Shown here: positions 1 through 35,654 of the stretch, in pieces | How the letters are laid out: every line of letters begins with the position of its first letter | Position numbering within the stretch: the stretch's first letter is position 1 | Virus genome (UHGV): UHGV-0232315 | DNA length: 35,654 nucleotides | DNA from: a virus | Reading direction: 5' to 3' (one strand) | Program-made: the position numbers and the translations under genes | Notes under the pieces: model-generated | Seen by the model: only the letters and a program-made list of their open reading frames with translations | Told to the model about the DNA's origin: nothing | The model's database searches: none

Positions 1-60
1 CAAAAATCAGAACCCACGAATACAACCGCTCAATGGATGTCATCAGTTGAGGTGACTTTT

Positions 61-294
61 ATGCGCATTGAAATAATGATCGATAAAGAGCAGAAGATTA
101 GCCAGTCTACCCTGGACGCCCTTGAATCCGAGCTTTACCGCAATCTGCGCCCCCTGTATCCCAAAACGGTAATTCGTATCCGAAAAGGTAGCTCTAACGG
201 TGTGGAACTGACCGGACTGCAACTGGACGAAGAAAGAAAACAAGTGATGAAAATTATGCAGAAGGTGTGGGAAGACGACAGCTGGCTGCATTAA
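61..294 (+). CDS. dinI: DinI-family protein (DNA-damage-inducible protein I-like)
   Basis: Translation MRIEIMIDKEQ...QKVWEDDSWLH resembles DinI over its whole length; GAGGTG RBS 5 nt upstream of ATG 61; reading frame is also open upstream to window position 1 (alternative ATG 37). Confidence 0.7.
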   Translation: MRIEIMIDKEQKISQSTLDALESELYRNLRPLYPKTVIRIRKGSSNGVELTGLQLDEERKQVMKIMQKVWEDDSWLH

Positions 295-383
295 GAAACG
301 TTGCTGGCATCAGTATTTGATTCTGAAGCCAGCAAGGTTGAACAACGAGCAGGGCGAGGCGTTAGTGTTATCATCAAAGAATT

Positions 384-941
384 TCACATAAACATCTGGA
401 TTTGCTCGTTTTTTAGTTGGTTGATTTTTTCGCGCAATCTGATCTTTTCATCAGCTTTTTCCAAAGAGGCTGGTGACATGCAGTTAATCAAAGCGTCAAG
501 GTGCTCTGGAGATTTGATAATAAAGAACTTTTTGTATTTATTAACAAAAACGACAGAGCATTTTTTACGTTTAAGAAGCTCAATCACGTTACTCAGAGTA
601 CCCGTGCTCTTCGTATCCCAAACCATTAATCCATAATCGGCTTCTTCTGCCATTTTGAGATCTTTCGCAGTGAAAAACGCGCGAGTGCCGGCTGCATGGC
701 TAGTACTTACTACATGTACAGGCCATGAGCCAAGATTATTGCGCGGTTTTTCTGAGCTACTGAATACTGTGGCTTTTTCACATCCAAGTTCTAGCAATAC
801 GCGTTGAACAGATGCATCAACACCATTGGCATCACCAACTACAATACGAAAACGCGAGTTAACAATTTTTTTCAGACGATCCACGATGAGTGTGTCAAGG
901 TTTTTGATGGTTATTGAACCAGCAACAAATACCGTAGTCAT
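384..941 (-). CDS. DprA/SLOG-like Rossmann-fold protein (ShosA-like candidate)
   Basis: ORF-track protein with VFVAGS, IVVGDANGVD (DprA-type GxARGID-like) and STGTLSNVIE (LOG-type PGGxGT-like) motifs; ORF-track start 953 is TTG, I place the start at ATG 941 preceded by GGAG; 2 nt after the upstream gene stop (translational coupling). Confidence 0.6.
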   Translation of the reverse strand: MTTVFVAGSITIKNLDTLIVDRLKKIVNSRFRIVVGDANGVDASVQRVLLELGCEKATVFSSSEKPRNNLGSWPVHVVSTSHAAGTRAFFTAKDLKMAEEADYGLMVWDTKSTGTLSNVIELLKRKKCSVVFVNKYKKFFIIKSPEHLDALINCMSPASLEKADEKIRLREKINQLKNEQIQMFM

Positions 942-943
942 CA

Positions 944-1525
944 CTATCTCCAAGTCAAAGCTGCAACATAAATGCTTCTAACCTTAGTATAATCGTTTAG
1001 CACAGCACAAGCAGCCTCCATAGATGCGCCTGTATGGTAAAGGTCGTCAATGATAAGGACATTCCAGTTGCCATTATTCTCAATACTGTCATTAACAGAG
1101 AACGAATTACCCAGCGCCGTGATTTTCTCTTCTTTTGTATTCAGGTTCTTTAGCGAAGCCCCGCCGGGGGCTTTCAACAAGAGGTCATCGAAGCATGGTT
1201 TGCCAACTAGTTTGGCTAGTTCCTGAGCTATTTCGGTCACTGGCTGGCGTGCACGCTGATTAGATGCAGCCATTGGAACGATAAACCCGACATTGCTGAA
1301 ATGAGGAAAGGCATGCTCTGCTAGGCATTGGGCTAAAGGCTTAACTTGTGACCAATCGTTACGGTATTTAAGCTGGAAAAGAGATTCGCCTACCTCAGTA
1401 CGCTCAGTCTCAAACCGCATATGTCCCCACTCATCGTAACCAATGGGAATGCTGCGGATGCTGTGTTTATCCATCGCAAGACCTAATTCCCAATTTCCAA
1501 CAATCTGTTTTATGTTGACTTTCAT
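944..1525 (-). CDS. Phosphoribosyltransferase (PRTase)-fold protein (ShosT-like candidate)
   Basis: Classic type I PRTase PRPP-binding motif VLIIDDLYHTGASM near the C-terminus; ATG start 1525; first gene of a two-gene minus-strand operon. Confidence 0.65.
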   Translation of the reverse strand: MKVNIKQIVGNWELGLAMDKHSIRSIPIGYDEWGHMRFETERTEVGESLFQLKYRNDWSQVKPLAQCLAEHAFPHFSNVGFIVPMAASNQRARQPVTEIAQELAKLVGKPCFDDLLLKAPGGASLKNLNTKEEKITALGNSFSVNDSIENNGNWNVLIIDDLYHTGASMEAACAVLNDYTKVRSIYVAALTWR

Positions 1526-1796
1526 GGCTCACCGTTTGCTGTGTAAAACACCAAAGATTACCTCTTGTTATATTTGGTGAAAGCGAAAGTTTCATTTTTT
1601 GCAGTGGAGATCAAATGTTACTCCGTGAACATTTTTAGCAGGTGGCCTCGCTACACGGTTTGGTGTAACTACTGCATGTCTATACTGCATAAATCCGCAT
1701 GATCGTTTAAGGATCGCTCTAGTTGGGGACTGCTAGGTATGGCGGGCTTTTGCTTATGTCATGCAGGTGCATGAAAACCACTATATAAAGCGGGCA

Positions 1797-1815
1797 GGCG
1801 TGGCGGGGATACGAG
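1797..1815. other. Possible cos (cohesive end) site
   Basis: GGCGTGGCGGGGATACGAG: first 13 nt match the P2/186 19-nt cohesive-end sequence as I recall it (GGCG[A/T]GGCGGGGAAAGCA..); lies in a 423-bp intergenic region next to a CATGCA-gg-TGCATG dyad (about 1758-1771). Confidence 0.35.
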
Positions 1816-1948
1816 CGCGCGTTATGACAAATAGATGATTAGCCTGATTTATTTACAGCTGTATAAATGATCACCTTGTAATTAGGTAAGTAATGTCTTC
1901 TATTATCATTGATTTGATAGGATTAATCTGTTTTTTGAGGATTAGAGG

Positions 1949-4285
1949 ATGATTGAAGAGGTAGTTATTGACAAGGTAGGCTCATATAATGGCCCTACGC
2001 AGCTTTTACATGGACTTTCTAAATTTAACTATTTATATGGAGCTAATGGTGCAGGTAAAACAACTATAAGTAAAATTATTAATGACCCTGAACAATATCC
2101 AACATGTCCGATTAAATGGAAAAATAATATATCTTTAATAAGCTACGTATATAATAAAGATTTTGTTGAAAGAAATTTTAGTCAAGATAAAATTAAAGGT
2201 GTATTTACCCTTGGTAGCGATCTTAAGGAGGATGAAGAGAAACTAATATCTCTTAAAGAAGAAAAAAATAAGCTAATGGAATCTATTATAGCAAAGGGAA
2301 AGTTAATAGATGGTGGTGATAATGAATTAGGCGTTATTAAAAAAATCGAAGACCATGAAAAATCTTTTAAAGATTCATGTTGGAAGCAAAAAGTAAAACA
2401 TGACAATGTGTTCTCAAAGGCTTTTGAGGGATTAAGGAATAGTAGTGAAAAATTTAAAGCCAGAGTGTTGGCTGAGTATGAAAATAATACATCAGAAGTT
2501 TGCTCAATAGCAGAGTTAATTGAGAAAGCAAAAATTGTTTTTTCTACTGAATTGACATCACATGTATCAATTACAATTCCATCCTTCAATGGGATAGATG
2601 ATATTTTGAGTAGGGAAATTTGGAGTGAGCGTATTCTAGGGAAAAAAGACGTTAGTGTTTCAGACTTAATTACAATGCTCAATAACAGTGATTGGGTTAA
2701 GGAGGGTTTAACATATTTCAGTAAATCTAATCCCAAGTGCCCATTCTGCCAGCAGGATGTAAATGATAATATATTTGATAATCTTTCATCATATTTTGAT
2801 AAAACATATGAGTTAAAAAAAAGAGAAATCGATGCATTGGTTTTACAATATGAATATCAACTTAATAATATCTTGAAGGCGATAGATGATATAAGGGCGA
2901 TTAAATCTCCATTCATAAATTATGAAGTGTTTGAGGATAAGGCTAAGATAGTATTATCTGAATTAAACAAGAATTTTGAATTGGCAAAAAATAAACGCAA
3001 TTTTTTAAGTGAATCAGTTCATTTTAGTGACTTAAGTGAAGTTGTTGATGATTTTATTTCTTTTTTGAATGATTCAAATCTATTGATAGATAATAATAAC
3101 AAAATATATAGTAATAGAAAGGTAGAGGCTAGTAATCTTTCTAAGCAGATATGGGCATATATCGTAAAGGTGGAGTTAAAGTCTGAAATAACTTCTTACC
3201 GTAGCAAATCTGATAAATTTAATAGGACGTTACAAGGACTTAAATCTGGGATAGAAGAAGACAAAAAGAAGTTAATGTTAAATACTTCGGCTATTGAGGC
3301 AATTGAGTCTAATAAAACCAGTACTCTTCCAACTATTACAAAAATTAACAAGATTCTGGACTCTTATGGCTTCAAAAATTTTTACTTAAAACCCTCCGAA
3401 GATAAAAAGCATTATATGATAGTAAGAGATAGTGGAGATAATGCTCGTACAACCCTTAGTGAGGGAGAAAAGACATTTATCACTTTTTTGTACTTTTATA
3501 GCCTTGTTAGAGGGAGTGATAATGCATCAGGTGTTTTAGATGATCGTGTTGTAGTATTTGATGATCCAATTTCAAGTTTAGATAGTGATATTCTGTTTAT
3601 TGTAAGTTCGTTGATTAAAGATTTAATGGAGGATGTTCGTAAGGATGAAGGAAATATTAAGCAAATTATATTCCTTACTCATAATATTTATTTTCATAAA
3701 GAGTTGACTTTTAATACCAAAAGATCCGGTAATCAAGCAATGAAAGAGGAGACTTTTTGGATTGTAAGGAAAAAAGGGAAGGTTTCATATCTTGAAAAGT
3801 GCGAATCAAACCCAATAAAAACGTCTTATGATTTGCTCTGGTGCGAATTGAGAAGAACAGACATTAATAATAATACTATACAAAATACAATGCGAAGGAT
3901 TTTGGAGAATTACTTTAAGATATTAGGTGGGATGGATATTAGGAAGCTTGAGTGTCATTTTTATGGTGATGAAAAAATCATATTTAAATCTTTAGTGTCA
4001 TGGATTAATGATGGTTCCCATTTTGCAGGTGATGATCTTTATATGAATTTAGATACGGAGTCTGTGCAAAAATATTTAATTGTTTTTCAGAAGATATTTG
4101 AATGTAGTGAGCATACTGCCCATTACAAAATGATGATGGGTGAGTTTTATAAACCGTTAAATGAGTCACTTCATCTACAAGATGAGTTTGATATAGATGA
4201 TAGTGCGAATGATGAGTATGCTTCGTCAAAAATTGAGATAAAAGATGGAATAAACACATCTCTACATAGCAACACATATTTGTAA
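1949..4285 (+). CDS. ABC-type (AAA_13-like) ATPase with coiled-coil CxxC hook; RloC/PrrC-like candidate anticodon nuclease
   Basis: Walker A GANGAGKT (aa 32-39), Walker B/D-loop VVVFDDPISSLD, internal CPFC motif between Walker motifs, C-terminal R-x3-E..H arrangement (RRILEN ... H); very AT-rich relative to phage backbone; GAGG RBS. Confidence 0.55.
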   Translation: MIEEVVIDKVGSYNGPTQLLHGLSKFNYLYGANGAGKTTISKIINDPEQYPTCPIKWKNNISLISYVYNKDFVERNFSQDKIKGVFTLGSDLKEDEEKLISLKEEKNKLMESIIAKGKLIDGGDNELGVIKKIEDHEKSFKDSCWKQKVKHDNVFSKAFEGLRNSSEKFKARVLAEYENNTSEVCSIAELIEKAKIVFSTELTSHVSITIPSFNGIDDILSREIWSERILGKKDVSVSDLITMLNNSDWVKEGLTYFSKSNPKCPFCQQDVNDNIFDNLSSYFDKTYELKKREIDALVLQYEYQLNNILKAIDDIRAIKSPFINYEVFEDKAKIVLSELNKNFELAKNKRNFLSESVHFSDLSEVVDDFISFLNDSNLLIDNNNKIYSNRKVEASNLSKQIWAYIVKVELKSEITSYRSKSDKFNRTLQGLKSGIEEDKKKLMLNTSAIEAIESNKTSTLPTITKINKILDSYGFKNFYLKPSEDKKHYMIVRDSGDNARTTLSEGEKTFITFLYFYSLVRGSDNASGVLDDRVVVFDDPISSLDSDILFIVSSLIKDLMEDVRKDEGNIKQIIFLTHNIYFHKELTFNTKRSGNQAMKEETFWIVRKKGKVSYLEKCESNPIKTSYDLLWCELRRTDINNNTIQNTMRRILENYFKILGGMDIRKLECHFYGDEKIIFKSLVSWINDGSHFAGDDLYMNLDTESVQKYLIVFQKIFECSEHTAHYKMMMGEFYKPLNESLHLQDEFDIDDSANDEYASSKIEIKDGINTSLHSNTYL

Positions 4286-4296
4286 TTTTATTACAA

Positions 4297-4326
4297 TTGC
4301 CAGTAGCAACAATACGGTACTGGCAA
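4297..4326. terminator. Hairpin between convergent genes (possible bidirectional terminator)
   Basis: TTGCCAGTA-(12 nt loop)-TACTGGCAA perfect 9-bp inverted repeat between the ATPase gene stop (4285) and Q stop (4335); followed on + strand by ctaatatttt. Confidence 0.4.
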
Positions 4327-4334
4327 CTAATATT

Positions 4335-5363
4335 TTAGTTAAGCTCATATGGAGAAAATTCTATAAGTTTTTCCCCGAGCCATGCATTAATTTCTCTAAA
4401 TCGTTTTTGCAAAGGAATTAATTCATTTATCACAAAAACCTTACTAGCCTTCTCCACATCCCCAAATCCCCCGACATTATTAGGCATAATCCCCATCATT
4501 TGCGGTGGAACGCGGTGTGCCGCCATCATGTCATCGCGACTAACATTTTTGATATTCAGAAACTCATCCTTCGCTGCGACTTCTGATAACGGGATAATCT
4601 GAAGCCCGTCCTTTTTGCCGTTAGGTGAGTACATAAACAGGTTGCGGAAGTTGCCCGGCCCTTTGGCGCTTTTCATCGCATTGCGGAGGTTGTTCACATC
4701 CTCCTGGTTTTGCGCGGCATCGGTCATGTACATGATAAAGCCCGCATGACTGCCGTTAATGTAATACTTGCGACGGAACAGCGTGGCGGACTCGTTGAGC
4801 AGGGCTGACGGAATGGCAGAAAGATAACCGGGCAGGCCGTAGATCTCCTGATTAATATCCGGTTCCATCAGATGAAAAATGCTGCCTTTCGTGAACTGAT
4901 ACGGCTGGGTTGTCATACCGTATTGCACAAACCAGTAGGTATCCAGGTCTAATCCGCGTCGGGTGTATTTTGCCAGCGCAGGTTCAAGGGCGATCACTTC
5001 ACCGAAGCGGTTCGTGCGTTTCTCCAGATAGGCGTTGCCAAATACCAGATAGTCCTGCACAAAACGCGAAAAAGCTTGCTGGCTGAGCAGAGGATGAGGG
5101 ATATAGGTACTGGTCAGAATGTTGCACTTTACTGCAATCGGGGAACTGTGATGCACGGCAGCGCGGAAGGTGCGCGCCAGTCCGTCAAAGCTGACGGGCG
5201 GCTCATACCAACGGTCCATCTGTACGCATTCCACATAGTCCAGTAATTCTCGGCGGTCCAGAACAGGAACGGGATCGCCGAAGCTGAATGCTTCGGCTGT
5301 AGTCTGGTTTTTATGCTGGATCTGATTCGTCGCCGCAGTGCGGTTTTTCTTACTCTTTCCCAT
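4335..5363 (-). CDS. Q: Portal protein (P2 gpQ-like)
   Basis: Protein MGKSKKNRTAA... with P2 Q-like length and position; ORF-track start 5366 is TTG, ATG at 5363 overlaps the stop of P (TGATG). Confidence 0.9.
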   Translation of the reverse strand: MGKSKKNRTAATNQIQHKNQTTAEAFSFGDPVPVLDRRELLDYVECVQMDRWYEPPVSFDGLARTFRAAVHHSSPIAVKCNILTSTYIPHPLLSQQAFSRFVQDYLVFGNAYLEKRTNRFGEVIALEPALAKYTRRGLDLDTYWFVQYGMTTQPYQFTKGSIFHLMEPDINQEIYGLPGYLSAIPSALLNESATLFRRKYYINGSHAGFIMYMTDAAQNQEDVNNLRNAMKSAKGPGNFRNLFMYSPNGKKDGLQIIPLSEVAAKDEFLNIKNVSRDDMMAAHRVPPQMMGIMPNNVGGFGDVEKASKVFVINELIPLQKRFREINAWLGEKLIEFSPYELN

Positions 5364-7129
5364 CAAAAAATCTCCACAATATTGCTGGTATTGGCGGACT
5401 CGCCCTGCAGCGGTTCGTTAAACAGTGCGTGCATCGTTGCCCAGGCCAGATCGGCGTGGCTGGCTTCTTCGCTGCGGCTGGCTTCATAGGTTGGGCGGTT
5501 GCCACTGGCGGTGGTTGCGCGACGGATTGCCATAAATGACTGCGCAATGTCGGTGTGCCCGGCGTCAAACTCCAGACGGCGGTGGCTGATAATGTCGTAG
5601 GCCTTGAGTACCAGGGCGTTTTTAACGTTGGGGTTGTAGACAAACTCCCGGACGGCAGGAAAGAACGCTTTCACGTTCTCGTAAACCCCGTGACCAACGC
5701 CGGTTGAGTCGATACCGATATAAGTCACGTTGTACTGCTCGGTAAGTTTTTTGATGGCGTCAGCCTGGGCGCGGAAGTCCATCCCGCGCCACTGGTGACG
5801 CTCAAGAATGCGGAACTTACCACCCGGCACGGCTGGCGGTGCCACCACCACGCATCCGGCGCTGTCGCCGTTTTGCGTACCTTTTGCCGGGTCATAACCG
5901 ATCCACACTTCGCGCCAGCCAAACGGGCGCAGCGCCAGTGCATGAAAGTCGGTCCAGATTTCCCAGCTGTCTACCATGCACGCCTGCAGCTCGCTGAGAG
6001 GGAACACGGACGCGAGATCGTCCACAAACTCGCACATCAGCAGGTTCTGGTATTCGTCCGGGCTGTACTCCATGCGCAACTGGTCAAGGTCGAACAGGTT
6101 ACAGCCGCCGCGCACCGCATCTTCCACGGTGACTATCTGGCGGTATTGCCCGTCTGCGCACAGCAGGCCGGGGGCCAGATTTCTGTGGGACAGGTCGATG
6201 TCCACCTTATCGGCTTTGTTGCGCCCACGGTTGAACAGCGCACCGGACCAGAACGGATAAGCACTGTGTGTCAGACTGGATGGCGTGGAAAAATAGGTTT
6301 GTCGCCATTTTTTGTGAATAGCCATACCGGAAGCCACTTTGCGCAGCTCCTGGAATTTCGGTATCCAGAAATATTCATCCAGATACAGGTTGCCGTGGTA
6401 ACTCTGGGCCGTGCGGGCATTGGTGCCGAGGAAGTAAAGCGTGGCCCCGTTAGGAAGCACCATCGGATCGCCTTTCAGCTCCACCTCGACTTCTTTGGCG
6501 AAGTCGATGATGTACTGCTTAAAGACGTGGGCCTGTGCCTTACTGGCGGAAAGGAAAATCTGGTTACGTCCGGTAAGCAGAGCGTCAATCAGGGCTTCAC
6601 GGGCAAAGTAAAAGGTCGCGCCGATCTGGCGTGATTTCAGCAGGTTGCGGATGCGGTTGGTTTTTCCGGCTTCCCACCAGTGGCGCTGGTAGTTGAACAT
6701 GGAGGAATGGAAGATTTCTTCCAGCTTCTCAATCTGTTCATCGGTGAAAACATTCTTTTCCGGCTGACGGCGCGGGCCTTTGTTGCGGTTGGCGACGTTA
6801 GGGTTTAAGTCGGCTTCGTTGCCGCCATTGTTAAACTTGCCGATGCGCGCGTGGCGCTCCGACTGGCGCGCCAGCAGGTCAATCTCTTTGAAATCTTTCC
6901 CTTCTTTGTGCTCCTTCATAATGAGCTGGCAGTAGCGTGCGGCGGTGGTGAGCTGCATCTGATCCAGCGGCCCATAGTCACCCCACTTGTCGCGTTTTTT
7001 CCAGCTATGAACGGTTGCAACTTTCTCGCCCAGCATTTCAGCAATGCGGGCGACGCGGTATCCCTGAAAGTACAGCAGCATGGCCTGCCGACGGGGATCG
7101 AGATCTGCGGGTGTCAGTGTGGTGTTCAT
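5363..7129 (-). CDS. P: Terminase large (ATPase) subunit (P2 gpP-like)
   Basis: 588-aa product upstream of Q in the divergent P2 arrangement; ATG 7129. Confidence 0.9.
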   Translation of the reverse strand: MNTTLTPADLDPRRQAMLLYFQGYRVARIAEMLGEKVATVHSWKKRDKWGDYGPLDQMQLTTAARYCQLIMKEHKEGKDFKEIDLLARQSERHARIGKFNNGGNEADLNPNVANRNKGPRRQPEKNVFTDEQIEKLEEIFHSSMFNYQRHWWEAGKTNRIRNLLKSRQIGATFYFAREALIDALLTGRNQIFLSASKAQAHVFKQYIIDFAKEVEVELKGDPMVLPNGATLYFLGTNARTAQSYHGNLYLDEYFWIPKFQELRKVASGMAIHKKWRQTYFSTPSSLTHSAYPFWSGALFNRGRNKADKVDIDLSHRNLAPGLLCADGQYRQIVTVEDAVRGGCNLFDLDQLRMEYSPDEYQNLLMCEFVDDLASVFPLSELQACMVDSWEIWTDFHALALRPFGWREVWIGYDPAKGTQNGDSAGCVVVAPPAVPGGKFRILERHQWRGMDFRAQADAIKKLTEQYNVTYIGIDSTGVGHGVYENVKAFFPAVREFVYNPNVKNALVLKAYDIISHRRLEFDAGHTDIAQSFMAIRRATTASGNRPTYEASRSEEASHADLAWATMHALFNEPLQGESANTSNIVEIF

Positions 7130-7175
7130 GGCACAAACCTACAGCCTTGAATGAAGGCTTTCCCCGCCTGCGGTT

Positions 7176-7193
7176 TGTGTGGTTGTCGGTACA
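7176..7193. promoter_or_regulatory. Ogr/B-type late-promoter activator site (TGT-N12-ACA) in the P/O divergent promoter region
   Basis: TGTgtggttgtcggtACA; centre is 87 bp from the O ATG and 55 bp from the P ATG; an imperfect second dyad TGTttcactgcccccATC lies at 7206-7223. Confidence 0.55.
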
Positions 7194-7271
7194 AATACCG
7201 CGCATTGTTTCACTGCCCCCATCACCGCAACCATAAGGCTCCAGTAAGTTTTTTCTAACGGAGCACGGCTC

Positions 7272-8105
7272 ATGACAGTGAAAGCAAAGCGTTTTCGCAT
7301 CGGGGTGGAAGGTGCCACCACCGATGGACGCGAAATCCAGCGTGAATGGCTGGAACAGATGGCAGCCAGCTACAACCCGGCGGTGTATACCGCGCTGATT
7401 AACCTTGAGCACATCAAGTCTTATCTGCCGGACAGCACCTTTAACCGCTACGGCAAGGTGACGGCGCTGTTTGCTGAAGAAATTACGGAAGGTCCGCTGG
7501 CAGGCAAGATGGCATTGTATGCCGACGTTGAGCCAACGGAGTCCCTGGTGGAACTGGTGAAAAAAGGCCAGAAATTATTCACCTCTATGGAAGTCAGCCC
7601 GAAGTTTGCTGATACGGGCAAAGCCTACCTGGTCGGCCTGGCTGCCACTGATGATCCAGCCAGTCTGGGTACGGAAATGCTGACATTCAGCGCCAGTGCA
7701 GCCCATAACCCGCTGGCAAACCGCAAACAGAATCCTGCCAATCTCTTTACCGCTGCAGAGGAAACGGTGATCGAACTGGAAGAAATCCAGGATGACAAAC
7801 CGTCCCTGTTTGCCCGTGTCACGGCGCTGTTCACCAAAAAAGAGCAGTCCGATGATGCCCGGTTCTCTGATGTGCATAAGGCCGTGGAACTGGTCGCTAC
7901 CGAGCAGCAGAACCTGAGTACGCGCACCGAAAAATCCCTGTCTGAGCAGGAAGAACGCCTGTCTGAGCTGGAGACTGCCCTGCAGGCACAGCAGACCGCC
8001 TTTAATGAACTGGTGGACAAGCTGAGCCATGAAGACAGGCGCCAGGACTACCGCCAGCGTGCAACAGGCGGCAACGCCCCCGCTGACACTCTGACCAATT
8101 GCTGA
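7272..8105 (+). CDS. O: Capsid scaffolding protein (P2 gpO-like)
   Basis: 277 aa, position and sequence consistent with P2 O; ATG 7272. Confidence 0.9.
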   Translation: MTVKAKRFRIGVEGATTDGREIQREWLEQMAASYNPAVYTALINLEHIKSYLPDSTFNRYGKVTALFAEEITEGPLAGKMALYADVEPTESLVELVKKGQKLFTSMEVSPKFADTGKAYLVGLAATDDPASLGTEMLTFSASAAHNPLANRKQNPANLFTAAEETVIELEEIQDDKPSLFARVTALFTKKEQSDDARFSDVHKAVELVATEQQNLSTRTEKSLSEQEERLSELETALQAQQTAFNELVDKLSHEDRRQDYRQRATGGNAPADTLTNC

Positions 8106-8121
8106 TGGAGCACAAAACCTG

Positions 8122-9180
8122 ATGAAGAAGAATACCCGCTTTGCTTTTAACGCTTACCTGCAGCAGCTGGCGCGTCTGAACGGTGTGGCAGTTGAAGAAC
8201 TGTCCAGCAAGTTCACCGTGGAGCCGTCTGTACAGCAGACGCTGGAAGACCAGATCCAGCAGTCCGCCGCTTTCCTGACGCTGATTAACGTCGCGCCAGT
8301 GACTGAGCAGTCCGGTCAGCTGCTGGGGTTGGGAGTTGGCAGCACCATTGCCGGAACCACTGATACCACCGCGAAAGAGCGTGAACCTGTCGATCCGACG
8401 CTGATGGTCGATGTGGAATACAAATGCGAGCAGACCAACTTTGACACGGTACTGACCTACGCGAAGCTGGACCTGTGGGCGAAGTTTCAGGATTTCCAGG
8501 TGCGTATCCGTGACGCCATCGTGAAACGTCAGGCACTGGACCGCATCATGATCGGCTTTAACGGCGTGAAGCGTGCGAAAACCTCCAACCGTAGCGAAAA
8601 CCCGCTGTTGCAAGATGTGAACAAAGGCTGGCTGCAGAAAATCCGTGAAGATGCACCGGATCACGTCATGGGTAGCACCACCACGGGCGGTGAAACCACA
8701 CCGGGTGCGGTGAAAGTCGGGAAAGGTGGCGAATATGCCAACCTGGACGCCGTGGTGATGGATGCCGTCAATGAGCTTATCGACGTGGTCTACCAGGACG
8801 ATGACGATCTGGTGGTGATTTGCGGTCGTGAACTGCTGTCTGACAAGTATTTCCCGCTGGTCAACAAAGAGCAGGAAAACAGTGAAAAACTGGCTGCCGA
8901 TATGATCATCAGTCAGAAACGCATGGGTGGCCTGCAGGCCGTGCGTGCGCCGTTCTTCCCGCCGAATGCACTGCTGATCACCCGTCTGGATAACCTGTCC
9001 ATCTACTGGCAGGAAGACACCCGCCGCCGCTCAGTTATCGACAACCCGAAACGTGACCGGATTGAAAACTTTGAATCCGTTAATGAAGCCTATGTGGTTG
9101 AGGACTACCGCTGCGCCGCACTGGTGGAAAACATCCAGATTGGCGATTTCAGCGCCGCTGCAGCAGAAGCCGGAGCGTAA
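8122..9180 (+). CDS. N: Major capsid protein (P2 gpN-like)
   Basis: 352 aa following O; ATG 8122. Confidence 0.9.
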   Translation: MKKNTRFAFNAYLQQLARLNGVAVEELSSKFTVEPSVQQTLEDQIQQSAAFLTLINVAPVTEQSGQLLGLGVGSTIAGTTDTTAKEREPVDPTLMVDVEYKCEQTNFDTVLTYAKLDLWAKFQDFQVRIRDAIVKRQALDRIMIGFNGVKRAKTSNRSENPLLQDVNKGWLQKIREDAPDHVMGSTTTGGETTPGAVKVGKGGEYANLDAVVMDAVNELIDVVYQDDDDLVVICGRELLSDKYFPLVNKEQENSEKLAADMIISQKRMGGLQAVRAPFFPPNALLITRLDNLSIYWQEDTRRRSVIDNPKRDRIENFESVNEAYVVEDYRCAALVENIQIGDFSAAAAEAGA

Positions 9181-9183
9181 CCC

Positions 9184-9834
9184 ATGAGCCTGAGTCCCGC
9201 ACGGCAGCATCGCCTGCGCGTTCAGGCTGAACAGGCCGCCCGCGAGGGCGGCAGTGTTCGCCACGCGTCGGGCTATGACCTGATGCTGCTGCAACTGGCG
9301 GAAGACCGCCGCCGTCTCAAGGGCGTTCAGTCCACGGTGAAAAAAGCGGAAATAAAGGTGGAGCTGCTGCCGAAGTACGCCGCTTGGGCAGAGGGCGTCC
9401 TGGCTGCCGGAGGCACTCAACAGGATGACGTACTGATGTACGTGATGCTGTGGCGCATTGATGCCGGAGATTATGCCGGGGCGCTGGAGATCGGGCGTCA
9501 TGCCCTGCGTCATGGCTGGGTGATGCCACTGGGTAACCGCAATGTGCAGACCGTGCTGGCAGAGGAAATGGCAGACGCCGCGCAGAGCGCAATGCTTGCC
9601 GCCACCGGCTTTGATGCCGATCTGTTGTTGCAGACGCTGGAGCTGATAGACGGTCTGGATATGCCGGACCAGTCACGGGCGCGTCTGCATAAAGCGATTG
9701 GCGCTGTCCTGAGTGAAAGCAATCCGGCTTCCGCCCTTAATCATCTCAACCATGCGTTACAGCTCGATCCCCGCTGTGGCGTGAAAAAAGACAAACAGCA
9801 GCTGGAGCGCAGACTGCGCAATGACAGCCGCTGA
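9184..9834 (+). CDS. M: Terminase small/endonuclease subunit (P2 gpM-like)
   Basis: 216 aa following N in conserved order; ATG 9184. Confidence 0.85.
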   Translation: MSLSPARQHRLRVQAEQAAREGGSVRHASGYDLMLLQLAEDRRRLKGVQSTVKKAEIKVELLPKYAAWAEGVLAAGGTQQDDVLMYVMLWRIDAGDYAGALEIGRHALRHGWVMPLGNRNVQTVLAEEMADAAQSAMLAATGFDADLLLQTLELIDGLDMPDQSRARLHKAIGAVLSESNPASALNHLNHALQLDPRCGVKKDKQQLERRLRNDSR

Positions 9835-9929
9835 CAGAACGTGCCCCCGCGCACGGGCGGCACGGGGTGGCGAAAGGCACTGCCACATCAAAACCCCGTC
9901 CACCGCCCTCTATTTCAGGAGAAAGCAGC

Positions 9930-10394
9930 ATGAAGTTTGTTGCGCCAGAACAGGCACCGGAACAGGCGGAAATCATCAGAAATACGCCGTTCTGGCCTGA
10001 TGTGGACCTGTCGGAGTTTCGCAGTGTCATGCGCACTGACGGCACGGTGACGCAGCCGCGTTTAAAGCAGGTTGCGCTGTCGGCAATTTCGGAGGTCAAC
10101 GCAGAGCTGTATGAGTTTCGCAGACGTCAGCAGATGCTGGGGTATGTGTCGCTGGCTGAGGTTCCGGCGGAACAGTTGGACGGCAAAAGTGAGCGCATTC
10201 AGCACTATTTCAACGCGGTTTACTGCTGGGCACGCGCCATGCTCAACGAACGATACCAGGACTATGACGCCACGGCATCCGGTGTGAAGCGAGGCGAGGA
10301 ACTGGCGGAATCCAGCGGTGATTTGTGGCGTGACGCACGCTGGGCCATCAGCCGGGTACAGGATGCGCCGCACTGCACAGTGGAGCTTATCTGA
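9930..10394 (+). CDS. L: Head completion/stabilisation protein (P2 gpL-like)
   Basis: ORF 9867-10394; start placed at ATG 9930 preceded by GGAGAAAG RBS. Confidence 0.85.
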   Translation: MKFVAPEQAPEQAEIIRNTPFWPDVDLSEFRSVMRTDGTVTQPRLKQVALSAISEVNAELYEFRRRQQMLGYVSLAEVPAEQLDGKSERIQHYFNAVYCWARAMLNERYQDYDATASGVKRGEELAESSGDLWRDARWAISRVQDAPHCTVELI

Positions 10395-10597
10395 TGAAAG
10401 TGCGTGCGCATCAGTATGACACGGTGGACGCGCTTTGCTGGCGTCATTACGGGCGCACGCAGGGTGTCACGGAGCAGGTACTGAAGGCAAATCCGGGGCT
10501 TGCCGAATACGGCCCCTTTTTACCTCACGGGCTGCAGGTGGAGCTGCCGGACATTCCGACCACCACCACCGTGCAGACCGTCCAGCTATGGGACTGA
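10394..10597 (+). CDS. X: Tail protein X (P2 gpX-like)
   Basis: 67 aa; ATGA overlap with L stop. Confidence 0.85.
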   Translation: MKVRAHQYDTVDALCWRHYGRTQGVTEQVLKANPGLAEYGPFLPHGLQVELPDIPTTTTVQTVQLWD

Positions 10598-10600
10598 ATT

Positions 10601-10816
10601 ATGACGCTTGAGCGAATCAGCACCTTTATCACGTATTGCATCGCCGTCGTGCTGGCCTGGCTGGGCGATTTGTCCATCAAGGATGCCTCAACGCTGGGCG
10701 GCCTGATGATTGGTGTGCTGATGCTGGCTATCAACTGGTACTACAAGCACAAAGCCTACCAGCTTCTGCGCGACGGGCAGATCTCGCGGGAGGGCTATGA
10801 ATCCATCAATCGTTAA
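10601..10816 (+). CDS. Holin (two predicted TM segments)
   Basis: 71 aa with hydrophobic stretches ISTFITYCIAVVLAWLG and LGGLMIGVLMLAINWYY, immediately upstream of the endolysin. Confidence 0.8.
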   Translation: MTLERISTFITYCIAVVLAWLGDLSIKDASTLGGLMIGVLMLAINWYYKHKAYQLLRDGQISREGYESINR

Positions 10817-11309
10817 ACGCTGCCTTGTCGGGGCCGTGCTGGCTATTGCTGCCACGCTGCCGGGTTTTCAGCAGCTTCACACCTCCGTGGAGGGGCTGAA
10901 ACTGATTGCCGATTACGAAGGCTGTCGTCTGCAGCCGTATCAGTGCAGCGCGGGTGTCTGGACCGACGGCATTGGTAATACATCGGGCGTCATTCCCGGC
11001 AAAACAATCACGGAACGACAGGCAGCAGAAGGGCTGATCTCCAACGTGCTGCGTGTGGAGCGGGCACTGGAAAGGTGTGTGAAGCAACAGCCACCACAGA
11101 AGGTGTATGACGCTACGGTGTCGTTTGCCTTCAACGTGGGGACGGGCAATGCCTGTAGTTCCACGCTGGTGAAATTGCTCAATCAGCGGCGCTGGGCGGA
11201 TGCGTGCCGACAGTTGCCGCGCTGGGTTTATGTAAAAGGTGTGTTTAATCAGGGGCTGGATAATCGCCGTGCGCGGGAGATGGCCTGGTGTTTACAGGGA
11301 GCAAACTGA
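10797..11309 (+). CDS. Endolysin, GH24 lysozyme with N-terminal signal-anchor-release (SAR) segment (P1 Lyz-like)
   Basis: YEGCRLQPYQCSAGVWTDGIGNT lysozyme catalytic region preceded by hydrophobic CLVGAVLAIAATLPGF; occupies the P2 K position. Confidence 0.85.
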   Translation: MNPSIVKRCLVGAVLAIAATLPGFQQLHTSVEGLKLIADYEGCRLQPYQCSAGVWTDGIGNTSGVIPGKTITERQAAEGLISNVLRVERALERCVKQQPPQKVYDATVSFAFNVGTGNACSSTLVKLLNQRRWADACRQLPRWVYVKGVFNQGLDNRRAREMAWCLQGAN

Positions 11310-11310
11310 A

Positions 11311-11688
11311 ATGAAAAAGAAATTAATCAGCGGACTATTTCTGATGTTATGGATGGCGCTGTTAATCGCAGCAATGGTGTATCCGCAGGGGATTTTTCCG
11401 GTACTGTCAGCGTCCGGCGTTTGGGTAGCCTGTTTGCTGACATGGGCGGTAATTCCGGTAGCACTGGCTGCGTTAATTAAGAATGGCCCGCTCTGGCAGG
11501 AGTTAAGGGCATCTTTGCTGAAGACAATTACCCGAAAAGAAAACGTATTTACCAGTTGGGTGATGCGATTGCTGATTGTTGTAAGTCTCGCCTGGACGGG
11601 GTGGGCTATTACCCTGGTCTTTTATCTGCTGACCGTTATTGCCTTCTGGATGACCCGTAATCAGATGGCGCAACAGGTATCAGCATGA
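11311..11688 (+). CDS. lysA: LysA-like membrane protein (lysis timing)
   Basis: ORF 11239-11688; start placed at ATG 11311 (MKKKLISGLF...) 1 nt after the lysozyme stop; multiple hydrophobic segments. Confidence 0.7.
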   Translation: MKKKLISGLFLMLWMALLIAAMVYPQGIFPVLSASGVWVACLLTWAVIPVALAALIKNGPLWQELRASLLKTITRKENVFTSWVMRLLIVVSLAWTGWAITLVFYLLTVIAFWMTRNQMAQQVSA

Positions 11689-12113
11689 ACCGGTTGCTGC
11701 TGGTTGTGCTGGCGTTATTACTGGCGGCGCTGGGCTGGCAGACGTGGCGGCTGGCTGATGCCAGCCAGACCATCAGCACGCAGGCAAACAAGCTGCAGAG
11801 CAAAAGCCAGGCACTGGCAAAGAGCAACAGCCAGCTTATCAGCCTGTCCATTCTGACTGAAACCAATAACCGGGAGCAGGCGCGGCTCTATGCCGAAGCA
11901 GAACAGACCAGCGTACAGCTGAGACAACGACAACGCCGGATCGAGGAACTGAAACGTGAGAACGAGGATTTACGCCACTGGGCTGATACTCCTTTGCCTG
12001 CTGACATTATCCGGCTGCGGGAACGTCCGGCACTCACCGGAGGTGCAGCTTACCGTCAGTGGTTGTCCGCGAGTGACGCCGTGTCGGCTGGAGCAGGCAG
12101 CACCACGCACTAA
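11685..12113 (+). CDS. lysB: LysB, Rz-like inner-membrane spanin
   Basis: N-terminal TM segment LLLVVLALLLAALGW followed by coiled-coil-like region; P2 lysB position. Confidence 0.8.
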   Translation: MNRLLLVVLALLLAALGWQTWRLADASQTISTQANKLQSKSQALAKSNSQLISLSILTETNNREQARLYAEAEQTSVQLRQRQRRIEELKRENEDLRHWADTPLPADIIRLRERPALTGGAAYRQWLSASDAVSAGAGSTTH

Positions 12114-12246
12114 CGGTGATCTGAATGCGTTGCTGGATGAAACGGAGGCCGCCTGGGCGGTCTGTGCAGACAAAGTGGACATGATTATTGCGTGTCAGGA
12201 GCGAAACAGTGAACAAACCACAATCCCTGCGCCACGCCCTCAATAA
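11956..12246 (+). CDS. lysC: LysC, Rz1-like outer-membrane lipoprotein spanin
   Basis: GTG start inside lysB in another frame; signal peptide with lipobox LTLSGC; extends past the lysB stop. Confidence 0.7.
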   Translation: MRTRIYATGLILLCLLTLSGCGNVRHSPEVQLTVSGCPRVTPCRLEQAAPRTNGDLNALLDETEAAWAVCADKVDMIIACQERNSEQTTIPAPRPQ

Positions 12247-12640
12247 AGCGGTGCCTTATGTCCGCAATAACCCGGACAAACTGCATCTGTTTGTGGATAA
12301 CGGTTCGCTGGTTGCCACGGGGGCCAGCTCCATGTCGTGGGAGTACCGTTACACACTGAACGCGGTGATTGAGGATTTCAGCGGCGACCAGAATCTGCTG
12401 ATGGCCCCGGTTTTGCTGTGGCTGAGGGATAACCAGCCCGATGCCATCAATAACCCGGCGTTACGGGAAAAACTATTCACCTTTGAGGTGGATATTCTGC
12501 GCAACGATGTCTGTGATATCAGCCTTAACCTGCAACTGACGGAACGTGTGCTGGTCAGCACTGACGGCAGTGTGTCGAGCGTTGAAGCTGTAGCGGAACC
12601 CGATGAACCTGAAGAAATGTGGACGGTGAAACGTGGCTGA
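12209..12640 (+). CDS. R: Tail completion protein R (P2 gpR-like)
   Basis: ORF 12188-12640 (TTG); start placed at GTG 12209 after AGGAG RBS. Confidence 0.8.
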   Translation: MNKPQSLRHALNKAVPYVRNNPDKLHLFVDNGSLVATGASSMSWEYRYTLNAVIEDFSGDQNLLMAPVLLWLRDNQPDAINNPALREKLFTFEVDILRNDVCDISLNLQLTERVLVSTDGSVSSVEAVAEPDEPEEMWTVKRG

Positions 12641-13085
12641 ACTGCAGAAAGTGGACGACTGGCTGAGTGCCTTGCTGGCGAATCTGGAACCAGCCGCCAG
12701 AAGCCGCATGATGCGCCAGCTGGCGCAGGAACTGCGCCGGACACAGCAGCAGAATATCAGGATGCAGCGCAACCCTGACGGCAGCAGCTATGAACCGCGA
12801 CGGGTAACAGCACGAAGTAAAAAAGGGCGCATCAAACGTCAGATGTTTGCAAAGCTGCGCACCACAAAATACCTGAAAACCGCCGCCAGCGCGGATTCTG
12901 CCAGCGTACAGTTTGAAGGTAAGGTGCAGCGCATTGCCCGCGTTCATCATTACGGCCTGCGCGATCGCGTCAGTCCAAAGGGGGGAGTCATTAAGTATCC
13001 ATCCCGAAAATTGCTGGGTTTAAATGAACATACTGAAAATGAAGTAAGAGATTTACTTTTAAAGTATTTTTTGATGAAAAATTAG
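12633..13085 (+). CDS. S: Tail completion protein S (P2 gpS-like), 3' end AT-rich
   Basis: 150 aa; GTG start overlapping the R stop; last ~25 codons shift to AT-rich composition. Confidence 0.8.
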   Translation: MAELQKVDDWLSALLANLEPAARSRMMRQLAQELRRTQQQNIRMQRNPDGSSYEPRRVTARSKKGRIKRQMFAKLRTTKYLKTAASADSASVQFEGKVQRIARVHHYGLRDRVSPKGGVIKYPSRKLLGLNEHTENEVRDLLLKYFLMKN

Positions 13086-13090
13086 AATGT

Positions 13091-13621
13091 TTACGCACTT
13101 AATAAACTTAAATAACTTTTTATGCTTTGGCAAAAAGGGAAAAGGTCTATTTTAATTTTCCAGTTTTTTTTGTTTTGAACCCCAGAAGCAATAATAGAAC
13201 CATCCCAATATTTTATTCCATTTTTGCCGGTCTTTTTTGTTAACTCAAAACTTAATGCGTGAATAATTTTATTGCAGCATTCGCGTATAGAACCTTTAAC
13301 ATGACCATCTATAACAAAAAGTATATTTTCATGTTCTTCAAATGCTTCTTTCTCAGGTGAGTAATCTGGGTTCCACTCATGTTCATTAGTGTCTTGGAGA
13401 ATTCGTAGTTTTGTACAAAGGCTAATAAGATTGTTGCTAATGGTATATTCCAACCATCCGTTGTACGATAACTCCTCCATTTCAAATTCAGTTACTATAG
13501 AACCATCATATACTTTCTGTGTGGAATATATACGCTGTAAATAAAATTCAGATGAACAGCATAATTGCTCAATTATTCTTGCGTGTTCTTCTATAGCGTA
13601 ATAATCAATTGGATGGCTCAT
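13091..13621 (-). CDS. Hypothetical protein encoded by an AT-rich island between S and V (P2 orf30 position)
   Basis: ORF 13091-13660 on the strand opposite to the tail operon; likely start ATG 13621 (MSHPIDYY...) with GAAAGG RBS; no motif I recognise. Confidence 0.6.
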   Translation of the reverse strand: MSHPIDYYAIEEHARIIEQLCCSSEFYLQRIYSTQKVYDGSIVTEFEMEELSYNGWLEYTISNNLISLCTKLRILQDTNEHEWNPDYSPEKEAFEEHENILFVIDGHVKGSIRECCNKIIHALSFELTKKTGKNGIKYWDGSIIASGVQNKKNWKIKIDLFPFCQSIKSYLSLLSA

Positions 13622-13652
13622 TCTTTTACCTTTCTTCGATTGGAATTGTATT

Positions 13653-13670
13653 TGTGTCATTTACCACACA
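13653..13670. promoter_or_regulatory. TGT-N12-ACA dyad upstream of V (candidate late promoter element)
   Basis: TGTgtcatttaccacACA; centre is only 55 bp from the V ATG and overlaps the 5' end of the antisense island ORF. Confidence 0.4.
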
Positions 13671-13716
13671 AGGACGTATTGATGCCATAGATTCAAGGTC
13701 CGTGCAACCTAACCCT

Positions 13717-14295
13717 ATGAACGCACAACTAACCGAAATCATGCGCCTTATCACCAACCTGATCCGCACTGGGGTAGTCACCGAAGTGGACCGGGAGAAC
13801 TGGCTTTGCCGGGTGAAAACGGGCGAGCTTGAAACCAACTGGATCAGCTGGCTGACGCTGCGTGCCGGGAATGCCCGCACATGGTGGCGACCATCGGAAG
13901 GTGAGCAGGTGGTGCTGCTTAGTCTGGGCGGCAATCTGGAAACAGCCTTTGCGTTACCCGCCATCTATTCGAATCAGTTCGCGCCACCGTCGACGTCGGC
14001 GGACGCCTGCGTGACAGAACATCCTGACGGTGGCTGGTTTGAATACGAACCCGCCACCGGGCGCTGGTATGTCAGGGGCATCAAATCAATGGTCATTGAG
14101 GCCGCTGGCAACATCACCCTGAAAACCAGTGAGTTTGTTCTGGAGGCTGACCGCACGCGCATTAACAGCGAAGTGGTGATCAATGGTGGCGTTACCCAGG
14201 GCGGCGGAGCGATGAGTTCTAACGGGATCGTGGTTGATGCGCATCAGCATACTGGCGTCCTGAAAGGCGGCGACACAACCGGAGGCCCGGTATGA
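13717..14295 (+). CDS. V: Baseplate spike/assembly protein V (P2 gpV-like)
   Basis: ORF 13609-14295; start placed at ATG 13717 (MNAQLTEIMRLITNLIRTG...), which aligns with the P2 V N-terminus. Confidence 0.85.
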   Translation: MNAQLTEIMRLITNLIRTGVVTEVDRENWLCRVKTGELETNWISWLTLRAGNARTWWRPSEGEQVVLLSLGGNLETAFALPAIYSNQFAPPSTSADACVTEHPDGGWFEYEPATGRWYVRGIKSMVIEAAGNITLKTSEFVLEADRTRINSEVVINGGVTQGGGAMSSNGIVVDAHQHTGVLKGGDTTGGPV

Positions 14296-14651
14296 CGCTT
14301 TATAGCGGGATGAACAATACCAGCGGTAAAGCCATTACTGATATTGACCACCTGCGCCAGTCGGTGCGGGACATTCTGCTGACGCCGCAGGGTAGCCGCA
14401 TTGCCCGTCGGGAATATGGTTCCCTGCTGTCGGCACTGATAGATCAGCCACAAAATCCGGCGTTACGCCTGCAGGTTATGTCGGCTGTGTATGTGGCACT
14501 GAGTCGCTGGGAGCCACGGCTGACGCTGGATTCCATCACTATTAACAGCAATTTTGACGGTTCAATGGTGGTGGAGCTGACCGGGCGGCGGAATAACGGT
14601 GTGCCTGTGTCCCTTTCAGTATCAACAGGAGCAGAGAATGGCAGTGATTGA
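14292..14651 (+). CDS. W: Baseplate wedge protein W (GPW/gp25-like)
   Basis: 119 aa; ATGA overlap with V stop. Confidence 0.85.
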   Translation: MTLYSGMNNTSGKAITDIDHLRQSVRDILLTPQGSRIARREYGSLLSALIDQPQNPALRLQVMSAVYVALSRWEPRLTLDSITINSNFDGSMVVELTGRRNNGVPVSLSVSTGAENGSD

Positions 14652-15546
14652 CCTTTCGCAGTTGCCTGCACCGCAGATTGTGGATGTGCCGGACTTTGAG
14701 ACGCTGCTTGCCGAACGCAAGGCAGAATTTGTGGCGCTTCATCCGAAAGATGAGCAGGAAGCAGTGATCCGCACGCTGGAACTGGAATCTGAACCCGTCA
14801 CCAAATTGTTGCAGGAGAACGCTTACCGTGAGTTGCTTCTGCGCCAGCGCATTAACGAAGCCGCGCAGGCGGTAATGGTGGCTTACGCGATGGGCGGCGA
14901 TCTTGACCAGATCGCTGCCAACTACAACGTGAAACGCCTGACGGTGACGCCTGCTGATAATAACGCTGTGCCGCCCGTTGCAGCAGTGATGGAAAGCGAT
15001 GAAGCGTTACGCCTGCGTGTGCCTGCAGCCTTTGAGGGGCTTTCAGTTGCGGGACCAACTGCCGCTTATGAATTTCATGCCCGAAGCGCCGACGGTCGGG
15101 TGGCGGATGCCAGTGCAACCAGTCCGGCACCTGCAGAGGTGGTACTGACTATCCTGAGCCGTGAAGGCGACGGAACAGCAGAAAAAGATTTGCTGGATGT
15201 GGTGGAGAAAGCCCTGAACAGTGAGAACGTCCGCCCAGTGGCTGACCGTCTGACGGTTCGCAGCGCAGAAATCATCCCGTACCGTGTGGAAGCCACCATT
15301 TTTCTTTATCCGGGACCGGAAGCAGAGCCGGTAATGGCAGCGGCAAAAGTCAGCCTGCAGAGGTACATCGCCAGTCAGACGCGGCTCGGTCGGGATATTC
15401 GCCGTAGTGCCATCTTTGCCGCGCTGCATGTTGAGGGTGTTCAACGTGTGGAACTGGCTTCTCCGCTGGCGGATGTGGTTCTGAACAAAACGCAGGCGGC
15501 ATCATGTACGCAGTGGAGCGTGACCAACGGAGGAACGGATGAATAG
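14638..15546 (+). CDS. J: Baseplate assembly protein J (P2 gpJ-like)
   Basis: ORF 14599-15546 (GTG); start placed at ATG 14638 (MAVIDLSQLP...). Confidence 0.85.
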   Translation: MAVIDLSQLPAPQIVDVPDFETLLAERKAEFVALHPKDEQEAVIRTLELESEPVTKLLQENAYRELLLRQRINEAAQAVMVAYAMGGDLDQIAANYNVKRLTVTPADNNAVPPVAAVMESDEALRLRVPAAFEGLSVAGPTAAYEFHARSADGRVADASATSPAPAEVVLTILSREGDGTAEKDLLDVVEKALNSENVRPVADRLTVRSAEIIPYRVEATIFLYPGPEAEPVMAAAKVSLQRYIASQTRLGRDIRRSAIFAALHVEGVQRVELASPLADVVLNKTQAASCTQWSVTNGGTDE

Positions 15547-16144
15547 TCTGCTACCACCGGGTTCAACTTCACTGGAGCGACGACTGGCGCAAACCTGCAG
15601 TGGGATTTCTGATCTGCAGGTGCTGCTGCGTGACTTGTGGAATCCGGCTACCTGTCCGGTCAGCTTCCTGCCTTATCTCGCCTGGGCGTTCTCTGTGGAT
15701 CGCTGGGACGAGGGCTGGACAGAAAGCGTCAAACGCCAGGTAGTGAAGGATGCTTTTTATATTCATCAGCATAAAGGGACCACCAGTGCCGTGCGGCGGG
15801 TGGTGGAGCCGTTCGGCTTTCTGATCCGCATTATTGAGTGGTGGCAGACCGGAGAGGCACCGGGCACGTTTCGTCTGGATATCGGCGTGCAGGACCAGGG
15901 CATCACTGAAGATACCTATCTGGAACTTGAGCGACTGATAAGCGATGCCAAACCATGTAGCCGTCACATGAGCGGCATGTCCATCAACCTGCAGACCAGC
16001 GGCCCGCATTGGGTGGGAGCCGCCAGCTATCTTGGCGAAGAAATCACGATCTATCCGTATATCAACGAAACAATTATTTCCGGCGGCACCGCGCATGAAG
16101 GCGGGGCGGTCCATGTTATTGACACAATGAGAGTGAATCCATGA
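15539..16144 (+). CDS. I: Baseplate/tail protein I (P2 gpI-like)
   Basis: 201 aa; GGAGGAA RBS; overlaps the J stop. Confidence 0.85.
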   Translation: MNSLLPPGSTSLERRLAQTCSGISDLQVLLRDLWNPATCPVSFLPYLAWAFSVDRWDEGWTESVKRQVVKDAFYIHQHKGTTSAVRRVVEPFGFLIRIIEWWQTGEAPGTFRLDIGVQDQGITEDTYLELERLISDAKPCSRHMSGMSINLQTSGPHWVGAASYLGEEITIYPYINETIISGGTAHEGGAVHVIDTMRVNP

Positions 16145-18060
16145 GCACAAAATTTTATACCCTGCTGACGGATATTGGCGCGGCGAAACTTGCCAGCGCC
16201 GCCGCGCTTGGTGTGCCGCTAAAAATAACCCATATGGCGGTGGGCGATGGCGGCGGAGCATTGCCGACGCCGGACGCAAAGCAGACTGCACTGGTAAATG
16301 AGAAACGCCGGGCTGCGCTGAATATGCTCTATATCGACCCGCAGAACAGCAGCCAGATTATTGCTGAACAGGTGATCCCTGAAAACGAGGGCGGTTGGTG
16401 GATACGTGAAGTGGGCCTGTTTGATGAGTCAGGGGCATTGATTGCCGTGGGGAACTGCCCGGAAAGTTATAAACCGCAACTGGCTGAAGGCAGCGGGCGC
16501 ACCCAGACCGTGCGCATGGTGCTGATTACCAGCAGTACGGACAATATCACCCTGAAAATCGACCATGCTGTAGTACTGGCAACTCGCAAGTATGTGGATG
16601 ACAAAATATCAGAGCACGAACAGTCACGACGTCACCCGGACGCCTCGCTGACCGCAAAAGGTTTTACTCAGTTAAGCAGTGCGACCAACAGTGAATCCGA
16701 AATACTGGCCGCAACACCGAAGGCTGTGAAGGCTGCATATGATCTTGCAGCAGGTAAAGCATCCGCCAGTCACACACACCCGTGGAATCAGATAACAGGT
16801 GTACCTGCAGCCTCGCTGACGGTAAAAGGCACTGTGCAACTCAGCAGCGCCACTAACAGCACATCAGAAACGCAGGCCGCCACTCCAAAGGCAGTGAAGG
16901 CGGCATATGACCTTGCAGCAGGTAAGGCACCTGTCAGTCACACACACCCGTGGAATCAGATAACGGATGTGCCTGCAGCTTCACTGACGGTAAAAGGCAC
17001 CGTGCAACTCAGCAGTGCCACTAACAGCACGTCAGAAACGCAGGCTGCCACACCAAAGGCAGTGAAGGCGGCATATGACCTTGCAGCAGGTAAGGCACCT
17101 GTCAGTCACACGCACCCGTGGAGCCAGATAACGGATGTGCCTGCAGCTTCACTGACGGTAAAAGGCACCGTGCAACTCAGCAGCGCCACTAACAGCACGT
17201 CAGAAACGCAGGCTGCCACACCAAAAGCTGTGAAGGCTGTATATGACCTTGCCAATGGAAAACAACCTGCCGACGCCACACTGACCGCACTGGCAGGCCT
17301 TGCCACTGCGGCAGACAAACTTCCGTATTTTACGGGGAATGATACAGCCAGCCTGACAACCCTGACTAACGTTGGACGGAATATTCTGGATAAAGCAAGT
17401 ACACAGGCGGTTATTCAATATCTTGGTCTGAGCGATGCAAGTGGATACGTTGGACGCTGGCTGAATACCCGGGTTTTCACCTCATCAGGTACGTACACCC
17501 CGACGCCAGGAACAAAACGGATCAGGGTCACAATAACGGGCGGCGGTGGCGGAGGGGGCGGCTGCAAGGCTACATCCAATAATGAAACGTTTTTCGGTGC
17601 TGGCGGCGGGGCAGGTGGGACAGTAATCACCACGCTGATCCTGACGAAGGATAGTTATCCTGTCACTATCGGTGCAGGTGGGGCCGGCGGCGTTAGTGCG
17701 ACGAACGGCCTCAAGGGCGGTGATAGCTCGTTCGGATCGGTAATAGCCCCTGGTGGTGAAGGTGGTGGAAAATCAGGAGTCACAAACACGAACGGTGGTA
17801 ACGGCGGCGTGCCAAGTACTGGCGGTATCAACATCATTGGTGGAAATGGAGGCGACGGTCAGTCCGGAAATATCGGCGTCAGCGGTGAAGGCGGAACATC
17901 GTACTGGGGGGGCGGTGGACGCGCAGGCGCTGGCGGTGGTGTTAGTGGTAAGGCATATGGTTCAGGTGGCGGTGGCGCATACGATGCCGGTTATAGCGGA
18001 ACCAGTATGACAGGCGGGAAAGGTGCTGCTGGGATTTGTATTATCGAGGAGTTTGCATAA
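16141..18060 (+). CDS. H: Tail fibre protein H: P2 H-like N-terminus, four tail-fibre repeats, glycine-rich C-terminal module
   Basis: N-terminal ~170 aa P2 H-like (MSTKFYTLLTDIGAAKLA...DASLTAKGF); 4 x 56-aa repeats; C-terminus dominated by Gly runs (GGGGGGGGCK..., GAGGGAGG...). Confidence 0.9.
   Translation: MSTKFYTLLTDIGAAKLASAAALGVPLKITHMAVGDGGGALPTPDAKQTALVNEKRRAALNMLYIDPQNSSQIIAEQVIPENEGGWWIREVGLFDESGALIAVGNCPESYKPQLAEGSGRTQTVRMVLITSSTDNITLKIDHAVVLATRKYVDDKISEHEQSRRHPDASLTAKGFTQLSSATNSESEILAATPKAVKAAYDLAAGKASASHTHPWNQITGVPAASLTVKGTVQLSSATNSTSETQAATPKAVKAAYDLAAGKAPVSHTHPWNQITDVPAASLTVKGTVQLSSATNSTSETQAATPKAVKAAYDLAAGKAPVSHTHPWSQITDVPAASLTVKGTVQLSSATNSTSETQAATPKAVKAVYDLANGKQPADATLTALAGLATAADKLPYFTGNDTASLTTLTNVGRNILDKASTQAVIQYLGLSDASGYVGRWLNTRVFTSSGTYTPTPGTKRIRVTITGGGGGGGGCKATSNNETFFGAGGGAGGTVITTLILTKDSYPVTIGAGGAGGVSATNGLKGGDSSFGSVIAPGGEGGGKSGVTNTNGGNGGVPSTGGINIIGGNGGDGQSGNIGVSGEGGTSYWGGGGRAGAGGGVSGKAYGSGGGGAYDAGYSGTSMTGGKGAAGICIIEEFA
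16648..17319 (+). repeat. Four tandem 168-bp (56-codon) in-frame repeats inside H
   Basis: Units begin at 16648, 16816, 16984 and 17152 (each starts ctgac[cg]g[ct]aaaagg); units 2 and 3 differ at only a few bases, unit 4 diverges at its 3' end. Confidence 0.9.
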
Positions 18061-18473
18061 TGAATGCGTCATATGCAGTTATTGAAAATGGGATGGTTGT
18101 GAATGTCATTGTCTGGGATGGCGAGGCTGAATTCACAGTGCCGGATAATCAGCAGCTCATTGATATTTCTGATATCAGTGAGCATCCCGGAATCGGCTGG
18201 GGGTATTCAGACGGGGTATTTACTGCGCCGCTCCCTCCGGAACGTTCTCATGATGAACTGGTAGCTGACGCTGAACAGAAAAAACAGTCGCTGATAGACG
18301 CAGCAATGGCCAATATCAGCGTGATTCAGTTAAAGCTGCAGGCCGGGCGCAAACTGACGCAAGAAGAAACTACCCGACTTAACGTTGTGCTGGATTATAT
18401 CGAGGCTGTGACGGCAACAGATACCAGCACCGCACCTGATATCATTTGGCCTGTTTTCCCTGCAAGCAGATAA
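18060..18473 (+). CDS. G: Tail fibre assembly protein (gpG/Tfa-like)
   Basis: ORF 18036-18473; ATG 18060 overlaps the H stop (TAATG); C-terminal ...DTSTAPDIIWPVFP is Tfa-like. Confidence 0.85.
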   Translation: MNASYAVIENGMVVNVIVWDGEAEFTVPDNQQLIDISDISEHPGIGWGYSDGVFTAPLPPERSHDELVADAEQKKQSLIDAAMANISVIQLKLQAGRKLTQEETTRLNVVLDYIEAVTATDTSTAPDIIWPVFPASR

Positions 18474-18485
18474 ATACCGTCATTT

Positions 18486-18503
18486 TGTGTGAATAACGGT
18501 ACA
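18486..18503. promoter_or_regulatory. Ogr/B-type late-promoter activator site (TGT-N12-ACA) upstream of FI
   Basis: TGTgtgaataacggtACA centred 85 bp upstream of the FI ATG in the 106-bp G-FI intergenic region. Confidence 0.55.
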
Positions 18504-18579
18504 ACTGCGCTTAGCTGCTTGTCAGACACAATCACTTCAACATAGGGCGAAGCCTAATCCAATCAGGAGGTTCGCCACT

Positions 18580-19752
18580 ATGGCTCAGGATTACCACCAC
18601 GGAGTGCGCGTTGTTGAAGTCAACGAAGGCACTCGATCCATTACTACGGTGAGCACCGCCATCGTGGGCATGGTCTGCACGGGCGATGATGCCGATGCAA
18701 AAATGTTCCCTCTTAATAAACCCGTGCTGATCACTGATGTGCTTACTGCCAGCGGTAAAGCGGGTGAGTCAGGTACGCTGGCCCGTTCGCTGGATGCCAT
18801 CGCTGACCAGGCAAAACCCGTGACCGTTGTTGTGCGTGTGCCGCAGGGTGAAACGGAAGAAGAAACCACGACCAATATCATCGGCGCAGTGACTGCTGAA
18901 GGTAAAAAAACTGGTATGAAAGCCCTGTTATCTGCCCAGTCACAGCTCGGTGTTAAACCGCGCATTCTCGGCGTGCCGGGGCACGATAACAAAGCCGTTG
19001 CTACTGAGTTGCTGGGCGTGGCGCAAAGCCTGCGTGGGTTTGCTTACCTGTCAGCGTATGGTTGCAAGACGGTGCAGGAAGCAATCACTTACCGTAAAAA
19101 CTTCAGCCAGCGTGAAGGGATGCTGATCTGGCCCGACTTTACTGGCTGGGACACGGTGCTGAATGCCGAAGCAACGGCATATGCCACCGCCCGTGCGCTT
19201 GGTCTGCGCGCCAAAATTGATGAGCAGACCGGATGGCACAAAAGCCTGTCCAACGTGGGCGTGAACGGTGTCACCGGAATTTCTGCTGATGTATTCTGGG
19301 ATCTGCAGGACCCGGCAACTGATGCGGGACTGCTTAACCAGAACGATGTTACCACACTTATCCGCAAAGACGGCTTTCGCTTCTGGGGTTCCCGCTGTCT
19401 GAGTGCTGACCCACTCTTTGCCTTTGAAAACTACACCCGCACGGCGCAGGTGCTGATGGACACGATGGCAGAAGCGCCAATGTGGGCGGTCGACAAACCG
19501 CTGAATCCGTCGCTGGCCCGCGACATTATCGAAGGTATCCGCGCCAAAATGCGCAGCCTGATCAGTCAGGGCTATCTCATTGGTGGCGATTGCTGGCTGG
19601 ATGAGTCGGTGAACGACAAAGACACTCTGAAAGCTGGAAAACTCACCATCGACTACGACTACACACCAGTGCCGCCACTTGAAAACCTGATGCTGCGTCA
19701 GCGCATCACCGATCAGTACCTGGTGAATTTCGCCAGCCAGGTCAGCGCGTAA
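18580..19752 (+). CDS. FI: Tail sheath protein (P2 gpFI-like)
   Basis: 390 aa; AGGAGG RBS; position after G. Confidence 0.9.
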
Positions 19753-19761
19753 GGGGACAAC

Positions 19762-20277
19762 ATGGCTTTACCACGCAAATTAAAACATCTGAACCTGTTT
19801 AACGACGGGAACAACTGGCAGGGAATCGTTGAGTCGCTGACGCTGCCGAAATTCACCCGCAAATATGAGAAGTATCGCGGCGGCGGTATGCCGGGGGCGG
19901 TGGATGTGGATCTGGGACTGGATGACAGTGCACTGGATACAGAATTTTCCATTGGTGGTACCGAACTGCTGCTGTTTAAGCAGATGGGCAAATCCACGGT
20001 GGATGGCATCCAGTTGCGCTTTACCGGCTCTATCCAGCGTGACGATACCGGGGAAGTGCAGGCCGTGGAGCTTGTGGTGCGTGGACGTCACAAAGAAGTG
20101 GATTCCGGTGAGTGGAAGACGGGCGAAAGCAACACCACCAAAGTGACCAGTACCAACAGCTACGCGAAGCTGACCATCAATGGTGAGGTGCTCTATGAAG
20201 TGGACCTTATCAACATGGTGGAAATTGTGGACGGTGTGGACCTGATGGAAGCGCACCGCAACGCCCTCGGCCTCTGA
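19762..20277 (+). CDS. FII: Tail tube protein (P2 gpFII-like)
   Basis: 171 aa immediately after the sheath gene. Confidence 0.9.
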   Translation: MALPRKLKHLNLFNDGNNWQGIVESLTLPKFTRKYEKYRGGGMPGAVDVDLGLDDSALDTEFSIGGTELLLFKQMGKSTVDGIQLRFTGSIQRDDTGEVQAVELVVRGRHKEVDSGEWKTGESNTTKVTSTNSYAKLTINGEVLYEVDLINMVEIVDGVDLMEAHRNALGL

Positions 20278-20331
20278 TGTATCTGAACGGCGCGGGATAC
20301 CGCGCCAGAACCCAATTTACAGGACAACAAA

Positions 20332-20634
20332 ATGAGCGATAAGCAGACTGAAAAGACCATTCAACTGGATACCCCTATCAAGCGCGGTAAAACGGAAATC
20401 ACCGAAATTGTGCTGCGTAAGCCGCAGTCCGGTGCGCTGCGCGGCACGCGCCTGCAGGCCATTATGGATATGGATGTGAACGCGATGATGACCGTGATCC
20501 CCCGCATCTCCAGTCCGGTACTGACTGCACAGGAAATCGCAGAGATGGATCCGGCAGATCTCACCGCTATGTCGGTTGAGGTTGTCACTTTTTTGTTGAA
20601 GAAGTCGGTGCTTGCCGGTTTACCGACAGCCTGA
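20332..20634 (+). CDS. E: Tail assembly chaperone E (zero-frame product)
   Basis: 100 aa upstream of the tape measure gene; contains the slippery heptamer T_TTT_TTG at 20589-20595. Confidence 0.85.
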   Translation: MSDKQTEKTIQLDTPIKRGKTEITEIVLRKPQSGALRGTRLQAIMDMDVNAMMTVIPRISSPVLTAQEIAEMDPADLTAMSVEVVTFLLKKSVLAGLPTA

Positions 20635-20768
20635 CGGTTGACGATCTGGTGGCAGACATCGCCACCATTTTTCACTGGCCGCCATCCGTTACTGACGTTA
20701 TGCCGCTGACCGAAGTGCTGGAATGGCGGTATAAAGCGATTCAGAGAAGCGGGGCCAACGATGAGTGA
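20332..20768 (+). CDS. Tail assembly chaperone E+E' (predicted -1 programmed frameshift product)
   Basis: The -1 frame is open from the slippery site to TGA 20766-20768 (..VEEVGACRFTDSLTVDDLVADIATIFHWPPSVTDVMPLTEVLEWRYKAIQRSGANDE), ending just inside the start of T. Confidence 0.6.
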
Positions 20769-23700
20769 TAACAACTTGCGGCTGCAGGTCATTCTTAATG
20801 CGGTTGACAAACTCACCCGCCCATTCCGTGTTGCACAGGCCAGTTCGGAAGAGCTGGCTGGCGCAATCAGAAACTCCCGTGACGCATTAAAGCAACTTAA
20901 TCAGGCGGGTAATAGCCTGGAAAAATTTCGCAAGCTGCAGGCTGATAACAAGAAGTTAGGCGACAGGCTGAACTATGCCAGACAGAAGGCTAATTTGCTT
21001 AGCTCTGAGCTGGAGGCGATGGAACAACCATCACAACGGCACCTTGTGGCTTTAGGTCGGCAAACGCTGGCAGTCCAACGCCTGGAAGAACAGCAAAAAT
21101 ATTTGCAGAAGCAAACGGCGCTTGTGCGTGCAGAACTGTACCGGGCGGGAATTTCTGCGAAAGATGATGCGGGAGCAACTGCCCGTTTAGCCCGTGAAAC
21201 ATCACGTTATAACCAGGAATTGTCGAAACAGGAGGCGCGGCTGAAGCGACTGGGTGAAGCTCAGCGCAGGATGAATGCGGCGCGTGCCAGTTATGCCCGT
21301 TCGCTGGAGGTGCGCGATCGTATTGCAGGAGCCGGAGCCACTACCACGGCTGCAGGGCTGGCAATGGGGACGCCAGTGATGGCGGCAGTAAAAAGCTATA
21401 CCAGCATGGAAGATGCCATGAAAGGTGTGGCAAAGCAGGTCAATGGTCTGCGTGACGATAATGGAAACCGTACTGCACGTTTTTATGAAATGCAGGATGC
21501 CATCAAGGCTGCCAGCGAACAGTTGCCGATGGAAAACGGTGCGGTGGACTTCGCTGCACTGGTTGAAGGTGGTGCGCGCATGAACGTCGCAAACCCTGAC
21601 GACAGCTGGGAAGACCAGAAACGTGACCTGCTGGCCTTCGCCAGTACGGCAGCAAAGGCGGCAACAGCCTTTGAGCTGCCAGCGGATGAACTGTCAGAAA
21701 GTCTGGGGAAAATCGCCCAGCTCTACAAAATACCTACCCGCAATATTGAACAGCTCGGCGATGCGCTGAACTATCTGGATGATAACGCCATGTCGAAAGG
21801 GGCGGACATCATTGATGTGATGCAACGTCTGGGCGGTGTGGCTGACCGTCTGGATTATCGTAAAGCGGCGGCACTGGGTTCCACCTTTCTGACACTGGGC
21901 GCTGCGCCGGAGGTTGCAGCCAGTGCAGCAAACGCGATGGTGCGTGAATTGTCCATTGCCACCATGCAAAGCAAGAGTTTCTTTGAAGGGATGAATCTGC
22001 TGAAACTCAATCCTGAAGTGATTGAAAAGCAGATGACGAAGGATGCTATGGGAACTATCCAGCGTGTGCTGGAGAAGGTGAACGCACTGCCGCAGGACAA
22101 GCGTCTGTCTGCCATGACCATGTTGTTTGGTAAAGAGTTTGGCGATGACGCGGCGAAACTGGCAAACAACCTGCCGGAACTACAGCGCCAGCTAAAACTG
22201 ACAGCGGGCAATGATGCGCTCGGTTCCATGCAGAAAGAATCCGACATCAACAAGGACTCACTTTCTGCTCAGTGGTTGCTGGTTAAAACCGGAGCGCAGA
22301 ATACCTTCAGCAGCCTGGGCGAAACGCTGCGCCAGCCGCTGATGGATATTCTGTACACGGTGAAAAGAGTTACGGGAGCGTTGCGTCGCTGGGTGGAAGC
22401 TAACCCGGAACTGACGGGCACACTGATGAAAGTAGCCGCTATTGTGGCTGCGGTTACCGTAGGCCTCGGCACCTTGGCTGTGGCGCTGGCTGCAGTGCTG
22501 GGGCCGCTGGCAGTCATCCGTCTGGGATTCTCTGTGCTGGGCATCAAAACGTTACCTTCCGTTACGGCAGCAGTAACACGAACCAGCAGCGCGTTGTCCT
22601 GGCTGGCTGGCGCTCCACTGGCAGTGCTGCGACGCGGGCTTGCTTCATCGGGTAACGCAGCGGGTTTACTTACTGCGCCGTTGTCGTCTTTGCGCCGTAC
22701 GGCATCACTGACGGGAAATGTCATGAAAACTGTAGCAGGTGCGCCAGTTGCACTGTTGCGGTCTGGATTATCCGGTTTACGTGCGGTTGCTGTGATGTTT
22801 ATGAATCCACTGGCGGTACTGCGCGGTGGACTGACCGCCGCAGGCGCGGTGCTGCGAGTGCTGGCATCCGGTCCGCTGGCGATGCTGCGCGTTGCTCTGT
22901 ATGCCGTATCTGGTCTGTTAGGTGCTCTGCTCAGTCCGATAGGTCTTGTGGTTACTGCACTGGCGGGCGTGGCGCTGGTTGTCTGGAAATACTGGCAACC
23001 CATCACCGCATTTCTCGGTGGCGTGGTGGAAGGATTCAAAGCGGCGGCAGGTCCCGTCAGTGCAGCGTTCGAACCGCTTAAGCCCGTGTTCCAGTGGATT
23101 GGCGACAAAGTGCAGGCGCTGTGGGGCTGGTTTATTGATCTGCTGACGCCTGTTAAGTCGACCTCTGCCGAACTGCAGAGCGCAGCGGCAATGGGGCGAC
23201 GATTCGGGGAGGCACTGGCGGAAGGGCTGAATATGGTTATGCATCCGCTGGACTCCCTGAAATCCGGTGTTTCATGGTTGCTGGATAAACTCGGCATTGT
23301 CAGTAAAGAGGCTGCAAAGGCGAAACTGCCGGAAAGCGTGACGCGCCAGCAACCTGCGACGGTGAATGCTGACGGTAAAGTGATGATGCCATCGGGTGGT
23401 TTTCCGTCATGGGGATATGGCTTTGCGGGGATGTATGACAGCGGCGGCTATATCCCGCGCGGGCAGTTTGGCATCGTCGGTGAAAACGGGCCAGAAATTG
23501 TTAACGGCCCGGCAAATGTGACCAGCCGGAGAAATACAGCTGAACTGGCTGCCGTTGTTGCCGGAATGATGGGCGTTGCTACCGCGCCTGCAGAGCTTCC
23601 ACCGTTACATCCTTTGGCACTTCCCGCGAAAGGCGGCGAAGCGATGGTGAGTCGTGCAGCCACTGTGCCGCCCGTTCAACGGCTTGAGGCACCGACGCAG

Positions 23701-23838
23701 ATCATCATTCAGACGCAGCCAGGACAAAGTGCGCAGGATATTGCGCGGGAGGTGGCCCGCCAGCTTGATGAACGTGAACGCAGGCTGAAGGCAAAGGCCA
23801 GGAGTAACTACAGCGATCAGGGGGGATACGACGCATGA
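20761..23838 (+). CDS. T: Tail tape measure protein (P2 gpT-like)
   Basis: 1025 aa, coiled-coil-rich N-terminus, Gly/Ala-rich hydrophobic middle, conserved position. Confidence 0.9.
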   Translation: MSDNNLRLQVILNAVDKLTRPFRVAQASSEELAGAIRNSRDALKQLNQAGNSLEKFRKLQADNKKLGDRLNYARQKANLLSSELEAMEQPSQRHLVALGRQTLAVQRLEEQQKYLQKQTALVRAELYRAGISAKDDAGATARLARETSRYNQELSKQEARLKRLGEAQRRMNAARASYARSLEVRDRIAGAGATTTAAGLAMGTPVMAAVKSYTSMEDAMKGVAKQVNGLRDDNGNRTARFYEMQDAIKAASEQLPMENGAVDFAALVEGGARMNVANPDDSWEDQKRDLLAFASTAAKAATAFELPADELSESLGKIAQLYKIPTRNIEQLGDALNYLDDNAMSKGADIIDVMQRLGGVADRLDYRKAAALGSTFLTLGAAPEVAASAANAMVRELSIATMQSKSFFEGMNLLKLNPEVIEKQMTKDAMGTIQRVLEKVNALPQDKRLSAMTMLFGKEFGDDAAKLANNLPELQRQLKLTAGNDALGSMQKESDINKDSLSAQWLLVKTGAQNTFSSLGETLRQPLMDILYTVKRVTGALRRWVEANPELTGTLMKVAAIVAAVTVGLGTLAVALAAVLGPLAVIRLGFSVLGIKTLPSVTAAVTRTSSALSWLAGAPLAVLRRGLASSGNAAGLLTAPLSSLRRTASLTGNVMKTVAGAPVALLRSGLSGLRAVAVMFMNPLAVLRGGLTAAGAVLRVLASGPLAMLRVALYAVSGLLGALLSPIGLVVTALAGVALVVWKYWQPITAFLGGVVEGFKAAAGPVSAAFEPLKPVFQWIGDKVQALWGWFIDLLTPVKSTSAELQSAAAMGRRFGEALAEGLNMVMHPLDSLKSGVSWLLDKLGIVSKEAAKAKLPESVTRQQPATVNADGKVMMPSGGFPSWGYGFAGMYDSGGYIPRGQFGIVGENGPEIVNGPANVTSRRNTAELAAVVAGMMGVATAPAELPPLHPLALPAKGGEAMVSRAATVPPVQRLEAPTQIIIQTQPGQSAQDIAREVARQLDERERRLKAKARSNYSDQGGYDA

Positions 23839-24320
23839 TGATGGTGCTGGGATTGTACGTGTTTATGCTTCGCACTGTGCCGTATCAGGAACTGCAGTAT
23901 CAACGCAGCTGGCGACATGCGGCAAACAGCCGGGTAAACCGTCGTCCGTCCACGCAGTTTCTGGGACCGGAAAACGACATGCTGACGCTTTCCGGTGTTC
24001 TTATGCCGGAGATAACAGGCGGCAGGCTGACGTTGCTGGCACTGGAGCAGATGGCAGAACAGGGGAAAGCATGGCCCCTGATTGAAGGCAGCGGCACGAT
24101 TTACGGCATGTATGTGATTGAGGGACTGAATCAGACTAAAACGGAGTTTTTCCGCGACGGTATGCCGCGCAGGATTGAGTTCACCCTTTCGCTAAAACGG
24201 GTGGATGAATCCCTGTCCGATATGTTCGGTGATCTCAGAACTCAACTGAATAATCTGCAGGACACGGCAACGTCTGCCTTAAGCGATATCAGTAAAACGG
24301 TGGGAGGGCTGCTGTCGTGA
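23835..24320 (+). CDS. U: Tail protein U (P2 gpU-like)
   Basis: 161 aa; ATGA overlap with T stop. Confidence 0.85.
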   Translation: MMMVLGLYVFMLRTVPYQELQYQRSWRHAANSRVNRRPSTQFLGPENDMLTLSGVLMPEITGGRLTLLALEQMAEQGKAWPLIEGSGTIYGMYVIEGLNQTKTEFFRDGMPRRIEFTLSLKRVDESLSDMFGDLRTQLNNLQDTATSALSDISKTVGGLLS

Positions 24321-25417
24321 ATTTCAGCTCTGAACTGCTTAACAAAGGCAACAAAACTCCGGCATTCAGCATCAGTATTGAAGGCAGGGATATCACTACT
24401 GTGCTGGACAACCGCCTGATGGGGCTTACGCTGACGGATAACCGGGGCTTTGAAGCGGACCAGCTTGATCTGGAGCTGGACGACGCCGATGGCAAAATCG
24501 TGCTGCCGCGCCGTGGTGCGGTCATTACGCTGGCGCTGGGCTGGAAGGGGCAGCCGCTTTTCCCGAAAGGGGCATTCACGGTGGACGAGATTGAACACAC
24601 TGGCGCACCGGACCGCCTGACTATCCGGGCGCGAAGTGCTGATTTTCGTGAAACACTGAATACCCGCCGTGAAAAGTCGTGGCACAAGACCACCGTTGGG
24701 GAAGTGGTGAAGGAAATAGCTGCGCGGCACAAACTGAAGATGGCATTGGGTAAAGACCTGTCAGATAAACCCGTGGAACATATAGACCAGACCAATGAGA
24801 GTGACGGCAGTTTTCTGATGCGGCTGGCGCGCCAGCACGGTGCTATTGCGTCGGTGAAAAATGGCAATCTGTTATTCATCCGACAGGGGCAGGGTAAAAG
24901 CGCCAGTGGTAAACCACTACCGGTTATCACTATCACACGTGAGGACGGCGACAGTCACCGCTTTACCCTGGCAGATCGCGGAGCTTACACGGGCGTAATT
25001 GCCAGCTGGTTGCATACCCGCGAACCCGCGAAGAAAGAAAGCACCGCGGTGAAGCGTAAGCGCAGGACTAAGAAGCAGAAGAAAGAGCCGGAAGCGAAGC
25101 AGGGCGATTACCTGGTGGGTACGGATGAAAACGTGCTGGTACTTAATCGCACCTATGCTAATCGGAGTAACGCCGAACGGGCAGCGAAAATGCAGTGGGA
25201 ACGCCTGCAACGCGGCGTTGCGTCATTCTCGCTACAACTGGCGGAAGGGCGGGCAGATCTCTACACGGAAATGCCAGTGAAAGTCAGTGGCTTTAAACAG
25301 CTGATAGATGATGCGGAATGGACCATTACGACTCTGACACATACCGTCAGCCCGGATAACGGTTTTACGACCAGTCTGGAGCTTGAAGTGAGGATTGATG
25401 ATTTCGAAATGGAATGA
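24317..25417 (+). CDS. D: Tail protein D (late control gene D-like)
   Basis: 366 aa; GTG start overlapping the U stop; GGGAGGG RBS. Confidence 0.85.
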   Translation: MNFSSELLNKGNKTPAFSISIEGRDITTVLDNRLMGLTLTDNRGFEADQLDLELDDADGKIVLPRRGAVITLALGWKGQPLFPKGAFTVDEIEHTGAPDRLTIRARSADFRETLNTRREKSWHKTTVGEVVKEIAARHKLKMALGKDLSDKPVEHIDQTNESDGSFLMRLARQHGAIASVKNGNLLFIRQGQGKSASGKPLPVITITREDGDSHRFTLADRGAYTGVIASWLHTREPAKKESTAVKRKRRTKKQKKEPEAKQGDYLVGTDENVLVLNRTYANRSNAERAAKMQWERLQRGVASFSLQLAEGRADLYTEMPVKVSGFKQLIDDAEWTITTLTHTVSPDNGFTTSLELEVRIDDFEME

Positions 25418-25507
25418 TTCTTCGCAATGGAGAACTTTTAAGTTTGCAAAATGGAATAATGCGGTATCATTATTGTGAATTTAGCAAAAATGGGGAGAAC
25501 TCGAAAA

Positions 25508-25726
25508 ATGATGATTTGCCCACTGTGTGGAAGTGCCGCCCATACTCGCAGCAGTTTTCAGGTATCTTCATTGACCAAAGAGCGTTACAACCAGTGCCAG
25601 AACATTAACTGCAGCCATACTTTTGTTACCCATGAAACTTTTGTTCGTTCGATTGCAACGCCAAAAGAGTCAAATCCGGTTCAGCCGCATCCAATGAAAT
25701 CAGGACAGGTAGCGCTCTCTCTTTGA
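25508..25726 (+). CDS. ogr: Ogr/B-family zinc-finger late transcription activator
   Basis: ORF 25475-25726; start placed at ATG 25508 (MMICPLCGSAAHTRSS...ERYNQCQNINCSHTF), Cys4 pattern and length (72 aa) as in P2 Ogr. Confidence 0.85.
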   Translation: MMICPLCGSAAHTRSSFQVSSLTKERYNQCQNINCSHTFVTHETFVRSIATPKESNPVQPHPMKSGQVALSL

Positions 25727-25804
25727 CGCTGCCGCCATTTTGTCGCCATCGTTAAAAAACAGTGCTTCTAACATCATGATCTTAAACAGCTTAAATTTCA
25801 GGCA

Positions 25805-25830
25805 ACAAAAAACCCATTTATGTAAACGGG
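25805..25830 (-). terminator. Weak hairpin plus T-run downstream of int (minus strand)
   Basis: On the minus strand cccgttt-acat-aaatggg is followed by TTTTTT; the stem is short with one mismatch. Confidence 0.3.
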
Positions 25831-25836
25831 TTAATG

Positions 25837-25870
25837 AAAACAATAAGTTAGATTAAAAACAATAAGTTAG
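25837..25870. repeat. Two 15-bp direct repeats (AAAACAATAAGTTAG) spaced 19 bp apart in the ogr-int intergenic (att-like) region
   Basis: Exact copies at 25837-25851 and 25856-25870; candidate integrase arm-type or accessory-factor binding sites. Confidence 0.5.
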
Positions 25871-25891
25871 GTTGGTGGTCAGTGGTGGTTA

Positions 25892-26944
25892 TTACGGGGT
25901 AATGCCAACCGCTGCCGCCACTTTGCCGCCACTTGGCAGCGTTGCCAGAGGATTGAAACGGAGCGCCGTTTCCAGATGATCCGGTGCCAGATGAGCGTAA
26001 CGCATAGTCATTTTTATATCGTGATGTCCGAGGATTTTTTGCAAAGCAAGGATATTTCCACCCGACATCATGAAATGTGCCGCAAACGTATGGCGCAGAA
26101 CGTGTGTCAGTTGACCGCGAGGGAGCACGATTGACGTTTTTTCCATCACGGATAAAAATTGAAAATAGCAGTCTGTGAAGAAATTGAACCCATCAAGCGC
26201 CATGATCTCTTCATAAAGCTCTTTACTGATAGGGATGCTTCTGTTTTTCTTCCCCTTCGTTCTTACAAAGGTAATTCGGTATTTAGTCACCTGTGATCGG
26301 GTAAGGTTTATTGCTTCTCGCCAGCGTGCGCCTGTGCTTAAGCATATCTTGACTACCAGTGCCAGAATTGGGTCCTGACGTTTGCAATCAGCCAGCAGTT
26401 CAACAATCTGCTCATGGGTAAGCCATGCCATCTCTTTTTCTGCGATGGTGAATTTTCGCATGTTCTCCAGTGGGTTTGGATACGACCATTCGCCCAGGCG
26501 GGATAGTTCGCTAAAAACACTACTTAGATAGCTTTGCTCCAGGTTAATGGTGACCGGGCTGGCTCCTTTCTTCCATTTCTCGCTGAAGTAGATCTCACCT
26601 GTCAGGCGTTTATCTCGATAGTGGGCAAACATTTTAGAGGTGAGATCGGTTGCAAGAGGATTGCCCAGAGCGTCAACCATCAGCAGCAATTTGTCATAGA
26701 CATGCTGCCCAGCAGTCAGAGATTTACCATGTAATTTGAACCATAGCTCAACCACGTCTTTCAGTGTTCGACGATCCACTGATTCACCTAGCCAAGGCTT
26801 TGCTTCGGTTTCTTCCATCGTGTGACGCTCAAAAGCCAGAGCTTCGCCTTTGGTGGCGAATTGTTTACGCACACGACGTCCACTACGTCCGGCGGGATAA
26901 CATTCGCACAGCCATTTTCCTGTGGTGAGTTTTCGTACTGCCAT
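25892..26944 (-). CDS. int: Tyrosine integrase
   Basis: 350 aa MAVRKLTTGKWLCECYPAGRSGRRVRKQF... with C-terminal ...HVLRHTFAAHFMMSGGNILALQKILGHHDIKMTMRYAHL catalytic region (R..H-x-x-R..Y). Confidence 0.9.
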   Translation of the reverse strand: MAVRKLTTGKWLCECYPAGRSGRRVRKQFATKGEALAFERHTMEETEAKPWLGESVDRRTLKDVVELWFKLHGKSLTAGQHVYDKLLLMVDALGNPLATDLTSKMFAHYRDKRLTGEIYFSEKWKKGASPVTINLEQSYLSSVFSELSRLGEWSYPNPLENMRKFTIAEKEMAWLTHEQIVELLADCKRQDPILALVVKICLSTGARWREAINLTRSQVTKYRITFVRTKGKKNRSIPISKELYEEIMALDGFNFFTDCYFQFLSVMEKTSIVLPRGQLTHVLRHTFAAHFMMSGGNILALQKILGHHDIKMTMRYAHLAPDHLETALRFNPLATLPSGGKVAAAVGITP

Positions 26945-26969
26945 AAAAAAGTCCTCATGTCTGAGGACT
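26945..26969 (-). terminator. Perfect 8-bp hairpin plus T-run immediately upstream of the int start codon (terminator and/or RBS-sequestering structure)
   Basis: Minus strand: AGTCCTCA-gaca-TGAGGACT-TTTTT-ATG; the 3' arm contains the int GAGGA Shine-Dalgarno. Confidence 0.45.
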
Positions 26970-27026
26970 AAATTTAACTGTATGTTTGAACAGTGGTCAA
27001 TGTTTAAAGATCTTCAATCAAACATT

Positions 27027-28358
27027 TCATTGGAGCAAGAAAACTTTTAAGGTGTTTTTGAATATTCTAACAGGGTCTTCTACACCTGCATTTCCTTTTA
27101 AAATATGATAATCACTTATTTCAGCCCATCTGTTTTTTTCATCGTTTTCAGAAGGAAGTAAAGGAGAACCTTCTGGCATATATTTATAAGTTATACCAAA
27201 TAATGCATAATAGTAGATGTTGATGTTATATTGATCTGTCTGATATGGGAGTCTATTAACACCGAAGAAATTAATTATTAATTGTGCATCTATTTTATCT
27301 TCTACGTAGTTAAGGGCCAGTTCACGACCAAACGAATAAAGAATTACTGCAAGGGTTCGATAACAGCAATAGCCTGGTATAAATTTATTGCTGATTTCAT
27401 TTTGAGATAAAATTTGATAAATTTCTAGATATCTTGATAAGGTTTCAACTTCCCGTAGCGACAAGCCTTTTAGTTCGATAAATTTTTGAACTATATGAAT
27501 ACTACTTTCTCCAATTTCTTTTAGTCTTTCAGACTCGTTACATAGCATTCTAAAATGAGAGTTCGAAGCCAAAATTTTATCGTAATTGTTTTCAGTGAAA
27601 GTCACTGGCAGGCTGTAAGTGAATTTTATAAATTTATCAAGATATCTTTCTGAGTCAACACCTGCACCGTAAATATGATTTATTGATGCTTTCAATTGTG
27701 AGATGTTAGCAACTAACAAGAAGTTAAGATTTTCAGTGTCAAAAACATGTTTTATATTTTCGATGATAGAGATGGCAAAGCTTGGTTTACAACGGTCAAG
27801 TTCGTCAATGATAATTGTTATTTTATTTTCGCTAGTTAGTTCAGCAAGTACTTCCTTGAGAGCAAGCAAATGTTTCTTTGCTTCAATATGATCATCAAGC
27901 AGTGCTTCTACAGTACCATCTATAGCTGAGTTAGCCGCATCTTTAATAGCATCTTCGAATTCATCCGCAATATCATCTGCATTTTGTTTTAAAATCCACC
28001 CAGCGCCAGCTTTGAGTACAGTTTTAAGTCCAAATCTCAATGCTGGTAATGCCTTTGATATTAATTCCTTCTTTTCACTCTCTGGATATAATGCAACTAT
28101 TGCAGCCATTATAGTAAGTATGGGAGCATCATTATGATCTTCAGTAAATGCATCAATATATACTACTTTATGCCCAGATTCATTTTTTTCAATCAATGCC
28201 GCTAATTTTTTTGAAAATTCGGTTTTACCGGTACCCCAGTCCCCATCGATAACAATAGGGGATATTTTTAAGGGGGACTCGAGTAAGCTTATTATTTTTT
28301 CAGCAATGATTTTTCTATTATACTCATCTCTGTTTTCAAAAGTCATATCATTATTCAT
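27027..28358 (-). CDS. KAP-family P-loop NTPase
   Basis: Walker A GDWGTGKT (GxWGxGKT KAP signature) and Walker B IIIDELDRC; ORF-track start 28367 is TTG, I place the start at ATG 28358 after AAGG; AT-rich. Confidence 0.65.
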   Translation of the reverse strand: MNNDMTFENRDEYNRKIIAEKIISLLESPLKISPIVIDGDWGTGKTEFSKKLAALIEKNESGHKVVYIDAFTEDHNDAPILTIMAAIVALYPESEKKELISKALPALRFGLKTVLKAGAGWILKQNADDIADEFEDAIKDAANSAIDGTVEALLDDHIEAKKHLLALKEVLAELTSENKITIIIDELDRCKPSFAISIIENIKHVFDTENLNFLLVANISQLKASINHIYGAGVDSERYLDKFIKFTYSLPVTFTENNYDKILASNSHFRMLCNESERLKEIGESSIHIVQKFIELKGLSLREVETLSRYLEIYQILSQNEISNKFIPGYCCYRTLAVILYSFGRELALNYVEDKIDAQLIINFFGVNRLPYQTDQYNINIYYYALFGITYKYMPEGSPLLPSENDEKNRWAEISDYHILKGNAGVEDPVRIFKNTLKVFLLQ

Positions 28359-28369
28359 ATGAAGCAACC

Positions 28370-28555
28370 TTAGTTTTTAGAACATATTTTCTTTGACTTG
28401 CTTTGCGTTCCATCATTGCAAACGAACTTCCCATCAGATGTACAATGTGAAACTCCCCCTTTCTTACCAGAACATGGATAATTTTTTGCAAAACTTGTAA
28501 TAGGTAAAGTAATAAATAAACAAATAAGTAGGATATGTATAGATTTATAAAACAT
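28370..28555 (-). CDS. Small secreted Cys-rich, Lys-rich peptide (predicted signal peptide)
   Basis: ORF 28370-28573; start placed at ATG 28555 after AAGGA; [23 protein letters not shown] then a 38-aa mature part with 4 Cys and 8 Lys; stop lies 11 nt upstream of the NTPase ATG (28358). Confidence 0.5.
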
Positions 28556-28578
28556 ATTTATTTCCTTATACATTAATT

Positions 28579-29142
28579 TTAATAATTGACGATCGCGCTT
28601 CTAATTTTTCCTATGATATCAATTTCATCTATTTTGCATTCAAAGGAACTGCTGCCACCATCGACATTTAGACGACGTCCCGGCAGTCTTGTCAGATTCC
28701 TGATAGCAACCTCGCCATCAATATCAACGATCCACTTACCATCACGTACATCCTCATAATCCGAATCACAGATAAACTCTGATGCGCCATCGATCACAAC
28801 AAAAGGTTTTTTTAGTTTTTCAGGCAAAAAGTTGTTGTCGAAAATGTAGTAACCATCAGGAAGTAGTTTTCCGCTTGATAAAATCTTCCTTTCGATCTCT
28901 TTTGTGTTTTCTTTTTGTGAACTTTCTTTTGAACCTTGCCCAGTAGTTAGCCACTCTAGCGACGTGCCGGTTTCAAGTGCACATTGGATTACCCATTCTG
29001 CCGGGAATGAATCACGCATATAGCGCGTGGCTAAGGTGCTTTTAGAAATGCCCAAATGATCACACAAAGCTTGTCTTGTCTTGAAACCATAGGCTTCAAC
29101 CATGCGCTCTATGGCCCCACGACCGCCTTTTTCCAAATTCAT
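28579..29142 (-). CDS. cI: Immunity repressor CI (phage 186 CI-like)
   Basis: ORF 28579-29148 (GTG); ATG 29142 after GGAG; N-terminal HTH region and C-terminal ...[27 protein letters not shown]... resembling 186 CI. Confidence 0.8.
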
Positions 29143-29267
29143 GGTCACTCCAAGTGAACTTTTACCTTGACGATTTCATGATGTGATCGTATGTTTGCAG
29201 TGTTCACATAATACAAACGATCAGTATTCATCCTGATTAATCATTGCTAAAAGAGGAATGTTGCATC
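29143..29267. promoter_or_regulatory. Lysis-lysogeny switch region (divergent pL/pR-type promoters and operators)
   Basis: Intergenic region between divergent cI and apl; dyads GTGAAC(29155-29160)/GTTCAC(29212-29217) and TGATCGT(29184-29190)/ACGATCA(29217-29223); two GATC sites. Confidence 0.5.
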
Positions 29268-29489
29268 ATGAGACCTAACATTTCAATCACTCTCATCACC
29301 CCCCACGTTACTATAGAAAGATATAGTGAACTCACTGGCTTATCTATCGACACAATTAACGACATGCTTGCAGATGGGCGTTTGCCTCGTCATCGCCTAC
29401 GTAAGGATAAAAAGCGTGAAAAAGTGATGATTAACATTGCTGCGATGACGATCGATGCCCTCTCTGATTGCAACGTGACTATCAACTAG
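29268..29489 (+). CDS. apl: Apl/Cox-type excisionase-repressor
   Basis: ORF 29244-29489; start placed at ATG 29268 after AGAGGA; small basic protein as the first gene of the rightward early operon. Confidence 0.65.
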   Translation: MRPNISITLITPHVTIERYSELTGLSIDTINDMLADGRLPRHRLRKDKKREKVMINIAAMTIDALSDCNVTIN

Positions 29490-29521
29490 TTCCATTTTGA
29501 GACTTCACGGAGCAACTGACT

Positions 29522-30031
29522 ATGTTTGACTATCGCATTTCAAAACATCCCCATTTCAATGAAGCCTGCCGGGCCTTCGCCCTACGACACAACATGGCGA
29601 AGCTGGCAGAGCGCGCAGGTATGAACGTTCAAACCTTGCGTAACAAGCTCAACCCGGAACAACCACACCAACTTACTGCGTCAGATATCTGGCAGTTAAC
29701 CGATCTCACTGAAGACCCAACACTGGTTGATGGATTTCTGGCTCAGATTCACTGCCTGCCATGTATACCGGTAAATGAGGTGGCAAAAGAGAGACTGCCA
29801 CATTACGTCATGAGTGCAACCGCAGAGATCGGGCGTGTTGCTGCAGGTGCGGTGTCTGGCGATGTAAAAACCTGTGCCGGTCGTCGTGATGCTATCAGCA
29901 GCATTAATTCTGTAACACGACTGATGGCGCTGGCGGCTGTTTCATTGCAGGCCCGTTTACAGGCTAATCCTGCGATGGCGAGTGCAGTTGATACCGTGAC
30001 TGGCCTCGGTGCTTCATTTGGTTTGCTGTGA
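29522..30031 (+). CDS. cII: CII-like lysogeny-establishment activator (186 CII-like)
   Basis: 169 aa MFDYRISKHPHFNEACRAFALRHNMAKLAERAGMNVQTLRNKLNPEQPH... resembling 186 CII. Confidence 0.75.
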   Translation: MFDYRISKHPHFNEACRAFALRHNMAKLAERAGMNVQTLRNKLNPEQPHQLTASDIWQLTDLTEDPTLVDGFLAQIHCLPCIPVNEVAKERLPHYVMSATAEIGRVAAGAVSGDVKTCAGRRDAISSINSVTRLMALAAVSLQARLQANPAMASAVDTVTGLGASFGLL

Positions 30032-30038
30032 GGTGCTT

Positions 30039-30239
30039 ATGCTGACGAAAGAACCATCATTTGCATCGCTGCTGGTTAAACAAAGCCCGGCAATGCATTA
30101 CGGTCACGGCTGGATCATGGGGGAGGATGGTAAACGCTGGCATCCGTGCCGTTCACAAGATGAATTGCTGGCAGAACTATCTACGAAAAAACGGGGGAAC
30201 AAATGGCTATTGAAGGCACTGCGGCGACTGTTCCATTAA
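30039..30239 (+). CDS. Hypothetical early protein (186 fil position)
   Basis: ORF 30009-30239; ATG 30039 after GAGGTG. Confidence 0.5.
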   Translation: MLTKEPSFASLLVKQSPAMHYGHGWIMGEDGKRWHPCRSQDELLAELSTKKRGNKWLLKALRRLFH

Positions 30240-30544
30240 GCCCCGGTGAACGCCTGAATGGACTTAATCACATTGCGGAGTTAAGGGCGAAAGTTTTTGG
30301 CCTGAATATTGAGTCAGAGCTTGAGCGGTTTATTAAAGATATGCGTGATTCACGGGATATTAATAGCGAACAAAATAAACGGGCACTGGCTGCCATATTC
30401 TTTATGGCAAAAATTCCAGCTGAACGTCATAGCATCAGCATTAATGAGCTGACCACTGACGAAAAGCGGGAGTTGATTAAAGCAATGAATCATTTTCGTG
30501 CAGTGGTGAGCTTATTTCCCAGACGGCTAACCATGCCGAATTAA
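30203..30544 (+). CDS. Hypothetical early protein (186 dhr position)
   Basis: 113-aa ORF overlapping the previous gene by 37 nt. Confidence 0.5.
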   Translation: MAIEGTAATVPLSPGERLNGLNHIAELRAKVFGLNIESELERFIKDMRDSRDINSEQNKRALAAIFFMAKIPAERHSISINELTTDEKRELIKAMNHFRAVVSLFPRRLTMPN

Positions 30545-30611
30545 CCAACTAATGAAATTAATGGCGTAAACCCGCCGGGCATCCCTTTATCTAAATTCAG
30601 GAGAATTGATT

Positions 30612-30845
30612 ATGCGTAATATTGAAACCCTCTCGACCAAAACCGGACCGGATGACGCAGGGCTTAATATTTTACTGACAGAGGCTCGTCTGGAAGAACG
30701 CCGGGCAAGGGCTGAAGCAATGGCAGCTCGCCTTGATAGTCTGGCGTGTCATATTACATCCCGCCAGCTAAACCACGTCGAAGCGGCAGAACTGCTGCGT
30801 GTGACTGCTGAAGCAATCCAGAACGAAGCGCAGGAGATCCACTAA
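30612..30845 (+). CDS. Hypothetical early protein
   Basis: ORF 30606-30845 (TTG); ATG 30612 after AGGAGA. Confidence 0.55.
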   Translation: MRNIETLSTKTGPDDAGLNILLTEARLEERRARAEAMAARLDSLACHITSRQLNHVEAAELLRVTAEAIQNEAQEIH

Positions 30846-31072
30846 TGGCTGATGCAATGGATCTCGTACAGCAGCGCGTTGAAGAAGAACGCCAGCGCCA
30901 TATCCGTGCTGCCCGTGCCAAAACACCGGGCGTGTCACGCGTACTTTGCATTGAATGTGAAGCGCCAATTCCGCCAGCACGACGCCGCGCCATTCCGGGA
31001 GTGCAGCTTTGCATTACCTGTCAGGAAATCGCAGAACTGAAAGGCAAACATTACAACGGAGGTGCTGTATGA
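30845..31072 (+). CDS. TraR/DksA-family C4 zinc-finger protein
   Basis: CIECEAPIP...CITCQ four-Cys motif at the C-terminus of a 75-aa protein; TAATG overlap upstream and ATGA overlap downstream. Confidence 0.7.
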   Translation: MADAMDLVQQRVEEERQRHIRAARAKTPGVSRVLCIECEAPIPPARRRAIPGVQLCITCQEIAELKGKHYNGGAV

Positions 31073-31917
31073 GCACCATCCTGAAATGGGCGGGAAATAA
31101 AACGGCCATTATGGCAGAACTGAAAAAATACCTTCCTGCTGGCCCGCGACTGGTTGAACCTTTCGCGGGTTCCTGTGCAGTGATGATGGAGACGGATTAC
31201 CCCAGCTATCTGGTTGCGGATATTAATCCTGATTTAATCAACCTCTATAAAAAGGTTGCCGCTGATTGTGAATCGTTTATATCTCGCGCCAGAGTTTTAT
31301 TTGAGAACGCAAACAGGGAGATGGCTTATTACAACATAAGGCAGGAGTTTAATTACTCAACTGAAATTACTGATTTCATGAAAGCAGTATATTTCCTGTA
31401 TCTCAATCGTCACGGTTACCGTGGTTTATGTCGCTATAACAAGAGCGGGCATTTCAACATTCCCTACGGTAATTATAAAAATCCGTATTTCCCTGAAAAA
31501 GAAATTCGTGCATTTGCAGAAAAAGCCCAGCGGGCAACATTTATCTGCGCCAGCTTCGATGAAACGCTGGCAATGTTGCACGCGGGGGATGTTGTGTATT
31601 GCGATCCGCCTTATGACGGTACGTTTTCCGGCTATCACACTGACGGCTTCACTGAAGATGACCAGTATCACCTGGCATCCGTTCTTGAACATCGGTCATC
31701 AGAAGGACATCCGGTCATTGTTTCTAACAGTGACACATCCCTGATCCGTTCGCTGTATCGCAATTTCACTCACCACTACATCAAGGCAAAACGCAGCATT
31801 GGCGTGTCAGCTGGCGAGAGTAAATCTGCAACAGAAATCATTGCCACCAAATCAGCTGGGTGGTTTGGTGTCGATTTTGCCAGCGGCTCTGACCGTACCG
31901 TTGAGGTACGCGCATGA
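31069..31917 (+). CDS. dam: DNA N6-adenine methyltransferase (Dam/D12 class)
   Basis: ORF 31009-31917; ATG 31069 after GGAGGTG; N-terminal KWAGNK and catalytic DPPY ([10 protein letters not shown]) motifs. Confidence 0.85.
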
Positions 31918-32924
31918 ATGCTATCGATCCGCGTTGCTTTGCCTCAGGCACCATTAACGTCATCACTACTTCTGGTGGCAAAGATAGTCTCGCTCAATGG
32001 CTAAGAGCCATTGAAAACGATGTTCCGCATATTTCTGTATTTGCCGATACGGGTCATGAACATCCACAGACAATAGAATATCTGGATTATCTGGAATCAA
32101 AGCTGGGCAAGATTATTCGCGTCAAAGCGGATTTCACACGCCAGATAGAAGGGAAACGTAAATTCATTGCGGAAAAGTGGCCCATTTCTCTCGTTGAGGA
32201 ATGTGGTATGTCGACAGATGAGGCTGAGGAACGTATTTACCGGGCACTGGAAATCCTTAAACCAACCGGCGTTCCGTTTCTTGATTTGTGCATGTGGAAA
32301 GGTCGCTTCCCTTCAACAAAAGCTCGTTTCTGCACTTTTGAACTGAAACATGAACCAATACGTACACAGGTAATCGATCCAGCTCTGGATGAATACGATG
32401 AGGTAATCAGCTGGCAAGGAGTCCGGGGGCAGGAATCACCGGAACGTGCATTGTTGCCTGAGTGGGAGGACGATGCAGACAATACTCTGGGGCTGCATGT
32501 TTATCGTCCGATCCTTAATTGGCTGCATGAGGATGTGTTTGCTATTGCCAAACGTCATGGCATTAAGCCTAACCCCCTTTATATGCAGGGATGCAGTCGT
32601 GTCGGTTGTATGCCATGCATTCATGCTCGCAAGTCAGAACTTGGAGAGATTTTCCAACGCTGGCCAGAAGAAATCCGCCGAGTGGCTGAGTGGGAAAGAC
32701 TGGTTGCGGAATGTTCAAGACGTGGCAATTCAACGTTCTTTCCATCCACGCATGATCCGCGCCGTGCTGAAAAACGGATCGAAGTCATAACTGTTGATGC
32801 TTATGGTATTGAAACTTATCGGGACTGGGCCTTAACGACTCGGGGCGGTATGCAGTTTGACCTGCTGGCAGGCATGAATGATAAAGCGGTGTGCAGCAGT
32901 GTATATGCAGGAGTCTGTGAGTGA
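31914..32924 (+). CDS. PAPS-reductase/DndC-like PP-loop ATP pyrophosphatase family protein
   Basis: PP-loop TSGGKDS near the N-terminus, C-terminal Cys cluster [10 protein letters not shown]; ATGA overlap with the dam stop. Confidence 0.7.
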
Positions 32925-35362
32925 CAGAGATCAGCACAGGCCGTCTTGCCGATCCATTTGTCAGTGTAACTTCCGGTAGCATTGAGAATTCTGCCGGGGG
33001 TTATTCGTGGAATTTACCTAAGAAAGCCATTAACCCTTATCTGGACCCGGCGGAAGTTGCGCCGGTTTCTGCGCTTTCAAACCTGATCACTCTGTACGCT
33101 ACCGATAACGAGCAGGAACAACTGCGCCGCGAGGCACTGAGTGATCAGGTCTGGGAGCGTTATTTCTTTAATGAATCCCGTGATCCTGTCCAGCGCGAAA
33201 TGGAGCAGGATAAGCTCATTAGCCGGGCAAAGTTGGCGCATGAGCAGCAGCGTTTTAACCCGGACATGGTCATTCTGGCAGACGTCAGCGCCCAGCCCTC
33301 CCATATCAGCAAGCCGCTGATGCAACGTATTGAATACTTCAGCAGCCTGGGCAGGCCAAAGGCTTATTCCCGCTATTTACGTGAGACGATTAAGCCATGT
33401 CTGGAACGACTGGAGCATGTACGCGACAGCCAGCTATCTGCATCTTTTCGTTTTATGGCAAGCCATGTAGGGCTGGACGGCCTGCTGATTCTGCCTGAAA
33501 TGAGTCAGGATCAGGTGAAACGCCTGTCTACCCTTGTCGCTGCGCATATGAGCATGTGCCTTGATGCAGCTTGTGGTGATTTGTATGCCACCGATGACGT
33601 TAAGCCAGAAGAAATCCGCAATACATGGGAAAAGGTGGCAGCGGAAACCCTGCGTCTGGATGTCATCCCGCCTGCGTTTGAGCAACTCCGTCGGAAAAGA
33701 AACCGCCGTAAACCCGTGCCCTATGAACTCATTCCGGGTTCGCTGGCGCGTATGTTGTGCGCCGACTGGTGGTACCGGAAATTATGGAAAATGCGTTGCG
33801 AATGGCGGGAAGAGCAGTTGCGTGCTGTCTGCCTGGTCAGCAAAAAAGCATCTCCCTATGTCAGCTATGAAGCCGTGATGCATAAACGTGAGCAGCGCCG
33901 CAAGTCACTGGAGTTTTTCCGTTCTCATGAACTGGTGAACGAAGAGGGCGACACGCTGGATATGGAAGACGTGGTAAACGCCAGCAGCAGCAACCCGGCG
34001 CACCGCCGCAATGAGATGATGGCCTGTGTTAAAGGTCTGGAGCTTATCGCGGAAATGCGCGGTGACTGCGCCGTTTTCTACACCATTACCTGTCCGTCAC
34101 GTTTCCATTCTACGCTCAATAACGGCAGACCAAACCCAACCTGGACAAATGCGACGGTAAGACAAAGCAGCGATTATCTGGTCGGCATGTTTGCTGCATT
34201 TCGTAAGGCGATGCACAAAGCCGGGTTGCGCTGGTATGGCGTGCGGGTGGCTGAGCCGCATCATGACGGTACAGTTCACTGGCACCTGTTGTGTTTCATG
34301 CGCAAAAAAGACCGCCGCGCCATTACTGCATTGTTGCGTAAGTTTGCCATCCGTGAAGACCGCGAGGAACTGGGTAATAACACTGGTCCACGCTTTAAAT
34401 CTGAGCTGATAAACCCGCGCAAAGGAACGCCGACAAGCTACATCGCGAAATACATCAGTAAGAACATTGACGGGCGTGGTCTGGCTGGCGAGATCAGCAA
34501 GGAAACGGGTAAATCCCTGCGTGATAACGCTGAATACGTTAATGCCTGGGCGTCTCTGCATCGTGTACAGCAATTCCGCTTCTTTGGTATTCCGGGACGT
34601 CAGGCTTACCGTGAACTTCGCTTGCTGGCTGGTCAGGCGGCAAGGCAACAGGGTGACAAAAAAGCAGGTGCGCCGGTACTGGATAACCCGCGTCTTGATG
34701 CCATTCTGGCTGCTGCTGATGCTGGTTGTTTTGCCACCTACATCATGAAGCAGGGCGGCGTACTGGTTCCCCGCAAATATCACCTCATCAGAACCGCTTA
34801 TGAAATCAACGAAGAGCCAACCGCCTATGGCGATCACGGTATTCGTATTTATGGCATCTGGTCACCCATTGCAGAGGGCAAGATCTGCACTCATGCAGTG
34901 AAGTGGAAAATGGTTCGTAAGGCCGTTGACGTTCAGGAGGCGGCAGCCGACCAGGGCGCTTGCGCCCCTTGGACTCGTGGCAATAATTGTCCCCTTGCTG
35001 AAAATTTGCACCAACAAGGGAAAGACAAATCAGCTGATGGGGATACCAGGACGGACATTACCCACATGGATGACAATGAGTTGCACGATTACCTGCACAG
35101 TATGAGCAAAAAAGAGCGCCGGGAACTGGCTGCAAGGTTACGCCTGGTGAAACCGAAACGGCGTAAAGACTACAAACAGCGAATTACAGACCATCAGCGA
35201 CAGCAGCTCGTCTATGAACTGAAGTCCAGAGGATTTGATGGTAGCGAGAAAGAGGTCGATTTACTCCTTCGCGGCGGCAGTATTCCGTCAGGAGCAGGCC
35301 TGCGTATCTTCTATCGGAACCAGCGTTTGCGGGAAGATGATAAGTGGCGGAACCTGTATTAA
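32921..35362 (+). CDS. A: Replication initiation endonuclease (P2/186 gene A-like, rolling-circle HUH type)
   Basis: 813 aa; GTG start overlapping the upstream stop; HWHLLCF (HUH-type motif) and tyrosine pair YIAKYISK. Confidence 0.85.
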
Positions 35363-35515
35363 TTACGCGGGTTAACAATTCGTGCTCTTAATAATACCCG
35401 GTATATCAGGCTGATGAACGTAAAAAAACGTTTTACATCAGTAAGATTATTGTATACTGTGAATATAAACAGTGGTTATATATACAGTATTGCGTGTGGT
35501 GTCATAGGAGGAAAA

Positions 35516-35654
35516 ATGCAGGACTATTTTTTGGAGTCTTTGAAGCTCCAGCGCATTGATTTTTTTCTTAAGCTTGTCGCGGCTAGTGAGTGTAGTGATG
35601 AAGAGAAGGGGCTGGCTCTGCAGTGGGTTTCTGAACTAACAGATGAACTCATGG
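35516..35654 (+). CDS. Hypothetical protein, 3'-truncated by the window end
   Basis: AGGAGG RBS, ATG 35516, frame open to the last base (MQDYFLESLKLQRIDFFLKLVAASECSDEEKGLALQWVSELTDELM...). Confidence 0.5.
   Translation, partial: MQDYFLESLKLQRIDFFLKLVAASECSDEEKGLALQWVSELTDELM

What the first reader, a model, noticed from the sequence alone, without database searches (positions are those of the whole stretch)
25727..25891. ogr and int are separated by only 165 bp - genome is in episomal (attP-joined) order, with direct repeats in the att-like region
In an integrated P2-like prophage, int and ogr lie at opposite ends. Here they are adjacent, so the window represents a circular/virion-order genome (or a tandem or excised form), not a simple chromosomal prophage. 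The intergenic region holds two exact 15-bp direct repeats (AAAACAATAAGTTAG, 25837-25870) and a GGTGGTcaGTGGTGG element, candidate integrase arm or accessory-protein sites flanking the attP core.
Basis: partly seen in the sequence, partly recalled or inferred. Interest (0 to 1): 0.45.

Follow-up and report, generated by a model that had tools for sequence, protein, structure and literature searches.

The report
Ordinary P2/186-type phage attachment site
The 165-bp gap between ogr and int is the normal attachment site (attP) of a P2/186-like E. coli/Klebsiella phage caught as a closed circle; it targets the 3' end of the small-RNA gene rybB, an integration site already described, so the finding is correct but ordinary.

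Summary

The window is one exact unit of a circular P2/186-like genome. It does not start at cos, which lies near 1797. Joining its end to its start rebuilds an intact 62-aa gene.

Comparing attL, attR and the empty site places the core at 25799-25817. Crossover falls inside AACAAAAAACCCAT (25804-25817), which is the last 14 nt of the sRNA gene rybB, between rcdA and ybjL. Lysogens keep a full-length RybB.

Prophages at this site are already published: PhiECO1/2/3 (Nilsson 2011), Kpn38RybB (Hudson 2014) and E. coli hotspot #29 (Hochhauser 2023). About 1,160 of 5,426 complete E. coli genomes match this ogr-att region.

They are two pairs of TGYCGCCAY at 11-bp spacing (25730-25749 and 25913-25932, the second inside int), and they match the published 186-type consensus tgccGCCActt.

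The 15-bp repeats behave like two IHF sites: AAACAA-NNNN-TTR, with only the N positions varying among relatives. The GGTGG pair is a weak candidate for excisionase sites.

Verdict: a correct reading of a known, canonical system. Interest is low.

The parts
25508..25726 (+). ogr (late-gene activator, 72 aa). The mechanical ORF starts at GTG 25475.
   Evidence: Pfam Ogr_Delta at 6.7e-22. Gene calls of 72 aa in 100%-identical contigs and in E. coli prophages.
25730..25751 (+). P-arm Int arm-type sites P1 (TGCCGCCATTT) and P2 (TGTCGCCATCG), direct repeats 11 bp apart
   Evidence: They match the 186 arm-type consensus YAYCGCCAYTY (186 record) and the 186-type consensus tgccGCCActt (PMC3448106). TGYCGCCAY occurs 10 times in the window against 1.8 expected, and 4 of these form the two att pairs. 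The sites keep the same distance from the core in L023, ev129 and ev040, although the sequence between them and the core has diverged. Binding by Int is inferred.
25769..25781 (-). P-arm IHF-like site in reverse orientation (TAACATCATGATC against YAANNNNTTGATW, 2 mismatches)
   Evidence: The same columns hold a perfect reverse IHF consensus in L023 (TAAGTGATTGATT) and ev129 (TAATCTATTGATT). Phage 186 has an IHF footprint in the same position, left of its core. This site is weak in the window itself, and binding is inferred.
25799..25817 (.). attP core CAGGCAACAAAAAACCCAT. Crossover in E. coli must fall within AACAAAAAACCCAT (25804-25817), the last 14 nt of rybB.
   Evidence: This is the overlap between the matches to the two ends of the 4LV2017 prophage, and it equals that record's annotated attL and attR. 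Sequences compared: E. coli attB in K-12, attL in L006 and L008, attR in L028. RybB (Rfam RF00110) is full length at attB and at attR.
25801..25832 (-). Hairpin AACCCGUUUACAUAAAUGGGUU followed by a U-tract: candidate terminator of the int (lysogenic) transcript. Its 3' half-stem and U-tract are the core.
   Evidence: Terminator scan. Folding gives -9 kcal/mol with z = -1.9. In ev129 and ev040 the G.U pair becomes A-U and the stem is kept. The hairpin is weak and its function is inferred.
25837..25870 (+). The two exact 15-bp repeats, read as two IHF-consensus-like sites: H'1 at 25838-25850 and H'2 at 25857-25869 (AAACAATAAGTTA, 12 of 13 positions of WATCAANNNNTTR)
   Evidence: In 19 distinct att sequences aligned without gaps over this arm, AAACAA and TT are fixed in site 1, the R position holds in all haplotypes but one, and the four N positions vary (TAAG, CGAC, AAAC, TGAA, TGGC, TGAC, TTAC). 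Site 2 is a perfect AATCAATAAGTTA in several divergent relatives. The exact 15-mer duplication exists only in the window's own clade. The consensus alone carries no weight: 35 matches in the window against 32.8 expected.
25874..25888 (+). GGTGGTcaGTGGTGG: GGTGG twice, 10 bp apart; with AGTTAG at 25865 it forms a run of three rGT motifs 9-10 bp apart. Candidate sites for the Cox/Apl-like excisionase.
   Evidence: Only the GT dinucleotides at 25866, 25875 and 25885 are conserved across the three clades. Phage 186 has its five Apl sites in the equivalent place, between an IHF site and the int-side arm sites. No matching motif was found in the pR-pL switch region, so support is low.
25892..26944 (-). 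int, a 186-type tyrosine integrase (350 aa)
   Evidence: Pfam Int_N and Phage_integrase. 56% identical to 186 Int, including the N-terminal arm-binding domain. 39% identical to P2 Int.
25913..25934 (+). P'-arm Int arm-type sites P'1 and P'2 (TGCCGCCACTT twice, 11 bp apart), inside the last codons of int
   Evidence: Exact match to the 186-type consensus tgccGCCActt. Nearly invariant in the 19 distinct att sequences, while the int sequence just beyond them diverges. Pattern statistics.
29268..29489 (+). Cox/Apl-like excisionase and repressor (73 aa), the trans-acting directionality factor
   Evidence: PHROG phrog_575, 'Cox-like excisionase and repressor', at 9.2e-30 over its full length. Only weak similarity to 186 Apl, in the helix-turn-helix region. 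It is the first gene of the rightward operon opposite the 186-type cI.
1797..1815 (+). cos-like site GGCGTGGCGGGGATACGAG
   Evidence: The first 13 nt are identical to the annotated cos of phage 186. It shows that the window is not cos-delimited.
35516..35654 (+). 5' part of a 62-aa ORF that continues at window 1-50, marking the closure point of the circle
   Evidence: Joined end to start, the ORF is 62/62 aa identical to WP_001154434.1 of an E. coli prophage. The window end and start are contiguous in 4LV2017 at 9544/9545.

Best explanation
The interval is the attP of a complete P2/186-like temperate phage (Peduoviridae, Fels-2/'Felsduovirus'-like group) recorded as a closed circle. The window is one exact genome unit opened at an arbitrary point.

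Shown:
- The 19-bp core (25799-25817) is shared with attL and attR of integrated relatives.
- In E. coli the exchange happens within AACAAAAAACCCAT, the 3' end (terminator half-stem plus U-tract) of the sigma-E sRNA gene rybB, between rcdA and ybjL.
- The phage copy of these 14 nt rebuilds an unchanged, full-length rybB at attR.

Inferred, by homology with phage 186:
- The 186-type tyrosine integrase binds the core with its core-binding and catalytic domains.
- Its N-terminal domain binds two pairs of arm-type sites (TGYCGCCAY, 11 bp apart), one about 50 bp to the ogr side of the core and one about 95 bp to the int side.
- IHF bends the DNA at one reverse-oriented site on the ogr arm and at the one or two sites formed by the 15-bp repeats on the int arm. 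The bends let an Int molecule bridge an arm and the core.
- The Cox/Apl-like protein (29268-29489) probably binds direct repeats between the IHF sites and the int-side arm sites to drive excision. This is the weakest step.
- The same core sequence also serves, on the minus strand, as the 3' half of a hairpin-plus-U-tract that may terminate int transcription in both attP and attL.
For: Gene identities. Circular unit. cos lies elsewhere in the window.

The same phage is seen in both states. Joined-order contigs of 35.6 and 36.0 kb are 100% identical to the window over 10-13 kb. E. coli contigs encoding the identical Int protein have rcdA next to attL.

Core and attB. RybB is intact at attB and attR.

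In E. coli, 1161 of 5426 complete genomes match the ogr-att query. In 1115 of them one place covers at least 80% of the query, and in the listed rows the match stops at window 25817, as expected for attR.

Arm-type sites: the 186 record's consensus, the published 186-type consensus tgccGCCActt (PMC3448106), enrichment and pairing, conserved position and spacing, and 56% identity to 186 Int including the arm-binding N-terminus.

IHF-like sites: the substitution pattern, and the positions of the 186 footprints.

Excisionase gene.

Prior descriptions of this integration site: PMC10121019, PMC4048246, PMC3448106.
Against: No binding or cleavage was tested, so the exact cut positions inside the 14-bp block are unknown.

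The IHF consensus with one mismatch is no more frequent in the window than in shuffles (35 against 32.8). That assignment rests only on the pattern of conservation in 7 related haplotypes and on analogy with 186.

Two IHF sites 19 bp apart would overlap and could probably not both be occupied.

The ogr-arm IHF-like site has 2 mismatches in the window.

No motif shared between the int-side arm and the pR-pL switch region was found for the excisionase.

The int hairpin is weak: -9 kcal/mol, z = -1.9.

The P' arm sites lie in coding sequence, so part of their conservation may reflect the Int C-terminus.
Confidence: 0.9

Rival explanations
1. The window was cut from a bacterial chromosome that carries two tandem copies of the prophage at rybB. 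The ogr-attP-int junction would then be the joint between copy 1 and copy 2, not an episome.
For: Such tandem copies exist. In E. coli CFSAN061772 two tandem copies of a deleted relative share exactly this ogr-attP-int junction inside the chromosome. One other genome (H52) also shows the full joined match.
Against: Only 2 of 1161 matching E. coli genomes show it. A window cut from a tandem array would have to be exactly one unit long for its ends to rebuild an intact gene with no base missing or duplicated. The window holds no host sequence. Two independent metagenome contigs of genome length are 100% identical and in joined order.
Confidence: 0.05
2. The joined order is an assembly or extraction artefact: an integrated prophage was wrongly circularised through the short attL/attR repeat.
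For: attL and attR share 14-20 identical bases, and metagenome assemblers do output circular-looking contigs.
Against: A repeat of 14-20 bp is shorter than the k-mers assemblers normally use; this rests on general knowledge and was not tested here. The same P-core-P' junction appears in independent sources: the phage-lysate contig KP12_3, two metagenome assemblies, several IMG/VR contigs, and tandem chromosomal copies. The junction has the geometry expected of a real attP, with arm sites on both sides at conserved distances.
Confidence: 0.03
3. One reading: the 15-bp repeats and/or the GGTGG element are the integrase arm-type sites.
For: They are direct repeats next to int in an att region, the classic look of arm sites.
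Against: They lie on one side of the core only. In divergent relatives the two 15-mers share only the IHF-consensus positions, and the GGTGG sequence is not conserved. The Int N-terminal domain is close to that of 186, whose arm consensus YAYCGCCAYTY / tgccGCCActt is found instead at 25730-25751 and 25913-25934 on both arms.
Confidence: 0.07

Closest known systems
Prophages integrated at rybB: PhiECO1 (E. coli HS), PhiECO2 (ATCC 8739), PhiECO3 (CFT073), PhiSEN1 (Nilsson et al. 2011, PMC3448106); E. coli defence hotspot #29, 'Felsduovirus in rybB' (Hochhauser et al. 2023, PMC10121019); Kpn38RybB (Hudson et al. 2014, PMC4048246); Klebsiella phage 4LV2017 (KY271398)
   Same: Same integrase lineage, core sequence and host target. 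The ATCC 8739 prophage sits next to rcdA with the same P' arm. The annotated attL and attR of 4LV2017 equal window 25799-25817. Variable defence cargo sits in the same places.
   Different: Those are recorded in the integrated order (attL-int ... ogr-attR), whereas the window is the joined circle. The cargo genes differ: here a KAP NTPase lies between int and cI, and an AAA_13 ATPase lies between cos and Q.
Phage 186 attP / Int / IHF / Apl system (NC_001317 annotation; Cutts et al. 2020, PMC7498355)
   Same: Same layout: late activator gene, arm-type sites, IHF, core, IHF, excisionase sites, arm-type sites, int. Int is 56% identical. The arm-type consensus is the same. The phage also has a 186-type CI and CII and a Cox/Apl-like first gene of the lytic operon.
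   Different: The target is the sRNA gene rybB, not tRNA-Ile (ileY), and the identity with attB is 14-20 bp rather than 36 bp. There is no orf69 between the arm sites and int, and the P' arm sites lie inside the int coding sequence. The candidate int terminator overlaps the core on the int side, whereas the 186 record places its predicted lysogenic-operon terminator on the other side of the core. The excisionase is only weakly similar to Apl, and no TTGGCA-type Apl operators are seen.
Phage P2 attP / Int / Cox
   Same: Same gene order (D-ogr-attP-int) and the same logic: two direct arm repeats on each side of the core, IHF, and a Cox-type directionality factor (PMC3448106; PMC3936717). From my own recollection, not checked here, P2's main attB also lies at the 3' end of an sRNA gene (cyaR).
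   Different: Int is only 39% identical. The P2-type arm consensus tgTGGaCa and the cox-box TTAAA(G/C)NCA arrays are not what is found here. The immunity region is of 186 type (CI/CII), not P2 C.

Membership tests
attP of a heterobivalent tyrosine integrase (lambda/P2/186 type) | An adjacent tyrosine recombinase with an N-terminal arm-binding domain | tested here: met
   Pfam Int_N at 3e-32 and Phage_integrase at 7e-22. 56% identity to 186 Int over 334 aa, including the N-terminus.
attP of a heterobivalent tyrosine integrase (lambda/P2/186 type) | A short core identical in attP, attB, attL and attR, with the flanks exchanged | tested here: met
   The four sites were compared directly. attB is from K-12, attL from L006 and L008, attR from L028 and attP from the window. 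The shared block is AACAAAAAACCCAT, and the GC/AT dinucleotide to its left segregates as expected.
attP of a heterobivalent tyrosine integrase (lambda/P2/186 type) | Arm-type sites on both arms, different in sequence from the core | tested here: met
   Two pairs of TGYCGCCAY at 11-bp spacing lie on both sides of the core. They match the 186-type consensus and are conserved in position. This is met at the sequence level only.
attP of a heterobivalent tyrosine integrase (lambda/P2/186 type) | Physical binding of Int, IHF and the excisionase, and the strand-cleavage positions | not testable with these tools
   This needs footprinting, gel shifts or cleavage mapping.
attP of a heterobivalent tyrosine integrase (lambda/P2/186 type) | IHF sites between the arms and the core | tested here: inconclusive
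   The conservation pattern fits WATCAANNNNTTR at 25838-25850, 25857-25869 and, reversed, at 25769-25781. The consensus itself is not enriched in the window.
attP of a heterobivalent tyrosine integrase (lambda/P2/186 type) | Directionality-factor sites: direct repeats one helical turn apart, also present at the pR-pL switch | tested here: inconclusive
   rGT motifs lie at 25865, 25874 and 25884, spaced 9-10 bp. No matching array was seen in the switch region 29149-29268.
Episomal (circular, excised) form of a P2-like genome | ogr and int joined across an intact attP with no host DNA | tested here: met
   The same junction is present in KP12_3 and in metagenome contigs.
Episomal (circular, excised) form of a P2-like genome | The sequence is exactly one genome unit whose ends close on each other | tested here: met
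   The window end and start are contiguous in 4LV2017. The ORF spanning the ends is intact and 62/62 aa identical to a prophage gene. There is no terminal overlap.
Episomal (circular, excised) form of a P2-like genome | The source record is declared circular, or reads support closure | not testable with these tools
   The origin of the window is not given and its own record was not identified.
Virion-order (cos-delimited) linear genome | The sequence starts and ends at cos | tested here: not met
   The cos-like site is internal, at 1797-1815.
rybB-targeting P2-like prophages (hotspot #29 / PhiECO1 group) | The core equals the 3' end of rybB, and the prophage lies between rcdA and rybB-ybjL | tested here: met
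   K-12 annotation and Rfam RF00110. Lysogen flanks are rcdA and rybB-ybjL.

The most novel reading that the evidence does not exclude
In this clade a 19-bp unit has been duplicated or homogenised. This turned two dissimilar IHF-like sites into two identical 15-mers only 19 bp apart, too close for both to be occupied. The pair might work as alternative bend positions used differently in integration and excision. Alternatively, it might have become the binding array of another factor, such as the Cox/Apl-like protein, giving this lineage a directionality control that 186 lacks. A related point is that the 14-nt core doubles as the 3' half of two different terminators: rybB's at attB and attR, and int's at attP and attL.
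Probability: 0.1. Interest if true: 0.25.

Novelty: already known. Interest (0 to 1): 0.1.

Why it matters
It matters little beyond annotation. The result fixes the phage as a complete, circular, probably active E. coli/Klebsiella temperate phage. It gives base-level coordinates for its attP parts and names its chromosomal target, the 3' end of rybB. This is useful for delimiting prophages of this very common group, which about a fifth of complete E. coli genomes match, and for reading the defence cargo they carry. It opens no new question about site-specific recombination.

Tried and rejected
- **P2 cos search.** A search for the P2 cos sequence with up to 3 mismatches found nothing. A looser 186/P2 pattern then found the cos-like site at 1797.
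- **Terminal overlap.** No overlap of 10 nt or more, and no shared 12- or 15-mers between the two ends of the window. Circularity therefore had to be shown by comparison with relatives.
- **tRNA and Rfam scans of the window.** No tRNA, no tmRNA and no Rfam family at gathering score. The phage carries only the last 14 nt of rybB, so a tRNA-type att like that of 186 is ruled out.
- **IHF consensus as evidence on its own.** Rejected, because it is not enriched: 35 matches against 32.8 expected.
- **Excisionase sites.** I read the switch region by eye and compared it with the int-side arm, testing GTGG/CCAC, AGTnnn and GrTTAA motifs. None was shared convincingly. P2-type cox boxes (TTAAA...) on the ogr arm are not conserved in relatives, and P2 and 186 place their excisionase sites on the int side, so that idea was dropped.
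- **Pfam on the excisionase.** No hit. PHROGs identified it.
- **P2 attP sequence.** My first coordinates for the P2 record hit gene A instead.

Full report
**Observation**

The ogr ORF ends at 25726 and matches Pfam Ogr_Delta at 6.7e-22. The int ORF occupies 25892-26944 on the minus strand and matches Int_N and Phage_integrase. The gap between them is therefore 165 bp.

AAAACAATAAGTTAG occurs at 25837 and 25856 and nowhere else in the window. The longest exact direct repeat reached in 5000 shuffles of the interval was 12 nt, against 15 nt observed. The GGTGGTcaGTGGTGG element is at 25874-25888.

It matches at 20 of 22 positions, against at most 17 in 300 shuffles. Its second copy lies inside the 3' end of int.

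**What the window is**

The gene order is that of a complete P2/186-like phage:
- portal Q and terminase P on the minus strand, then the head, lysis and tail genes, D, and ogr;
- attP and int;
- a KAP NTPase, a 186-type CI, a Cox/Apl-like gene, CII, Fil, Dam and the replication gene A.

The nearest GenBank phages are Klebsiella phages KP12_3 and 4LV2017, at about 96% identity.

Against 4LV2017, window 33023-35654 aligns to 6912-9544 and window 1-292 aligns to 9545-9836. The two ends of the window are therefore neighbours in a relative. Joining end to start rebuilds a 62-aa ORF (35516-35654 plus 1-50) that is 62/62 aa identical to WP_001154434.1 of an E. coli prophage. There is no terminal overlap.

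A cos-like site, GGCGTGGCGGGGATACGAG, lies at 1797-1815. Its first 13 nt are identical to the annotated cos of phage 186.

The window is thus exactly one unit of a circle opened at an arbitrary place. It is not a cos-delimited virion molecule and not a simple prophage.

**The same phage in both states**

The Int protein of the window, residue for residue, is encoded on two genome-length metagenome contigs of 36,010 and 35,605 bp. On both, int and ogr are adjacent. The 10-13 kb held from them are 100% identical to the window.

The same protein is also encoded on E. coli contigs where int is followed by the TetR-family gene rcdA, then ybjJ, ybjI, ybjH, mdfA, ybjG and deoR. This is the integrated form.

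Among 5,426 complete E. coli genomes, 1,161 match the ogr-att query. In 1,115 of them one place covers at least 80% of the query, and in the listed rows the match stops at window 25817.

Only two genomes carry the full joined junction. In one of them, CFSAN061772, it is the joint between two tandem copies of a deleted relative. That is the only realistic rival origin for the window. The exact unit length of the window argues against it.

**Core and attB**

4LV2017 is deposited in prophage order with attL and attR annotated. Its right end matches the window up to 25817 and its left end matches from 25799. The core is therefore CAGGCAACAAAAAACCCAT, at 25799-25817.

| Site | Sequence |
|---|---|
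| attB (E. coli K-12, empty site) | ...gttttAGATAACAAAAAACCCATcaacc... |
| attL (E. coli) | rcdA...ttttAGATAACAAAAAACCCATttatg |
| attR (E. coli) | ...atttCAGGCAACAAAAAACCCATcaacc |

The exchange must therefore occur inside the 14-bp block AACAAAAAACCCAT (25804-25817).

In K-12 this block is the 3' end of the sRNA gene rybB, on the minus strand between rcdA and ybjL. Rfam RF00110 scores a full-length RybB (positions 1-79) both at the empty site and at attR of E. coli and K. pneumoniae lysogens. Integration therefore leaves rybB unchanged. The window itself holds no Rfam family at gathering score.

**Already described**

- Hochhauser et al. 2023 list E. coli hotspot #29 as occupied only by Felsduovirus prophages integrated within rybB, in 109 genomes, each carrying up to two defence systems (PMC10121019).
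- Hudson et al. 2014 describe the island Kpn38RybB (PMC4048246).
- Nilsson et al. 2011 list PhiECO1, PhiECO2 (the ATCC 8739 prophage ending at 3058101, the locus found), PhiECO3 and PhiSEN1 as sharing one integration site (PMC3448106).

**Anatomy of attP**

*Reference layout.* The phage 186 record annotates, in order: B (the ogr homologue), Int arm-type sites with consensus YAYCGCCAYTY, an IHF footprint, the core, a second IHF footprint, five Apl sites, more arm-type sites, and int. [quoted passage not shown]

*Arm-type sites.* The window has TGCCGCCATTT and TGTCGCCATCG at 25730-25751, and TGCCGCCACTT twice at 25913-25934. Each pair is 11 bp apart and all four sites are on the plus strand. TGYCGCCAY occurs 10 times in the window against 1.8 expected. 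Int is 56% identical to 186 Int, including the N-terminal arm-binding domain. These are the most likely arm-type sites.

*Conserved spacing.* I aligned 19 distinct att sequences: the window, KP12, 4LV2017, E. coli lysogens, IMG/VR contigs, and phages ev129 and ev040. No gaps are needed over the 145 bp of the int-side arm. No gaps are needed on the ogr side either, among the joined forms. This holds even though the 47 bp between the P sites and the core have diverged almost completely in L023, ev129 and ev040. Spacing is conserved where sequence is not.

*The 15-bp repeats.* In that alignment the first element reads AAACAA-NNNN-TTR. The four N positions vary (TAAG, CGAC, AAAC, TGAA, TGGC, TGAC, TTAC), while AAACAA and TT stay fixed and the R position holds in all haplotypes but one (T in L017). 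The second element is a perfect IHF consensus, AATCAATAAGTTA, in several divergent relatives.

The two elements are identical to each other only in the window's own clade. The exact 15-bp repeat is therefore a recent local duplication or homogenisation of two older IHF-like sites.

A reverse-oriented IHF-like site sits on the ogr arm at 25769-25781. It is perfect in L023 and ev129 and has 2 mismatches in the window.

The consensus alone proves nothing: 35 matches in the window against 32.8 expected. The argument rests on the substitution pattern and on the position of the 186 footprints.

*The GGTGG element.* It is not conserved as such. Only GT dinucleotides at 25866, 25875 and 25885, spaced 9-10 bp, persist across clades. 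Phage 186 has its Apl sites in this position, so these are candidate sites for the 73-aa Cox/Apl-like protein (phrog_575 at 9e-30). I found no matching array in the pR-pL region, so this remains a guess.

*Candidate terminator.* On the minus strand, AACCCGUUUACAUAAAUGGGUU followed by UUUUGUUGCC (25832 down to 25801) is a terminator-like hairpin downstream of int. It folds at -9 kcal/mol with z = -1.9. Its 3' half-stem and U-tract are the core. The same 14 nt therefore end rybB at attB and attR, and may end the int transcript at attP and attL.

**Verdict**

The site assignments need correcting, and the functional attP (about 25730-25934) extends past the flagged interval into int. This is a canonical 186-type attP of a common, previously described group of rybB-integrating prophages. 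It is already known and of low interest.

Noticed in passing
window 27027-28367 (-): A KAP-family P-loop NTPase (Pfam KAP_NTPase at 3.8e-51; PADLOC candidate defence family PDC-S20 at 1e-171) sits between int and cI in a 32-35% GC stretch. Relatives carry different genes at this spot: a 'chromosome segregation ATPase' in KP12, a small YdcA-family gene in ATCC 8739, and a hypothetical protein in 4LV2017. It is therefore a variable cargo slot next to attP.
   Followed up: partly
window 1949-4285 (+): A 778-aa AAA_13 ATPase (Pfam at 1e-163; PADLOC candidate PDC-S06 at 1e-266) lies in a 30% GC island between the cos-like site and portal gene Q. This matches the known defence-cargo position of P2-like phages.
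   Followed up: partly
window 384-953 (-) and 944-1525 (-): Two overlapping minus-strand genes lie between the DinI-like gene and cos. One has a weak GTP-binding-domain hit (phrog_289 at 7e-10). The other has weak ShosT/PsyrT-like hits (about 1e-8). They may form a two-gene toxin-type defence module.
   Followed up: partly
window 13091-13660 (-): A 189-aa protein of unknown function (phrog_18838, no Pfam hit) lies on the opposite strand in a 40% GC island inside the tail gene block. It looks like another moron slot.
   Followed up: no
window 31914-32924 (+): A PAPS-reductase-domain protein of 336 aa (Pfam at 5.7e-34; PADLOC hits to SspD, BrxP and DndC) lies between the Dam methylase and replication gene A. 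It may act in DNA modification or counter-defence.
   Followed up: no
window 1797-1815: A cos-like site, GGCGTGGCGGGGATACGAG, whose first 13 nt equal the annotated cos of phage 186. The window starts 1.8 kb to its left, inside a 62-aa ORF that is completed by the window's other end.
   Followed up: yes
L029 (E. coli CFSAN061772, NZ_CP042893, 2995732-3036152): Two tandem copies of a relative are annotated. Each lacks most tail genes (the tape-measure gene is annotated as a partial pseudogene) and they are joined by an ogr-attP-int junction inside the chromosome. This is either a real tandem defective lysogen or an assembly duplication.
   Followed up: partly
L032 and L033 (phages ESSI2_ev129 and ev040): These phages share the same core, hairpin and arm sites. 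The gene left of the P arm is annotated as a serine acetyltransferase or an HrpA-like helicase rather than ogr, so cargo is inserted between ogr and attP in that lineage.
   Followed up: no

What the first reader, a model, noticed from the sequence alone, without database searches (positions are those of the whole stretch)
26945..26969. Perfect hairpin sequestering the int Shine-Dalgarno, directly after the KAP cassette
On the minus strand the sequence AGTCCTCA-gaca-TGAGGACT-TTTTT-ATG places the int GAGGA RBS in the 3' arm of an 8-bp perfect stem that, with the T-run, also looks like an intrinsic terminator for the upstream cI-peptide-KAP transcript. This would uncouple int from lysogenic transcription and/or make int translation depend on an alternative transcript.
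Basis: seen in the sequence. Interest (0 to 1): 0.4.

Follow-up and report, generated by a model that had tools for sequence, protein, structure and literature searches.

The report
Insulating hairpin inside an SOS/CII-controlled int promoter
The hairpin is real and conserved, and it is the last piece of a compact, apparently undescribed control unit in front of a P2/186-like phage integrase gene: a promoter carrying LexA and CII binding sites that should start transcription inside the hairpin, so only that promoter's RNA would have a free ribosome-binding site.

Summary
On the minus strand, AGTCCTCA-gaca-TGAGGACT (26969..26950) is followed by a T-run and the int ATG (26944), and the GAGGA Shine-Dalgarno lies in the 3' arm (-12.2 kcal/mol, z about -3.5).

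The hairpin does not belong to the KAP cassette. The 82-nt KAP-int gap is one packed unit found upstream of this int type in 40 of 72 species loci and 80 viral contigs, whatever lies upstream. Its parts are:
- a 186-CII-type operator (ATGTTTG-N12-TAAACAT);
- a -35 element, TTGACC;
- a LexA box, CACTGTTCAAACATACAGTT, which scores 19.5 bits, within the range of genuine sites;
- a -10 element;
- the hairpin, whose 5' arm starts 0-3 nt after the -10.

Stem sequences differ between clades, but the pairing and the SD position are kept. The T-run occurs only in the Escherichia/Klebsiella-type clade.

Best reading, all functional steps inferred: read-through RNA from cI-KAP is terminated or has its SD masked. 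The dedicated promoter starts near 26965, inside the 5' arm, so its RNA is translatable. That promoter would be LexA-repressed and probably CII-activated.

I found no prior description. I rate it a new variant of known kinds.

The parts
27000..27025 (-). Inverted repeat ATGTTTG-N12-TAAACAT (distal half 27025..27019, proximal half 27006..27000). It is a candidate operator for the phage CII activator. It starts 1 nt after the KAP stop codon and abuts the -35.
   Evidence: It has the same half-sites as the CII site annotated at pE in phage 186 (ATGTTTG-N13-CAAACAT) and as the window's own pE site. The pattern occurs 3 times in the window against 0.46 expected. Of 57 distinct int-upstream versions, 51 keep a distal half-site scoring at least 6 of 7, at a total length of 26-27 bp (one at 28), with unrelated spacers.
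26995..27000 (-). -35 hexamer TTGACC of the proposed int promoter (p_int).
   Evidence: Found by the promoter scan. It is conserved as TTGACA, TTGACC or TTTACA in 40 loci.
26976..26995 (.). LexA (SOS) box CACTGTTCAAACATACAGTT, lying in the promoter spacer and overlapping the -10.
   Evidence: It is one of only two exact CTGT-N8-ACAG matches in the window. It scores 19.5 bits on a PSSM built from 12 genuine LexA sites, whose leave-one-out range is 13.8-28.6 bits, and it is the second-best of about 35,600 positions. Its geometry matches the recA promoter.
26971..26977 (-). -10 element, either TTAAAT (spacer 17) or TAAATT (spacer 18).
   Evidence: The relatives have TAAAAT or TAAAAA at the same place. 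The distance from the proximal CII half-site to the -10 (22 nt) equals that at the window's pE.
26962..26966 (-). Predicted transcription start zone of p_int (best guess 26965), inside the 5' arm of the hairpin.
   Evidence: This is inferred. It is 7 nt after the -10, and 35 nt after the last T of the proximal half-site as at 186 pE. RNA starting at 26965 folds at only -3.5 kcal/mol.
26950..26969 (-).
   Evidence: Conservation and covariation are shown.
26952..26956 (-). Shine-Dalgarno GAGGA of int, inside the 3' arm.
   Evidence: An SD-like purine run lies in the 3' arm in the related loci.
26945..26950 (-). Run of six T (the first is the last stem base). It serves as the terminator U-tract and as the SD-ATG spacer.
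   Evidence: It is kept in the Escherichia/Klebsiella/Enterobacter-type clade and absent in other clades.
25892..26944 (-). int, a tyrosine integrase of 350 aa, 56% identical to 186 Int.
27027..29148 (-). The upstream lysogenic operon whose read-through the hairpin would stop: cI (28579-29148), a 67-aa YdcA-like peptide (28370-28573) and a KAP NTPase (27027-28367), tightly packed.
29522..29548 (.). CII operator of pE (ATGTTTT-N13-CAAACAT on the minus strand), starting at the cII ATG. It is the in-phage reference for the int-proximal repeat.
   Evidence: It is positionally identical to the annotated 186 CII site.
35455..35489 (+). Two overlapping SOS boxes upstream of a tum-like ORF (ATG 35517). 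They show the phage already uses LexA in the 186 manner.
   Evidence: 20.8 and 17.0 bits. The 186 p95/tum annotation is.
25811..25832 (-). Terminator-like hairpin with a T-run 60 nt after the int stop. It is the likely end of the int transcript.

Best explanation
The hairpin is the downstream end of a self-contained int expression unit that fills the whole 82-nt gap between KAP and int.

SHOWN BY SEQUENCE AND COMPARISON
- The order of parts is: CII-type operator, -35, LexA box, -10, hairpin holding the SD, T-run, ATG.
- This unit is conserved upstream of this integrase type, whatever lies upstream of it.
- The stem changes sequence between clades but stays paired.
- The stem always begins at or within about 3 nt of the -10.

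INFERRED MECHANISM
1. In a lysogen, RNA polymerase coming from pL through cI, the peptide gene and KAP transcribes the complete hairpin. In this clade the stem plus six U ends most transcripts. Any RNA that reads through has GAGGA locked in a -12 kcal/mol stem. Int is therefore uncoupled from lysogenic and cargo transcription.
2. The unit's own sigma-70 promoter should start near 26965, inside the 5' arm. Its RNA lacks half of that arm, cannot form the terminator or the SD mask (about -3.5 kcal/mol remains), and is translated.
3. LexA bound to the box in the promoter spacer keeps this promoter off. DNA damage would switch it on together with the phage's tum antirepressor, supplying Int for excision.
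4. The operator centred near -38/-58 would let CII activate the same promoter during infection, as CII does at pE. This would make it the functional counterpart of lambda pI.

Step 4 is the least certain.
For: ANATOMY AND FOLDING.

INDEPENDENCE FROM CARGO
- E. coli relatives carrying only the peptide, or an AAA ATPase, in place of KAP regain homology at about 27003-27006 and keep a hairpin of different sequence. Examples are AGCCCTC..GAGGGCT and GCTCTC..GAGGGC.
- Forty of 72 species loci carry the unit. A chance CTG[TG]N8[AC]CAG match is expected in about 0.5% of loci.
- In Rahnella/Pantoea-type phages the unit follows T-U-D-ogr and a separate GC-rich terminator. Its hairpin there has no T-run but still holds the SD.

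HAIRPIN SELECTION
- Module loci fold at a mean of -12.5 kcal/mol with z of -3.5. Non-module int loci fold at -3.9 kcal/mol with z of -0.07.
- Cognate 5' and 3' halves fold at -13.0 kcal/mol, against -6.8 for chimeras between stem classes.
- Within the close clade, 95.6% of cells are paired, 0 of 500 shuffles reach that value, slid controls give 33-66%, and 2 pairs change on both sides.

START SITE GEOMETRY. The predicted start lies inside the 5' arm in every module locus. RNA folded from that start averages -3.2 kcal/mol.

LEXA BOX
The int box scores 19.5 bits. The three top hits in the window are the two tum boxes and this one, and the next best is 10.0.
- Across the 40 loci the median is 23 bits and the maximum 28.6.
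- The geometry equals recA: TTGATA-CTGT..ACAG-TATAAT.

CII OPERATOR
- The half-sites are identical to the annotated 186 site and to the window's own pE site, with the same distance to the -10.
- 186 CII binds at -38/-58 (PMC6593788).
- The window CII is 68% identical to 186 CII, and residues 21-50 are identical.
Against: - Nothing here is experimental. There is no transcript start, 3' end, LexA or CII binding, or expression data for this phage or any relative.
- The start site is a geometric prediction. If transcription starts 4 or more nt further upstream, the hairpin would be part of the promoter's own mRNA.
- The -35 (TTGACC) is near consensus, unlike the activator-dependent 186 pE. The need for CII is therefore unclear.
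- The int-proximal repeat is 1 bp shorter here (26 bp) than at pE (27 bp).
- It is not obvious how CII could activate while LexA sits in the spacer of an uninduced, newly infected cell.
- The T-run is missing in several cI-cargo-int loci (L018, L021, L024, L056, L073, L075), so termination cannot be the general function.
- Two module loci (L027, L046) have no convincing hairpin.
- Column-wise covariation across all clades could not be measured, because the hairpins are not column-homologous.
Confidence: 0.6

Rival explanations
1. The hairpin is an ordinary intrinsic terminator that ends the cI-peptide-KAP (moron) transcript. Its overlap with the int SD is incidental.
For: It has a GC-containing 8-bp stem followed by six T. 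It is the only terminator-like site on that strand between cI and int. The T-run is kept in all close relatives.
Against: - The hairpin is kept with any cargo, and with no cargo.
- In other clades it has no T-run, and in clade B a separate terminator lies upstream, yet the stem still contains the SD.
- The 5' arm is always pinned to the -10 of a conserved promoter.
Confidence: 0.15
2. The hairpin is part of the int mRNA made from the dedicated promoter, with the start site upstream of the stem. It would then damp translation constitutively, act as a 5' stabiliser, or be opened by a factor or by temperature.
For: The start site has not been mapped. Tight limits on integrase synthesis are common. 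P4 Vis is thought to act on int mRNA (PMC2951348).
Against: The gap between the -10 hexamer and the first paired base is at most 4 nt (0-2 in most loci), or the -10 itself is in the stem, in all clades. A sigma-70 start 6-8 nt after the -10 therefore cannot precede the stem. No alternative -10 exists at a workable distance from the -35.
Confidence: 0.15
3. The palindrome acts at the DNA level, as a protein binding site, a cruciform, or a recombination junction for cargo exchange.
For: Two alleles of the unit sit in front of int genes that are at least 99% identical, so recombination does occur near here.
Against: Only the pairing is conserved, not the sequence, which argues against a sequence-specific protein site. 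The cargo boundary lies upstream of the CII-type repeat, not at the hairpin.
Confidence: 0.05
4. The hairpin is a chance palindrome with no function.
For: Perfect 8-bp hairpins are no more frequent in the window than in shuffles: 5 against 3.5 +/- 2.4.
Against: The placement, the conservation in 38 of 40 loci with different sequences, and the contrast with non-module int loci all argue against chance.
Confidence: 0.03

Closest known systems
Protection of IS transposase genes from outside transcription. In IS10, read-through RNA folds over the ribosome site while pIN starts inside the structure. IS200 has a left-end terminator plus an SD-sequestering stem.
   Same: A recombinase gene is shielded from read-through by a terminator and by a stem that hides the SD. 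In IS10, the element's own promoter starts within the structure. Sources: PMC4513863; Davis, Simons and Kleckner 1985 as cited in PMC13181058. The IS10 start-site detail comes from my own knowledge.
   Different: Here the gene is a phage tyrosine integrase, and one hairpin does both jobs. The internal promoter carries LexA and CII-type operators. No antisense RNA is evident.
Lambda pI, the CII-activated, int-specific promoter
   Same: Both are dedicated int promoters, separate from the main operon promoter, and both are switched on by the phage's CII for lysogenisation. Sources: PMC7708051; PMC2951348.
   Different: 186-type CII is unrelated to lambda CII and binds ATGTTTG-N13-CAAACAT rather than TTGC repeats. 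There is no sib-type retroregulation here. LexA control is added.
Phage 186 pE (CII-activated) and p95/tum (LexA-repressed) promoters
   Same: The operator sequences and geometry match the experimentally defined 186 elements. The window phage also has its own pE and tum copies.
   Different: [quoted passage not shown] The 186 int ATG overlaps the cI stop, and the Fels-2 int starts 3 nt after cI. Here both operator types are combined on one promoter placed in front of int.
LexA-repressed integron integrase (intI) promoters
   Same: A tyrosine recombinase gene is placed directly under SOS control by a LexA box in its promoter. Sources: PMC3323433; PMC3108266 (listed).
   Different: This is a different recombinase family and element. 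Integrons have no CII input and no SD-masking or terminator hairpin.
Generic Rho-independent terminators at the ends of prophage morons
   Same: The stem-loop plus U-tract lies downstream of accessory genes.
   Different: It belongs to the downstream gene's control unit rather than to the cargo. The SD lies in the stem, and the promoter -10 abuts the stem.

Membership tests
Intrinsic (Rho-independent) terminator | Stable GC-containing stem-loop immediately followed by a U-tract on the transcribed strand | tested here: met
   8 bp with 4 G-C pairs, loop of 4, -12.2 kcal/mol, six T.
Intrinsic (Rho-independent) terminator | U-tract conserved in orthologous elements | tested here: inconclusive
   Kept in all 27 distinct sequences of the close clade. 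Absent in Serratia, Yersinia, Kluyvera, Brenneria, Rahnella and Pantoea loci.
Intrinsic (Rho-independent) terminator | Transcript 3' ends at the U-tract | not testable with these tools
   Needs Term-seq or 3'-RACE.
SD-sequestering hairpin that shields against read-through (IS10/IS200 type) | Shine-Dalgarno sequence base-paired within a stable stem | tested here: met
   GAGGA at 26956..26952 lies in the 3' arm. The same holds in 38 of 40 loci.
SD-sequestering hairpin that shields against read-through (IS10/IS200 type) | Pairing maintained by compensatory change | tested here: met
   More than ten stem classes exist. Cognate halves fold at -13.0 against -6.8 kcal/mol for chimeras. Within the close clade 95.6% of cells pair and 2 pairs change on both sides. 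All-clade column covariation could not be measured.
SD-sequestering hairpin that shields against read-through (IS10/IS200 type) | The gene's own promoter starts inside or downstream of the 5' arm, so its mRNA escapes the structure | tested here: inconclusive
   Predicted from the position of the -10 and from 186 pE geometry (start near 26965). The predicted start lies in the 5' arm in all module loci, and the residual fold averages -3.2 kcal/mol. No mapped 5' end exists.
LexA operator (gamma-proteobacterial SOS box) | Palindrome CTGT-N8-ACAG that scores like genuine sites | tested here: met
   19.5 bits against 13.8-28.6 for 12 genuine sites. It ranks second in the window, and the background 99.9th percentile is -2.2.
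LexA operator (gamma-proteobacterial SOS box) | Overlaps core promoter elements | tested here: met
   It lies between the -35 and -10 and overlaps the -10, the same layout as recA.
LexA operator (gamma-proteobacterial SOS box) | Conserved at the orthologous position | tested here: met
   40 loci with int identity of 55-99%, median 23 bits.
LexA operator (gamma-proteobacterial SOS box) | LexA binding and SOS induction of the gene | not testable with these tools
   Needs EMSA or ChIP, and reporter or RNA measurements.
186 CII-activated promoter (pE type) | 7-bp inverted half-sites ATGTTTG/CAAACAT about two helical turns apart | tested here: met
   ATGTTTG-N12-TAAACAT, 26 bp, against 27 bp at 186 pE and the window's pE. 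51 of 57 variants keep the repeat, 50 of them at 26-27 bp.
186 CII-activated promoter (pE type) | Half-sites centred near -38 and -58 | tested here: met
   With a start at 26965 the centres fall at -38 and -57. The proximal half-site lies 22 nt from the -10, as at the window's pE. This depends on the predicted start.
186 CII-activated promoter (pE type) | Negligible basal activity (weak -35) so that the activator is required | tested here: not met
   The -35 is TTGACC, TTGACA or TTTACA, which is near consensus. Basal activity is more likely held down by LexA.
186 CII-activated promoter (pE type) | Cognate CII encoded by the same phage | tested here: met
   Phage_CP76 protein, 68% identical to 186 CII, with residues 21-50 identical.
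186 CII-activated promoter (pE type) | CII binding and activation | not testable with these tools
   Needs footprinting and reporter assays.
Known RNA families (Rfam 15) | Match at the family's gathering score | tested here: not met
   The best hit is RyhB at 23.1 bits against a gathering score of 55. No family applies.

The most novel reading that the evidence does not exclude
In a large branch of P2/186-like phages, the textbook rule that int rides on the lysogenic transcript has been replaced by an autonomous 82-nt cassette. The cassette is a promoter that combines CII activation (infection) with LexA repression (DNA damage), and that fires from inside a terminator/anti-SD hairpin. Only its own RNA would make Int, and everything arriving from upstream would be silenced. 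This insulation would be what allows the cI-int junction to serve as an exchange site for defence genes, and it would tie Int supply for excision directly to the SOS signal.
Probability: 0.5. Interest if true: 0.65.

Novelty: new variant of a known kind. Interest (0 to 1): 0.55.

Why it matters
If the model holds, four things follow.

1. It changes how integrase expression is understood in a very common prophage group. About one in five complete E. coli genomes carries this int type.

2. It gives a concrete, compact design in which promoter choice, rather than promoter strength, decides whether an mRNA is terminated and translated.

3. It offers a reason why the cI-int junction tolerates many different defence cargos.

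4. It predicts that DNA-damaging antibiotics directly raise Int, and hence excision and mobility, in these prophages.

The unit is small enough to test with a handful of reporter constructs. It might also serve as a portable insulator part.

Tried and rejected
- RNAalifold on a MAFFT alignment of all 34 distinct -10-to-ATG segments gave no consensus structure. The hairpins sit at different distances from the ATG and are not column-homologous. I used per-sequence z-scores, a cognate-versus-chimera test, and a within-clade pair count instead.
- Rfam returned only sub-threshold noise.
- The frequency of perfect 8-bp hairpins in the window is not above chance, so significance rests on placement and conservation.
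- I considered the upstream repeat ATGTWTG..CAWACAT as an RNA hairpin. I rejected this because its total length is fixed at 26-27 bp while the spacers are unrelated and mostly not complementary.
- I considered an IHF site (WATCAANNNNTTR) over the proximal half-site. It fits only some clades on reading the sequences, and I did not pursue it.
- I looked for tRNA genes next to int in seven loci and found none.
- Seven of the nine literature searches run, plus reading PMC3448106, found no description of a LexA- or CII-controlled int promoter or of this hairpin in P2/186-like phages. The Christie and Calendar P2 review was not available. Work on P2 int post-transcriptional control that I recall from memory could not be checked.
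- The large protein-database and structure tools were not needed.

Full report
WHAT IS THERE

The window is a P2/186-like temperate phage. The relevant genes are D, ogr, int (25892-26944, minus strand), a KAP NTPase (27027-28367), a 67-aa peptide (28370-28573), a 186-type cI (28579-29148), and an apl-like gene and cII on the plus strand.

On the minus strand the sequence reads AGTCCTCA-gaca-TGAGGACT at 26969..26950. It is followed by T's through 26945 and the int ATG at 26944, and GAGGA sits in the 3' arm. The RNA fold is -12.2 kcal/mol with z = -3.5, and the terminator scan lists it.

A perfect 8-bp hairpin on its own is not unusual in 35.6 kb. There are 5, against 3.5 +/- 2.4 in shuffles. 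Everything below therefore rests on placement and conservation.

THE HAIRPIN BELONGS TO INT, NOT TO KAP

A megablast of cI-to-int against complete E. coli genomes hit 1127 of 5426 genomes. Most matches cover only int plus about 60 nt upstream and begin at window 27006-26983.

Relatives that carry only the small peptide (L001, L002), or an AAA ATPase (L003), between cI and int have a hairpin at the same spot but with a different sequence. Examples are GCTCTC-tattg-GAGGGC and AGCCCTC-tgataa-GAGGGCT, each followed by T's and the ATG.

Among 80 viral contigs whose int is at least 99% identical, the upstream unit occurs in two main alleles plus the window's variant. All have a hairpin and a T-run.

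A CONSERVED UNIT FILLS THE WHOLE GAP

In a one-genome-per-species scan, 40 of 72 int loci (int identity 55-99%) carry the same arrangement:
- an inverted repeat ATGTWTG-N12/13-CAWACAT;
- a -35 element TTGACA, TTGACC or TTTACA that overlaps the last T of the repeat;
- CTGT-N8-ACAG in the spacer;
- a -10 element TAAAAT, TTAAAT or TAAAAA;
- a hairpin that starts 0-3 nt after the -10, or that includes the -10's A-run;
- an SD-like purine run in the 3' arm, then the ATG.

In the window these parts occupy 27025..26945 without a spare base, and the repeat starts 1 nt after the KAP stop.

186-type loci lack the unit. There the int ATG overlaps or abuts the cI stop, as in 186 itself and in Fels-2.

THE HAIRPIN IS UNDER SELECTION AS A STRUCTURE

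- The -10-to-ATG segment folds at a mean of -12.5 kcal/mol (mean z -3.5, 33 of 40 below -2) in module loci. In 32 non-module int loci it folds at -3.9 kcal/mol (z -0.07, none below -2).
- There are more than ten different stem sequences. Joining the 5' half of one class to the 3' half of another gives -6.8 kcal/mol on average, against -13.0 for cognate pairs. Only 4.6% of chimeras reach the cognate median.
- Within the close clade (27 distinct sequences), 95.6% of cells pair, 0 of 500 shuffles reach that, slid controls give 33-66%, and two pairs change on both sides. The window's own U-A in place of C-G is one of them.
- A column-wise test over all clades failed, because the hairpins are not column-homologous.

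WHICH FUNCTION IS CONSERVED

The SD-in-stem feature is present in 38 of 40 loci. The T-run is not universal.
- It is present in the Escherichia/Klebsiella/Enterobacter/Citrobacter/Raoultella-type clade.
- It is absent in Kluyvera, Serratia, Yersinia and Brenneria loci that also have cI-cargo-int.
- It is absent in Rahnella, Pantoea and Pectobacterium-type loci.

In that last group int lies after T-U-D-ogr on the same strand. A separate GC-rich terminator follows ogr, and the full unit comes next.

SD masking is therefore the general property, and termination is an addition in the window's clade. In the window, the hairpin is the only terminator-like site on that strand between cI and int.

THE PROMOTER AND THE LEXA BOX

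I built a PSSM from 11 MG1655 LexA sites whose sequences I fetched (lexA x2, uvrA, sulA, umuD, uvrB, recN x2, dinI, uvrD, recA) plus the 186 p95 site. That these are genuine LexA sites is established knowledge.
- Leave-one-out scores of the known sites are 13.8-28.6 bits.
- The three best 20-mers in the window are 35455-35474 (20.8 bits), 26976-26995 (19.5 bits) and 35470-35489 (17.0 bits). The next best scores 10.0, and the 99.9th percentile of the window is -2.2.
- The first and third lie upstream of a tum-like ORF that follows gene A, as in 186. The second is the int box.
- Across the 40 loci the int boxes score 11.7-28.6 bits with a median of 23. Several read TACTGTTTTTATATACAGTA.

THE UPSTREAM REPEAT AND CII

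The 186 GenBank record annotates the CII binding site at pE as 23435-23462. This reads ATGTTTG-N13-CAAACAT and starts at the cII ATG. CII half-sites are centred at -38 and -58 of pE (PMC6593788).

The window has the same site at its own cII ATG, 29522-29548. The int-proximal repeat ATGTTTG-N12-TAAACAT uses the same half-sites.

Its proximal half-site is 22 nt from the -10, exactly as at the window's pE. If the annotated low end of the 186 pE promoter feature (23400) is the start site, the start lies 35 nt after the last T of the proximal half-site. Applied here, that gives a start at 26965. Adding 7 nt to the end of the -10 gives the same position.

Of 57 distinct versions of this region, 51 keep a distal half-site scoring at least 6 of 7, at a total length of 26 bp (28 versions), 27 bp (22) or 28 bp (1). 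Their spacers are unrelated. That pattern fits a protein site rather than an RNA stem.

The window CII is 68% identical to 186 CII, and residues 21-50 are identical.

One point does not fit. The -35 is near consensus, unlike the activator-dependent pE.

MECHANISM (INFERRED)

1. Read-through RNA from pL (cI-peptide-KAP) contains the whole hairpin. It is terminated at the U-run or, failing that, has its SD masked.
2. The unit's own promoter starts near 26965, inside the 5' arm. Its RNA keeps at most a 4-bp remnant of the stem (-3.5 kcal/mol), so it neither terminates nor hides the SD.
3. LexA would hold this promoter off until DNA damage. CII would boost it during infection.

The nearest known designs are:
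- the protection of IS10 and IS200 transposase genes from outside transcription (PMC4513863; Davis et al. 1985 cited);
- lambda pI;
- LexA-controlled integron integrases.

My searches found no description of this unit.

CONTEXT

The cI-int gap in relatives holds varied, defence-like cargo: KAP NTPases, an AAA ATPase, DUF4041+T5orf172, HEPN, AIPR, ASCH, and proteins with no Pfam match. A cI-int defence hotspot has been reported for Vibrio P2 relatives, and an integrase-to-primase hotspot for P2-like phages (PMC9122126, PMC13586616). An insulated int gene with its own promoter would make that junction tolerant of insertions.

VERDICT

All functional steps remain predictions. I give the overall model a confidence of 0.6, with the CII input as the weakest part. 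I rate it a new variant of known kinds, with interest 0.55.

Noticed in passing
window 35455-35489 (+), ORF start 35517: Two overlapping SOS boxes, TACTGTGAATATAAACAGTG and CAGTGGTTATATATACAGTA, precede a tum-like ORF that runs off the window end. They match the 186 p95/tum arrangement after gene A, so the phage is probably SOS-inducible through an antirepressor.
   Followed up: partly
window 29522-29548: The CII operator of pE (ATGTTTT-N13-CAAACAT on the minus strand) starts exactly at the cII ATG, as in phage 186. It is conserved in most cI-bearing relatives.
   Followed up: yes
window 27027-28573; loci L003, L006-L025, L047, L056, L061, L073, L075: The gap between cI and the int control unit is a cargo exchange site. 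Contents include KAP NTPases, an AAA ATPase, DUF4041+T5orf172, HEPN_Swt1, AIPR, ASCH, and several proteins with no Pfam match. Similar hotspots are reported for other P2 relatives.
   Followed up: partly
window 28370-28573 (-); L001/L002 2188-2379: A 63-67-aa peptide with a hydrophobic N-terminus and conserved cysteines (RefSeq name 'YdcA family protein') follows cI directly, both here and in relatives without other cargo. It has no Pfam hit and its function is unknown.
   Followed up: no
viral loci L085-L164, 110 nt upstream of int: Int genes that are at least 99% identical sit behind two different alleles of the control unit, with different hairpin, -10 and -35-to-box spacing. This implies recombination very close to the int start codon.
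   Followed up: partly
L027-L046, L079 (for example L036 653-6056): In Rahnella, Pantoea, Pectobacterium and related prophages, int lies directly after T-U-D-ogr on the same strand. This is the opposite orientation to P2 and 186. A terminator after ogr comes first, then the full CII-site/LexA-box/hairpin unit.
   Followed up: partly
window 29190-29216 (cI-apl intergenic region): A further repeat-like sequence, TTGTATTATGTGAACACTGCAAACAT, resembles the CII half-sites and is conserved in L004 and L023 at the same place. It lies in the pR/pL switch region and its meaning is unclear.
   Followed up: no
window 25811-25832 (-): A terminator-like hairpin, AACCCGTTTACATAAATGGGTT plus TTTT, lies 60 nt after the int stop, between int and ogr where attP is expected.
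   Followed up: no
literature (PMC2669165): The P2-like prophage Sp13 of E. coli O157 Sakai is reported to be induced by mitomycin C by an unexplained route. I did not check whether Sp13 carries tum or this int unit.
   Followed up: no

Follow-up and report, generated by a model that had tools for sequence, protein, structure and literature searches.

We propose, with a probability of about 60%, that the region between the immunity repressor gene cI and the integrase gene int of this 186-like temperate phage is a cargo ('moron') slot with two independent passengers, a peptide of the YdcA family and a KAP-family P-loop NTPase, and that the NTPase is most likely an anti-phage protein. The analysis shows directly the anatomy of the two genes and the families to which they belong, their modular independence, the variability of the slot and the defence-type contexts of the homologues.

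The ORF listing and the sequence of the window (the whole 35,654-nucleotide stretch of viral DNA that was analyzed) place cI, a gene for a 61-aa peptide, the KAP gene, the int leader and int in this order on the minus strand. The lysogenic operon opens with cI (28579-29148, with the RefSeq start at 29142), whose product is assigned by RefSeq and Pfam (Phage_CI_repr, E = 3.1e-33; Phage_CI_C, E = 6.2e-29). It is followed by the peptide gene (28370-28555, within an ORF spanning 28370-28573), identified through profiles and homologues, and by the KAP gene (27027-28358), identified through Pfam, PADLOC and phrog. The int leader (26945-27036), which is phage backbone and not cargo, was delimited by homology to other prophages and by scanning, and int itself (25892-26944) encodes a tyrosine integrase (Pfam Int_N, E = 3e-32; Phage_integrase, E = 7.4e-22). 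On the same strand, 3' of int, the terminator scan returned a terminator-like hairpin with a 9-bp stem and a T-run (25811-25832), where the lysogenic operon probably ends; a terminator is annotated at the equivalent position of phage 186. On the plus strand, the early lytic genes apl/cox (29268-29489, 'regulator' in RefSeq) and cII (29522-30031; Pfam Phage_CP76, E = 1.1e-42; 'CII family' in RefSeq) diverge from cI and with this arrangement define a 186-type switch. By analogy with phage 186, whose record annotates pR, pL and pE, the promoters pR and pL are expected within 29143-29267.

The initial annotation, made from the sequence alone, had described an AT-rich two-gene stretch lying between cI and int on their strand and belonging to the lysogenic unit, and both statements hold. 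The GC content is approximately 0.31 in the cargo, and 0.29-0.37 over 26950-28600 compared to 0.42-0.61 in most of the 22000-33000 flanks. Only 23 nt separate the cI stop from the peptide start and only 11 nt separate the peptide gene from the KAP gene, and the terminator scan detected no terminator-like site on the minus strand from cI to the hairpin of the int leader. Promoter-like sites are about as frequent in the region (14) as in shuffled sequence (11.7 ± 3.8), and for this reason we claim no promoter from the scan alone. On identical E. coli DNA, RefSeq annotates a phage repressor protein CI, a YdcA family protein, a KAP family P-loop NTPase fold protein and a phage integrase. Conservation in several genera, together with strong matches to profiles, shows that the peptide and KAP genes are real. 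Among phage records, the megablast match was limited to the int part, and a tblastn search with the KAP protein returned five hits that were weak or non-syntenic.

The first passenger had been described as a peptide of about 60 aa with a hydrophobic N-terminus and four cysteines, which agrees with what we found. Translation probably begins at the ATG at position 28555, which has AAGGA upstream, and the resulting 61-aa product consists of a putative signal peptide (residues 1-23), with a predicted cleavage between SFA and K, and of a 38-aa Lys-rich mature part with four conserved cysteines. Judged by eye and by hydropathy (KD15 up to 2.5), the N-terminus fits the layout of a Sec-type signal, with MFYK as the basic n-region, a 16-residue hydrophobic h-region and S-F-A before the K, which puts small residues at -3 and -1. 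The AF2 model of the peptide shows an N-terminal helix (residues 3-24) and a small beta-hairpin at low confidence (pLDDT 72.8). The peptide is a member of the YdcA family: it matches phrog_6000 (E = 6.5e-26) and the NCBIfam model PRK10040.1-2 (NF007463; E = 3.5e-25, 87.6 bits, just below the equivalog cut-off of 93), and its close homologues carry PF27300 YdcA. In the family alignment the mature region is nearly invariant, the signal region is variable and the four-Cys motif is conserved. Judging from these features, the peptide is probably exported by Sec and cut after SFA, which would leave a 38-aa basic periplasmic peptide with two probable disulfides. The YdcA of E. coli K-12 (b1419, PF27300/PRK10040) likewise has a putative signal peptide and the four-Cys motif, and the two mature parts share 53% identity, but the K-12 gene lies on the chromosome, flanked by rydC and hokB, whereas the window gene lies in a prophage. 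In the literature searched for 'YdcA', no study deals with the function of the E. coli family.

The second passenger is 443 aa long when translated from its ATG and 446 aa from a TTG at 28367. The expectation that a P-loop NTPase of about 440 aa with the KAP signature follows the peptide was confirmed by Pfam KAP_NTPase (PF07693; E = 3.8e-51, 174.5 bits compared to a cut-off of 20, profile positions 2-290 of 293) and by phrog_8614 (E = 2e-96). Walker A (GDWGTGKT) lies at residues 39-46 and Walker B (IIIDELDRC) at 181-189. In an alignment of 28 homologues, none of the positions G39, W41, G42, G44, K45, D185, E186, L187, D188, R189 and C190 varies. Across genera, homologues are 68-83% identical and the ORF is intact. 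Between the two Walker motifs, the AF2 model places a helical-hairpin insert (approximately residues 93-174, with helices at 93-126 and 135-174). This insert reportedly holds transmembrane helices in many KAP members, although they are said not to be obligatory. In the window protein we detected no transmembrane segment, as no 19-residue window exceeds 1.1 on the Kyte-Doolittle scale, and the protein is a soluble variant of the KAP family. A membrane-inserted KAP of the Tmn or EF_KAP type was therefore rejected.

The two parts of the NTPase evolve differently. Identity per alignment column is 0.65 over residues 1-320 and 0.37 over residues 321-443, the latter forming a fast-evolving, alpha-helical C-terminal domain. 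The same is visible in the comparison with a 55%-identical allele, where identity is 63% over the N-terminal 320 residues but falls to 31% over the C-terminal 123. When the AF2 model (pLDDT 77.8, with 48 low-confidence residues in the insert) was searched with Foldseek, the best matches were the RADAR ATPase RdrA (E = 7e-5) and then ORC, Cdc6, DnaA and RFC, all of them weak structural matches (TM about 0.34). When the family profile was searched against the sequences of the PDB, nothing scored below E = 0.2, and profile searches recognized no effector domain (nuclease, TIR, pore and the like) in the protein.

The initial annotation had found no named defence system to which the pair could be matched. 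For the NTPase this no longer stands, as it matches the PADLOC candidate PDC-S20 over its full length (model PDLC04956; E = 1.1e-171, residues 4-444, profile positions 1-447 of 450). Three further PDC-S20 models also match it, with E-values from 1e-60 to 3e-28, and so do the KAP alleles at two other loci (L084 and L005) match PDC-S20. PDC-S20 is a candidate family by prediction only, and our literature search found no paper that mentions the name. It belongs to a set of 145 untested candidates that were defined by their embedding in known defence systems (Payne et al. 2024, bioRxiv 10.1101/2024.01.29.577857). Distant members fit this criterion: KAP homologues at 42-47% identity sit between hsdM/hsdS and hsdR in Psychrobacter, Shewanella, Ferrimonas, Aliidiomarina and two MAGs. 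Overall, six homologue loci are flanked by hsdM and/or hsdR, and by hsdS where this was tested; these Type I restriction-modification (R-M) loci lie outside any prophage, and tblastn detected no YdcA-like sequence in the six. The window copy is not embedded in this way, being the cI-int cargo of a prophage and not part of an R-M, BREX or DISARM system.

Other KAP-domain proteins are known to protect bacteria. EF_KAP and its relatives are single-gene KAP P-loop NTPases that confer Walker-B-dependent phage protection (PMC12632615), and 'Reve', a KAP-domain gene from a P4-satellite hotspot, is also protective (bioRxiv 10.64898/2026.02.27.708500). Compared by their descriptions, EF_KAP, Reve and the window protein are all single polypeptides borne by mobile elements, in which the part C-terminal to the KAP domain has no annotation; Reve also shares the Foldseek match to ORC ATPase. 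However, EF_KAP has two N-terminal transmembrane helices and a C-terminal region of 322 aa, whereas the window protein is soluble and its C-terminal domain spans approximately 120 aa. A KAP-type NTPase module is also shared with PifA, which mediates T7 exclusion by the F plasmid (PADLOC model, E = 2e-15, residues 8-255), and with QatA of the Qat system (E = 2.4e-10 in PADLOC and 2.7e-11 in NCBIfam). Membership in either was rejected. The PifA match is confined to positions 11-255 of a profile of approximately 720, and the window protein has 443 aa; the QatA match reaches 42.9 bits compared to a cut-off of 600, with ydcA and int as neighbours in place of QatBCD. PrrC and mad8 were rejected as well, as the similarity is at the level of the P-loop only.

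What occupies the cI-int junction varies from prophage to prophage. The initial annotation had raised the question of whether the junction is normally empty, and in phage 186 it is, with the cI stop overlapping the int start. An integrase of the window type is present in 1111 of 5426 complete E. coli genomes, and in prophages with this integrase the YdcA family is the commonest occupant of the slot in E. coli: the peptide occurs alone in approximately 593 of the 5426 genomes, its placement between cI and int having been checked in fetched examples. The window KAP allele is found in nine complete E. coli genomes, and the window cI/ydcA allele in exactly the same nine. The 55%-identical KAP allele, which comes without the peptide, occurs in approximately 14 E. 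coli genomes (slot placement checked in fetched examples). KAP without YdcA also occupies the slot at a further locus (L026), and in Rahnella KAP lies behind a different upstream partner, an unrelated 329-aa ORF. Overall, 186-like prophages with a member of the KAP family between cI and int are found in E. coli, Enterobacter, Klebsiella, Kosakonia, Buttiauxella and Rahnella, and in all of these except Rahnella we found the order cI-ydcA-KAP-int with a 61-aa ydcA product. The two genes had been described as one 1.5-kb cassette; they are indeed adjacent in the window, but, as the distributions of YdcA alone and of KAP alone or with another partner show, they are not a single unit.

That this is a cargo-type site is supported by sister prophages with 95-96% identical int DNA, in which the same cI-int slot holds PD-Lambda-1 (E = 3e-120), an experimentally validated anti-phage system from a functional selection (Vassallo et al. 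2022). PD-Lambda-1, which RefSeq annotates as DUF4041 / 'SNIPE associated domain', has 558 aa, lacks a KAP domain and is unrelated to the window protein, being an allelic alternative and not a homologue. It occurs in approximately 163 complete E. coli genomes, again with slot placement checked in fetched examples. The slot can therefore be empty or contain YdcA only, KAP only, YdcA and KAP, the 329-aa ORF and KAP, or PD-Lambda-1. Variable genes, a known defence system among them, thus lie between conserved cI and int, as in a defence hotspot. The cI-int slot has been described as such a hotspot in K139-like Vibrio phages (Rousset et al. 2022, PMC9122126), and the integrase-primase interval, which is wider than cI-int, as a minor hotspot of P2 (bioRxiv 10.64898/2026.02.27.708500). 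In K139, a related member of the Peduoviridae, the order is cI-orf2-glo-int, with cargo at the same position on the PL transcript. The K139 slot encodes a cytoplasmic protein and the periplasmic Glo, annotated as involved in exclusion, but the order of the periplasmic and cytoplasmic genes is reversed with respect to the window and the host clade differs. Sequence comparison revealed no homology of the window cargo to Glo or orf2.

These results suggest how the two passengers may work. The slot genes would ride on the lysogenic cI transcript from pL, as the gene spacing and the PL arrangement of 186 and K139 suggest, and would therefore be made in the lysogen. The YdcA-family pre-peptide would be exported to the periplasm, and its best reading is that of a periplasmic factor independent of KAP. 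The KAP gene is the rarer add-on, placed behind the peptide gene without a promoter of its own. Its product may behave as a STAND/ORC-like switch, in which the N-terminal NTPase module would drive nucleotide-dependent assembly and the diverging C-terminal helical domain would recognize some component of a heterologous phage during infection, or act on it. Such recognition would then block the replication of the incoming phage. A conserved N-terminal part joined to a diverging C-terminal part is the pattern that we propose to be sensor-like, and KAP probably defends the lysogen against phage, judging from three independent lines of genomic context: the homologues in Type I R-M operons, the recurrence of the family between cI and int in Enterobacterales, and the presence of PD-Lambda-1 at this site in sister prophages.

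A more elaborate version, which we regard as speculative and rather unlikely, is that the two genes form a two-layer immunity add-on to the repressor. YdcA would be a periplasmic factor of superinfection exclusion or of the envelope, hitherto unrecognized and very widespread, with over 10% of E. coli genomes, and KAP a stand-alone, soluble and effector-less defence protein with a mechanism new to KAP/STAND systems, in which an ORC- or RdrA-like ring could directly trap a replication or packaging protein of the phage. If true, an orphan y-gene family would thereby receive its first function.

Among the alternatives, the one that survives best is that KAP is not an anti-phage protein and instead controls lysogeny or induction, stabilizes the prophage by addiction, or confers a lysogenic-conversion trait. 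The predicted status of PDC-S20, the absence of an effector domain, the resemblance of the fold to replication-initiator and clamp-loader ATPases and the position of the gene next to int and the lysis-lysogeny switch are all compatible with such a role. We nevertheless consider it doubtful. The gene is dispensable for this type of phage, being absent from 186 and from most relatives, and at this very site the validated defence gene PD-Lambda-1 can take its place. Moreover, a role tied to the prophage is at odds with the distant homologues in Type I R-M operons, and a C-terminus as variable as this is more in keeping with an arms-race target than with a housekeeping regulator.

It is less probable still that the peptide is the main cargo, a Glo-like periplasmic factor of superinfection exclusion or envelope conversion, with KAP as a recent hitch-hiker of low effect. 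YdcA is indeed the dominant occupant of the slot, its mature part has stayed almost invariant while the signal peptide drifted, and ydcA lies directly 3' of cI, much as glo lies in the PL operon of K139, whose product Glo is annotated as periplasmic and involved in exclusion. However, the peptide has no sequence similarity to Glo, and we found no function for any YdcA-family member, the K-12 gene included. In addition, the intact KAP ORF, its invariant catalytic motifs and its conservation across genera argue for selection on KAP too. For the peptide, this alternative is compatible with the two-passenger explanation that we prefer.

We are equally sceptical that the two genes make up a single system, as the initial annotation implied by treating them as a pair; in such a system the peptide could, for instance, be the periplasmic sensor or effector of a cytoplasmic NTPase. 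The genes are closely spaced on one transcript, their order is kept across five genera, and the K139 slot also pairs a cytoplasmic with a periplasmic protein. Furthermore, among complete E. coli genomes the window ydcA allele occurs only where KAP is present, which may reflect a functional link at the level of the lineage. Against this stand the many genomes with YdcA alone, the KAP alleles that match the same PDC-S20 model and occur alone, and the KAP genes that have the unrelated 329-aa partner or lie in R-M operons devoid of YdcA-like sequence. The NTPase has no transmembrane or periplasmic segment, and the two products would therefore sit in different compartments; PADLOC lists PDC-S20 in its 'S' series of candidates, and the peptide matched none of its partner models. 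In its obligate form, the two-gene system is rejected by these co-occurrence patterns.

The cI-int junction of E. coli 186-like prophages is documented here as a swap site for PD-Lambda-1, KAP NTPases and, most often, a YdcA-family peptide. Prophage hotspots, defence cargo expressed in the lysogen and KAP-domain defence proteins have all been described already, so that current views stand and the locus is a useful but fairly ordinary example of prophage cargo. With approximately 1.6 kb and its native lysogenic context, it offers a concrete and easily cloned test case for the candidate PDC-S20. Natural alleles are available for comparison, some with and some without ydcA and others differing mainly in the C-terminus, and with their help one could learn what determines the specificity of a KAP NTPase that is both minimal and soluble.

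The initial annotation had the cassette end at a hairpin and T-run just before int. The hairpin is present, but it is not the end of the cassette: it is part of an int leader of approximately 90 nt that is conserved whatever the cargo. In pairwise blastn comparisons, homology restarts at 27036 in prophages with YdcA only, at 27025 in those with KAP only and at 27003 in those with PD-Lambda-1, with 93-95% identity. The scan detected a promoter-like TTGACC-18-TAAATT at 27000-26971 in the leader. It is followed by the hairpin AGTCCTCA-GACA-TGAGGACT and T6 (26969-26950, minus strand), which abuts the ATG of int and contains the int Shine-Dalgarno GAGGA within its 3' arm. RNAalifold returned a weak consensus for this hairpin because two versions of it are out of register, and each version folds by itself. 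The RNA fold has a z-score of -3.6, and one compensatory change, from C:G to U:A, is present.

The window is the genome of a P2/186-like phage (Peduoviridae), permuted as in the phage form. Tail gene D (24317-25417) and ogr/B (25475-25726) precede the attP region, which lies between ogr/B and the minus-strand integrase gene int (25892-26944) in the listed gene order. The repressor gene cI (28579-29148, minus strand) marks the immunity switch, with apl and cII divergent, and further genes include Dam, a PAPS-reductase-like gene, gpA and the portal gene. Two minus-strand ORFs occupy the slot between cI and int. The first (28370-28573) has its best start at the ATG at 28555, after AAGGA, and yields a 61-aa peptide; the second (27027-28358) encodes a 443-aa protein. 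They are separated by 11 nt, and a further 82 nt lie between the second ORF and int. GC content is 0.29-0.37 across 26950-28600, compared with 0.42-0.61 for most of the flanking 22000-33000 profile. A terminator scan returned no terminator-like site on the minus strand from cI to a hairpin at 26969-26950. The gene layout described in the initial annotation was thus confirmed, as ORFs, low GC, hairpin and the motifs GDWGTGKT (residues 39-46) and IIIDELDRC (residues 181-189) of the larger protein are all present. The same 1631 bp occur at 99.6-100% identity in 9 out of 5426 complete E. coli genomes, where they are annotated as CI, YdcA family or hypothetical protein, KAP family NTPase and integrase.

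The two genes had been viewed as an insertion, and an empty junction does exist in a relative: the cI stop of phage 186 overlaps the int start, leaving a cargo-free junction. We compared the borders of the slot between prophages with different contents. In a prophage with only the peptide gene (locus L087), the side with cI and the peptide gene is 72% identical to the window, the KAP gene is absent, and homology returns at 93.6% from window position 27036 downward. Homology returns at 27025 in a KAP-only prophage and at 27003 in prophages that carry the defence gene PD-Lambda-1. Since it resumes before int whatever the cargo, the last approximately 90 nt ahead of int belong to the phage backbone. 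This int leader (26945-27036, minus strand) is conserved in all cargo variants and absent from phage 186. It contains a conserved TTGAC(C/A)-N16-18-TAAA(T/A)T element, promoter-like in the window (TTGACC-18-TAAATT), and the hairpin AGTCCTCA-GACA-TGAGGACT followed by T6 (26969-26950, minus strand), which directly abuts the int ATG. The hairpin comes in two sequence versions among the prophages, the window shows one compensatory change (C:G to U:A), and the int Shine-Dalgarno sequence is located in the 3' arm of the hairpin. What was originally taken as the terminator of the cassette is therefore better described as part of an int leader, which may insulate int from the transcript of cI and cargo, or mask the int ribosome-binding site.

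The larger protein belongs to the KAP family, as initially proposed (Pfam KAP_NTPase, E 3.8e-51). No named defence system had been assigned to it; we found a full-length match to the PADLOC candidate system PDC-S20 (PDLC04956, E 1.1e-171). With the PADLOC models of PifA (E 2e-15, profile positions 11-255 of 720) and QatA (2e-10) it shares only the NTPase module, and it scores 42.9 bits against the NCBIfam model of QatA, whose cut-off is 600. Its PHROGs group, phrog_8614, has no assigned function. All 19-residue windows are at or below 1.1 on the Kyte-Doolittle scale, which indicates a soluble protein, and no periplasmic or membrane part was detected. In an AF2 model built from 28 homologues (pLDDT 77.8), the P-loop core is interrupted between the two Walker motifs, A and B, by a long helical hairpin (residues ~93-174), modelled at low confidence over residues 110-157, and the C-terminal domain that follows is all-helical. 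When the model was compared with the PDB using Foldseek, the top match was the RADAR defence ATPase RdrA (E 7e-5, TM about 0.34), followed by ORC/Cdc6, DnaA and RFC; no sequence-level relative was found in the PDB. The catalytic residues are invariant among the 28 homologues, and the mean column identity is 0.65 at residues 1-320 and 0.37 at residues 321-443. The same trend is detectable against the other E. coli allele (63% and 31% identity, respectively). Such a combination of a conserved NTPase and a rapidly changing C-terminus would be expected if the latter were a specificity or sensor domain. We recognised no effector domain, which leaves the largest gap in the proposed mechanism.

The homologues of this NTPase number 1743 proteins with E < 1e-5, mostly of 440-450 aa, and two genomic contexts recur. 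In Enterobacterales, the gene occupies the cI-int slot of 186-like prophages. The order cI-YdcA-KAP-int is found in E. coli, Enterobacter ludwigii, Klebsiella, Kosakonia and Buttiauxella, and the order cI-KAP-int, with a 55%-identical allele, in approximately 14 complete E. coli genomes. A 69%-identical KAP directly follows cI on a 1.4-kb contig (L026) labelled as a Pseudopedobacter saltans MAG; its cI is of the 186 type and the contig looks enterobacterial, so that the assignment is probably due to contamination. In Rahnella inusitata (L005), a 329-aa orphan ORF (5003-5992), with no match in Pfam or PADLOC, lies between cI and KAP and overlaps the KAP start by ATGA. The Rahnella KAP also matches PDC-S20 (2e-171), and the orphan ORF may be a different partner or an additional stacked cargo gene. 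The second context is Type I R-M operons, where homologues with 42-47% identity sit between hsdM/hsdS and hsdR in more distant Proteobacteria (Psychrobacter, Shewanella, Ferrimonas, Aliidiomarina and MAGs). Such embedding is precisely the 'guilt-by-embedding' criterion through which Payne et al. defined 145 candidate PDC systems (bioRxiv 10.1101/2024.01.29.577857). A literature search returned no mention of PDC-S20.

The small protein is assigned by profile similarity to the YdcA family. It matches NCBIfam PRK10040.1-2 (E 3.5e-25, 87.6 bits, slightly under the equivalog cut-off of 93) and phrog_6000 (6.5e-26), its close homologues carry PF27300, and it is 53% identical to the chromosomal YdcA of E. 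coli K-12 (b1419), encoded between rydC and hokB. When 16 homologues were aligned, the first 23 residues proved variable, yet hydrophobic, with a small-x-Ala end, and the mature part, with four Cys, almost invariant. The predicted mature peptide has 38 aa, with 8 Lys/Arg and 2 Asp/Glu, and AF2 returned a signal-peptide helix and a small beta-hairpin. These features suggest that the peptide is exported. No functional study of the family was found in the literature.

The initial annotation treated peptide and NTPase as a pair, which does not agree with their distribution. Very many E. coli prophages have nothing but a 63-aa YdcA allele (67% identical) between cI and int, for example at 4001-4192 in each of five E. 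coli loci (L087-L091), and the exact protein occurs in about 19,600 indexed blocks of the searched collection. Counting DNA matches, with slot position confirmed at individually inspected loci, this gene and its spacer are present at ≥ 80% coverage in 593 out of 5426 complete E. coli genomes, including the BL21-derivative C41(DE3). As 1111 genomes have an integrase of the window type, YdcA alone fills roughly half of the slots; both KAP alleles together account for approximately 2%, and matches to PD-Lambda-1 DNA turned up in about 163 genomes. Each module therefore occurs alone, YdcA in ~593 genomes and KAP in ~14. In addition, tblastn detected no YdcA-like sequence beside KAP in 79 loci of other taxa, Buttiauxella excepted. 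The YdcA peptide is thus the usual resident of the slot rather than a dedicated KAP partner, and this putatively secreted peptide ranks among the most frequent passengers of the lysogen operon in E. coli. In the lineage of the window, the cI-3'/ydcA allele is found in exactly the same 9 E. coli genomes as the KAP allele. Here cI, ydcA and KAP travel together as one block, in which co-inheritance and co-function are inseparable by genomics alone.

Other cargo in the slot includes a known defence gene. In the sibling prophages vB_EcoM-813R9 and 'Klebsiella phage KP12' (int DNA 95-96% identical, Int protein 99%), it hosts a 558-aa gene that matches PD-Lambda-1 (E 3e-120; L002 6224-7900, L003 5774-7450). 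Labelled 'chromosome segregation ATPase' in both records and DUF4041 / 'SNIPE associated domain' in RefSeq, PD-Lambda-1 is one of those that Vassallo et al. 2022 obtained by functional selection. The KP12 record is classed under Vequintavirinae, yet the clone is P2/186-like. A cI-int defence hotspot has been described for K139-like phages (Rousset et al. 2022, PMC9122126), and a 2026 preprint places 8% of the defence systems of P2-like phages in the integrase-primase interval (bioRxiv 10.64898/2026.02.27.708500). Prophage hotspots of this kind had thus been recognised before. K139 encodes orf2 (BRCT domain) and Glo, annotated as 'periplasmic protein; involved in phage exclusion', in the equivalent slot on its PL operon; neither has sequence similarity to the YdcA or KAP proteins of the window.

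Overall, the original interpretation is supported in part: KAP-family membership stands, and the dedicated pair and the cassette terminator do not. Starting from the anatomy, family membership, context and modularity observed here, we propose that ydcA and KAP are co-transcribed with cI from pL (maintenance) and pE (establishment), by analogy with 186 and K139, and hence would be expressed in the lysogen. The YdcA peptide would be exported and act in the envelope, where superinfection exclusion is the obvious role by positional analogy with Glo. The KAP NTPase would act as an anti-phage protein: its C-terminal domain may recognise or target a component of the infecting phage, and its NTPase module may drive assembly, as in its RdrA/ORC-like fold neighbours. 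There are precedents for protection by single-gene KAP proteins. EF_KAP and three KAP proteins of metagenomic origin confer protection on Enterococcus; that of EF_KAP is Walker B-dependent and apparently not abortive (PMC12632615). 'Reve', a KAP/ORC-like single gene from a P4 hotspot, confers protection from Drexlerviridae and siphoviruses (bioRxiv 10.64898/2026.02.27.708500). These proteins differ in architecture from the KAP of the window: by its description, EF_KAP has TM helices, and its C-terminal region is longer. The slot thus offers a well-defined candidate KAP with natural allelic controls, and a very common prophage-borne YdcA peptide.

Additional genes were observed at other positions. 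Just outside int, on the att side, Enterobacter and Kosakonia prophages carry a putAbiC-domain gene (L083 6511-7335, L094 6711-7547), and a Klebsiella prophage a SocA_Panacea-domain gene and a 249-aa ORF (L092 6813-8035); these genes may be extra cargo at the int-att edge, of the defence or TA kind. Upstream of gpA, at 31009-32924 on the plus strand, the window encodes a D12 methyltransferase of the Dam type (Pfam 6e-76) and a protein with a PAPS-reductase domain (6e-34). The latter has weak SspD/BrxP/DndC-like PADLOC matches, and its gene is the positional counterpart of a non-essential PAPS-reductase gene that phage 186 carries ahead of A. The classical P2 hotspot is also occupied; it is bounded by gpA (32921-35362, a gene that spans the window ends) and by the portal gene (4335-5366). 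Two minus-strand ORFs of ~190 aa lie there (944-1525 and 384-953), one with weak ShosT/PsyrT-like matches (9e-9) and the other with no match. A plus-strand gene (1949-4285) encodes a 778-aa AAA_13 ATPase (Pfam AAA_13, 1e-163) that matches the PADLOC candidate PDC-S06 (E 1e-266), giving this phage a second candidate defence gene.

What the first reader, a model, noticed from the sequence alone, without database searches (positions are those of the whole stretch)
29143..29267. Compact 186-type genetic switch with nested dyad symmetries
The 125-bp region between divergent cI and apl contains two pairs of inverted repeats (GTGAAC/GTTCAC and TGATCGT/ACGATCA) that are candidate CI/Apl operators overlapping face-to-face promoters.
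Basis: partly seen in the sequence, partly recalled or inferred. Interest (0 to 1): 0.25.

Follow-up and report, generated by a model that had tools for sequence, protein, structure and literature searches.

The report
186-type phage immunity switch, ordinary
This 125-bp stretch is the lysis/lysogeny control region of a common E. coli P2/186-like temperate phage.

Summary
Window 29143-29267 is exactly the 125-bp spacer between divergent cI (28579-29142, -) and apl/cox (29268-29489, +) of a 186-type phage genome; cII follows.

**The observation.** Both inverted repeats exist at the stated positions. They interleave rather than nest, and as bare 6-7-mers they are no more than chance gives (P=0.15 and 0.39).

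**The region.** It is strongly constrained. In 86 relatives with the same CI DNA-binding domain, spacer diversity is about 5-fold below that of neighbouring synonymous sites.

**Best reading.**
- pR is TTGACG-17-TATGTT.
- pL is TTGAAA-17-CAACAT, at the same place relative to the apl start as the annotated pL of 186.
- The two promoters face each other, with predicted starts about 50 bp apart.
- The CI operators are 17-bp 6-N5-6 sites, consensus GTTCAC-N5-GTGAAC. This is almost the 186 "B-type" site ATTCAC-N5-GTGAAT.
- Proposed sites: O1 29143-59, O3 29202-18, a possible O2 29172-88, and an FL-like distal site inside cI at 28906-22.

GTGAAC and GTTCAC are half-sites of O1 and O3, not partners. 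The left arm of the TGATCGT/ACGATCA pair sits on a GATC that is kept next to the pR -10 in all heteroimmune relatives examined, so that arm is not immunity-specific.

This immunity class (PhiECO1 type) was already noted in 2011. The verdict is a new member of a known kind, of low interest.

The parts
28579..29142 (-). cI immunity repressor gene (187 aa)
   Evidence: ORF. Pfam Phage_CI_repr 3e-33 and Phage_CI_C 6e-29. 35% identity to 186 CI, 70% to the E. coli B/HS prophage CI. Annotated 'phage repressor protein CI' WP_001047318.1.
28906..28922 (.). FL-like distal CI site inside cI: GTTTTC-ttttt-GTGAAC
   Evidence: 10/12 match to GTTCAC-N5-GTGAAC, one of only two hits of at least 10/12 in the 35.6-kb window. 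Kept at the same offset (-236) in several lineages whose linker protein sequence differs; absent from the B/HS clade. 186 has FL inside cI.
29143..29159 (.). Proposed CI operator O1: GGTCAC-tccaa-GTGAAC.
   Evidence: 11/12 to the consensus and the only exact TCAC-N5-GTGA in the window. Half-sites pi=0.006, spacer pi=0.080. Same geometry and TCAC/GTGA core as 186 pB/FL/FR sites.
29167..29195 (+). pR lytic promoter: -35 TTGACG (29167-72), 17-bp spacer, -10 TATGTT (29190-95); start predicted near 29202
   Evidence: Consensus scan. TTGAC(G/A)-17-TAnnn(T/C) is present in 18 of 18 non-186 representatives of related switches; 186 has TTTACT as its -35.
29172..29188 (.). Possible CI operator O2: GATTTC-atgat-GTGATC, in the pR spacer (same centre as the 21-bp quasi-palindrome 29170-29190)
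   Evidence: Only 8/12 to the consensus, so not significant alone. It lies midway between O1 and O3 (29 and 30 bp). Flanking halves are nearly invariant while the centre is hypervariable. Position is analogous to the central pR palindrome of 186 and to GACCAC-ttaaa-GTGATC in L021.
29179..29182 (.). Hypervariable centre of the pR spacer
   Evidence: In the B/HS clade (64 loci), pi=0.41 at 29179 and at 29180, with 3 and 4 alleles, and 13 haplotypes of 29177-85. cI third codon positions have mean pi 0.037 and none has more than 2 alleles.
29185..29188 (.).
   Evidence: Invariant at this position in 18 of 18 representatives of at least 7 groups with different CI N-terminal domains and operators; absent in 186.
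29202..29218 (.).
   Evidence: 9/12 to the consensus. Half-sites pi=0.006. Starts 12 nt after the start of the -10 hexamer, where heteroimmune relatives (starts +12 to +14) carry their own perfect dyads: ATTCCC-N5-GGGAAT, GGTTTG-N5-CAAACC, GTACCC-N4-GGGTAC.
29216..29242 (+).
   Evidence: Direct repeats ATTCAT/ATTAAT 10 bp apart. 186 Apl binds direct repeats about one turn apart between pR and pL. Not conserved in relatives with a visibly similar Apl (my reading), so this is an inference only.
29258..29286 (-). pL lysogenic promoter: -35 TTGAAA (complement of 29281-86, apl nt 14-19), 17-bp spacer holding the apl start codon, -10 CAACAT (complement of 29258-63); start predicted near 29252
   Evidence: Same positions relative to the apl ATG as the annotated pL of 186 (TTGCGA-17-CATGAT). 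TTGAAA-17-CAnnAT is found in all 14 non-186 representatives. No variation in apl nt 1-26 (pi=0.001). The consensus scan did not call it.
29268..29489 (+). apl/cox gene (73 aa)
   Evidence: PHROG 575 'Cox-like excisionase and repressor' 9e-30. Weak N-terminal similarity to 186 Apl.
29522..30031 (+). cII gene
   Evidence: Pfam Phage_CP76 1e-42.

Best explanation
The region is the immunity (lysis/lysogeny) switch of a 186-type member of the P2-like phages (Peduoviridae). It belongs to the operator class first noted as PhiECO1/PhiECO2/PhiSEN1. The proposed mechanism is as follows. (1) A strong rightward lytic promoter pR (TTGACG-17-TATGTT, start near 29202) drives apl-cII and the early operon. (2) A weak leftward promoter pL (TTGAAA-17-CAACAT, start near 29252, with its -35 inside apl codons 5-7) drives cI. 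(3) The two fire face-to-face with about 50 bp of overlap, so pR activity should interfere with pL as it does in 186. (4) CI binds 17-bp 6-N5-6 sites of consensus GTTCAC-N5-GTGAAC: O1 just upstream of the pR -35, O3 over the pR start, possibly a weaker O2 in the pR spacer (centres 29 and 30 bp apart), and a distal FL-like site 237 bp to the left of O1 inside cI that could loop to pR. (5) Occupancy shuts pR and thereby relieves pL. (6) Apl presumably binds direct repeats between the two start sites. Shown here: gene identities; promoter matches and their family-wide conservation; the motif hits and their rarity; and the pattern of sequence constraint. Inferred: actual binding by CI and Apl, the start sites, transcriptional interference and looping.
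For: Gene content and order match 186. pR is called by the scan, and a -35/17-bp/-10 match of the same form is present in all 19 representative switches (186 with -35 TTTACT). pL is positionally identical to the annotated pL of 186 and is conserved in all 14 non-186 representatives. There is no variation in apl nt 1-26 although synonymous sites elsewhere vary freely. Constraint: spacer pi=0.052 against 0.281 at cI third codon positions, in 53 distinct sequences from 86 loci that share the CI N-terminal domain. Variation falls in the N5 spacers and in the linkers between sites, while all six half-sites have pi of 0.06 or less. Motif: the two best matches to GTTCAC-N5-GTGAAC in 35.6 kb (11/12 and 10/12; 1.45 expected by shuffling) lie 237 bp apart, at the cI start and inside cI, and a 9/12 match lies over the pR start. 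The same is seen in the complete S21 prophage. The only exact TCAC-N5-GTGA in the window is O1. 186 CI sites at pB, FL and FR are ATTCAC-N5-GTGAAT, CTTCAC-N5-GTGAAT and ATTCAC-N5-GAGAAT, which share this geometry and core. Heteroimmune relatives carry their own perfect 6-N4/5-6 dyads at the position of O3. The FL-like site survives in lineages whose linker peptide differs.
Against: There is no binding or transcript data. O3 has one consensus half-site only (3 of 6 symmetric pairs), and O2 is 8/12 and not significant alone. O1 overlaps the cI ribosome-binding site, so part of its conservation could be translational. Spacing of 29-30 bp differs from the two-turn spacing described for the three pR operators of 186. 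No FR-like site was found. The FL-like site is missing from the most abundant (B/HS) clade. The ogr promoter, where 186 has two CI sites, has only a 7/12 match. The pL hexamers are weak and were not called by the scan. The consensus was noticed by eye in this same sequence before it was scanned.
Confidence: 0.7

Rival explanations
1. One reading: the two long-range inverted repeats (GTGAAC...42 nt...GTTCAC and TGATCGT...26 nt...ACGATCA) are themselves the operators. Each pair would be bound as one symmetric unit by CI or Apl.
For: Both pairs exist and their cores are conserved in the homoimmune set. The second pair extends to 11 nt with one mismatch (P=0.056 in shuffles) and forms part of a 40-bp imperfect palindrome centred on the pR start (my reading).
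Against: 6-7-mer pairs are at chance level. Each GTGAAC-type hexamer has a much closer partner 5 bp away, in the geometry of known 186 sites. The outer pair 29184/29223 changes without compensation. The left arm's GATC is shared by all heteroimmune relatives examined. Known Apl/Cox proteins bind direct repeats, not inverted ones.
Confidence: 0.07
2. The conservation reflects only promoters, ribosome-binding sites and leader sequences. The true CI operators are different, for example the ACGAT-based quasi-palindromes ACGATttCAt-g-aTGtgATCGT (29170-90) and 29184-29223.
For: O1 contains the cI Shine-Dalgarno. O2 and O3 overlap pR elements. The 21-bp quasi-palindrome has 8 of 10 symmetric pairs (my count). 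Positions 29179/29181 are mostly T/A or C/G (37 of 53). ACGAT occurs three times, at 29170, 29186 (inverted) and 29217.
Against: No ACGAT-type site is found at a distal position, whereas the GTGAAC-type motif recurs at the FL-like position. ACGAT at -35 and ATCGT at -10 overlap elements common to heteroimmune relatives. 13 of 53 sequences have the asymmetric T/G at 29179/29181. RNA folding of either leader is not better than shuffles (z=-1.09 and -0.74).
Confidence: 0.13
3. The TGATCGT/ACGATCA pair matters because of its two GATC sites (29185-88 and 29219-22, 34 bp apart, bracketing the pR start). pR would then be modulated by Dam methylation or SeqA, with the phage's own dam gene lying in the pR operon. 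This could coexist with CI control.
For: GATC one base upstream of the -10 is invariant in 18 of 18 representatives of at least 7 heteroimmune groups, while the rest of the spacer is unrelated. A dam gene lies at 31009-31917. Both GATCs are nearly invariant in the homoimmune set.
Against: The second GATC is specific to this group. 186 lacks the GATC. Two GATCs in 125 bp is unremarkable. The library search found no study of Dam control of these promoters. The conserved G(T/C)GATC could instead be a shared CI half-site with a GTGA core.
Confidence: 0.1

Closest known systems
Coliphage 186 lysis-lysogeny switch (cI / pR-pL / apl / cII, with FL and FR sites)
   Same: Same gene order and protein families. 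Spacer length is 125 against 129 bp. pL hexamers sit at identical positions relative to the apl ATG. pR faces pL. There is a distal site inside cI. The CI site geometry 6-N5-6 with a TCAC/GTGA core equals the 186 B-type sites at pB, FL and FR.
   Different: CI is only 35% identical. At pR, 186 is annotated with three CI sites, described as two turns apart; the dyad I could locate there reads ATCTCTCAATTGGGAGAT (my reading). Here pR carries B-type-like sites about 29-30 bp apart, or 59 bp if O2 is not real. Predicted start sites are about 50 bp apart, not 62. No FR was found. Apl is a different Cox/Apl subgroup, and its sites could not be identified. This phage carries dam and a GATC beside the pR -10; 186 has no GATC there.
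PhiECO1 / PhiECO2 / PhiSEN1 immunity class of 186-type prophages (Nilsson et al. 2011, PMC3448106)
   Same: Same attachment locus next to rcdA, a 125-nt cI-apl spacer, and a near-identical CI N-terminal domain (first 62 residues identical). The E. coli HS spacer is identical to the E. coli B spacer and 110/125 identical to the window. 519 of 5426 complete E. coli genomes carry this spacer type.
   Different: The window CI is only about 70% identical overall because its C-terminal domain differs, which is below the paper's '>96%' class criterion. The window lineage has the FL-like site and a KAP NTPase cargo gene that the B/HS lineage lacks. The sections of that paper I read do not map operators.
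186 pB promoter control (two B-type CI sites flanking the promoter core)
   Same: Two 17-bp xTTCAC-N5-GxGAAx sites, one at or upstream of -35 and one just downstream of -10, like O1 and O3 around pR here.
   Different: The 186 pB sites are 32 bp apart; O1 and O3 are 59 bp apart. The window's own ogr promoter shows only a 7/12 match.
P2 C/Cox switch
   Same: Face-to-face early and repressor promoters and a Cox-type excisionase/repressor.
   Different: The P2 C repressor is half the size of CI and probably of different origin, its operators are direct repeats, and there is no cII. It is not the type seen here.

Membership tests
186-type (CI/Apl/CII) genetic switch | Repressor with 186-CI N-terminal HTH domain and 186-CI C-terminal domain | tested here: met
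   Pfam PF07022 3e-33 and PF16452 6e-29; alignment with 186 CI.
186-type (CI/Apl/CII) genetic switch | Divergent cI and apl/cox separated by a short spacer (88-129 nt), with cII downstream of apl | tested here: met
   125-nt spacer; apl is PHROG 575; cII is PF06892.
186-type (CI/Apl/CII) genetic switch | Face-to-face pR and pL promoters with overlapping transcripts | tested here: inconclusive
   pR has a clear consensus match. pL is supported only by positional homology to 186 and by conservation. Transcription itself cannot be tested with these tools.
186-type (CI/Apl/CII) genetic switch | Three CI operators at pR spaced two helical turns apart | tested here: not met
   Two credible sites lie 59 bp apart, with a possible third midway at 29-30 bp spacing. 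186 spacing is taken.
186-type (CI/Apl/CII) genetic switch | Distal CI sites FL and FR about 300 bp either side of pR | tested here: inconclusive
   An FL-like 10/12 site lies 237 bp left of O1, conserved in several lineages. No FR-like site of at least 9/12 was found.
186-type (CI/Apl/CII) genetic switch | Array of Apl direct repeats at helical phasing between pR and pL, and at attP | tested here: inconclusive
   Only weak nnnnATC repeats at 10-bp phasing, and one shared hexamer with the attP arm.
186-type (CI/Apl/CII) genetic switch | CI assembles into a 14-mer wheel that wraps or loops DNA | not tested
   The C-terminal domain family is present. Oligomeric state was not modelled.
PhiECO1 immunity class (Nilsson et al. 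2011) | CI more than 96% identical and 125-nt spacer 98-100% identical | tested here: not met
   CI is 70% identical overall, although the first 62 residues of its N-terminal domain are identical to the E. coli B and HS proteins. The spacer is 110/125 (88%) identical to E. coli HS. The proposed operator half-sites are identical, so the two are probably homoimmune; this is an inference.
P2-type C/Cox switch | Small C repressor (half the size of CI), direct-repeat operators, no cII | tested here: not met
   187-aa CI of the 186 family, with cII present.

The most novel reading that the evidence does not exclude
The 186-like switches of this large clade carry an extra layer that 186 lacks. A GATC fixed one base upstream of the pR -10 is invariant across at least 7 heteroimmune groups, and a phage dam gene lies in the pR operon. 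This would make the lytic promoter sensitive to methylation state or to SeqA. In addition, the centre of the pR spacer (29179-80) is a hypervariable spot that may tune promoter or operator strength between otherwise near-identical prophages.
Probability: 0.1. Interest if true: 0.45.

Novelty: new member of a known kind. Interest (0 to 1): 0.17.

Why it matters
The practical value is modest. The analysis gives a testable operator and promoter map for a prophage immunity class present in about 10% of complete E. coli genomes, including E. coli B/BL21, HS and ATCC 8739. That class has no mapped operators in what I could find: no record in the phage collection searched matches the spacer, and the sections of the 2011 survey I read map none. 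It also suggests that a CI of the 186 family can use B-type-like sites at pR with a spacing different from 186. That bears on how general the 'wheel' geometry is. Nothing here challenges current understanding of these switches.

Tried and rejected
1. RNA-level role for the dyads. Folding the pL leader (29252 to 29125, minus strand) and the pR leader (29202-29290) gave z=-1.09 and -0.74. The small ATCAG/CTGAT hairpin is broken by the A-to-C change at 29223 without compensation. Rejected.

2. FR-like site. Scans at 8/12 or better to the right of pR gave only weak hits inside conserved coding sequence, at +263 and +485. Not found.

3. Independent test at the ogr (186 B homologue) promoter. In E. 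coli HS, in S21 and in the window there is only GTATCA-ttatt-GTGAAT, 7/12. Inconclusive.

4. Apl sites by comparing 29196-29257 with the attP arm 25780-25895. Only GATTAA/TTAATC is shared. Unresolved.

5. Direct similarity of the spacer to deposited phage genomes. No match.

6. The primary 186 operator papers (Dodd & Egan 1996 and 2002) are not in the library. I used the annotated 186 record instead.

7. My early assumption that window 1-25800 is host DNA was wrong. The window holds ogr and an intact attP, so it is a permuted phage genome.

Full report
**What is there.** Window 29143-29267 is exactly the 125-bp spacer between cI (28579-29142, minus strand, 187 aa) and a 73-aa apl/cox gene (29268-29489). 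cII follows at 29522-30031.
- CI matches both Pfam domains built on 186 CI: PF07022 at 3e-33 and PF16452 at 6e-29. CII is PF06892.
- Apl is PHROG 575, 'Cox-like excisionase and repressor'.
- The window is a circularly permuted P2/186-like phage genome. It carries ogr (about 25508-25726), an intact attP and then int.
- The same element is integrated next to rcdA in E. coli IH5 and S21.

**The observation.** Both inverted repeats are present where stated. They span 29154-29207 and 29184-29223, so they interleave rather than nest.
- Base-shuffles of the spacer (keeping its composition) give 2.4 perfect 6-mer inverted pairs on average, against 5 observed (P=0.15).
- A 7-mer pair has P=0.39.
- Only the 11-nt, one-mismatch extension of the second pair is borderline (P=0.056).

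As raw repeats they are therefore not evidence of anything.

**Relatives and constraint.** Protein-guided searches gave 86 loci whose CI N-terminal domain is the same or nearly so, although C-terminal domains diverge to about 58-72% overall CI identity.
- They hold 34 distinct spacers, all readable in register without gaps.
- Nucleotide diversity is 0.052 in the spacer, 0.281 at cI third codon positions, and 0.001 in the first 26 nt of apl. Nearly the whole spacer is under selection.
- This is the class that Nilsson et al. 2011 noted as PhiECO1/PhiECO2/PhiSEN1 with '125 nt long spacers'. The E. coli HS spacer is identical to that of E. coli B and 110/125 identical to the window.
- 519 of 5426 complete E. 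coli genomes carry the spacer. No record in the phage collection does.

**Promoters.** pR is TTGACG-17-TATGTT at 29167-29195. All 18 non-186 representatives of related but heteroimmune switches have TTGAC(G/A), exactly 17 bp, then TAnnn(T/C).

For pL I used the annotated 186 record. In 186 the -35 is at apl nt 14-19 and the -10 at nt -10 to -5.
- At the same positions the window has TTGAAA (complement of 29281-86) and CAACAT (complement of 29258-63), 17 bp apart.
- All 14 non-186 representatives have TTGAAA-17-CAnnAT.
- Predicted starts are near 29202 for pR and 29252 for pL, about 50 bp apart, against 62 bp in 186.
- These are predictions; there is no transcript evidence.

**Operators.** The 186 record annotates these CI sites:
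- pB: ATTCACAAAAAGTGAAT and ATTCACGAATTGAGAAT
- FL: CTTCACTTAATGTGAAT
- FR: ATTCACTTTATGTGAAT

The window holds GGTCAC-tccaa-GTGAAC at 29143-59. It is the only exact TCAC-N5-GTGA in 35.6 kb.

Scoring every 17-mer against GTTCAC-N5-GTGAAC gives only two hits of at least 10/12, where 1.45 are expected by shuffling:
- 29143-59 (11/12), here called O1;
- 28906-22 (10/12), inside cI and 237 bp to the left of O1.

A 9/12 hit, GTTCAC-ataat-ACAAAC at 29202-18, lies over the pR start and is here called O3. The complete S21 prophage gives the same picture.

Further support comes from three observations.
- The site inside cI is kept at the same offset in several lineages with different linker peptides. 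It is absent from the B/HS clade.
- Heteroimmune relatives carry their own perfect 6-N4/5-6 dyads at the position of O3.
- Within the homoimmune set, variation falls in the N5 spacers and in the linkers between sites, and the half-sites are nearly invariant.

A third site, GATTTC-atgat-GTGATC at 29172-88 (O2), lies midway between O1 and O3. Its flanks are invariant and its centre is free to vary, but it scores only 8/12.

**The second dyad.** Its left arm sits on a GATC one base upstream of the pR -10. That GATC is invariant in all 18 heteroimmune representatives but absent from 186, so it is not an immunity determinant. Its outer pair shows no compensation. Its right arm overlaps the weak half of O3 and a second GATC that only this group has. 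RNA folding does not support a structural role.

**Limits.**
- O1 overlaps the cI Shine-Dalgarno.
- O3 is asymmetric.
- The spacing differs from the two-turn spacing described for 186.
- No FR-like site was found, and the ogr promoter test was inconclusive.
- Apl sites could not be identified.

**Verdict.** This is an ordinary 186-type switch from an immunity class already noted in the literature, with a plausible but untested operator map. It is a new member of a known kind and of low interest.

Noticed in passing
window 29179-29182: A hypervariable spot at the exact centre of the pR -35/-10 spacer. Among 64 loci of the otherwise near-identical E. coli B/HS clade, positions 29179 and 29180 have pi=0.41 with 3 and 4 alleles, and 29177-85 has 13 haplotypes. 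cI third codon positions average pi 0.037 and none has more than two alleles. This could be an uncontacted operator centre, a quasi-palindrome mutation hotspot, or tuning of promoter strength.
   Followed up: partly
window 29185-29188; same position in L001-L003, L005, L011-L021, L024, L025: A GATC one base upstream of the pR -10 hexamer is invariant in 18 of 18 representatives of at least 7 heteroimmune CI groups, although the rest of the spacer is unrelated. 186 lacks it. The phage carries a dam gene (31009-31917) downstream in the pR operon.
   Followed up: partly
window 27027-28573: Cargo sits between int and cI: a KAP-family P-loop NTPase that matches the PADLOC candidate defence system PDC-S20 (1e-171), plus a 67-aa ORF (phrog_6000) with a hydrophobic N-terminus. 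The E. coli B and HS relatives lack the KAP gene.
   Followed up: partly
window 26978-26993 and 35457-35472: Two exact CTGT-N8-ACAG LexA-box-like sequences. CTGTATGTTTGAACAG lies between the end of the KAP gene and the int start. CTGTGAATATAAACAG lies downstream of the DinI/Tum-like gene and, by my mapping from the IH5 annotation, upstream of the next cargo gene. The total count in the window is at chance level.
   Followed up: no
window 25780-25892: The window contains an intact attP: the phage right arm, then the core AACAAAAAACCCAT, then the phage left arm. This follows from comparison with attL and attR of the S21 prophage. ogr lies at about 25508-25726, so the window is a permuted whole phage genome and not a prophage with host flanks. 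Two direct repeats AACAATAAGTTAG (25840-52 and 25859-71) look like Int arm sites.
   Followed up: partly
cI 28579-29142 against L005-L105: CI is modular. The N-terminal DNA-binding domain is identical over its first 62 residues between the window, E. coli B and HS, and nearly identical across the other lineages. Linkers and C-terminal domains differ, with overall CI identity falling to 58-72%. Operators are therefore shared while the oligomerisation domains diverge.
   Followed up: partly
L021 (Enterobacteriaceae bacterium G50), pR region: This switch has two different 17-bp dyads 30 bp apart, in the same geometry as the window's O2 and O3. GACCAC-ttaaa-GTGATC lies in the pR spacer and ATTCCC-gcaat-GGGAAT lies after the -10. 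This recalls the recognition of two site types by 186 CI.
   Followed up: no
window 25459-25475 (upstream of ogr): GTATCA-ttatt-GTGAAT overlaps a possible -10 of the ogr promoter. It is only 7/12 to the proposed CI consensus, but its right half equals the 186 B-type half-site. It may be a weak counterpart of 186 pB control.
   Followed up: partly
NZ_CP168949 (E. coli IH5), L108 13600-15300: In strain IH5 the copy of this prophage is truncated after the tail-fibre gene and abuts hemB. The tail sheath through ogr region has been lost.
   Followed up: no

Follow-up and report, generated by a model that had tools for sequence, protein, structure and literature searches.

Two neighbouring genes upstream of replication gene A of a virus genome (UHGV-0232315; the window, i.e. 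the whole stretch of 35,654 nt that was analysed) raise the question of whether a Dam-type methyltransferase and a PP-loop enzyme of the PAPS reductase/DndC type form a joint DNA-modification system, as an initial annotation had proposed. We found the host element is a 186-like E. coli prophage whose early lytic (pR-type) operon holds dam and an orf84-type gene upstream of gene A, which agrees with the placement first given. Both dam and the PAPS-like gene are genuine accessory genes that can occur apart; each is already catalogued, and the locus is an ordinary mosaic. Our reading of the whole, to which we give somewhat better than even chances, is that of two separable accessory genes, an orphan Dam and a PP-loop enzyme of the DndC/SspD kind that would modify DNA against restriction.

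On the + strand, a TraR/DksA C4 zinc-finger gene (30845..31072; Pfam zf-dskA_traR E 3e-11; TIGR02419 65.8 bits, above the cutoff) is followed by a Dam-family (D12 class) N6-adenine methyltransferase gene (31069..31917; 282 aa), by the orf84-type gene for a PAPS_reduct-domain protein (31914..32924; 336 aa), and by gene A for the rolling-circle initiator (32921..35362; PF05840 E 3e-127; conserved N-terminus). The reading frames of dam and the orf84-type gene have exactly the extents first assigned to them. ATGA junctions had been described on both sides of the gene pair; ATGA is present at TraR/dam, where the TraR stop overlaps the dam start, and as a 4-nt overlap at dam/orf84-type, but the junction of the orf84-type gene with gene A is GTGA (32921-32924), where the GTG start of A overlaps the stop.

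These overlaps had also been taken as translational coupling and a sign of joint function, an argument that fails. In related operons, 4-nt ATGA/GTGA overlaps are found at TraR/PAPS, Dam/A, DUF5405/orf84, and orf84/A as well, i.e. at all junctions whatever genes occupy the slots, and are a generic packing of the operon. Hence, we discarded coupling as evidence that the PP-loop enzyme acts in partnership with Dam. What the overlaps may do is pass ribosomes along to gene A; the phage 186 annotation calls orf84 'not essential' and states that A seems to be translated only when translation reaches the end of orf84. A terminator-like 10-bp hairpin with a T-rich tail (31845..31870, + strand) lies inside the 3' end of dam, 44 nt before the orf84-type start; with a z of -1.75 and no more terminators in the region than in shuffles, the evidence is weak, and the hairpin may be a polarity element.

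Pfam searches bore out both domain assignments, MethyltransfD12 and PAPS_reduct. The methyltransferase matches MethyltransfD12 (PF02086) with E 5e-76 (256 bits vs. a cutoff of 22), NCBIfam TIGR00571 'dam' over its full length (321.8 bits vs. a cutoff of 114.85), the E. coli Dam structures 2g1p/4gol with E 7e-73, and the PADLOC 'orphan MTase' profile with E 2e-110, whereas its score against the E. coli Dam equivalog NF008152 is below the cutoff (287.9 vs. 441). Its catalytic motif IV, DPPY (aa 179-182; 31603..31614, + strand), agrees with (D/N)PP(Y/F), and its SAM motif I (FxGxG) reads EPFAGSC compared with EPFVGAG in E. coli Dam, a FAGSC variant that also occurs in common phage Dam alleles. 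In the alignment, the equivalents of K9, Y119, L122, R124, and P134 of E. coli Dam are conserved; from the EcoDam structure literature, we take these to be the GATC-contact positions. The protein is probably an orphan Dam-family m6A methyltransferase specific for GATC, and its enzymatic activity is predicted from these motifs.

If the enzyme is GATC-specific, two GATC sites in the switch region (29143-29267) had been suggested as its target. Both sites are present (29185 and 29219) but not beyond chance: the Poisson probability of two sites in this 125-bp region is ~0.06, and the whole window has 118 GATC sites vs. 118.3 expected from shuffles. We therefore rejected GATC enrichment; the idea of a target in the switch lacks statistical support, and the host E. 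coli Dam itself already methylates GATC.

Dam genes are common in P2/186-like prophages, mostly directly before gene A. Over the first 1,000 nt, the nucleotide identity to the dam regions of Escherichia phage Cartapus, Salmonella RE2010, and Klebsiella KP12 is 96-97%. In these prophages, Dam overlaps gene A directly (the order in Cartapus is TraR>Dam>A), whereas here the orf84-type gene is interposed; megablast identity to the Dam>A phages stops at 31844.

The orf84-type protein matches PAPS_reduct (PF01507, E 5.7e-34), PHROG 15238 (E 2e-85), and PHROG 424 (E 7e-82), and has 80.8% identity to phage 186 orf84 (CP84, NP_052288) over 99% of the protein; at 50% clustering, its clade numbers 2,253 representatives (E up to 1e-3). 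The PP-loop and the C-terminal cysteines noticed in the initial annotation are there, and the cysteines are conserved. The PP-loop, SGGKDS (aa 20-25; 31971..31988), is invariant or nearly so in the family. In RFC140TFELK145 (32325..32348), C140 and K145, both invariant, match the CC..RK region of APS reductase in the alignment, and in RVGC232MPC235 (32598..32618) an invariant CxxC aligns with the APS-reductase Fe-S ligands (SIGCEPCT / SIGCAPCT). The C-terminal tail, AVC327SSVYAGVC335E (32886..32921; all four motifs on the + strand), is flexible, with a predicted pLDDT below 50 for residues 317-336, and 'CE' is the C-terminal end in 94/118 family representatives. Residues S20-G-G-K-D-S25, C140, K145, C232, C235, and C335 are invariant in the family, as are the catalytic Lys/Arg/Glu residues in family alignments; across the 118 representatives (50% clustering), catalytic and Cys residues are 97-100% conserved. 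The AF2 model (pLDDT 81) has a ~55-aa helical insertion. The nearest solved structures are sulfate-assimilation reductases, and the structural neighbours also include the tRNA thiolases TtuA and NcsA, QueC, and Cap9; some family members have weak QueC Pfam matches. For another PDB match, 'PptA' (21fy), a literature search gave nothing relevant.

The genes that surround the clade were sampled at 38 dereplicated viral loci (777 neighbour genes), found by scanning contigs with an alignment query; a scan with alignment A1 gave close relatives only, and single-protein scans of viral contigs with distant members gave one locus (P0180) and none (P0253). We found methyltransferases, identified by seed-based phmmer, are enriched ~7-fold within two genes of the PAPS clade: 10 of the 147 genes within two positions compared with 4/424 at six or more (Fisher p 3.7e-4) and with 3/206 at three to five (p 0.018). 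Pfam counts for the near, middle, and far sets are at least 12/147, at least 3/141, and at least 3/148; these counts come from the top 25 families per set, in which single-member families may be hidden, and were cross-checked by phmmer on the 777 genes. Methyltransferases are adjacent in phiE125, Acica, SFCi1, S1, Parlo, and Porphyromonas and Bacteroides phages. A methyltransferase is present within two genes at ~30% of the loci and absent at ~70%. Among the matches listed, the neighbours are replication, recombination, and DNA-methylase genes, with no sulfur-metabolism genes; one locus has a Vut_1/YhhQ-type transporter nearby. Two fusions were found: an NPPF methyltransferase with a PAPS clade domain (P0257), and, in a Methanoculleus virus protein, ParB_N (a weak match) with PAPS. 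The association of the PAPS clade with DNA methyltransferases is weaker than a partnership but real, and part of the enrichment may come from both gene types residing in early/replication modules.

From its sequence, the orf84-type protein is probably an ATP-dependent, sulfur-transferring, nucleic-acid-modifying anti-restriction enzyme. It would bind ATP via SGGKDS and adenylate an oxygen on its nucleic-acid substrate; this oxygen would be replaced by sulfur from a putative [4Fe-4S] cluster held by C140, C232, and C235, and the cluster would be fed by a persulfide on the flexible C-terminal C327 and C335. The presumed role would be modifying replicating phage DNA, or co-opting the host phosphorothioation machinery, and the phage would thereby escape modification-sensing restriction of the Dnd, Ssp, and BREX type 4 kinds.

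Such an enzyme might have a target other than DNA (tRNA thiolation, or a nucleotide or 7-deazapurine precursor), or the gene might persist in P2/186-like phages chiefly as a spacer whose translation brings ribosomes to A. The dispensability of the 186 protein alongside the need for translation to its end, the likeness to TtuA, NcsA, QueC, and Cap9, the weak QueC matches, and the transporter near one locus all fit this explanation, yet we consider it unlikely. The 97-100% conservation of the catalytic and Cys residues in the 118 representatives speaks against a spacer and for an active enzyme, and in Cartapus, Dam itself provides the coupling to A. DNA as the target is favoured by the enrichment of methyltransferases and by the fusions to ParB and to a methyltransferase.

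Returning to two separable genes, the distribution of each in E. coli bears on whether they belong together. The orf84-type PAPS gene is present in 68/5,426 complete E. coli genomes, and in 44 of these 68 it occurs without Dam, as the 186/P2-type allele; DUF5405 lies upstream of PAPS in both of the two that were examined among the 44. Matches to the Dam part occur in 1,254 E. coli genomes, of which 24 have Dam and PAPS together and ~1,230 have Dam directly before gene A without the orf84-type gene. In phage 186 and Yersinia phage P37, orf84 occupies the same slot 5' of A in the same early operon, with a 4-nt overlap (ATGA), but DUF5405 precedes it where Dam does here, and gene A of 186 starts with ATG rather than GTG. 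A paper on Burkholderia P2-like phages (PMC3091744) does not mention PAPS.

An obligate two-enzyme pathway, in which Dam and the PP-loop enzyme would make one joint DNA mark (e.g. the methylase recognises the site and recruits its partner), would account for a Dam>PAPS adjacency that recurs in very divergent backgrounds (identities of 37-100% for Dam, 31-98% for A, and 81-100% for PAPS), for the methyltransferase/Dam-PAPS fusions, and for the enrichment of methyltransferase genes beside the clade. Experimentally, the PAPS-Dam fusion region of the Vibrio crassostreae podophage p0018 confers anti-Dnd activity (Piel et al., bioRxiv 10.1101/2021.05.05.442762), where the exchanged fragment also included a second gene; the matching region of Vibrio phage 14E30.1 has 'hypothetical' annotations only and no Pfam match. 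However, each gene is common without the other, the overlaps are generic, and ~70% of the loci have no adjacent methyltransferase. Moreover, the neighbouring methyltransferases among the matches listed come from unrelated families with differing specificities (D12, N6_N4, C5, and MT-A70). Since Dam>A is the default in this phage group, a PAPS gene inserted before A would be expected to follow Dam by chance, and co-occurrence within P2-like phages was rejected as uninformative on partnership. Hence, the joint role first proposed is partly supported: the enrichment and the anti-Dnd Vibrio fusion are on its side, but the separability of dam and PAPS speaks against it, and only ~30% of the loci have a methyltransferase within two genes; we judge an obligate pathway quite improbable.

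With the orf84-type protein taken as an enzyme in its own right, the PADLOC profiles give it remote similarity to known phosphorothioation proteins: SspD is the best match (E 4.9e-23, covering aa 126-264 only), followed by BrxP (6e-12) and DndC (3e-6, partial), and the score against the DndC equivalog TIGR03183 is far below the cutoff (17.2 vs. 290.4 bits). In each of the four known phosphorothioation systems, modification depends on a subunit for DNA recognition and on a partner P-loop NTPase (DndD, SspC, or BrxC). We found neither these NTPases nor DndE/SspB partners in the operon of the window, and none among the matches listed for the 147 neighbours of the 38 loci. One bold extension, which we put forward only tentatively and think unlikely to hold, is that orf84-type proteins are stand-alone phage enzymes for sulfur modification of DNA (phosphorothioate or thio-base), placed at the replication module without a DndD/SspC-type NTPase; they might borrow site recognition from neighbouring or fused methyltransferases or from ParB-like proteins, and give a methyl-plus-sulfur disguise against Dnd, Ssp, and BREX-4. 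The same remote similarity to SspD, BrxP, and DndC, the missing NTPase that all known writers require, and the anti-Dnd precedent could also fit a non-catalytic decoy that would imitate DndC/SspD and sequester components of host phosphorothioation or restriction; this is very unlikely, since invariant cysteines together with an invariant PP-loop and catalytic Lys/Arg/Glu are what one expects of an enzyme.

The orf84-type enzyme, by its sequence features, is not CysH, which agrees with the initial expectation that it would not group with sulfate-assimilation enzymes. Its scores against the CysH/APS-reductase NCBIfam models all fall well short of the cutoffs: the best, PRK02090, gives 63.5 vs. 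154, and TIGR00434, TIGR02055, and TIGR02057 give 36.7/165, 47.8/235, and 36.4/254 (bits/cutoff), respectively. In the alignment, the canonical SGGKDS takes the place of the degenerate loop SSSFGIQA/SFSGAED found in PAPS/APS reductases, a single Cys, C140, stands where APS reductase has a CC pair, and the ECGLH motif, sought at the C-terminus, is absent, the protein ending in ...GVCE. A true sulfate-assimilation auxiliary metabolic gene (AMG), i.e. an APS/PAPS reductase that raises the host cysteine supply, has in its favour the Pfam domain, the closest solved structures, the CxxC aligned with cluster ligands, a flexible tail that bears a C-terminal Cys, like that of CysH, and its annotation as such in PMC8879888, but is highly improbable given the wide margins below every cutoff, an ATP-binding PP-loop that CysH lacks, the missing ECGLH, the ~55-aa insertion, and neighbours that, among the matches listed, belong to replication, recombination, and DNA methylation rather than to sulfur metabolism.

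The label matters because 'PAPS reductase' genes are common in phages, and viromics studies routinely count such genes as sulfur-metabolism AMGs (e.g. PMC8879888). The canonical PP-loop, the three-Cys site, the 'CE' C-terminus, and the replication/DNA-modification neighbourhood indicate that the 'PAPS reductase'/AMG label is wrong for the clade, whose members are probably nucleic-acid-modifying, anti-restriction enzymes. With its tractable genetics, the E. coli/186 system is convenient for settling the biochemistry.

Compared with known systems, the orf84-type protein resembles APS reductase in its CxxC and C-terminal Cys. It differs in its SGGKDS from the degenerate loop of APS reductase (P. 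aeruginosa 2GOY, M. tuberculosis 7LHR) and CysH (1SUR, 6VPU), which also lack the ~55-aa helical insertion, and it is found without sulfur-metabolism context. Like p0018, the locus links a phage PAPS_reduct domain to an adenine methylase in an early or accessory region, a likeness at the level of the published description; p0018 has one 479-aa fusion in the order PAPS-then-Dam with a T1-type 'Dam' domain, whereas here two adjacent overlapping genes are ordered Dam-then-PAPS and Dam is of the D12 class. DndC is described as combining a PP-loop, a 4Fe-4S cluster bound by three Cys, and a Cys dyad (PMC10853773), and SGGKDS, C140, C232, and C235, and C327 and C335 are compatible with this arrangement as a sequence pattern only. 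DndC and BrxP are much longer, and the orf84-type protein is phage-encoded and solitary. What it shares with DndC, SspD, and BrxP is the PP-loop ATP pyrophosphatase motif, a putative Fe-S-type Cys triad with extra paired cysteines, remote profile similarity, and the DNA-modification-related genomic company of ParB-like proteins and methylases.

The DNA is a complete 186-like (Peduoviridae) E. coli prophage, and we found in it genes encoding a CI repressor (PF07022/PF16452), CII (CP76), Fil, DUF5347, DUF2732, a TraR/DksA zinc finger and the replication protein A, consistent with a 186-type early region. As the initial annotation had proposed, these genes flank a D12-class Dam-family methyltransferase gene (31069-31917, + strand, 282 aa; PF02086, E 5e-76; TIGR00571, 321.8 bits vs a cutoff of 114.85) followed by a PAPS_reduct-domain gene (31914-32924, + strand, 336 aa; PF01507, E 5.7e-34), and its domain reading, a DPPY adenine methyltransferase and a PP-loop PAPS_reduct protein, is correct by Pfam/NCBIfam. 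Both are genuine, previously catalogued genes: exactly this pair is annotated by PGAP in 24 E. coli genomes, and the homologue orf84 has been known since phage 186 was sequenced. Strain OkiPb01677 has a chromosomal segment 100% identical to the 2,080 bp from TraR to the PAPS-like gene (30845-32924).

The prophage carries other cargo. A 778-aa AAA_13 ATPase (PF13166, E 1e-163; 1949-4285, + strand) adjoins the portal and terminase genes at the P2 'old/tin'-type moron hotspot and is probably an anti-phage defence gene; the adjacent ORFs 384-953 and 944-1525 (- strand) had no Pfam match. Another likely moron or defence cargo separates the integrase (25892-26944) from the 186-type cI repressor (28579-29148): it consists of a KAP-family P-loop NTPase of 446 aa (PF07693, E 4e-51; 27027-28367, - strand) and its neighbour, a 67-aa Cys-rich ORF (28370-28573, - strand).

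By its sequence, the methyltransferase is the Dam commonly carried by P2/186-like prophages (E 7e-73 against E. coli Dam structures). Its first 1,000 nt match Escherichia phage Cartapus, Salmonella RE2010 and numerous Klebsiella phages at 96-97% identity, and this part occurs in 1,254 of the 5,426 complete E. coli genomes. When aligned to E. coli Dam, the protein keeps K9, Y119, L122, R124 and P134, positions that contact GATC in EcoDam-DNA structures, but not N120 and R137, and motif I is FAGSC vs FVGAG; hence, GATC specificity is likely only. GATC counts in the window show neither enrichment nor depletion (118 sites vs 118.3 expected), and the two sites in the switch region (29143-29267), put forward as a possible target, are within chance (P about 0.06).

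The gene overlaps had been read as a sign of joint DNA modification by the two proteins. The ATGA junctions claimed on both sides exist at TraR/Dam and Dam/PAPS, while PAPS/A is GTGA. Such 4-nt overlaps occur at every junction in these operons whichever genes are joined, including TraR/PAPS in a relative (L020), Dam/A (ATGA) in Cartapus, whose order is TraR>Dam>A, and DUF5405/orf84 and orf84/A in 186; hence, coupling does not indicate a joint function. The RefSeq/PGAP start of A is 60 nt 3' of the GTG overlapping the stop codon of the PAPS-like gene (32921-32981; position 8137 in locus L185). Since the peptide encoded from this GTG is kept in L020, and since A starts with a 4-nt overlap in 186, P37 and Cartapus, the annotated start is probably too short. 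A hairpin with a 10-bp stem and T-rich tail (31845-31870, + strand) lies within the 3' end of dam, 44 nt 5' of the PAPS-like ATG, where nucleotide identity to the Dam>A phages ends. One possibility is a polarity terminator that depends on translation, as tM1 of 186 does; the statistics are weak (z -1.75, and a regional terminator count no higher than in shuffles).

Gene distribution also argues against an obligate pair. Among 68 E. coli genomes with the PAPS-like gene, 24 have the window allele with Dam upstream and 44 have a 72-73%-identical allele; both genomes examined from these 44 have DUF5405 upstream, and one of the two has a cytosine methylase just past A. Dam occurs without the PAPS-like gene in about 1,230 genomes. 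In 80 IMG/VR loci (PAPS at least 79% identical), the upstream gene is Dam in 35, TraR in about 18, and in others DUF5405, an Rv2179c-like exonuclease or a ParB-HTH protein. P2-type prophages with this other PAPS allele (72-73% identical) and the order DUF5405>PAPS>A have a C5 cytosine methyltransferase shortly after A (L259 5843-5955; L002 8234-8999), so a methylase is nearby even without Dam.

Other observations favour a looser functional link. The Dam>PAPS order is kept where Dam identity is 37-43% and A identity 31-35%, while PAPS identity is 81-84%. Elsewhere, among unrelated phages, PAPS has a DNA methyltransferase of one family or another one to three genes away: phiE125 (an N6_N4 methyltransferase overlapping PAPS, then ParB), Acidovorax Acica (C5), Shewanella SFCi1 (N4), Stenotrophomonas S1, Serratia Parlo, a Porphyromonas phage and Bacteroides BKO1-TP3 (three methyltransferases). 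Across 38 loci dereplicated at 70% identity, methyltransferases account for 10/147 genes at ±1-2, 3/206 at ±3-5 (Fisher p 0.018) and 4/424 at ±6 or more (p 3.7e-4); Pfam counts agree (near 12/147, mid 3/141, far 3/148, among the matches listed). The 560-aa metagenomic representative P0257 is a fusion of an NPPF-type N6-adenine methyltransferase, at the N-terminus, with a full-length clade member that ends in CE. In addition, a two-gene fragment including a PAPS-Dam fusion, when swapped into a Vibrio podophage, conferred resistance to host Dnd (Piel et al., bioRxiv 10.1101/2021.05.05.442762), and PAPS reductases were noted in Aca-regulated anti-defence operons (2026 NAR paper). Nevertheless, a methyltransferase is within two genes of PAPS in only about 30% of diverse loci, and these methyltransferases come from families that are not related. 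The two gene types thus seem to share a DNA-modification/anti-restriction neighbourhood, or to be partners occasionally, and not to form an obligate pair. Most likely, these are two independent accessory DNA-modification/anti-restriction genes.

The PAPS-like protein is 81% identical to 186 orf84 (NP_052288) and to its counterparts in Yersinia phage P37 and further P2-like genomes. The 186 record describes orf84 as of 'unknown function; not essential; translation to end of orf84 appears necessary for translation of A protein', so knowledge of the gene, and of its coupling to A, goes back decades. All motifs noted initially are present, including the Cys-containing C-terminus. The protein was expected not to group with CysH, and we found a canonical PP-loop and all CysH/APS-reductase NCBIfam models far under cutoff (e.g. 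63.5 vs 154). In the family profile, SGGKDS aligns to the degenerate SSSFGIQA/SFSGAED of PAPS/APS reductases, and RVGCMPC aligns to the APS-reductase Fe-S ligands SIGCEPCT and SIGCAPCT, where cluster-free PAPS reductases have SVGD. A library-wide search gave 2,253 representatives at 50% clustering; in 118 of these, (nearly) invariant residues are S20-G-G-K-D-S25, D45, E49, C140, K145, G169-x-R171, E174, N220-x-L-Y223, R229-V-G-C232-x-P-C235, K240 and C335, C327 is kept in at least 80%, and 94 end in CE. The profile also weakly matched PDB 21fy chain C ('PptA', 270 aa; E 1.5e-4) over the NPLY...RVGCxPC region.

Across phages, the clade is located in the replication module, beside A, ParB_N with DEAD helicase and Toprim, a helicase, Zn-ribbon with Prim-Pol, a RepL-like protein, or DUF3987 with CHC2 primase. 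In unrelated phages (loci L087-L101, L255 and L003), the gene directly adjoins replication initiator, primase or helicase genes, including ParB plus a replication initiation protein. This adjacency suggests that the gene is tied to replication and not to metabolism, and no sulfur-metabolism genes were found among the matches listed for neighbours of the 38 loci or in individual loci. One phage-like contig has a Vut_1/YhhQ-type (queuosine-precursor transporter family) gene three genes downstream (L091 7974-8471), and some members have weak QueC Pfam matches, a possible hint of deazapurine chemistry, or coincidence. What speaks most against a simple 'phage DndC' is that no DndD/SspC/BrxC-type NTPase, needed by all four known phosphorothioation systems, was found among the matches listed for neighbours of the 38 loci; the protein may co-opt host Dnd/Ssp, use a different chemistry or be a truly autonomous writer.

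The clade comprises widespread, routinely mis-annotated phage enzymes. In an archaeal virus, Methanoculleus virus L4768, gp05 (L258 1242-2486) is annotated 'DNA modification methylase' though its domain is PAPS_reduct (E 4e-14); with its weak N-terminal ParB_N match (E 1e-3), this ParB-PAPS fusion, which likewise favours the looser functional link, echoes the DndB-DndC and IbrB-IbrA pairings. Judged from its residues, the prophage protein is most likely a DndC/SspD-like PP-loop Fe-S enzyme: it combines a canonical PP-loop with three cluster-type cysteines and a further pair of cysteines, the pattern described for DndC (PMC10853773), from which we infer a putative ATP-dependent adenylation and sulfur-transfer enzyme.
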